DNA of 48,684 nt from a virus. Every line of letters begins with the position of its first letter. The first letter of the stretch is position 1. A model generated the notes under the pieces. It did not search any database, had not been told where the DNA came from, and saw only the letters and a list, made by a program, of their open reading frames with translations. Made by a program: the position numbers and the translations under genes. The DNA is taken from positions 1 to 48,684 of the IMG/VR virus record IMGVR_UViG_3300036766_000644; one strand, given 5' to 3'. Below are positions 1 to 48,684 of the stretch, piece by piece.

Positions 1-13625: not shown

Positions 13626-14779
13626 CGCTGCTGCTCTTGATCGTCGTTGCTCAGGGCGCGGTTGAGTGCGTACATGCCGCCACCGAGCATCAGCATCTTC
13701 GACAGACCACCCCCGGGTCCCGCAGCGGCGGCCTGGGGCACAACAGGGGGCCGCTTCGCCTTGAGCTTGTTGTGCACGCCCTCGGCGAAGTTGGTCACTT
13801 CCGCAGCACCGGGGAGGGGGAGGGGGCCATGCCCACGCTCCGCGGCGAGCTGGTTCAAACGCCCAACCCCTTTGCCGTACTCCTTGTTCATGGCGAGTCC
13901 GATGGCTCGAGGATCCGTTGTAGCTGGGGAGAGCCCAAGCTCCATCAGGTGCTTCCGCCAAGCGGGGTGGGGGATCCCTCGAGCGCCTTGCGCCAGCTCA
14001 TTCGCGAGGAACTTTTTGCCTGTGTCACTCTGCCCGATGTGTTCACGGAGCTTGTTGATGGCGAAGTGCCCGGCCAAGCCAGGTTCTGCGATAGCCGCGG
14101 CTCCGCCAACAGCCGTAGGGATTGCCCGCTGCCACGCCGGGAGGTCTTCGAACTTGGTACCGCGTGCTGTAGTTGGGATCAGCTTGTGTAGCCAGCCGGG
14201 CTTTTTGGCTGCTTCAACGGCCCCCGGGATGCTCCCGACGACAGGTGCCTTCGACAGGTGCTCCGTACCTTTGATGATCCGACCCCCCGTACGAAGAAAA
14301 TTCTCTCTCTGCTCCGGGGTCATTCCTTCGGGCTGCTTACCCATCGCAAGCCCAGCGTGGTACGGCGCCAGGCTCTCTGCACCGAGGCCCCGCGAGATCA
14401 TTCGCTCGACTACGGGATGCATCTGACGGTCACCGCGCCCGTGCGCCATCCCTGACGCCATCATCCGCTCAGCGATGTCCGGTCGGTATTTCTTAACGAG
14501 TTTCTGAAGAACGTTTCCCCCAACGTGGGAGGCAATGCCCCCTCCGATGACGTGCCCGAGCAGAGCTTTTCCGCCCATCCCCAGAGCACCGATGGTGAGG
14601 GGGTCGAAGGCTCGCTTCTCCCGCATCGAAGGGATGGTGAGATTTTTAGTCCCGGACTTCCGTGCGCCTTCGAGCCATTCCTGCGCCCAGGTCGGAGGAG
14701 GACGCGGAGTTCCGTTCTGAAGCCCGAAGCGGCTGCAGGCGTCTTCCTCACCGGCTTGCTTGCTGTAGTACCGGTTCAT
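13619..14779 (-). CDS. Gly/Ala/His-rich hypothetical protein (386 aa)
   Basis: Long ORF. Its start overlaps the upstream gene's stop by 4 nt. Composition is similar to the neighbouring 376-aa protein. Confidence 0.45.
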   Translation of the reverse strand: MNRYYSKQAGEEDACSRFGLQNGTPRPPPTWAQEWLEGARKSGTKNLTIPSMREKRAFDPLTIGALGMGGKALLGHVIGGGIASHVGGNVLQKLVKKYRPDIAERMMASGMAHGRGDRQMHPVVERMISRGLGAESLAPYHAGLAMGKQPEGMTPEQRENFLRTGGRIIKGTEHLSKAPVVGSIPGAVEAAKKPGWLHKLIPTTARGTKFEDLPAWQRAIPTAVGGAAAIAEPGLAGHFAINKLREHIGQSDTGKKFLANELAQGARGIPHPAWRKHLMELGLSPATTDPRAIGLAMNKEYGKGVGRLNQLAAERGHGPLPLPGAAEVTNFAEGVHNKLKAKRPPVVPQAAAAGPGGGLSKMLMLGGGMYALNRALSNDDQEQQRY

Positions 14780-15906
14780 GCGTCACCGTGGCCGCGCGAA
14801 ATAGTGAGCGGCGATGCCTCATTCGCGGTCTGCGTCTTATGCCGCCTGATCGGGAATTCCGCGCGCTCCCGCTGGGCGCCTTCGAACGCCTCGAGACCTT
14901 CTTGCCTGCGATTTTCGCCAGTGAGGTGGTGGTACGCGCTCCCAAGGCCAGCGCCACCTAGTCCTGCGAGTAGCGCTCCACCTACTCCGCTCTTCGGTGC
15001 GAACTTCGCGGCTCCTGCCGCAGCCAGAGCTGCGCCCAGTGCCGGATGAAGAAGGCTACCGCGCTCACCTTCTGCGTCCATGACAGCTTCAGGGTCGAAA
15101 CCGGAATCGGCATACTCGAAGCCTCGTTCAATAGCCGCGTGAGGAACCCAGCGGCTCATCCCGGGGAGACGCTCCTTCTGGTCCTTCATGCTGATCCCGA
15201 GCCCGCCCATACCAGGGACACCGATGCTGCCGCCGATGTCCACCGCGAGCTTGAATTGTTCCAGAGAGCTTTTTTTGTAGCCCCCCTGCTCGGCGAAGTG
15301 TTGCCGCATCCCTGCCATGACTTCAGGGTCCATCCCAAGGGGCGCCGCTACGGGCGGAGCGCCGCCAACACTGGGTTGTTTGATAACCTTCGGATCCTGC
15401 GTTGGGAGGTACTCTCGGCGCTTCAGCTTAGCCGCCTGGGCTTGCAACCCTTGCTGGCGTTCACGCTGATCGCCGATATCCTTGATCTTCTGTACTCCTG
15501 GAGGCAGCTTTGGCTGCACCGGGGTGGGGGGAGCTACCCCAGCGGGAACAGCCTTCACCTGCGCCCCCGCCTTCGGAGTCGGAGGGGCGTTGAGCCACTG
15601 CATCGCGCGCTCTTTGCCCTGTGCCAGGATGGCAGCGCCGACGTCTTCCATTGAATGTGGCTTGGCGACGGGAGCAGCAGGGGCGGGGACAGGAGCTTTC
15701 CCTTTCCCTCCGATCGCTGATTGAAGGCCGTACGCTCCGAGGCCGCCCATCAGAGCGCCTTTGCCTTCTTCACCTTCGGGGGCAAGGGCGTAGCCCGCAG
15801 CAGCGCCCAGGGCGGGCATGATGACGTGGCCTAGGCCGGACTCTTTGGTGAGTCCGAGCTCGAGCGCGGCGTCCAGGCTGCCCAGTTTGTAGGCGTCCGA
15901 TTCCAT
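14776..15906 (-). CDS. Gly/Ala/Pro-rich hypothetical protein (376 aa)
   Basis: Long ORF with GGxG-type low-complexity segments. Confidence 0.45.
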   Translation of the reverse strand: MESDAYKLGSLDAALELGLTKESGLGHVIMPALGAAAGYALAPEGEEGKGALMGGLGAYGLQSAIGGKGKAPVPAPAAPVAKPHSMEDVGAAILAQGKERAMQWLNAPPTPKAGAQVKAVPAGVAPPTPVQPKLPPGVQKIKDIGDQRERQQGLQAQAAKLKRREYLPTQDPKVIKQPSVGGAPPVAAPLGMDPEVMAGMRQHFAEQGGYKKSSLEQFKLAVDIGGSIGVPGMGGLGISMKDQKERLPGMSRWVPHAAIERGFEYADSGFDPEAVMDAEGERGSLLHPALGAALAAAGAAKFAPKSGVGGALLAGLGGAGLGSAYHHLTGENRRQEGLEAFEGAQRERAEFPIRRHKTQTANEASPLTISRGHGDA

Positions 15907-15923
15907 GCGGGAAGTATAGGCGC

Positions 15924-16184
15924 TTACTCGGACTTTGGCCCAGCGGGGACCTGCATTGAGATTTTCTCAGCGGGGCGCTTCTGGAAGTTGTGTACGTACC
16001 CCGCCTTGTACCTCTTCGAGGTCAACGAGGTCGCAGTGATGACCGTGAAGATGTGCCCGCCGGTCGCCCGGCGCGTTGCAGGACTCTCGTGGCATTCCGG
16101 ACACTCGATCTCATTGTCCCCTTCAACCAGGGCTTCGAATTCGTGTCCGCATGCCGCACATCCGTAGTCGAACAATTTTCGCAT
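15924..16184 (-). CDS. FmdB-family zinc-ribbon protein
   Basis: N-terminus MRKLFDYGCAACGHEFE...ECPECHE matches the FmdB pattern YxYxCxxCGxxFE...CPxC. Confidence 0.55.
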   Translation of the reverse strand: MRKLFDYGCAACGHEFEALVEGDNEIECPECHESPATRRATGGHIFTVITATSLTSKRYKAGYVHNFQKRPAEKISMQVPAGPKSE

Positions 16185-16193
16185 CGAGGCTCC

Positions 16194-17942
16194 TTAGAGG
16201 GGGTTCAGGTTGTCGTCGAACGTAACGCTTGGGGTGTACGACTGGTAGCAGTAGCTGCCAGTTCCGATCTGCGGAACGCCCGCGGGAGTGGTCGCAGCTA
16301 CCGCGGTGGCTGCGTGTACGGACATATCGTCGTTAAACACCGTGGCTTCGATGGTGGCAAGCTCGACGTCGATCTTAGCGAGCGCGTCCGCGACGATACT
16401 GACGCTCGACGCAACGCTGCCTAGCAGAAGATTGAAGAGCGCGATAGCTGAAGGTGTTGTCGCAAGGATCACTACGCCAGTTACAAATTCATCCGCGTCG
16501 AACGGGGGACGGTTGGCGTCGCTGGTGTCTCCGAAGGCCTTCACGATGTCCTTCTTGACGAAGTCAGTGCCGCCCGTCCCAGCGAACAGTCGAATACTGG
16601 CGGAGCCAAGGTTGATCGAGCTAAACGCGGAGATGGCCGCTGATGCTTCGGTAAGCTTAGCCGCCAGGTCGGTGTAGCCTTGGATCTGTTGTTCGAGGGC
16701 TTGGATGTTCGCCTTCAGCAGGTCGCTGTACCCGCTGGTCGTCGCTCCGAACTGCCCGGCGAGGTCACTGAGCTTCGTAAGCAAGCCGCCGATAGCCGGA
16801 AACAGATCAACAACCCGGGGGGTCCGTACCCAATCGGGCGGAGCACCTGCGATACTCCGAGGTGTCCCGTGCAGTGACCTGGGCACGTAGACTTTCACGA
16901 CATTGGAGAGGCGAGGAAACCCGATGTCGGTTCCGCCGCCACTTAGGAGCTCCGGGGAGGTTCCGAGCTTCACGTGGTAGCTCACGGCGTAGTAGTACTT
17001 CGTACCGGGAACAAGCGCAGACATGTCCAAGTACGTGTTCTCGGGGGCGAGCCCTGTGTACTCTTCCACGGCGAGGACCACGGTCTTTCCGTCCCCTGTG
17101 GCCTGTCCCGCCGTCAAGGTCGTCGTTCCGAAAAGATCTTGTGGGGTGGTTGCAGACAGCATTGTCGCCGACGTCGACCTGATGATGGCCTGCTCGACGA
17201 TTTCTCCGATCGTGTCCAGCACCGGAAGAGCAACAAGTCGTTTTTGTAGCGCCCACCGCAGCCGAATGTTCGGCCCCGATACCAGCTTCACCTGGAGATC
17301 TTGCGCCGTCGGGAGCGCCGGGGGATCCAACGTAGCGGGCTGCCCGGAGGACAGCAGAGAAGACATCCCATTGGTGAACGGGAGAACTGCCGCAATGTTC
17401 GTTGCCCCGGCCACCAGGTAAGCGCCAGCGACGGCGTCGGTGCTCGCCAGCACAGGACGGTTGTCGTCCCCTAGATCGTCAAACGACTCCGTGACGGTCC
17501 GCACGAAACCAGCGTTACCCCCCGTAGCGGTGAACAGGCTATTCAGGATCCGGGCTTCCTGTTGCGTCTGCGTCTCGCCTGCGAACTGGGCCTGAATGTT
17601 CAACCCCGCTGGAGTGGGGGCGGACAAGAACGTGGATGAGAGGGCGGCGCGTACTTCCTCTGGGATTATGACCTTGCTTCGCGGAGGTACCAGGAGCACG
17701 TACAGCCCTGTGTCCTCGGTCAATGAGGCGACGGCTGCTTCGATGACTGTGACGGCGCCTTGAATCGCAATTTGCGATGCGCTGAGGCTTGGGATCGCCA
17801 AGGCGCTGAGAGCTTCAACAGACGCTTTCACCAGCTTCAGCGCGGTCGTCGCCGCTGTCGCGACAGTTTTCAGCGCATCAACGGAGACCGTTAACGGCGA
17901 CGGGATCTTTGGTAGCGTCAGGGTCTTCCACGGCGTGGCCAT
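16194..17942 (-). CDS. large hypothetical protein with FN3-like segment (582 aa)
   Basis: PNIRLRW...LVPGTKYYYAVSYHV resembles a fibronectin-III strand pattern. Thr/Ala-rich. Probably structural. Confidence 0.4.
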   Translation of the reverse strand: MATPWKTLTLPKIPSPLTVSVDALKTVATAATTALKLVKASVEALSALAIPSLSASQIAIQGAVTVIEAAVASLTEDTGLYVLLVPPRSKVIIPEEVRAALSSTFLSAPTPAGLNIQAQFAGETQTQQEARILNSLFTATGGNAGFVRTVTESFDDLGDDNRPVLASTDAVAGAYLVAGATNIAAVLPFTNGMSSLLSSGQPATLDPPALPTAQDLQVKLVSGPNIRLRWALQKRLVALPVLDTIGEIVEQAIIRSTSATMLSATTPQDLFGTTTLTAGQATGDGKTVVLAVEEYTGLAPENTYLDMSALVPGTKYYYAVSYHVKLGTSPELLSGGGTDIGFPRLSNVVKVYVPRSLHGTPRSIAGAPPDWVRTPRVVDLFPAIGGLLTKLSDLAGQFGATTSGYSDLLKANIQALEQQIQGYTDLAAKLTEASAAISAFSSINLGSASIRLFAGTGGTDFVKKDIVKAFGDTSDANRPPFDADEFVTGVVILATTPSAIALFNLLLGSVASSVSIVADALAKIDVELATIEATVFNDDMSVHAATAVAATTPAGVPQIGTGSYCYQSYTPSVTFDDNLNPL

Positions 17943-18232
17943 TAGAAGATACTCCCAGGTTTCGTCTGCACAGCGAGGTAGCGTCTCCGCCAGATGCCCG
18001 CGGGCTTACGCGGTTGAACCAGTGCTTGGTCTACCCGATCTGGGGCCAAGGGACCAGGCGGAACAAGCGCTTTTCGAAGACCACTCAAGTCAATGGGCGC
18101 CCCACCACTCGACACCACGCGAGCCTCGAGGGCCTGGAGGCGTTGTGCGATGCGGAGACGTTCAACACGGAGCCGCGTCTCCATGAGTCGCTGCACTACG
18201 TCAGTCAGTTGAAGGTCGGTGTCCCAGGACAT
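17942..18232 (-). CDS. hypothetical protein (TAATG-coupled to the 582-aa gene)
   Basis: The ORF extends to 18337, but the upstream part overlaps the divergent promoter region. An internal Met at 18232 is the chosen start. Confidence 0.3.
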   Translation of the reverse strand: MSWDTDLQLTDVVQRLMETRLRVERLRIAQRLQALEARVVSSGGAPIDLSGLRKALVPPGPLAPDRVDQALVQPRKPAGIWRRRYLAVQTKPGSIF

Positions 18233-18258
18233 GCTTCCTCGAAGTACCACGCCCAAGC

Positions 18259-18267
18259 GGGTATAAG
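18259..18267 (+). promoter_or_regulatory. GGGTATAAG box, copy 3 (divergent region)
   Basis: Exact 9-mer, followed at 18290 by a GTATGAGT box like the one at 4536. It lies upstream of the plus-strand genes at 18351. Confidence 0.35.
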
Positions 18268-18350
18268 TCGACTGAACCACCACCAACTTAGTATGAGTTA
18301 CGCCCAGTAGTCCACCACCATCACGGACCCAACCCAACGTTGAGGAACTG

Positions 18351-18683
18351 ATGGCAAAAACAAAACTGCTGCTGCTGATCGATGTGGATGAAGATGTCCT
18401 ACCTCAGGGGAACGCGTATACCGCGCTACCCGACCAACTGTACGGCGCTATTTTTGATGCGCTGCCCGGAGGGGGTCTCGAGCTCGCCGCCATGTACATG
18501 GTGAATCCGAAGGAAGACGTAGAGCAGAAGGCCCAAGCAATGTCGCTGCACTACCATCACTACGCCGTCAGCATTCGGGGAGAAAAGTGCGAAGAAGAGG
18601 ATTGCGAACTTCACCCGCATAAGAATGTAATCAACTTCCATGATCACAGACAAAGAAATAGTACTGCTCCAGGGGTTAACTGA
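18351..18683 (+). CDS. hypothetical acidic His-rich protein (110 aa)
   Basis: First gene of a plus-strand two-gene cassette inside the late region. Confidence 0.4.
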   Translation: MAKTKLLLLIDVDEDVLPQGNAYTALPDQLYGAIFDALPGGGLELAAMYMVNPKEDVEQKAQAMSLHYHHYAVSIRGEKCEEEDCELHPHKNVINFHDHRQRNSTAPGVN

Positions 18684-19074
18684 CGAACGCCCAATCGCCG
18701 TAAAGCTCGGAGACGGACAAACGACCCTGCTGTACGCACGCTGGTTTGTCCTCGAGCTGCCCACAGAGTTGTTCCGGCTTGACCTGAAGTCCTGGAAAAG
18801 CAAACCGCGTGTAGAGGCCCTGGCTTGGAGAAAGCTGCTCCCAGCCGACGGAGGAGCCTACGGCCAGCCGATCCGAAAGACGTCAAAAGATGGGAAGCAA
18901 CTGATTCAATTGATCGCAGATACCGGCGTAGCGTACATACACGCATCGATCTACGATGTAGTAGCTAAGCAACTGACGGAGCCTGAGTTTCGCGTGTTTC
19001 CCGAGCCTCAGGCGTCTGTAGGGATCCTCAGCGGCGGTGAACTCCGCGGGGGTGTTGGGCAAGTGACGCTGTAG
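18640..19074 (+). CDS. hypothetical protein (144 aa)
   Basis: Second gene of the cassette. Ends at a terminator. Confidence 0.4.
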   Translation: MITDKEIVLLQGLTDERPIAVKLGDGQTTLLYARWFVLELPTELFRLDLKSWKSKPRVEALAWRKLLPADGGAYGQPIRKTSKDGKQLIQLIADTGVAYIHASIYDVVAKQLTEPEFRVFPEPQASVGILSGGELRGGVGQVTL

Positions 19075-19078
19075 GCCC

Positions 19079-19110
19079 GGCGCCTCTCTTCGGAGGGGCG
19101 CCGTTTTTTT
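19079..19110 (+). terminator. intrinsic terminator (T-tract overlaps stop codon of convergent 505-aa gene)
   Basis: Stem GGCGCCTCTC-ttcg-GAGGGGCGCC followed by GTTTTTTT. Confidence 0.65.
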
Positions 19111-20626
19111 AGCCTCCGACGACGACGCGGAGACTCTTGATGGGCGGGACCTTTGGATTGACCTGGACCGATGCCGGTCCTGTGGGAGCTCCCTGCGCGG
19201 GGCCGGTTGGTCCCATGGCACTCAGGTGCGTGTGTGAGTCAAGCCAGCCCACCAGGGTGTCCATCATCTGCTTGAACTCCTCGTACATCATGACGTGGCT
19301 CTTGAAAGATGCGTTGAACGTGTGCCCTGCGGGGGTGGACGTCGCTGAGCCGTCGGCACCGAGGAGAACAGAGTCTGGGGTGCTTGAGATCAGGTTGAAC
19401 TTTCCCATCGATGGGACGGCGAAGTTGAAGTCCCCTGCGTAGTTGACGAAGCTCTGCGCTTGCTTCGCTGTCGGAACACCGTTGTGGCCCGTGACGGACT
19501 CGATGCTGCCATTTTTAGCATCCCACAGGACGGCGACATTCCCCGCCGCTGGGGGCGGAGCGCTGCTGCCCCCTTCTACGTACGTCTTGAGCGTGTTCGA
19601 CACCTGGGTGATGCGGTCGTGGCCCACGATCTCCTTCAAGTCGTTTCCGGCGGAGAGCGTGTCGTTCTGCGCGATCAGCGTATCGCGGCTGGCTTGGAAT
19701 TCGTCTGTCACTTTTCCACCTACGACCGTGAGCTTCTCCCCGAGGATGGATGTGTCCTTGTTCTCTGCGACGTCCTCCCGGGCGGTTCCTCGAGCTCCTG
19801 AAGAGATGTCGATCCCTGCGACGCCAGTGAGGGACAGCCGTCCGTCGGCGCTCATGTGCAGTTCACACAACGTGTTGTTGTTGGGAGTAGTAACGCTGAA
19901 CCTGAAGAGATCCCCGATAGCTCCAGCGTCCAATCGGAGCGTCCAATTCTCCGCGTTGGGTCCGCACTCCGTAAGCTGATCGGCCCCAGCACGCCAAATG
20001 AGGGACGTCTTTCCGCCGTCGTTGATGATGTCGAGATTTCCGAGGGAGGAGACGTGCCGGTAGGTGTTGGCCATCACCTCGACCATGCTGTTCACACCGT
20101 GCGTGCGGATCTGCGCCATCGGGGCCGAGGACATGATGTTCGTGCCCCCGGCGAGGACTCCGATCATGTTGTTACTGCTACCACGCCGAGTCCAGTCCCC
20201 CGGGATGACGTCGACAGGGTCATTAGGCGCACGGGCGTCAGAGGCGGCGGATCGGCTGGCGTACACGCCGTCTTCTCCGCCGACGCCACGAACTTCGCTG
20301 ATTCGTGCTGGGTTGACCTCCACGGAAGACGTAGCAGCCCCCTTGTACACCGCAGCGATGACGGGGAAGCCAAGCTCATTGTGCACGACGACCTGCGTAC
20401 CGCGTACAAGGACACTCACTTCGCCCGGGTCCGCCACGAGGCGCTGTACGTCGTGCACGATGCCCGCAGCGCCGTCGTTGATGGAGTACACCTGTGTCTG
20501 CGGCTGCGGGTCCCAGATGGTGCAGATGCGCCAGCCCTTCCCCGGGGTGCTCCCTTTTCCGATAGCTTGTCCTCGCGGTCCAGGCCCGGCGGAGACGCCA
20601 CTTGGGAGCTTCGGGTTCTTGTTCAT
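19109..20626 (-). CDS. hypothetical structural protein (505 aa)
   Basis: Beta-rich composition. Last gene of the minus-strand late block. Confidence 0.4.
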   Translation of the reverse strand: MNKNPKLPSGVSAGPGPRGQAIGKGSTPGKGWRICTIWDPQPQTQVYSINDGAAGIVHDVQRLVADPGEVSVLVRGTQVVVHNELGFPVIAAVYKGAATSSVEVNPARISEVRGVGGEDGVYASRSAASDARAPNDPVDVIPGDWTRRGSSNNMIGVLAGGTNIMSSAPMAQIRTHGVNSMVEVMANTYRHVSSLGNLDIINDGGKTSLIWRAGADQLTECGPNAENWTLRLDAGAIGDLFRFSVTTPNNNTLCELHMSADGRLSLTGVAGIDISSGARGTAREDVAENKDTSILGEKLTVVGGKVTDEFQASRDTLIAQNDTLSAGNDLKEIVGHDRITQVSNTLKTYVEGGSSAPPPAAGNVAVLWDAKNGSIESVTGHNGVPTAKQAQSFVNYAGDFNFAVPSMGKFNLISSTPDSVLLGADGSATSTPAGHTFNASFKSHVMMYEEFKQMMDTLVGWLDSHTHLSAMGPTGPAQGAPTGPASVQVNPKVPPIKSLRVVVGG

Positions 20627-20640
20627 GGGCGCACCATACC

Positions 20641-20677
20641 AAAGAAAAAGCGCCCCAGGGTTTCCCCCGAGGCGCTC
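20641..20677 (-). terminator. intrinsic terminator on minus strand, after the putative tube gene
   Basis: Reverse complement reads AGCGCCTCGGGGGAAACCCTGGGGCGC followed by TTTTTCTTTGG. Confidence 0.5.
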
Positions 20678-20698
20678 TGAAGAAGAAGCTGTGCGGCG

Positions 20699-21463
20699 TT
20701 ACGCCGGGTTGTCGCCCTGGGTCAGGCCGTCACCGTTGTCGCCCAGAGGCGCCGGAGTCGTCCCGAAGTCGAGGAGCTTGTCCACGGTGCTGCGGGGGAT
20801 CTGGCCGCCACCTGTTGCGACGTCGGCGAGCTCGAGCGGTAGGAGACGGTCTGCCAGGCCGGAGACGTTCTCCAGGATCATGTTCTGCCCGGCGTTCGCC
20901 GACACGGCGTACGAGTTGATCATCGCCAGCTCGGCGTAGAACGAACCGACCAGGTCGTGCGACTTGTTGCGGAAGAAGCAGGCGAGCCCGAACGGTACGT
21001 AGTAGAGCTCGGAGTCGAGGTTGATGAAGAAGTTGCTGTTCGCAGACTTCGCCGCCGGGTCGTCGAACTTATGGACCTCGATCCCGCCCTTGACCGCGTT
21101 GTGGTACAGCACGCGAAGAAGGTTGCGCCCGTTCACGAACAGGCGGGCGATGGTCCACTGCGTCTGGGCCTTGCCGGACACGAAGAACGAGCGGCCTGAG
21201 CCGATCGCCATCATCGGCTGGGTCGGCTTGGTCTGGGTGAACTGCACGCTCTGGAGCATGCCGATGGCCAGGAGGGTTCCCTTGGTCACGTCGGTCGCCG
21301 CGGAGTTGGGGACGACAGTACCCTTACGCGGAGGACCTGCCAGCACGAGGGTGTCGTCGGGATGGGCCGCGGAGTAAGCCGCGTTGTCCATCTCGCGCTC
21401 GACGTAGTTGTCTTGGAACTTCCAGCTCTCTACGCCAGTCGTGATGCCGATTCCGTTAGCCAT
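20699..21463 (-). CDS. putative tail tube protein
   Basis: Lies downstream of the sheath. GSGRSFFVSGKAQTQWTIARLF loosely resembles the tube segment of T4 gp19 (NRKINVAGDRTFDDWTVTV). Confidence 0.35.
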   Translation of the reverse strand: MANGIGITTGVESWKFQDNYVEREMDNAAYSAAHPDDTLVLAGPPRKGTVVPNSAATDVTKGTLLAIGMLQSVQFTQTKPTQPMMAIGSGRSFFVSGKAQTQWTIARLFVNGRNLLRVLYHNAVKGGIEVHKFDDPAAKSANSNFFINLDSELYYVPFGLACFFRNKSHDLVGSFYAELAMINSYAVSANAGQNMILENVSGLADRLLPLELADVATGGGQIPRSTVDKLLDFGTTPAPLGDNGDGLTQGDNPA

Positions 21464-21472
21464 CGAGGTCTC

Positions 21473-21733
21473 CTAGTGCTTGCCCAAAAGTTTCATTGCG
21501 GTCGGGACGGCGAGTAGCGCAAGCCCCGTGAGATCCGACGTGTGTTTAAGCTTGTTGACCACAGGGCTGTCGTCGGAGTCCCCTGCGATGAGGCTGTGTG
21601 CGACAGGCGCAGCGATGAGGCCAACCCCTGCGAGATCAATAACATGTTCGGCGAAGGGCTTCAGGCCCGGCATTGCGAGCGCGAACTTCTCGAGAGCTGC
21701 TTGTGCTCCTTGCTCGTACGCCATGCGGAACAT
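21473..21733 (-). CDS. small protein, AYxxGxxxAxxKF N-terminal motif family (86 aa)
   Basis: Starts MFRMAYEQGAQAALEKFALA. Hydrophobic middle region. Confidence 0.4.
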   Translation of the reverse strand: MFRMAYEQGAQAALEKFALAMPGLKPFAEHVIDLAGVGLIAAPVAHSLIAGDSDDSPVVNKLKHTSDLTGLALLAVPTAMKLLGKH

Positions 21734-21734
21734 G

Positions 21735-22420
21735 TTACCCCACCGTCGAGACGATGTCCTGAACCTGCTTCTCCGTCAAGCCCAGGTACTCGGAGGCTTC
21801 CTTTACTGAGTAACCCTTCTCCGACAACGCCACCACCGCACCGGCGACCTTCGCCATGTCGATGGGGGTGAACTCCGTGTCCGCCTGGATGTTCACCGGA
21901 CGGCCGAAGGTGTTCTGCTCGGCGCCCTTGATGATGTCGTCGATGATGGAGCGCATATCAGAAGAGTTTTTGTTTAGCTGGTAGTCCCATTCGCGCGTTT
22001 TCTCTGGGAGTGTCTCAACTTTTGCGAAGTTGCTGACGCTCGTGTTCGAGCGCGGAGAATACCCGTCACGCTTTGGGTACGTGACGTCCGCCGGTGTCTT
22101 CGGCGGAGTACGCTTCGCCGTCGGTGTGAGCTTCTCCTTGCTCACCTGCTTGATCTTCTCAGACCCCGTCATGTACGAAGACGGCTTGTTAGCCATCACC
22201 GCGATCTTCTGGATCAACTCGTACGCTGCCTTGTTCATTGGTACGTTTCCCGGGGGTGGGCGCATCTGCGTTTCGGACTGCCGCTGGGACTCTTGGTGCA
22301 TCTCTTTGCGGATGTCACGGTTGAGCCCTTTGTTCGACTTGGTGAATGGCTCTATCTTCGGCGGGAATACCTGCGGGTACCCGGCCAGCTTCAGAATCAA
22401 CTGCCGGGTAACCGAGTCCA
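21735..22420 (-). CDS. Lys/Ser/Thr-rich protein with C-terminal HTH-like segment
   Basis: TAATG coupling to the sheath stop. C-terminal segment is EASEYLGLTEKQVQDIV. Confidence 0.35.
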
Positions 22421-25204
22421 TTACACGCTCACGAGGTGAAGGGCGATGACGTTCAGGGGAGCCGGGAACTGGCACTCGACGTAGATCTCGAGCCGGTCAG
22501 CTGACGTCGGGGATACCGCGATGGAGACGAGCCGCCCGTCGATGATGGGGGCGCCGATGCGAGGACGGCGGCGGAGCTTCAGGTTGTCCACGCCCCCGGT
22601 GATGGAGGTGGAGACGAAACCCATGGTCTCCTTGTTGACGTTCCAGATTCCGAGGTACGCGTCCAGGATGTCCGCGAAGAAGAGCGACACGAAGTCGAAG
22701 TTCTTCACCATCGAGAACTCGCCGGACTGGAGAGTCGCGACGTCGGTGGTCAGCTGGTGCACCACGTACGGCAGGGCCAGCGGCGTGTCCTGCTGGAACA
22801 CGAACCAGCCACCGTTCGAGATGTCGGTGATGTTCTTGTCGCTGAAGTACGTGTTCGCGTTGTAGATCTTCGAGATGCCCGCGATACCCAGGTTGGTGAA
22901 GCCCTGGTGCGAGGGCAGGCCCGCGGTCATGCCGCCGACGGCGCATGCGAGGTAGTACCCCGGCTGCGAAGCGGCAGGCTGCGACACCGTCGGAGCGGCG
23001 GGGTCGCGAGGCAGAGAACCGTCCACCAGGCTGCCGACGTCGCAGAGGTCAGGCCACACGTTGACGACACGGCGGCTGTTGAGGCTCTGCGCCACTGCGA
23101 TGATCTCCGTGACCTGGCCAGCTTTGTCGAGGGTCCGGGCGATGCGGTAGGTCAGCGTGGTGGTCGCCGGGATGCTGGTGACTGGGCTGTTGCGCGACGC
23201 CCCGTGCGGGAGCTCGTTGGCAACGAGCGAGGTGTTGCGCCCGTTGTCCACGATGCGGAGCCGCTGATTCGACACGACAGCCGCCACCTGGAAGGTGTGC
23301 TTCTCGGTGAAGCTCTGTTGTGTCGGGTTCATCGGCATCTCCACCAGGTCGGTGGGGATGACGCCGGAGTCGTAGAACGTCCCGTTGGGGTCGTAGAGAT
23401 CGAGGAACAGCTTCGAGTCGAGAGTTGTCGCGGCGGGGACGAGGCCCGTCAACGGGATGCGATCCCCGACCGTCGCACCCACCTTGATGTTTACCGTGGC
23501 GGTAGCTGCCTGAGCACCGCCAAGCACCTCGGTGTCCACCTCGAGCGAGGTGGCGCTAAGCACCTGCGCGATGGTGTACGAACCGCTGCGGTTCGCCCCA
23601 ATGCCGCCAGTGAGCGTAGTAGCACCCCACGACATCGCGACGTTGTTGTCCGCGGTAACGATGCTGTTCCCTGCGACACCAGCGACCGAAGCGGTCGCGT
23701 TCATCGTGTCCCCTGCCCCTGCTGCGACGGAGACGAATCCGTTCGCAGTGGTAGCCGCAGCATACAGTGTCCCAGACCCGGGGCCGAGGTTGATGGCCGC
23801 GATCAGGTTGTCGATGGAGTCCGTCGCCAGAGTACCGATGAGCACGTACCCGTTGACGTTGGTGAGCACCGTCTTGAAGGTGTACGTCTTGGTCCCGATG
23901 GTGACAGTCGCACCATCAGCGGCGTTGGCCACCAGCGTCAGAACGCCGGTCGCTGCGACCGGAGTAGTGGTGTCCCCTGCGAGAACCAGGGTGTCCCCAG
24001 GCTGAACGTTCGAACCGACCAGGTTCAACGTGGAGAAGTTGAGGGTGTGGTAGGTGGTCGGAGTCGCGAGAGCCGCGTTGATTTCCGTCTTACCGTCGGT
24101 GTTCTTGTCGATGACGAGCTTGGTGACCGGGAGCACCGCCGAAGAACCGATGGCGACACGGAACTTCTGCGGGACACCGTTGGTGAGGGCGTAGTCCGGA
24201 TCTGCGAGTGCGGTGAATTCCGCGTTCAGCATCGCGAGAACCAGGATGTCTGAGCTCAGCGGGACTACCGCGTAGATGTCCTTGCGGCCCCCGATGGAAT
24301 CCTTCATCGAGGTGTACCCGGCGAGGTCATCCGTGCCGATGCCGAAGTACTGCACCGTGGTGTTGGTGTTCTGCAGGGCGACGGACACGCCGACGGCCAG
24401 GGGGTTACGTGCGTCAACCCGCCCAAGCTGCCCGACGATTTCATTCCCCGAGCCGAGAGTCTTCACGTCTTGCAGATCGGTACGCAGCGACCGGTAGGCG
24501 ACGTAGAGCTCGCAGGAGACAATGCGCTTCTGCGCCGTGCCTACGGGCAGAGTTGCGAGGGCGTCCACGGTGATGCTGTTGGTCGCAGGCACGAAGGTGT
24601 AGAAGCTCGCGTCGATCTCCGACTCGGCGAGAGTGCGCTCGATACGGAACTTAACCAGCGTGGCTGCGAAGCCCGTGGGGATCTCGCTGTTGAGGACGAG
24701 GGTGTTCGTCCCGTTGAAGTTGCCTGAGGAGTCCGTAGGGCCGACGATCGTCCGAGTAATCCCGACGGTCGGCGTCGCGGGGTCCGTCAGGACGATGGTG
24801 TCGAGAATCTGGACACCCGCCGCGACAAAGTCCGTCCCAGCGGAGCCGACGTTCGGGGTCAGGGCGGTGGTGGTCATGTCCGCACCGACTACCAGCTCGA
24901 CCTGGGTCTTGCTGGTGAACACGCGGACACTCGCCTGATCGAGGATGGCGCCGACCTTGTTGTTCGGTGCGTCTGCCCGAGTCACGGCGGCGGTAACAAC
25001 TGCTGCGCCCGTGGCTGCTGCGCCCTTCACGCCGTAATCGGTCGCGTTGGCGAGGCCCCACTTGATGTTGGCCCGATCATCAGGGAAATCTTGGAGCCAG
25101 TAAGCAGGACCTGCGACGAGGCAGTTCAGCTCCGGGGTGGCCGGGCTGCTGCTGAGGGTTGCAAACTCTTGGAACACCAGGACTACAGGGCGAGTAGCGG
25201 CCAT
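22421..25204 (-). CDS. contractile tail sheath protein (927 aa, with insertion domains)
   Basis: C-terminal PGYYLACAVGGMTAGLPSHQGFTNLGIAGI matches the conserved sheath segment PSGAVAGVYA...GV.KAPAN..L.GV. Thr/Val/Gly-rich and large. A tube candidate lies downstream. Confidence 0.55.
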   Translation of the reverse strand: MAATRPVVLVFQEFATLSSSPATPELNCLVAGPAYWLQDFPDDRANIKWGLANATDYGVKGAAATGAAVVTAAVTRADAPNNKVGAILDQASVRVFTSKTQVELVVGADMTTTALTPNVGSAGTDFVAAGVQILDTIVLTDPATPTVGITRTIVGPTDSSGNFNGTNTLVLNSEIPTGFAATLVKFRIERTLAESEIDASFYTFVPATNSITVDALATLPVGTAQKRIVSCELYVAYRSLRTDLQDVKTLGSGNEIVGQLGRVDARNPLAVGVSVALQNTNTTVQYFGIGTDDLAGYTSMKDSIGGRKDIYAVVPLSSDILVLAMLNAEFTALADPDYALTNGVPQKFRVAIGSSAVLPVTKLVIDKNTDGKTEINAALATPTTYHTLNFSTLNLVGSNVQPGDTLVLAGDTTTPVAATGVLTLVANAADGATVTIGTKTYTFKTVLTNVNGYVLIGTLATDSIDNLIAAINLGPGSGTLYAAATTANGFVSVAAGAGDTMNATASVAGVAGNSIVTADNNVAMSWGATTLTGGIGANRSGSYTIAQVLSATSLEVDTEVLGGAQAATATVNIKVGATVGDRIPLTGLVPAATTLDSKLFLDLYDPNGTFYDSGVIPTDLVEMPMNPTQQSFTEKHTFQVAAVVSNQRLRIVDNGRNTSLVANELPHGASRNSPVTSIPATTTLTYRIARTLDKAGQVTEIIAVAQSLNSRRVVNVWPDLCDVGSLVDGSLPRDPAAPTVSQPAASQPGYYLACAVGGMTAGLPSHQGFTNLGIAGISKIYNANTYFSDKNITDISNGGWFVFQQDTPLALPYVVHQLTTDVATLQSGEFSMVKNFDFVSLFFADILDAYLGIWNVNKETMGFVSTSITGGVDNLKLRRRPRIGAPIIDGRLVSIAVSPTSADRLEIYVECQFPAPLNVIALHLVSV

Positions 25205-25278
25205 TGAAATCTCCTACGTCGAAAGTCGTCGCTTCCCAAGGTATAGGTGAGCGAGGGGCGGGAAACAAACGCCTGTGG

Positions 25279-25977
25279 TCACTTGATGTACTGCTTCAGC
25301 AGGTAAACGTCGGGATTTGTTTCCTTGGAATCTCGGTACCGCAAAACAATGTCGGTCAGCAGAGGGCTGATGGGCAGGGTCGTCCAACGTAGGTCAAACT
25401 GCACTTCGAACGTGATGTGCGTTGACCACTGCCCCTTATCTCCCTCAAACGGAACAGTCTTCCCCAGGATAGGCGGAGTCAGCTCGTGGAGTCCGAAAGT
25501 TGATCGGATCAAATCACGCCCGGCCAAGATGTAGAACCAAACGATATCCCCGAGGATGGCGCTTTCACCTTTCGCGTCGGAGACCACTTCAATATCCATC
25601 GGCGCCGTGCCGAGGGCGTAGTACCCTGTGAGGCCCGTACGAAGTTGCTTCCCGGCCATGTTGCCGATAGCGACCTTGCCCGCGGACGTCTCACCCTTGT
25701 CGATGTAGATCGCTGGACGGTAATTTCGAACTTCAGTGTTCTCGTTGAACGCCGGTTCAATGACGATCCGACGAGGAGCGTCTTCGGTGTTCTCTTCCGC
25801 CGCGGTAGGAGTAGAATTCTCATTCCACGTCCACGCCAGGCCGTTCCCTGGCCGAAATCTCTCTCGCACGATCTCCGTGAAAAGAGCCACGATGGCCAGG
25901 GGGGAACCAACGGCGATATCTGCCTGCTGCCCGGCTACTCGGGGTAGCTGCTGGTTCTGGTTGTTGATGGTTCCCAC
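25279..25977 (-). CDS. hypothetical structural protein (232 aa)
   Basis: Lies within the tail block. Confidence 0.35.
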   Translation of the reverse strand: MGTINNQNQQLPRVAGQQADIAVGSPLAIVALFTEIVRERFRPGNGLAWTWNENSTPTAAEENTEDAPRRIVIEPAFNENTEVRNYRPAIYIDKGETSAGKVAIGNMAGKQLRTGLTGYYALGTAPMDIEVVSDAKGESAILGDIVWFYILAGRDLIRSTFGLHELTPPILGKTVPFEGDKGQWSTHITFEVQFDLRWTTLPISPLLTDIVLRYRDSKETNPDVYLLKQYIK

Positions 25978-25986
25978 GGGAGAAGC

Positions 25987-26817
25987 TTAGAACAGCGGAG
26001 GAATCCGTGTTGGGTCAACGACAATCCGGTATTCCACGGAACTACGGGCGAGCTCACTCACCTCGAGCTTCTGGTGCACGCCGACCGTCTTGAGCTCGGT
26101 CTGGATGACCGCCTTGACGATGAATCGCTTGTTGTCCTTGAGGAACACCAGCACATCATCAGGCTCAACCTTCGGAGCGTCGAGGATCGTCACTTGGGTT
26201 GGTCGATACTCCGCGATCCCTTGCGGGGCCAACTGTTTGGCCGCAGGTAAGGTACCGCGCCGACCAAGCGTCAAGATGGGCGCAAAGAAACCCGGGGTAA
26301 AACCCGTGCCGAAGCAAGTTGAGCAATTCGCTCGCGTAACCGCCTTCGTCGTCTTGTCCCAACACACGGTACATCGCGGCCCCCAGTGCATGCGCTTACA
26401 GACTGCGACCTCAACCCCGTTGAGCTTCTTGAAGGTGAGGCTCTCGTCTCGGAGGATCTTACGCTTCAGCAGACGCTGCGGGCCATCGAGTCGAGGCTCG
26501 ACGATAGAGACGACTTCAACCTCGTTGTCGCAGCCCGACGGCGGAGTGACCACAACGCGGTAAAAGATCCCTCGAGTCAGTGAGAGCTGGTTGATGGCTC
26601 CAACTTCCTGCGTTGAAGTCGTCGGAAGAACGTCACTGAAGTTGTAGATGTCTACCCCGCCAAGCGCCAGGGGTTCCCAAGGGCCCTCAGGTCCTCCGGA
26701 GCGGTACACATCAAAACGGAACGAACCGACCTCCGTGGGATTGATGAGATCCCACTGGAGGAACACCCCCCGAGGAAACAGCGGCAGGAGCCGCGTTATT
26801 TCAACGGTCATGGCCAT
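25987..26817 (-). CDS. hypothetical structural protein with Cys cluster (276 aa)
   Basis: Contains CKRMHWGPRCTVCWDK...CSTCFG. Confidence 0.35.
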   Translation of the reverse strand: MAMTVEITRLLPLFPRGVFLQWDLINPTEVGSFRFDVYRSGGPEGPWEPLALGGVDIYNFSDVLPTTSTQEVGAINQLSLTRGIFYRVVVTPPSGCDNEVEVVSIVEPRLDGPQRLLKRKILRDESLTFKKLNGVEVAVCKRMHWGPRCTVCWDKTTKAVTRANCSTCFGTGFTPGFFAPILTLGRRGTLPAAKQLAPQGIAEYRPTQVTILDAPKVEPDDVLVFLKDNKRFIVKAVIQTELKTVGVHQKLEVSELARSSVEYRIVVDPTRIPPLF

Positions 26818-27080
26818 TACGGCGCTGCCCCGATCATCGCTTCGTTACCTGCGTTGAGGAAGTCGCTGGGCCTGGTGGAGTTGAGTGCGTCGAACGCTTT
26901 ACCCACAGAGCGGTTCTGTCGCCCGGGCTCGTTGAACTGCGTGCCGTATGCACGACGGCCGTTGTCCGCCGAGATAGCGTCTTTCTTGATCGGACGCCCC
27001 GTCAACTCGAAGTTGAACTCTGCGAGCTTGAACACCGCCATCGCCGCGGTGCAGCCGCTTTGGTAGGCTAGCTTGTTCAC
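26817..27080 (-). CDS. small protein, AY-motif family (87 aa)
   Basis: Starts MNKLAYQSGCTAAMAVFKLA. Confidence 0.4.
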   Translation of the reverse strand: MNKLAYQSGCTAAMAVFKLAEFNFELTGRPIKKDAISADNGRRAYGTQFNEPGRQNRSVGKAFDALNSTRPSDFLNAGNEAMIGAAP

Positions 27081-27694
27081 TTGAGGCCCCCCGACCGGGA
27101 AACTGTTTCACCGCGAGCATGCGAAGCCGTCTCAGTAGCAACGTTGAGCGCCGGGTTCGCGGGAGGAGCGTTCCCTGTCGCCGATACGATCCCCCCGGGG
27201 GCTCCAGCGGTACCAGGGGTCGAGGTCGACGCCGCTGCCTGAGCCGGGATCGACGCAACAGATCCCGCCGCGGGAGCCGTCTTGGCTGTCTCAGTCGTTA
27301 CATTACTCCCGACAGGAGATACGCCTTTTGCGATCGAAGTAGCCTTCGACTTCGGGGGGTTGCTTGGCGCGAAGAGGGCCGCTGTCTTCCCCGCTGCGGG
27401 CGCGGGTGTGGCCACCGGAGATGCCACCGCCGCGGGAGGAGCCCCTGTCGCGATGGCGGCCTGTTGATTTGTGTGGCCTGCGCCCGCGGCGGATGGCGTC
27501 GGAACCATACCGTTAACCTGCGTGATCGCAGATGGCGCTGCTTTAGCGGGAACCATGTTCGGTGCGCCTCCAGAAACCGGAACACCGGTAGGGGGAGGAG
27601 CTACAACGCTGCCAGGGGCGCCAGCAGGGACTGCTGCGAACTTCGTCAACGCGTCCCTCGTGCCCCGGTTGTACGCCATTTCGATGATGCTCAT
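27077..27694 (-). CDS. Ala/Pro-rich protein, AY-motif family (205 aa)
   Basis: Starts MSIIEMAYNRGTRDALTKFAAV. The rest is low-complexity A/P/T/S. Confidence 0.4.
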   Translation of the reverse strand: MSIIEMAYNRGTRDALTKFAAVPAGAPGSVVAPPPTGVPVSGGAPNMVPAKAAPSAITQVNGMVPTPSAAGAGHTNQQAAIATGAPPAAVASPVATPAPAAGKTAALFAPSNPPKSKATSIAKGVSPVGSNVTTETAKTAPAAGSVASIPAQAAASTSTPGTAGAPGGIVSATGNAPPANPALNVATETASHARGETVSRSGGLK

Positions 27695-27978
27695 TGGAGA
27701 CCGCCTGTCGTGTCCGACTTGAGCTTGTTCGTCGGGGTTCCGCCCTGCATCGTGCTGTTGGTGTGGGCGGGCTGGGTGAAGCTGGAAGGATCAGTGAGCG
27801 CCGTAGCGTTGTAGTTGAAGTTCTGCCGGATGTTCTGGGCGCTGTCCCGGTGATGCGTCGTAGCGACCGGGGACCCGGTGTCCCGCCAACTCGACGCTCC
27901 GTCGGGCCCAGCAGCCGAAGCTCCGCCGAACTTGGCGAAGGCGGCACGACGACCCGCGTTGTAGGCGAAGTGATTCAT
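27691..27978 (-). CDS. small protein, AY-motif family (95 aa)
   Basis: ATGA coupling to the upstream gene. Starts MNHFAYNAGRRAAFAKFGGAS. Confidence 0.4.
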   Translation of the reverse strand: MNHFAYNAGRRAAFAKFGGASAAGPDGASSWRDTGSPVATTHHRDSAQNIRQNFNYNATALTDPSSFTQPAHTNSTMQGGTPTNKLKSDTTGGLQ

Positions 27979-28469
27979 GACGAGTGGAAGAACCTCGAGA
28001 CGTTGCGGTAGCCGGAACCGAGAGAACCGTAGCACGCCTCCATGTTGCGAGAGATCTTGTAGTTCTTGGCCTTCTCCTCGAACTCGGCCTTGCACATCTG
28101 CGCAAGGGCAAGGTACTGCTGCTGCTTGTCGTCGAGGCCGATGGGCTGGATGTCGCCGTCCTGGTAGGTGACCTGGTTGCGGGTCTGGCGGAACGCCTCA
28201 CTCATCGACAGAAACTCTGCGCAGCCAAGCAGCATGATCCATGAGTTGATGCCATCAACTGGGTCGCTCGACGGCGGTGTCATCACGTTGAAGCGCGCTG
28301 CCGTGAACTTGATGGCCCGCTGGAGCTCCAAGTCGGAGAACTGCGGGAGGTCGAACATGATGTTGTACGACCCGGTGTTCGGGATCTGCCCGGCGATATC
28401 GCGGATGAACCCACGGATATCATCCTGGGTGATGACCAACGTAGTCGTCGGTGTCGCGGTAACCGGCAT
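27975..28469 (-). CDS. hypothetical structural protein (164 aa)
   Basis: Coupled ORF in the tail block. Confidence 0.35.
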   Translation of the reverse strand: MPVTATPTTTLVITQDDIRGFIRDIAGQIPNTGSYNIMFDLPQFSDLELQRAIKFTAARFNVMTPPSSDPVDGINSWIMLLGCAEFLSMSEAFRQTRNQVTYQDGDIQPIGLDDKQQQYLALAQMCKAEFEEKAKNYKISRNMEACYGSLGSGYRNVSRFFHSS

Positions 28470-28475
28470 GGCTGC

Positions 28476-28904
28476 TTACCCCTGGAAGCCGCGGCAGGTG
28501 GTGGCCCAGCAGCGGGCGACCATGGCAGCGGTGGCGGTGGTCGTCTTGATCTGCACTGCTTGACTGGGACCAAGAGTCAACCGCGTGATGTACGACAGCG
28601 TGGCCGCTGTTCCGCTGGTCAAGAGCATGGACTCACCCGAGATGACCGCGCCAGTGGTATCGAGGTTCACGATGAAAACCTGGTAGGCGATCGAGCTACC
28701 GAAATCTGCCATGACGTTGTGCACGACGATGGGCTCCGACTGCTCGAAGTCGAACAAGCCGCCTTTGATGTCCGTAGCGAACTTGGTCATCCCGTTTCCA
28801 GATGTCTGGACGGACGTCGATTTTGCACCGGTGAACTGGGACCCGGCTGTGATCAGCTGCTGGATGCCTACGGGGCTTACGCCTACAGGAAGAAGAAGGG
28901 ACAT
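28476..28904 (-). CDS. hypothetical structural protein (142 aa)
   Basis: Lies within the tail block. Confidence 0.35.
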   Translation of the reverse strand: MSLLLPVGVSPVGIQQLITAGSQFTGAKSTSVQTSGNGMTKFATDIKGGLFDFEQSEPIVVHNVMADFGSSIAYQVFIVNLDTTGAVISGESMLLTSGTAATLSYITRLTLGPSQAVQIKTTTATAAMVARCWATTCRGFQG

Positions 28905-28913
28905 GAAAAGCTC

Positions 28914-29465
28914 CTAGACAGTGACTTCGGTTTTGTCGGGGCCGTACAGCCCCTCTTTAGCGAATTGGACGGTGTACGTGAAGCCCGTCGTAAGGGAAAT
29001 CGGGTTTATCCAGTTACCCTGTGCGTTGGTCATCGTAATGGCCAGCGGTGTCTCCGTGTTTCCTTGATCGAAGTCGGTCTTCCTATAGACGCGGATGACC
29101 GCAGCCTCGACGGGGATGCCCCCGGCCGTCTGATACCGGAGTGACCCGGGGAACCCGTAGTTGTGATCCACTTTGACGATGTTCGGGATGGCAGGAGCTG
29201 AGCTGACAGGCTGAAACGGGGTCGACGGGACACTGAGCTGGTTGACCGTGTCGATGGAGGTCAGCCGGTAGTACTTGGTCGTATCTCCGGTCGCGTCGAG
29301 GTACCAGAACACCCCCAACAGTGTGTCGTAGTTCGGCCCCAGGAGATTGTGAGGGACATTCACCAGCAAGGTCCACACAGGCGTCGTGAGGTTGTCCGAA
29401 CGCTCGAGGTTGTAGCTGGCGATATCCGCTTCGGCGCTGGGCTGCCATGTGATTTTGATGCCCAT
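28914..29465 (-). CDS. FN3-like domain protein (183 aa)
   Basis: ITWQPSAEADIASYNLERS...TKYYRLTSID follows a fibronectin-III-like strand pattern. Confidence 0.4.
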   Translation of the reverse strand: MGIKITWQPSAEADIASYNLERSDNLTTPVWTLLVNVPHNLLGPNYDTLLGVFWYLDATGDTTKYYRLTSIDTVNQLSVPSTPFQPVSSAPAIPNIVKVDHNYGFPGSLRYQTAGGIPVEAAVIRVYRKTDFDQGNTETPLAITMTNAQGNWINPISLTTGFTYTVQFAKEGLYGPDKTEVTV

Positions 29466-29779
29466 TACACGTCCTCAGCCTTTCCACCGCCCGGAGCCTT
29501 CGGAGGTGGATTTGGTGTTTGGTCCACCGCTTTGCCCTGTGGCGCTACTGGCGCCGGGTTCTCTAGTGTAGCCTTTCCTGAGGGCGGAAGCGGAATTGGG
29601 TTGAGCGGGAACGCGACTGCCATGGCTGTCGGAGCCCGAGGAGCCGGATTCGCCACAGCAGCGATAGGCCCACACGGAGGAAGTGGTCGCGGATCGACCG
29701 CGGCCATACCGTCCACGGGGAGGATGCTGGAGAGGTCGTCGTCGTGCAGGTACGCCTGCGTGGCGAAGTAGAGGGTCAT
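29465..29779 (-). CDS. Pro-rich hypothetical protein (104 aa)
   Basis: Coupled to flanking genes on both sides. Confidence 0.3.
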   Translation of the reverse strand: MTLYFATQAYLHDDDLSSILPVDGMAAVDPRPLPPCGPIAAVANPAPRAPTAMAVAFPLNPIPLPPSGKATLENPAPVAPQGKAVDQTPNPPPKAPGGGKAEDV

Positions 29780-30285
29780 AGGACGCGATCAATCCTGAAG
29801 AGGTTGTTCCTGCCCTGAACATCGTACGTCGCCAAGATGTGCCACTCAAACAGCAAGCCCGTGACGCCAGCGGCCTGTGCGTTCGCAGCGGAGTTGTACC
29901 CACGCAGGCGCGAACTGAGGAGGCGGCGAGCGCCGTCGTACACCTGCATGTCGAGGACGGTGTTCTCGTGCTCGAGTGCCAGGAGCCGGAGGATGTTCGT
30001 CTTGTCGGAGTTGACTTCGACCGTCTCCCCCTGCTGCGGGTAGTCGTAAGCCACGACGGTATAGCCTGGGTTGGTGAAGAACTCGTAGATCGCGGAGTAG
30101 TACCCTTCGGCCGTCGGGGTCCAGTTTACGGAGTACAGCCCCTTCATGACGTGCATCGGGTACAGCGTGGCTTCGACGGTGAGCGCGGGATTCAGGATGG
30201 TGACACGCACGTACAGGTCCGTCTTGCCATCGTTAGCAAGCGCTTGAAGCGGAACTGGTTCGTTGAGCGTCGCCCGGAGAAGCAT
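29776..30285 (-). CDS. hypothetical protein (169 aa)
   Basis: Lies within the tail block. Confidence 0.35.
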   Translation of the reverse strand: MLLRATLNEPVPLQALANDGKTDLYVRVTILNPALTVEATLYPMHVMKGLYSVNWTPTAEGYYSAIYEFFTNPGYTVVAYDYPQQGETVEVNSDKTNILRLLALEHENTVLDMQVYDGARRLLSSRLRGYNSAANAQAAGVTGLLFEWHILATYDVQGRNNLFRIDRVL

Positions 30286-30302
30286 GCCGCCTCATTTTAG
30301 GC

Positions 30303-30884
30303 TTAAGTGACAGACTTCACTCCAAGGCCCCCTTCGAAATACTGCATCAGCGTCTGCGGGTCTACGGAATCGGGGTCCTCCTTGAAGTCTTCATAGCCGG
30401 GTGACTGCTGCAGGGCGATGCACACGGCTTCGGAACAGAATACGTTCTGTGCACCTCTCAGGGGGTTCTTCCACTTACGCTTAAGCCAGCGTCCGAGCAT
30501 CACGACGATCTCGCCGAGGAGCCCGCCGTAATCGTACATCGTGCCGAGGTATCTTTTAGCAACGTAGATGAGCCCGACATCAATTGACTTCACGGGTACG
30601 AACACCGCGACGAGCTGGTTCTTCTTCTTGAAGTGTTCGAAGGGCGTGAGCCTGAAGCCGAGCTCGTGCGCCTCCATCACCATGTCCATGTCGAAGTCAG
30701 CGTCATGGTAGATGAAGAAAGCGTGGCTCGCCGTCGACCCAGTGAACTTCCGCACCAACCAGGAGACAGGGTTGAAGCGTTTTGGCGTGCTGAACCCAAT
30801 GCTTACCGGAGCCGGGGGCGCCAAGACCAGCGGACGCTTGATGTCGGGGGTTGTCGTCTCGTTCCAGCAGTGGGGGCAGATCAT
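30303..30884 (-). CDS. putative Cys/His peptidase-like protein (candidate endolysin)
   Basis: ATGA-coupled to a TM+coiled-coil gene. Contains ...TASHAFFIYHD... and a later ...NVFCSEAVC..., consistent with a permuted papain-like (His before Cys) arrangement. Confidence 0.3.
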   Translation of the reverse strand: MICPHCWNETTTPDIKRPLVLAPPAPVSIGFSTPKRFNPVSWLVRKFTGSTASHAFFIYHDADFDMDMVMEAHELGFRLTPFEHFKKKNQLVAVFVPVKSIDVGLIYVAKRYLGTMYDYGGLLGEIVVMLGRWLKRKWKNPLRGAQNVFCSEAVCIALQQSPGYEDFKEDPDSVDPQTLMQYFEGGLGVKSVT

Positions 30885-31273
30885 TTCTTCTTCGCCTTGT
30901 ACGCACCAAGAGCCTTGTTAAAATCCGGAGGCGGCAGGAGCTGAACTGGTACGTCGGAAACGAGGTCGCCGGAGTTGTCTTCTCCGGAGGAGAACTTAGA
31001 CTTTGGGAGCAGGGGGTGCACCCCGGGAACCGATTTAGCGATCTCCACGTGCTCCTTGCGCGCTACCCGTAGCTGCCCACGGATCTCAGCCAGCTCGATC
31101 GCATGCTTGTACGACTCCCCCTGAAGCTCTTTCACATTGGCTTGCATGGCGACGTAGGCCATCTCAGCCCGGATCTTCGCCTCGTCTGACTCCGCTCTCG
31201 CTGCAAGGTACGTGAAGAAGGAGGGGACAATTGCGGTGAGTACCCCGAGGAGGATCTTCCAGTGCATCTTCAT
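30881..31273 (-). CDS. N-terminal TM anchor plus coiled-coil protein (i-spanin/Rz-like candidate)
   Basis: Starts MKMHWKILLGVLTAIVPSFFTYLAA, followed by a charged helical region. ATGA overlaps on both sides. Confidence 0.35.
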   Translation of the reverse strand: MKMHWKILLGVLTAIVPSFFTYLAARAESDEAKIRAEMAYVAMQANVKELQGESYKHAIELAEIRGQLRVARKEHVEIAKSVPGVHPLLPKSKFSSGEDNSGDLVSDVPVQLLPPPDFNKALGAYKAKKK

Positions 31274-31581
31274 TTTTTGACTCCACGCAAGCGGTCGTAC
31301 CCAACGAAGGCGATCGTGAGCCCCAGCACTACTGTGAGCGGATCCGAAAGCCAGGCGTTCCACCAGGACTCAGGTGACTGCCAGATATTTGGCCACCGGG
31401 GTTCAGCGAATCGTTCAAAAGCTTCCCACATCAGAGCGGAGCTCATGCAGAGGATGCTGAACACTGAACGATTGAACGACGCCGCGGCGATACAGCTACC
31501 GATGAAGATCCAGAAGCTCAGATGGATGATGCTCCAGTAGTCTAAGAACGCGTACCCCGCATCACCAATGAGCCAGCTCAC
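31270..31581 (-). CDS. 3-TM small membrane protein (holin-like candidate)
   Basis: Hydrophobic segments IIHLSFWIFIGSCIAAASF, VFSILCMSSALMW and PLTVVLGLTIAFVGY. Charged C-terminus RLRGVKK. Confidence 0.4.
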   Translation of the reverse strand: MSWLIGDAGYAFLDYWSIIHLSFWIFIGSCIAAASFNRSVFSILCMSSALMWEAFERFAEPRWPNIWQSPESWWNAWLSDPLTVVLGLTIAFVGYDRLRGVKK

Positions 31582-31910
31582 AGCGAGCCACCTTCGGTGC
31601 GCTCGAGGATGGTGTGGAGCATCTTCTCGATGTTGGCGTACTGGTCCTTGGCTTTGGTGTCCTTGCCCTCAAGCGTCTTCGTGAGCTTGTGCATCTCGAC
31701 CTGAAGCTCCATTACGATCTTCTCTGTACGGCTAGCTCGGGCTTCAACCATGGGCTCGATCCTCGCTATTTGCGATTCTACTGCCGCCGCCCTCGCCTGA
31801 AGAATGCTGATCTGCTCACGTAGGCCGACCAGGTCAGATTGAAACCGGGCCTTTACTTCTGAGAGATCGTCGTGCGTCACTACTGTGTGTACTACTTCTT
31901 CACTGCTCAT
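31578..31910 (-). CDS. coiled-coil protein (110 aa)
   Basis: Internal start MSSEEVVH with an RBS. The ORF extends further upstream without an RBS. Confidence 0.35.
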   Translation of the reverse strand: MSSEEVVHTVVTHDDLSEVKARFQSDLVGLREQISILQARAAAVESQIARIEPMVEARASRTEKIVMELQVEMHKLTKTLEGKDTKAKDQYANIEKMLHTILERTEGGSL

Positions 31911-32641
31911 ACTGATTTTCTCCGTGCGACGAGTAGATCCCATCCGGCACGGAGGGTCTTGTTGGCGTCTGCGTTGTTGATGACGACCTTCATCTTCCAC
32001 TCAGGCAAGATCCACTTCGGCTTGATGGCGGGAGCCACCATGTCGCGCATCCCGCTTTCGAGGAACACATGGAGCTTGGTGAAGTGGGCGAGCTCAAGCT
32101 CAATGTCGAAGAGGTTGTACTTCCCGCCAGCAGCCGGAGACATCGTGCCTTTGCCGACCCACGGCTCTGAGTAGTTCCAGTAGCCCTGCTGGGCGTTCGT
32201 CTCGTCATCGTACGCCGGAATCGGGGTTGGCACGTCGATGTCGTACTGCCCATCACCTGCTGCTGGAACGATGATGTTGAAGCCGTACCCTGTTGGTGCC
32301 TTGTTGCAGTTGCCGGTGCCAGGGGACGCAGGGGCCTTCGTGGTGGAAGCTGGGGCCACAAGCTCCATGTAGATGCTGCTACCCCACGAACCACCATCCC
32401 AGTCGATGTGACCGCCCGCCAAGAAGATGCCGTCAAGGAAGTCCACCGTGAAGGTGGCCTCTCCGACACCTTGCTGAGTGATGCCGAACAACGCACCACC
32501 AAACCTCTTTGGCGGAGAAAGCTGGTCGTTGACGCCAGCGAAGTTGAGGAGCACTTCGCCTGGAAAGCTGTTGGGCAAGACGAAGGGCTTGCCGTCAGCG
32601 GCAACAGGAGGCTGAATCTCTGGAAGGTGACTGACGGTCAC
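31907..32641 (-). CDS. hypothetical tail-associated protein (244 aa)
   Basis: Coupled to the 251-aa gene. Confidence 0.35.
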   Translation of the reverse strand: MTVSHLPEIQPPVAADGKPFVLPNSFPGEVLLNFAGVNDQLSPPKRFGGALFGITQQGVGEATFTVDFLDGIFLAGGHIDWDGGSWGSSIYMELVAPASTTKAPASPGTGNCNKAPTGYGFNIIVPAAGDGQYDIDVPTPIPAYDDETNAQQGYWNYSEPWVGKGTMSPAAGGKYNLFDIELELAHFTKLHVFLESGMRDMVAPAIKPKWILPEWKMKVVINNADANKTLRAGWDLLVARRKSV

Positions 32642-33393
32642 AGCTTTACCCCTTGAAAGTGAGCCTCGGCAAAGTCGAACGTGGTGAGGTTGTCGTTCAC
32701 CGTGAGCCGCAGGTAGTCGGGGTTGGTGAAGGTCCCACTGCGAAACAACCGCAGCGACTGAGGAAGATGCAGGCGCGCCCGCATGAAGTTCGGAGTGCCG
32801 GTGATGATGTCGAAGTCCTGACAGATTTCGACGATGTCACGGGTGCGCTTCATCGTCTGCCACGGGTTCACTTCAAGGTCTCCAGCCTTGCAGGACAGCA
32901 CCAAGCCATTGGTGAGGGTAGCCAGCCCGCTTCGGATGAAGTTGTTGCCGAAGGCGAAGGCGGTGACATCCTCGAACAACAGGGAGAGCGCCGTCACTTG
33001 GATGTCGTAGTTCGCTGGAGGATTGTACTCGAACACCACCGGAGTGACGCTGCCGTTCACCGCAAGGTTCGCGTTACCGCCACTCTTGATGCTGTTGGCG
33101 ATGATGAGCGACGGCACATCGTCGATGCTGCGATTTGCGTAGGGCTTGAAGCTAGCCTCGAAGGCGGCCTTGTCAGCATCATTCGTTGCCTGCGAGTAAC
33201 CGCTGTCGATGACAGAGGAAGGTACGGTTCCCTTCCAGAGAGTGCAGGTGAGCACCTCTGGGATGTCGTACCCGTAGATAAGGTACGTGTTGTCGTCTTC
33301 CTCGTACTGCACCTTGATGGTCTTCGAGGTGATGAGCGGCTTGAACCAAGCCCAGTTGCCAGAACGCTGAGGAGTCGAACCGAAGGAAATCAT
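32638..33393 (-). CDS. hypothetical tail-associated protein (251 aa)
   Basis: Lies downstream of the fibre gene. Confidence 0.35.
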   Translation of the reverse strand: MISFGSTPQRSGNWAWFKPLITSKTIKVQYEEDDNTYLIYGYDIPEVLTCTLWKGTVPSSVIDSGYSQATNDADKAAFEASFKPYANRSIDDVPSLIIANSIKSGGNANLAVNGSVTPVVFEYNPPANYDIQVTALSLLFEDVTAFAFGNNFIRSGLATLTNGLVLSCKAGDLEVNPWQTMKRTRDIVEICQDFDIITGTPNFMRARLHLPQSLRLFRSGTFTNPDYLRLTVNDNLTTFDFAEAHFQGVKL

Positions 33394-35288
33394 ACCGGCA
33401 CCTCCTGCCAGTCAAAGGCGAGAGACGCCGTAGCGTTGTTGACGCCGGGGACGCAGTACCCCGTGGACCTCACAAAGCCGAAAATGTTGGGGTGGAAGTC
33501 GAACGAGCGCGTGACGAACCCCTGCGCGAGAATGACATCCCCGATGGGCACATCCGCACTGTTGGCTGTGAGGGGCAGAGAGATTCGGAGGAAGAAGCGT
33601 CCATAGGTGCCTGAGCCGCCAGACTGGATGGAGGCCACGACGGTAGAGAATTCGACCTTCGTGTTGATGGGCGAGTAGTGGTGCGCCCACAGCGTCCGAA
33701 GGTCTCCAAGCCCAGTGACGATATTGCCGGTGCCGATGGTTCCAACAACACCGCCGCCTCCAGCAATCGCTCCGTAGAGCGTGATAACGCCCGCGTTGGT
33801 AAGGCCCGAGCCCACCGTAATAACGAAGATGTTCTCGATGAAACGAATGTTCGTCGCGACTGTGTTGACCGGAGTCGTCCCGTTGAGCGTCAAGTCCTCC
33901 GTGAAAGGACCTGCTCCGGTTCCGTCGAAGTAGACGAGGCGGACCGTGCGCGCCCCCGTGCCTGCTGCCGTGTCGTTGACGCTAGCAGAGGCGATGGAAC
34001 GTTGGGCTGCTGCGGTGGGCTCTGTGTACGCCGTCGCTCGCATCACCTGAAGCGTGTTGGCCGTGCCACCGCCAAACGTGAGGATGGCACCAGACACCCC
34101 AGTGAATGACGAACTCGTGGAGAAGGTGACAGAGAGCGGCGTCTGGTCGGACGCAATCGTCACCGGGATGGAGGACGTGCGGGCCTTCTGGCCCACCGTG
34201 GGCGCAGTGCTACCGAGCCACGCACCGACGTTCTCATCAAGCCGTCCGCCAACGAGCGCAGCCGGAAGCTGCGGTGTATCCACCGTCAGCGAGCCGCCGT
34301 TGTCATCGACGGAAACCAAGCCAGTTGAGTCGTTGGCGATGGTGACCCGAAGAGCCGCCGCCTCTGTCCCGCCGCCTGTCGTCGAGAGAGGGGCGGGGAC
34401 CGAAAGAACATCTACGTCACCGATGTTGTTGGTCCCGGCGGGAAGCGAGGCTCCGACCACCACATCCAGCCGACCACCAACGAGAGCGGCGGGAAGTTGA
34501 GGCGTGTCCACCGTCAGCGAGCCTGCGTTGTCAGTGACCGGAACTCCGCTCTGGTTGCTCGCGATGACCACCGGACTGCTGGCCGCCATGAGAGCTTGGC
34601 CGAGCGCCGGAGTCTTCGTGTTGATGGCGGCGAGCGTCGTCTCGGTCGCGGCCCCAGTCGGCAGTGGAAGCGAAGTCGCATCGACGGTGATGCTGTTGCC
34701 GCCGTCCTGAATGTTGACCGCCGCCGCGCCAGCGGCGTTGTTCACCGTCACGTCCCCAATGTCCACGCCGGGCTGAGTCTGGAGTGCGGCTGTTGCGGCT
34801 CCAGTGGGGAGTGGAAGTGCGACGGCTGAGATGGGCTGTGTTGCTGGCCAGAATGTGCCGTCTACGGTGAGACTGCCGCCGTTGTCATTGATCGGCTGGA
34901 CCGCTGGAAAGTTCGAAACAGTGACAGCGCCATCAACAGTAAGGGATGCCCCACCATCGGAGACTGGGACGGCTGTAGCTCTAAGCTGAGCATCAGTGAG
35001 ACCGGTAACCGCCCTGGTGCTGAGAGCCACATCAAGGTTGTCTGTCTTGGCCTTGATCAGAGCAAGGGTTGCTTCTGTAGCAGCCCCAGTAGGAAGTGGT
35101 AGAGAGGCGGCTGAGACTGGGACTGTGCCGCTAATAGCTACTGTCCCATCTACGGTAAGAGATCCTCCGTTGTCGGTAACAGGCTGCGCAGTAGTTCCAA
35201 CAGGATCAACGCGCAGAGGCTCTGCCACCGTGCCTACCGGTGTTCCGTCTTCCTTGATGAGGATCGCCACCGGGCTCAGGTTGCTCAT
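33390..35288 (-). CDS. tail fibre-like protein with tandem sequence repeats (632 aa)
   Basis: Repeated modules: (T/N)DNGGSLTVDGT..., LPLPTGAATE(A/T)TLA three times, and TPQLPAALVGGRLD twice. The corresponding DNA segment is duplicated. Confidence 0.5.
   Translation of the reverse strand: MSNLSPVAILIKEDGTPVGTVAEPLRVDPVGTTAQPVTDNGGSLTVDGTVAISGTVPVSAASLPLPTGAATEATLALIKAKTDNLDVALSTRAVTGLTDAQLRATAVPVSDGGASLTVDGAVTVSNFPAVQPINDNGGSLTVDGTFWPATQPISAVALPLPTGAATAALQTQPGVDIGDVTVNNAAGAAAVNIQDGGNSITVDATSLPLPTGAATETTLAAINTKTPALGQALMAASSPVVIASNQSGVPVTDNAGSLTVDTPQLPAALVGGRLDVVVGASLPAGTNNIGDVDVLSVPAPLSTTGGGTEAAALRVTIANDSTGLVSVDDNGGSLTVDTPQLPAALVGGRLDENVGAWLGSTAPTVGQKARTSSIPVTIASDQTPLSVTFSTSSSFTGVSGAILTFGGGTANTLQVMRATAYTEPTAAAQRSIASASVNDTAAGTGARTVRLVYFDGTGAGPFTEDLTLNGTTPVNTVATNIRFIENIFVITVGSGLTNAGVITLYGAIAGGGGVVGTIGTGNIVTGLGDLRTLWAHHYSPINTKVEFSTVVASIQSGGSGTYGRFFLRISLPLTANSADVPIGDVILAQGFVTRSFDFHPNIFGFVRSTGYCVPGVNNATASLAFDWQEVPV
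34234..34523. repeat. intragenic duplicated about 60-bp segments (about 80% identical) within fibre gene
   Basis: 34234–34297 is similar to 34463–34523 (...CCACCGTCAGCGAGCC...). Confidence 0.6.
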
Positions 35289-35758
35289 GTGATGGCCCTT
35301 GTCCTACCAGTCTCAAAGACGCCTGAGTACGTGATGGTGTCCGTTACTGTTGCCAGCACGGTGGTCCCATCCGCCGCGTACATCTTCCACTGAATCGTTG
35401 TGGCCTTGGGGCCAGTCCAAGTGATGTTCTGCTCAACCAGCTTGGTCGAGTCAGCACGCCTCCAAAGCATCTGCGTCGGGTAGACGGTGCCTGTGACAGT
35501 CTTGGTAGCCCCAGACGCGAAACCCTCTGCGGGGCCTTCGTCTATGAAGTGAATGAGGTTGAGGAGAACCTTGTGCTGGGCCTCCGTCAGCCCAGATCCG
35601 GACAGGCCCTTCTCTACGCCCTCTTCGAAGAAGCGAAAACCAACACCAGTGACATAGCGAAACTCGCCGTTGGCTGTTGGAGCGATCGGTTGTGGCTCGA
35701 GATTAATGCCCTCGTCTTCTTCGAGGACACCCGGCCGTCGATCAGGCGTTAGAGGCAC
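35285..35758 (-). CDS. hypothetical protein (157 aa)
   Basis: Coupled to the fibre gene. Confidence 0.35.
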   Translation of the reverse strand: MPLTPDRRPGVLEEDEGINLEPQPIAPTANGEFRYVTGVGFRFFEEGVEKGLSGSGLTEAQHKVLLNLIHFIDEGPAEGFASGATKTVTGTVYPTQMLWRRADSTKLVEQNITWTGPKATTIQWKMYAADGTTVLATVTDTITYSGVFETGRTRAIT

Positions 35759-36350
35759 GAGGCGGCCTCCCTCGACGTTTCTTTACCCACGGCGTTACCG
35801 CCGGAACAACGGGGGCGGGGGGATCCGGAACTGCCGCAGGAGGAGGGGCTACTTTCGCGAGTTCCTCTGCAAGATCTTCCGCCAGGCGCTGCTCTTTAAT
35901 GCTGAGGGGTCGCGTACCGACTTCACGAGGGCCATCCCCCGCCGAAGGAGGTGGCTCGGCGGCGACGGATTTTAGTTGAGCGAGCTTCGCCGTTTCGGCG
36001 TCGGCCATGTTTTTGAGCAGAGCGACGGTTTGCTCCAGCCCTGAGATCTTACCCGCCTGAGTCAACCGCAGATTGGATGCTTGCTGCGCAAGGTTTTGGA
36101 GCGCATTTACCCCGCGCATGATGTACCGCTTCGAAACCTCCGCCGTAGGAAGATCAATCTTTCCTTCGGTAACGTCGGTGTCTACGAACGAGAGAAGCTT
36201 TTCCAGGGCGGAAGCTCCGTCCAACATCGCGGTCTGACGACCTTCAAAGATCGCCAGACCGCGTTTTGCTTCCTCGAAGGAGTCTTCTACACGCGCACCA
36301 ATCTCGTAGGTGACCAACTGCTTCAACTCGGTCTTGAGAATGCTGCTCAT
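35742..36350 (-). CDS. coiled-coil protein with basic C-terminus (202 aa)
   Basis: Helical heptad-like sequence. Ends KKRRGRPPRASNA. Confidence 0.4.
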   Translation of the reverse strand: MSSILKTELKQLVTYEIGARVEDSFEEAKRGLAIFEGRQTAMLDGASALEKLLSFVDTDVTEGKIDLPTAEVSKRYIMRGVNALQNLAQQASNLRLTQAGKISGLEQTVALLKNMADAETAKLAQLKSVAAEPPPSAGDGPREVGTRPLSIKEQRLAEDLAEELAKVAPPPAAVPDPPAPVVPAVTPWVKKRRGRPPRASNA

Positions 36351-36370
36351 GTGTCAGGCTCCTTTAGAGG

Positions 36371-38308
36371 TTAGGCGTAGGGGATAACACAAATCACGTC
36401 CGCAACGCCCGTGCTCTTTACCTTGAACTCGAACATCAGCTGACCGTTCGGCAGCGACGTGCCGGGGTAGTAGTCGTTGTTCGCAGCGTTGTTCGCGCCC
36501 GGGCGAAGCAGGTTGCCGTTGAGGAACACGTCGTAGTCGGTGAGGAAGTTACCGAGGCTCATGTTCGGAAGCTGGGCGGAGAGGTTGGAACCGCCGGAAA
36601 CACCACCCACATCGAGGTTCGCGTTGGTGGTGGCGGTGACCGTGGCGTAGACCTTGGCCCCACGAGACGACGGGGGATTCGCCGCTTGGTTGAGGGCGTT
36701 GAGCAGCGACACCTCGCCGTAGTTCGTCTCGAAGAGGTTCCACTCCGCCGTGGCCGCAGCGAGCTTGATGCCGTTGGTCTGCGCCCAGGTCGAACCAGCC
36801 TGCCACGAGTCGTCGAGGTACAGGTCTCGAGAAGCGAGCAGCCGGAGATCCGTAGTGGCACCGACCGACTCGATGGTCGCCGTGTTGGCGATGACCGTGG
36901 TGCCGACGTTGATGCGAGCGCCACCGGTTGCCACAGCGACACCAGCATTGAAGTCGTTGACGATGGCGTTCACGTCGAACGTGTCTACGTCAGTCCCAAG
37001 CTGGACGGTCGAGGTTCCGCCGCCGCTGCCCTCAAGGATGGAGAGGAGGTCAGCATTCGCTAGGTCACGGATCTTCCACGCCAGTCCGCCAGCGATGTCG
37101 AGGGTGGCGTTGGTGGTCAGCTCGACAGGCAGGGTGCCCTGCTGATCGTATGCGATCTGCCGTGTGACCGAGGTGCCCGTCGGAACCTGCGCGGGGGTAC
37201 CTCGCAGGAAGTCCTGCTCCGTGAGGTCGTTGAGCCCCTTGCGTAGAACGTTGGTGTAGTCGATGGACTTTCCTGCGACATCCGCGGCGGGCACGGGCTC
37301 CAGGGCAGTGTCAGCGTTGTTGATGCGCACGAATGAAAGCTGCGCGCGGTTGGGTGTGGTGCCCGTCATCGTCGAGCCGTTCACGTTCGATTCGGTCTGG
37401 AACAGGGCGTAGACCTGCCGAGTTCCCGACAGGATGACCTGCCCGGTAGAGGCGTCGTAGACATCGCACAGGTTCTTCGGCGAGATGGGCGCTCCGCCCG
37501 TAACCAGCGCTAGCGAGTGATTTCCGAAGCTCGCGTTGTAGGCAGCGACGCTGCCCAGTGTGGTGACGGATCCAATAGCGGCGATGTTTCCGGGGGAAGC
37601 CGGAACTTGCCCAAGCGTCAGGACGGACACGTCGCCTGCGCCGCCCGAGAGGTTCGCGGGGATGGTGGCGTTAGCGCAGGTCTCGGACAGGAGGATGAGG
37701 TTGCCGACAGTGCCCCCCGAGATGGCGGTGAGCACGTTCGAGGTCGCGGTGTCCGTTGCAGTGACCTGCGTGTTGGTCGGCGTGCCAGTGCCGTAGTTGG
37801 TACCTGCGACGCCGTTTCCGTTGATGGCGCGGCGCAGGTTCTCGTGCGTCTGCGCGGTCGTACCGCTGGCATCGATGTTGTTCGCAGCGTTCACGAAGGG
37901 CGACTTGAAGGTGTAAACATGGCCGCCGATGTTTACAGTTTCGTTGTCGCTGAAGACACCTGTCGAGGAGAAGGTCGCGGTCGCCTGCACCGACGCGGGA
38001 ACCGTGACCGTGATGTCGGTGAAGTTCGCGACGAGGACGCGCTTGCGCTCCAGGTCGTGGAGGTTGGTGTTCAGATCGTTGACGCCGCGCTTCGCGCCGA
38101 ACTCAAATGAGCCGGGGGTGTTGAGCGTCGCGTACCAGTTGCTTGTCTGGACGTTCAGGAGGTCGTGGACTCGCGACCGCAGAGAGTTGAGATCGTCCTC
38201 GATGTTCGTCGAGTTCGTTTCCAGGGTCGTCTGACCCGGAAGGATGTTATCGACGAAGGCGTCGGACTTACCGATCTGCGTATCTTGACGAATGAAAGTT
38301 CGAGACAT
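36371..38308 (-). CDS. Thr/Asn/Gly-rich fibre- or spike-like structural protein (645 aa)
   Basis: Beta-rich low-complexity composition. Lies downstream of the capsid-gene cluster. Confidence 0.4.
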   Translation of the reverse strand: MSRTFIRQDTQIGKSDAFVDNILPGQTTLETNSTNIEDDLNSLRSRVHDLLNVQTSNWYATLNTPGSFEFGAKRGVNDLNTNLHDLERKRVLVANFTDITVTVPASVQATATFSSTGVFSDNETVNIGGHVYTFKSPFVNAANNIDASGTTAQTHENLRRAINGNGVAGTNYGTGTPTNTQVTATDTATSNVLTAISGGTVGNLILLSETCANATIPANLSGGAGDVSVLTLGQVPASPGNIAAIGSVTTLGSVAAYNASFGNHSLALVTGGAPISPKNLCDVYDASTGQVILSGTRQVYALFQTESNVNGSTMTGTTPNRAQLSFVRINNADTALEPVPAADVAGKSIDYTNVLRKGLNDLTEQDFLRGTPAQVPTGTSVTRQIAYDQQGTLPVELTTNATLDIAGGLAWKIRDLANADLLSILEGSGGGTSTVQLGTDVDTFDVNAIVNDFNAGVAVATGGARINVGTTVIANTATIESVGATTDLRLLASRDLYLDDSWQAGSTWAQTNGIKLAAATAEWNLFETNYGEVSLLNALNQAANPPSSRGAKVYATVTATTNANLDVGGVSGGSNLSAQLPNMSLGNFLTDYDVFLNGNLLRPGANNAANNDYYPGTSLPNGQLMFEFKVKSTGVADVICVIPYA

Positions 38309-38349
38309 GGTGAGCGCTCCTGCGGGGGGCTACTGCGTAAATCAGCTGG

Positions 38350-38580
38350 TTATTCTCCCCGCAGAGATCTACCCCGCAGGTATTTGAATGCTTCGAAGAA
38401 CCTTGAATGGTCTGACGTAGTATAGGCCAATTCCTGGGTCGCCGCTTCTGCGGGGGACAGCTTGAAGGTGAAGGTTGCTCGACCCTTGCTCTTCCCGTGG
38501 AGGCCCGTGAGCTCCGCCCCCTTGATCATCAGGTAGCAGGCTAAGCCGATCTTATCCGTAGAAAAACATCCGGGCGTCAT
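38350..38580 (-). CDS. small hypothetical protein (76 aa)
   Basis: ORF between the MCP region and the 645-aa gene. Confidence 0.3.
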   Translation of the reverse strand: MTPGCFSTDKIGLACYLMIKGAELTGLHGKSKGRATFTFKLSPAEAATQELAYTTSDHSRFFEAFKYLRGRSLRGE

Positions 38581-38819
38581 CGTAGGTAGTCCACGAGTAC
38601 ATGGTCGTTCGTGCGCGGTGCGAGAACGAAGACCAGCGTAGCCGGAGGGATCACGGTGTAGTCGTTAATCCGCTTCTGACGTACGCCGTTGAGGTACAGC
38701 CGCTCACTGTTTGAGCGAAACGAAAACGCCGTGAGAAAGGTCGCGTTGACCCCATTTACGAAGCCCGACGGTACTTCGCCGTAAACTTCGGTGCTCCTGG
38801 ATGGGCCGGTTACGATCAT
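38577..38819 (-). CDS. small hypothetical protein (80 aa)
   Basis: Coupled to the 76-aa ORF. Confidence 0.3.
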   Translation of the reverse strand: MIVTGPSRSTEVYGEVPSGFVNGVNATFLTAFSFRSNSERLYLNGVRQKRINDYTVIPPATLVFVLAPRTNDHVLVDYLR

Positions 38820-38825
38820 CGCGCA

Positions 38826-38868
38826 CGCCCCAAATGGAAAGGGACGCCTGGAAGAGTCCAGACGTCCC
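38826..38868 (-). terminator. hairpin/attenuator downstream of putative capsid gene
   Basis: GGGACG-CCTGGAAGAGTCCAGA-CGTCCC nested hairpin. The minus-strand transcript continues UUUCCAUUUGGGG. Confidence 0.35.
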
Positions 38869-38890
38869 TAGCCTACCTCCTACCCGGTAC

Positions 38891-39799
38891 TTACGGGAAG
38901 GTGATTGACTGAATCGACAGGCGGTTGCCGATGCCGATGCCAGGCGCCGCGTACGTCCAGAAGGTGATGGTGTCAGCCTCCTGCTTGATGTACAGGGTCG
39001 CGTCCTGGAGCAGGAAGAAGTTGCCCAGGTAGTTCTCCGGCGAGTAGATGTACGCCTTCTTCTCGTTGTGGATGGTGGACTTGATGGTCGTGATGACCGG
39101 GAAGCCCCACAGCTTCTCCTCGTTCTCCACGCCGTCGTCGTAGTGCCGCGACGCCACGTCGTTACCGACGCTGGTGGCCTGCAGATCGAGAGCCTCGTAG
39201 TACAGGCCCTTGGTCATGGTCATCTTGCCGATGGGGCGACGACGACCAACCATCTTCTGGAAGCCAGCCTTGAACGCGCTCGAGTTGAACCCGGTCGCAC
39301 CGGTGTTCTGCTCTGCGGGGTTCAGCGCGATGAGCGCGTCGACCGTCTCCTGCCACTTCTTGTCTTCCTGGTCCGCCATGTCCTTCACAGAGTTATCCGA
39401 AAGCATCTTCCGGATATCGTTCTGGTAGGTCATCAGCTGGAACTTCGACTTGGTGAAGTGCTGTGACTCGGTCTTGCCGAAGAAGACGCTGTAGCGAGGT
39501 CCCTTGAACCAGGTACGCGGACCGGCGCCCTGGAACTGGACGAAGGTGGCCACCGACTTGGGCTCCTTCTCTACGATCTTCTTCGGCTCGTCCGTGTTCT
39601 CGTCGCGATCGATCTCGTCATCCTGGAGTAGGACGGGCGTGAGAATCTCACGTGCGTACGACTCCTGGCGGACGAACTCGCGAATGAACGCTGAGCCCTC
39701 AGCTGCTGCTTCCTTGATCCGCCCATCCTCGATCTTCTTGACGAAGTTCGAGTTTACGAACTGGGCGGAGACTTGCTGCGTTTCTGTCTTGTAAGCCAT
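38891..39799 (-). CDS. putative major capsid protein (302 aa)
   Basis: Strong RBS GGAGGAGACTGATAAATG. Size and position (after scaffold-like and decoration-like genes, followed by a hairpin) fit a major capsid protein. There is no motif-level proof. Confidence 0.35.
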   Translation of the reverse strand: MAYKTETQQVSAQFVNSNFVKKIEDGRIKEAAAEGSAFIREFVRQESYAREILTPVLLQDDEIDRDENTDEPKKIVEKEPKSVATFVQFQGAGPRTWFKGPRYSVFFGKTESQHFTKSKFQLMTYQNDIRKMLSDNSVKDMADQEDKKWQETVDALIALNPAEQNTGATGFNSSAFKAGFQKMVGRRRPIGKMTMTKGLYYEALDLQATSVGNDVASRHYDDGVENEEKLWGFPVITTIKSTIHNEKKAYIYSPENYLGNFFLLQDATLYIKQEADTITFWTYAAPGIGIGNRLSIQSITFP

Positions 39800-39867
39800 T
39801 TATCAGTCTCCTCCAACATGTTCCGGGCGAATCCCGGCGCCATCTGTGATTGCTACGTAGTACTAGC

Positions 39868-40377
39868 TTAGAGCCCGCCGCCCTGAGGCACAATCACCTC
39901 AAGAACACCGTTCACCGCGTCGAGACCAGCCGGGCCGACAACCCCGATGATTTGGTCAGACCCGTCAGCATCGGCGAGCTTGATCTTGCCGCCGTTGAAC
40001 GAGACTTGCTTGCCGGGGGCGTACGCACCAGAATCGTACTGATCGGTCAGCATCGTGAAGCCACCGTTCAGCACGGTGAGCTTCTGCACGAACGAGCCAG
40101 AGAAGTCCTTGTTACCGTCGATGGCGACGAACACCATCACGCGGTTCTGCGCCTTGATGGCGACGTCAGTGCTCACGTCACCCGTGGTGGCGAGAATTGC
40201 CGTACCGTCCGCAGGGTCCATCTTCACGATGGCGCCAGCAGGGATGACGCCTGCGATCGGGGTGCCTTCCGAGTTCAGGGTCATGCCACCAGGAACCTTC
40301 AGGACCTGCGCCAGGGCCGCCAGCGCTACCGGGTTGTCAACAGACGTGATGTCAAACTTCGAGTTGAGGATGCTCAT
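39868..40377 (-). CDS. beta-rich head-associated protein (decoration/scaffold candidate, 169 aa)
   Basis: Lies immediately upstream of the putative MCP. Gly/Val/Ala-rich. Confidence 0.3.
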   Translation of the reverse strand: MSILNSKFDITSVDNPVALAALAQVLKVPGGMTLNSEGTPIAGVIPAGAIVKMDPADGTAILATTGDVSTDVAIKAQNRVMVFVAIDGNKDFSGSFVQKLTVLNGGFTMLTDQYDSGAYAPGKQVSFNGGKIKLADADGSDQIIGVVGPAGLDAVNGVLEVIVPQGGGL

Positions 40378-40412
40378 TGCGTGTCTCCCTGCTTTCTATC
40401 CGCCTGGTGGCG

Positions 40413-40778
40413 TTAGGAATTGATGAACTGACCAAACCGCTCGTAGGCGGCGTCTGCCGCTTCCCGTTTCGTTGTCGGTACCTTATTCGCCGACTTCTCG
40501 CCAGATCGGCCGAGACTTTCAACTCCGCTGCTGCCAGCCGTCTTCTCCAGCAGATGCTTCACGGAGGACAGAACATCGTCGCCCGACGACGAGAGCTTAG
40601 CAAAAACTTCCTCAGGCATCTCTTCGCCTGTGGACTCGGTGTACTTGTCGGAGACGCTCTTCATCACTGCGTCCCGTGCGACCTTCACCGCAGCGGCCTT
40701 CTCGACCTCATGCCCGTCGATGACCTTTGCGGTCTCTTCGAGAACAGCGGCCACCTTCAAAAGAAATTCAGCTGACAT
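40413..40778 (-). CDS. acidic helical protein (121 aa), scaffold-like
   Basis: Ala/Glu/Lys-rich helical composition. Confidence 0.35.
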   Translation of the reverse strand: MSAEFLLKVAAVLEETAKVIDGHEVEKAAAVKVARDAVMKSVSDKYTESTGEEMPEEVFAKLSSSGDDVLSSVKHLLEKTAGSSGVESLGRSGEKSANKVPTTKREAADAAYERFGQFINS

Positions 40779-40917
40779 GGGCCACCTTTGCGCGAAGGAT
40801 GTTCAAAGCAGCGGCGGCTTGGAGGACCTGGGCACACTTCACCTGATTCTCAGCCTCAACCGAGGCAGCCTTCTCACGAAGGAGAGCAGCTAGCTTTTTG
40901 AGATTCTCAGATGCCAT
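40768..40917 (-). CDS. small helical protein (49 aa, below ORF-track cutoff)
   Basis: Starts MASENLKKLAALLREKAASVEAEN... Its stop overlaps the ATG of the downstream gene. Confidence 0.3.
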   Translation of the reverse strand: MASENLKKLAALLREKAASVEAENQVKCAQVLQAAAALNILRAKVAHVS

Positions 40918-41122
40918 ATGATTTCCGAAAACGCGCCAAGTCAGTGTAGGTGATTCCCGCTGAAACTTCGATCCGAAGCTGCTCTGCGACCTTCATCAAC
41001 AGTTGCCCCGTCTCCGTCTCGAGGGCTGCCCTATTGGTATAGGCCAACTCGGCTTGCTTCACCAACTGGCCCTTCTCAACTTCTCGCATCACCGACGTCG
41101 CGAGCTGGCTTAGATCCTTCAT
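40907..41122 (-). CDS. small helical protein (71 aa)
   Basis: Translationally coupled on both sides. Confidence 0.35.
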   Translation of the reverse strand: MKDLSQLATSVMREVEKGQLVKQAELAYTNRAALETETGQLLMKVAEQLRIEVSAGITYTDLARFRKSYGI

Positions 41123-41271
41123 GGCTTGCTCCAGAGCGCAGACAGAGCCTGCGCGACAGGTGCTTCAACGCTCGCCACCTTCACCGTGGCGTCACGCACA
41201 GCCGTAGGCAGCATGGCTTCCGCCATCTTGAACAACTCTGCGTACGTGCTGCGAGTGACGGCGTTGTACAT
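41119..41271 (-). CDS. small protein (50 aa, below ORF-track cutoff)
   Basis: Starts MYNAVTRSTYAELFKMAEAMLPTAV... ATGA overlap with the 71-aa gene. Confidence 0.3.
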   Translation of the reverse strand: MYNAVTRSTYAELFKMAEAMLPTAVRDATVKVASVEAPVAQALSALWSKP

Positions 41272-41276
41272 GGTGG

Positions 41277-48684: not shown

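Follow-up and report, generated by a model that had tools for sequence, protein, structure and literature searches.

An N-terminal peptide motif of about 18 residues begins at least nine otherwise unrelated, predicted late proteins of a single uncultured, ~190-kb contractile-tailed phage. It is a genuine, selected, modular and lineage-specific peptide element on proteins that otherwise differ. We analysed IMG/VR record IMGVR_UViG_3300036766_000644 (the window, meaning the whole stretch of 48,684 nucleotides), in which a preliminary description had reported a shared N terminus on four small proteins of the tail module. The four open reading frames and their start coordinates proved correct, all on the minus strand; we refer to the proteins as A to D.

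21473..21733, minus strand: protein A, 86 aa; N-terminal motif and hydrophobic tail (MFRMAYEQGAQAALEKFALA...), from ORF and pattern match
21674..21727, minus strand: 18-residue motif of A (RMAYEQGAQAALEKFALA); local HMM, 25.7 bits
26817..27080, minus strand: protein B, 87 aa, GTG start; motif and polar, probably disordered tail
27021..27074, minus strand: 18-residue motif of B (KLAYQSGCTAAMAVFKLA); HMM, 28.9 bits
27077..27694, minus strand: protein C, 205 aa; motif and Ala/Pro-rich low-complexity tail
27629..27682, minus strand: 18-residue motif of C (EMAYNRGTRDALTKFAAV); HMM, 29.4 bits
27691..27978, minus strand: protein D, 95 aa; motif and polar Ser/Thr/Asn/Gly-rich tail
27919..27972, minus strand: 18-residue motif of D (HFAYNAGRRAAFAKFGGA); HMM, 26.6 bits

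The shared N terminus of A to D was borne out by a regular expression (AY..G...A...F) applied to the six-frame translation of the window, which returned exactly four matches, only at the N termini of these four proteins. Composition predicted 0.02 such matches and 300 shuffles gave a mean of 0.037 and a maximum of 1, that is, about 0.03 expected overall. Each of the four copies lay 4–6 residues past a start codon on the minus strand; protein positions within eight residues of a start make up 2.7% of all positions. The tails also matched their earlier description as hydrophobic, Ala/Pro-rich low complexity or short: that of A has a transmembrane-like segment at residues 31–49 (Kyte-Doolittle 19-residue mean 1.83), C contains 24% Ala and 13% Pro, and B and D are short and polar, with no hydrophobic segment in B, C or D. 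The carrier genes are tightly packed, with ATGA/GTGA stop-start overlaps; B overlaps both of its neighbours, at its start the stop of C and at its stop the start of the 276-aa gene.

Further analysis revealed that the set of four was incomplete. The window holds two more carriers that are absent from the preliminary description, one of them degenerate, and at least three others lie in the same genome at a distance of 8 kb from the window, beside or between virion-type RNA polymerase beta/beta' genes.

14776..15906, minus strand: protein E, 376 aa; N-terminal motif variant MESDAYKLGSLDAALELGLT
15847..15900, minus strand: 18-residue motif of E; HMM, 20.4 bits
13619..14779, minus strand: protein F, 386 aa; degenerate N-terminal motif (MNRYYSKQAGEEDACSRFGLQ)
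14717..14770, minus strand: degenerate motif of F, aligned on the invariant Gly and Ala

The F motif alone fell below significance with the HMM, and we counted F as a carrier because its orthologues carry the motif, their starts reading MQDLYKLGSADAAKTFGV in locus L014 and MLRLAKAAGEAAALSSFGL in locus L001. The core of F (residues 81–294) is homologous to Bacillus phage AR9 g292 and to a PBS1 ‘putative membrane protein’, both of which lack the motif; in AR9, an early promoter precedes the homologue, whose annotation is that of a membrane protein and not of a virion component. Through this core and not through the motif, F matches phrog_26650 (E-value 9e-11), a family that gives no function and the sole PHROG match among the window carriers. 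With Kyte-Doolittle scores of 1.25–1.32, the hydrophobic stretches in E and F stay under the usual transmembrane threshold. Proteins A, B, C, D and E had no Pfam or PHROG match at an E-value of 0.01 or lower (for E against PHROGs, none at 0.1 or lower), and no Pfam-A or PHROG family covered the motif in a scan of the four original proteins and about 20 neighbours.

Behind its motif, protein E has a helical hairpin rich in Gly and Ala, then a variable linker and finally a helical domain that is conserved at the C terminus; all 38 of its homologues begin with the motif. In an AlphaFold2 model, pLDDT was 84–95 over most of residues 241–350 (dipping to 67–79 at 281–300) and about 79 over residues 31–60, within the predicted hairpin (H24-41/H47-66). 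Residues 1–20, the best-conserved columns at the N terminus, nevertheless stayed below 50, with a helix predicted only at 11–16 and at low confidence; such a combination fits a segment that becomes ordered only on a partner. A Foldseek comparison of the model with the PDB and BFVD found no structure matching at an E-value below 0.6.

All copies of the motif lie either in the minus-strand block that holds the capsid protein, prohead protease, sheath-like and tube-like genes or, on the same strand, beside the RNA polymerase beta/beta' genes. Most carrier genes stand among neck, tail or RNA polymerase genes and not head genes, and neither the pattern nor the HMM found a copy in the plus-strand block at 1–13 kb of the window. 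The motif was shown to be confined to predicted gene clusters for virion proteins. Its assignment to the tail module was too narrow, as this genome and its relatives also carry motif proteins at RNA polymerase beta/beta' genes. The surrounding features were as follows.

22421..25204, minus strand: candidate sheath-like protein, 927 aa, from homology to Arash gp236 and D69 gene 0281
20699..21463, minus strand: candidate tube-like protein, 254 aa, the anchor for finding related loci
21735..22421, minus strand: upstream neighbour of A, 228 aa from the ATG at 22421; weak HTH_23 match at the C terminus
27975..28469, minus strand: conserved protein upstream of D, 164 aa
25987..26817, minus strand: conserved protein downstream of B, 276 aa
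41916-43871, in the minus-strand gene block: prohead-protease-like domain (phrog_18299, E-value 6.5e-9)

The sheath and tube labels are candidates, drawn from a sub-threshold Pfam match and from synteny with Salmonella phage Arash and Vibrio phage D69, both of which have a PAAR gene downstream. The 927-aa protein is 29% identical to Arash gp236, which itself matches Pfam Phage_sheath_1 below threshold (E-value 6e-4), and 27% identical to D69 gene 0281. Arash is a myovirus, and gp236 was identified as a virion protein by mass spectrometry (PMC10585845). The 254-aa protein shares 28% identity with D69 gene 0282, which directly follows the sheath homologue (gene 0281). Neither candidate had a direct Pfam, PHROG or PDB sequence match. 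The tube-like protein has 937 homologues (clusters), and its AlphaFold2 model, built with 36 homologues, reached a pLDDT of 43 because the alignment was too shallow in diversity. Homologues of the protease gene occur in Bacillus phage G, Bxz1 and Rhodococcus phage E3 (‘prohead protease’); a sequence search of the PDB gave no match to it.

A local HMM of the motif produced 73 matches in the window and 65 related loci, representing 69 unique sequences. The consensus, of about 18 residues, is [RK][ML]-A-Y-x-x-G-x-x-[AD]-A-[LF]-x-K-F-[AGK]-[LG]-A; variants of the KF, EL/DF and RFGIK types occur. Gly at position 7 and Ala at position 11 were present in all 69 unique sequences, Ala at position 3 in 60 and the Tyr in 63, with Phe or Tyr in 65. 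All 73 matches were on the coding strand, and 71 of them lay within eight codons of a start codon (1–8 residues from the N terminus). The conserved residues use different codons among the copies (GGA/GGC/GGT; GCG/GCC); conservation is therefore at the level of the peptide and not of the DNA, indicating selection on the peptide. Information content drops to background right after position 18 (68 unique sequences). Within orthologue groups, the motif was clearly better conserved than the tail in three out of five, namely A (0.67 versus 0.49), C (0.56 versus 0.40) and E (0.75 versus 0.47), and about equally conserved in B and D. The motif was retained in 12 orthologues of A.

The conserved positions recur every 3–4 residues, which would place them on one face of an alpha-helix, and this periodicity is what suggests that the motif is helical. 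The conserved face would present a ridge of small residues, AxxxGxxxA, with the Tyr and Phe on one side and the Lys on the other; small residues are indeed conserved at positions i, i+4 and i+8, the small-xxx-small arrangement. The five window motifs had hydrophobic moments of 0.08–0.26 and modest mean hydrophobicity, and none combined a high moment with a continuous hydrophobic face. Taken together, the ridge and the low moment suggest a helix that packs against protein and not one that binds membrane.

On sequence evidence, the motif is conserved over hundreds of related metagenomic phages, a lineage of uncultured contractile-tailed phages of ~170–200 kb. A search of IMG/VR with the back-translated pattern gave 35 exact matches, about 28 of which we read as genuine N-terminal copies, nearly all from this lineage. 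By contrast, the 120 pattern matches in bacterial and archaeal genomes were scattered inside unrelated ORFs and scored at most 19 bits with the HMM. The number of carriers varies among relatives; L010, for example, has one additional paralogue, and L039 has four paralogues side by side. Two wider protein searches were less informative. A word-indexed search with a 46-column motif alignment gave a single match, a fragment of an E orthologue, at a database size where so short a motif cannot reach significance. When 1.84 billion representatives were searched exhaustively with a profile of the six N termini from the window, seven sequences matched, which say nothing about wider distribution: two were D orthologues, P0002 and P0003 were repeat proteins that sum weak matches (for example, over units of YAYTASGQRDAAADFDL), and P0004, P0005 and P0007 were long multi-stretch matches.

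Arash and D69, the two nearest cultured relatives, lack both the motif (120 of 181 kb scanned for Arash and 47 kb for D69) and the motif-carrying genes, and the conserved flanking genes remain directly adjacent in both phages, in line with an insertion specific to the lineage. In D69, the homologue of the 164-aa protein is followed directly by that of the 276-aa protein, with no B, C or D gene between them. The mass-spectrometry data for Arash virions are thus not transferable to the carriers. We found no isolate of this lineage in the cultured-phage collection searched.

Beyond the motif, the carriers have little in common. Pairwise profile-profile comparison (hhalign) of the post-motif parts of A to E gave a homology probability of at most 1% for every pair. 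These unrelated tails, together with the information drop after position 18 and the homology of the F core to the motif-less AR9 g292, make a modular tag a reasonable description. In relatives, the motif is combined with other modules. The D orthologues in L001, L002, L010 and P0006 carry DUF5661 (PF18905, E-value 1.5e-10) immediately before the motif, and in some relatives a KSKAQRRWMWA module stands there. DUF5661, absent from the D of the window, is a separate 65-residue domain with no assigned function, and the motif itself does not match it; the domain also occurs in the 2039-aa multidomain protein Rctr197k_173, part of which we take to be a ParB-like stretch. Several carriers contain long Gly/Ala zipper stretches, and many have the motif directly before hydrophobic segments rich in Gly, Ala, Leu and Pro, such as ...RFGIKEAFLPALLPLAGSLLGG in fusion proteins. 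In divergent relatives, a single ORF combines the IIDDIIKGA...GRPVNIQ domain (otherwise in the neighbour at 21735..22421) with a Gly-zipper region, a degenerate copy of the motif in internal position and a hydrophobic tail like that of A. The idea of a shared N-terminal tag on different proteins therefore stood in that the element is modular and selected, whereas its N-terminal position is not obligatory, the motif being internal in some relatives.

As a tentative reading, which we favour, the motif may serve as a portable tag for the docking or incorporation of late proteins, disordered or hydrophobic ones that are probably virion-associated. The ridge of small residues would pack tightly against another helix or a groove, and the tag would thereby fix its carriers to one shared partner during virion building. 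The tagged proteins would be incorporated into the particle or delivered with it, and some may be membrane-active after ejection; we infer both the shared partner and the presence of the carriers in the virion. Most tagged proteins are disordered, Ala/Pro-rich, or Gly/Ala-rich and hydrophobic. In Arash, RNA polymerase subunits rank among the virion proteins of highest abundance (PMC10585845). Counting against a docking tag are the early promoter and membrane annotation of the AR9 homologue of F and the tails of B and D, which are about as conserved as their motifs. The internal copies in some relatives would be unusual for a strict N-terminal targeting signal and are compatible with a docking helix.

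To our knowledge, how dozens of minor, internal and ejected proteins are selected into large phage particles is largely not known outside T4. The motif is a sharply defined candidate for such a selection signal, on at least nine unrelated late proteins and in a large environmental lineage (937 tube-protein clusters). If the signal were confirmed, the accessory virion and ejection proteins of the lineage could be defined from sequence alone, and a small tag for loading foreign proteins would become available.

Parallels to a docking tag exist outside phage heads. Microcompartment encapsulation peptides (as in PduP and PduD) and encapsulin cargo-loading peptides are terminal helices of ~18 residues joined by a poorly conserved linker to unrelated cargo. 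The motif, as a predicted helix, shares this helix-linker-cargo layout and its occurrence on many proteins of one system. However, encapsulation peptides have a clear amphipathic character and little sequence conservation, whereas the motif has a low moment and an invariant Gly and Ala, and its container would be a phage particle. The payload packing signals of PVC/Afp and the type VI MIX motif are N-terminal markers that tie unrelated proteins to a contractile-tail-like machine, and several carriers are likewise encoded beside sheath-like and tube-like genes. Their sequences are unrelated to the motif, though: PVC signals are longer and weakly conserved, MIX has another consensus, and the motif also occurs at RNA polymerase genes.

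A bolder proposal, which we consider rather unlikely, is that the motif forms a lineage-wide virion-loading code, in which an uncleaved N-terminal helix would suffice to recruit any protein to one particle receptor. This receptor would sit in the capsid interior or in the neck/tail lumen of the assembling particle, and the tagged set would be an ejected ‘pilot’ complex. In these jumbo phages, whose own RNA polymerase would be packaged too, such a complex of disordered and Gly-zipper proteins would accompany the DNA and the polymerase and open the host envelope. If true, the code would be a second phage protein-packaging signal after the T4 capsid targeting sequence (CTS), mechanistically different from it and transferable to engineered cargo.

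The helices might instead bind each other. Under this reading, which we also hold to be possible but improbable, AxxxGxxxA contacts would assemble the carriers into a hetero-oligomeric bundle, perhaps membrane-active or channel-forming (A, E, F and the fusion proteins), acting late in the host membrane or after ejection. Small-xxx-small spacing with an invariant Gly and Ala is a classic helix-helix packing pattern, and the motif precedes hydrophobic segments in the RFGIKEAFLPALLPLAGSLLGG fusions and in E (hairpin, residues 24–66). The transmembrane-like segment of A (1.83) and the membrane annotation of the F core in AR9 point the same way, as does the translational coupling of the neighbours B, C and D, expected for subunits of one complex. 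Yet B, C and D lack hydrophobic segments, the stretches of E and F reach only 1.25–1.32, and self-association leaves the near-N-terminal position (1–8 residues, 71 out of 73) unexplained. Like GxxxG/GxxxA and glycine-zipper motifs, the element has A-x3-G-x3-A spacing with an invariant Gly and Ala; unlike these motifs, which are a generic pattern and not a family, it does not form part of a hydrophobic transmembrane helix, and its Tyr, Lys and Phe are conserved as well. The analogy behind self-association is with type IV pilins and pseudopilins, whose conserved N-terminal helices co-assemble in one core while their C-terminal parts vary, much as the carriers are different, co-encoded proteins with a common, predicted N-terminal helix. 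Unlike the motif, which is polar, rich in small residues and without a G/F-x-x-x-E site, the helix of pilins is strongly hydrophobic and follows a prepilin-peptidase site (G/FxxxE). If the helices do self-associate, they would define a previously unseen multi-protein complex, possibly membrane-active, whose genes are dispersed among structural ones. In both cases, the motif is of use as an annotation marker for otherwise unannotatable genomes.

We judged it unlikely that the motif is a relic of common descent, with the carriers being diverged paralogues of one small gene whose N-terminal helix evolved slowest and has no shared partner. B, C and D are adjacent and variable in copy number, which is typical of tandem duplication followed by birth and death, and short disordered tails quickly lose detectable similarity. 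Against this origin, however, no tail-to-tail homology was detectable, F has an unrelated domain with motif-less AR9 and PBS1 homologues, and the motif is joined to DUF5661, the KAQRRWM module and the IIDDIIKGA domain in different proteins. Moreover, the Gly and Ala are invariant in 69 sequences from at least nine families whose motifs are 28–50% identical, which argues for one common constraint.

A cleavable capsid-targeting propeptide of the T4 type would be a special case of the docking tag, and a quite improbable one; scaffold-mediated loading into the prohead would be followed by removal by the prohead protease. In T4, a short N-terminal CTS is the only element shared by the diverse internal proteins IPI, IPII and IPIII and puts them into the particle (PMC3012670). 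The motif is likewise N-terminal (71 out of 73) on otherwise unrelated proteins of one phage, whose genome encodes a prohead-protease-like domain in the same gene block (41916-43871). The virions of relatives also contain enzymes such as RNA polymerase (PMC10585845). In sequence, however, the motif does not resemble the CTS; it extends over 18 residues, includes a ridge of small residues and occurs internally in some relatives, and the genes of most carriers stand among those for the neck and tail and not among head genes. The CTS has ~10 residues followed by a gp21 cleavage site, whereas in the motif no column is conserved after position 18 (68 unique sequences) and no L/I-x-E or S/A/G-x-E site is shared.

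An in-plane amphipathic anchor to the host inner membrane is very improbable. The K-F at the end of the motif and the hydrophobic or Trp-rich stretches that follow it in several proteins (FKLAEWNWELTG in B orthologues) would suit an anchor, but an anchor would not need an invariant Gly and Ala, hydrophobicity is modest, and Gln and Arg are interspersed on the would-be hydrophobic arc. We rejected it as the main explanation on the hydrophobic moment (0.08–0.26). Chance similarity, the outcome that the preliminary description had named as fatal to its claim, and a nucleotide-level repeat (a regulatory or recombination site read as protein) are both refuted, since four matches were found where 0.03 were expected, homologues in related contigs retain the motif across hundreds of relatives, and the codons differ.

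The preliminary description had reported a shared N-terminal peptide in four small proteins, A to D, and we found all four open reading frames (ORFs) on the minus strand exactly as described. Its account of their tails, the parts that follow the motif, also held: that of A includes a hydrophobic segment (Kyte-Doolittle 1.83), Ala and Pro make up 24% and 13% of C, and B and D end in short, polar tails. Two additional, larger carriers, E and F, came to light elsewhere in the minus-strand block.

Motif carriers in the window
21473-21733, minus strand: A, ORF of 86 aa
26817-27080, minus strand: B, ORF of 87 aa with a GTG start
27077-27694, minus strand: C, ORF of 205 aa
27691-27978, minus strand: D, ORF of 95 aa
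14776-15906, minus strand: E, 376 aa, N-terminus MESDAYKLGSLDAALELGLT
13619-14779, minus strand: F, 386 aa, N-terminus MNRYYSKQAGEEDACSRFGLQ

The motif copy of F is degenerate, and F orthologues start MQDLYKLGSADAAKTFGV and MLRLAKAAGEAAALSSFGL. Overlapping stop and start codons chain D, C, B and the next gene, and A begins two bases past the stop codon of its upstream neighbour. Third-position GC was 0.69-0.78 for A to D (C and D not computed singly), similar to that of neighbouring genes. The protein encoded upstream of A (21735-22421, minus strand, 228 aa) contains MNKAAYELIQKIAVMA at residues ~60-80, which resembles the motif start (MNKLAYQSG...); without the invariant Gly, it may be a decayed motif copy. 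The same protein has a weak HTH_23 match at its C-terminus. Directly upstream of E lies a gene for an 86-aa zinc-ribbon-like protein (15924-16184, minus strand; CxxC...CxxC, MRKLFDYGCAACGHEFE...CPEC), conserved at 44% identity in the distant relatives L088, L089 and L099.

Locus L107, retrieved with a window protein and part of the same genome, is 100% identical to the window across 12,268 bp and runs 8.4 kb past its right end.

Proteins encoded in the L107 extension
Fused RNA polymerase beta/beta'-N protein, 1603 aa
Ferritin-like protein
95-aa protein, N-terminus MMNLAYAEGKARAEEEFGL
200-aa protein, N-terminus MISDFAYAEGSNAAWGTF
RNA polymerase beta'-C protein, 599 aa
149-aa protein, N-terminus MLPLAQSAGVRAALHSFGV

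With E, F and the three carriers in this extension, the genome thus has at least nine carriers. The motif is not restricted to the tail module proposed earlier: carriers also occur among the RNA polymerase genes. The polymerase (L107:1-4974, 3.5-8.4 kb past window position 48684) is of the multisubunit type and split, with Pfam matches to Rpb2_6 and Rpb1_2 in the fused protein and to Rpb1_5 in beta'-C; the ferritin-like gene and small motif proteins are encoded between the two.

Across all six reading frames of the 48.7-kb window, the pattern AY..G...A...F matched four times, always at the N-termini of A to D, against 0.02 matches expected from composition and a mean of 0.037 (maximum 1) in 300 shuffles; positions within 8 residues of a start make up only 2.7% of all protein positions. 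Synonymous codons at the conserved residues differ among the copies, indicating that the peptide is conserved and is not a DNA repeat. Chance similarity and a DNA repeat were both excluded as the source of the motif.

Using the 927-aa sheath-like protein (22421-25204, minus strand) as query, we retrieved two IMG/VR contigs (168 and 190 kb). The 254-aa tube-like protein (20699-21463) retrieved 62 sediment, soil and groundwater metagenome loci (55-92% identity, contigs up to 197 kb), and its family comprises 937 clusters in a large protein collection. A local HMM of the 18-residue motif, iterated across the window and 65 loci with a cut-off of E < 0.05, produced 73 matches, representing 69 unique sequences, with the consensus [RK][ML]AYxxGxx[AD]A[LF]xKF[AKG][LG]A.

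Residues at conserved motif positions among the 69 unique sequences
Position 3: Ala, 60/69
Position 4: Tyr, 63/69
Position 7: Gly, 69/69
Position 10: Ala or Asp, 65/69 (plus 3 Glu and 1 Thr)
Position 11: Ala, 69/69
Position 14: Lys, 42/69; Arg, 8/69
Position 15: Phe, 55/69; Tyr, 10/69

All matches were on the coding strand, 71 of the 73 lay 1-8 codons past a start codon, and information content was at background level directly past position 18. Within orthologue groups, motif conservation exceeded that of the tail for A, C and E and roughly matched it for B and D. Homologues in related phages keep the motif, so the observation passes the check set in the preliminary description. Copy number varies, with an extra paralogue in L010 and four adjacent paralogues in L039. 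The E homologue P0033 has two tandem copies of the N-terminal module, which comprises the motif and the Gly/Ala hairpin.

No Pfam or PHROG profile matched the motif or proteins A to E; F matches phrog_26650 through its core only. The lineage has no cultured member, its nearest cultured phages being Salmonella phage Arash and Vibrio phages D69, D148 and D181. D69 has homologues, in the same order, of the capsid protein, protease, 164-aa, 276-aa, sheath-like, tube-like and 505-aa proteins, with the 164-aa/276-aa pair and the sheath/tube pair each directly adjacent, and Arash has the same compact arrangement. Within the regions scanned, neither phage had a motif copy, which indicates that the carrier genes are lineage-specific insertions. 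When IMG/VR was scanned for exact matches to the back-translated pattern, 35 turned up; we judged about 28 of them to be true N-terminal copies, almost all located on 100-190 kb contigs of the lineage or in its RNA polymerase region; L103 is that region of a 179-kb contig that also holds L014 and L084. The same pattern found only scattered internal matches in unrelated ORFs of bacterial and archaeal genomes (HMM scores at most 19 bits); database size made both large protein searches that used only the motif uninformative. Cyanobacterial contigs (L127, L140, L144 and L160) carry a short repeat translating as FAY[LS][ML]G[VI]SAA[LV]KKFGV...LLDSIPIAP, present in several genomes in ORFs of only ~55 codons; the DNA pattern picked it up by chance, and it has the look of a dispersed repeat, not of a relative of the phage motif.

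The major capsid protein (38891-39799, 302 aa) shares 35% identity with D69 gene 0275, itself above the Pfam threshold for Phage_capsid; in Arash, gp226 carries a capsid annotation. A 651-aa protein (41916-43871, minus strand) has a prohead-protease-like domain at residues ~36-355. The 927-aa protein is putatively sheath-like, on transitive evidence only, and the 254-aa protein is a candidate tube protein by position and by homology to the D69 gene that comes next to the sheath homologue on its downstream side. A PAAR gene lies downstream in both Arash and D69, the former of which is a myovirus (PMC10585845). Neither protein had a sequence match in the PDB, and the AlphaFold2 model of the tube candidate was unusable (pLDDT 43). 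The polymerase genes adjoining the window, together with the ferritin-like and small motif genes between them, lie on the strand of the head genes. This suggests that the polymerase is packaged in the virion, as it is in Arash, where the RNA polymerase beta and beta' subunits rank among the most abundant proteins of the particle (PMC10585845). Because motif genes sit beside structural or virion-type polymerase genes, all those found lie in virion-component clusters; none was among the plus-strand genes at 1-13 kb.

Conserved motif positions 3, 4, 7, 10, 11, 14 and 15 are spaced by 3-4 residues, as on one alpha-helix face, with Ala-x3-Gly-x3-Ala at its centre, flanked by Tyr and Phe on one side and by Ala/Asp and Lys on the opposite side. 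In an AlphaFold2 model of E, built with 29 homologues, each bearing the motif at its N-terminus, pLDDT was below 50 for residues 1-20, about 79 for residues 31-60 (in a Gly/Ala-rich hairpin predicted at 24-66), and 84-95 in most 10-residue blocks of the C-terminal helical domain (241-350), with 67-79 at 281-300. Fold searches with this model gave no match. A motif that is conserved yet unplaced in the monomer model would fit, weakly, an element that orders on a partner. The reading we tentatively favour, and the best supported, is that the motif is a portable docking tag for a common partner, probably in virion assembly, to which it would attach varied late proteins, mostly disordered or Gly/Ala-rich and hydrophobic. 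In function the motif would come closest to the T4 capsid targeting sequence (PMC3012670), to cargo peptides of microcompartments and encapsulins, and to the N-terminal payload signals of contractile injection systems.

The main rival, which we consider rather doubtful, is that the helices bind one another in a hetero-oligomeric, possibly membrane-active complex, for which the shared N-terminal helix of pilins is the closest analogue; this and the docking tag are not mutually exclusive. The motif has small-xxx-small spacing, but that pattern is generic. By sequence it belongs to none of these systems, and we found in it none of the defining features sought (cleavage site, amphipathicity, prepilin site). 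Shared terminal tags are a kind already known; the motif itself is real and sharply defined, and its tag function is putative.

Pure paralogy without shared function is unlikely given the domain combinations of the motif. Profile-profile comparison detected no homology between the post-motif parts of families A to E (probability at most 1% for every pair). The F core (residues 81-294) has a homologue in g292 of Bacillus phage AR9 / PBS1 gene 185 (phrog_26650), a 235-aa annotated membrane protein behind an early promoter and without the N-terminal motif; this core links the lineage to the AR9/PBS1 jumbo phages, which encode their own RNA polymerases. DUF5661 (PF18905, E 1.5e-10) precedes the motif in the D orthologues of L001, L002 and L010 and in a further D orthologue, protein P0006, and a KSKAQRRWMWA module (phrog_1375) precedes it in L093. 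Just upstream of the tube-like gene, divergent relatives (L014, L015, L028, L034-L036, L044-L046 and L050) have a fusion ORF.

Elements of the fusion ORF
1: IIDDIIKGA...GRPVNIQ domain of the window's 21735-22421 protein
2: Gly-zipper region
3: internal, degenerate motif (...AHEAGAKAAAARFGIKEAF...)
4: A-like hydrophobic tail

A cleavable T4-like propeptide is improbable because no shared cleavage site lies past the motif. A membrane anchor is very unlikely, as the hydrophobic moment of only 0.08-0.26 argues against in-plane anchoring and for close packing on a protein surface or on another helix.

Two internal repeats, each about 65 residues long, make up the F core. DUF5661 also occurs (tblastn match) in a 2039-aa multidomain protein of Virus Rctr197k (gene 173; L109:9529-15648), in which we read GSHRIAAARTAGLPRIPVV as a putative ParB-like stretch. 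The prohead-protease-like domain is similar to D69 gene 0270, Bacillus phage G gp19, Bxz1 gp95 and Rhodococcus phage E3 gp77, and the C-terminal extension of ~300 residues could be a fused scaffold. An inserted domain in the sheath-like protein (residues ~407-541) is 38-51% identical to parts of the Stenotrophomonas phage Sonora 'major tail protein', PhiJL001 gp68 and phage Simon, with weak PDB matches to antibody light chains; this probable Ig-like decoration domain is missing from the Arash and D69 homologues, which are shorter. The capsid gene immediately adjoins the 142-aa and 164-aa genes in L080, L086 and L095; in the window, about 9 kb of extra genes (28900-38300), including those for 645-aa and 632-aa proteins, lie between them and may be a lineage-specific insertion, perhaps encoding fibres or baseplate. 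Between the genes for the 505-aa and 582-aa proteins, three small plus-strand ORFs (17909-19074) break the minus-strand structural block; ORFs of opposite orientation occupy this site in L001, and it may be a moron or regulatory island.
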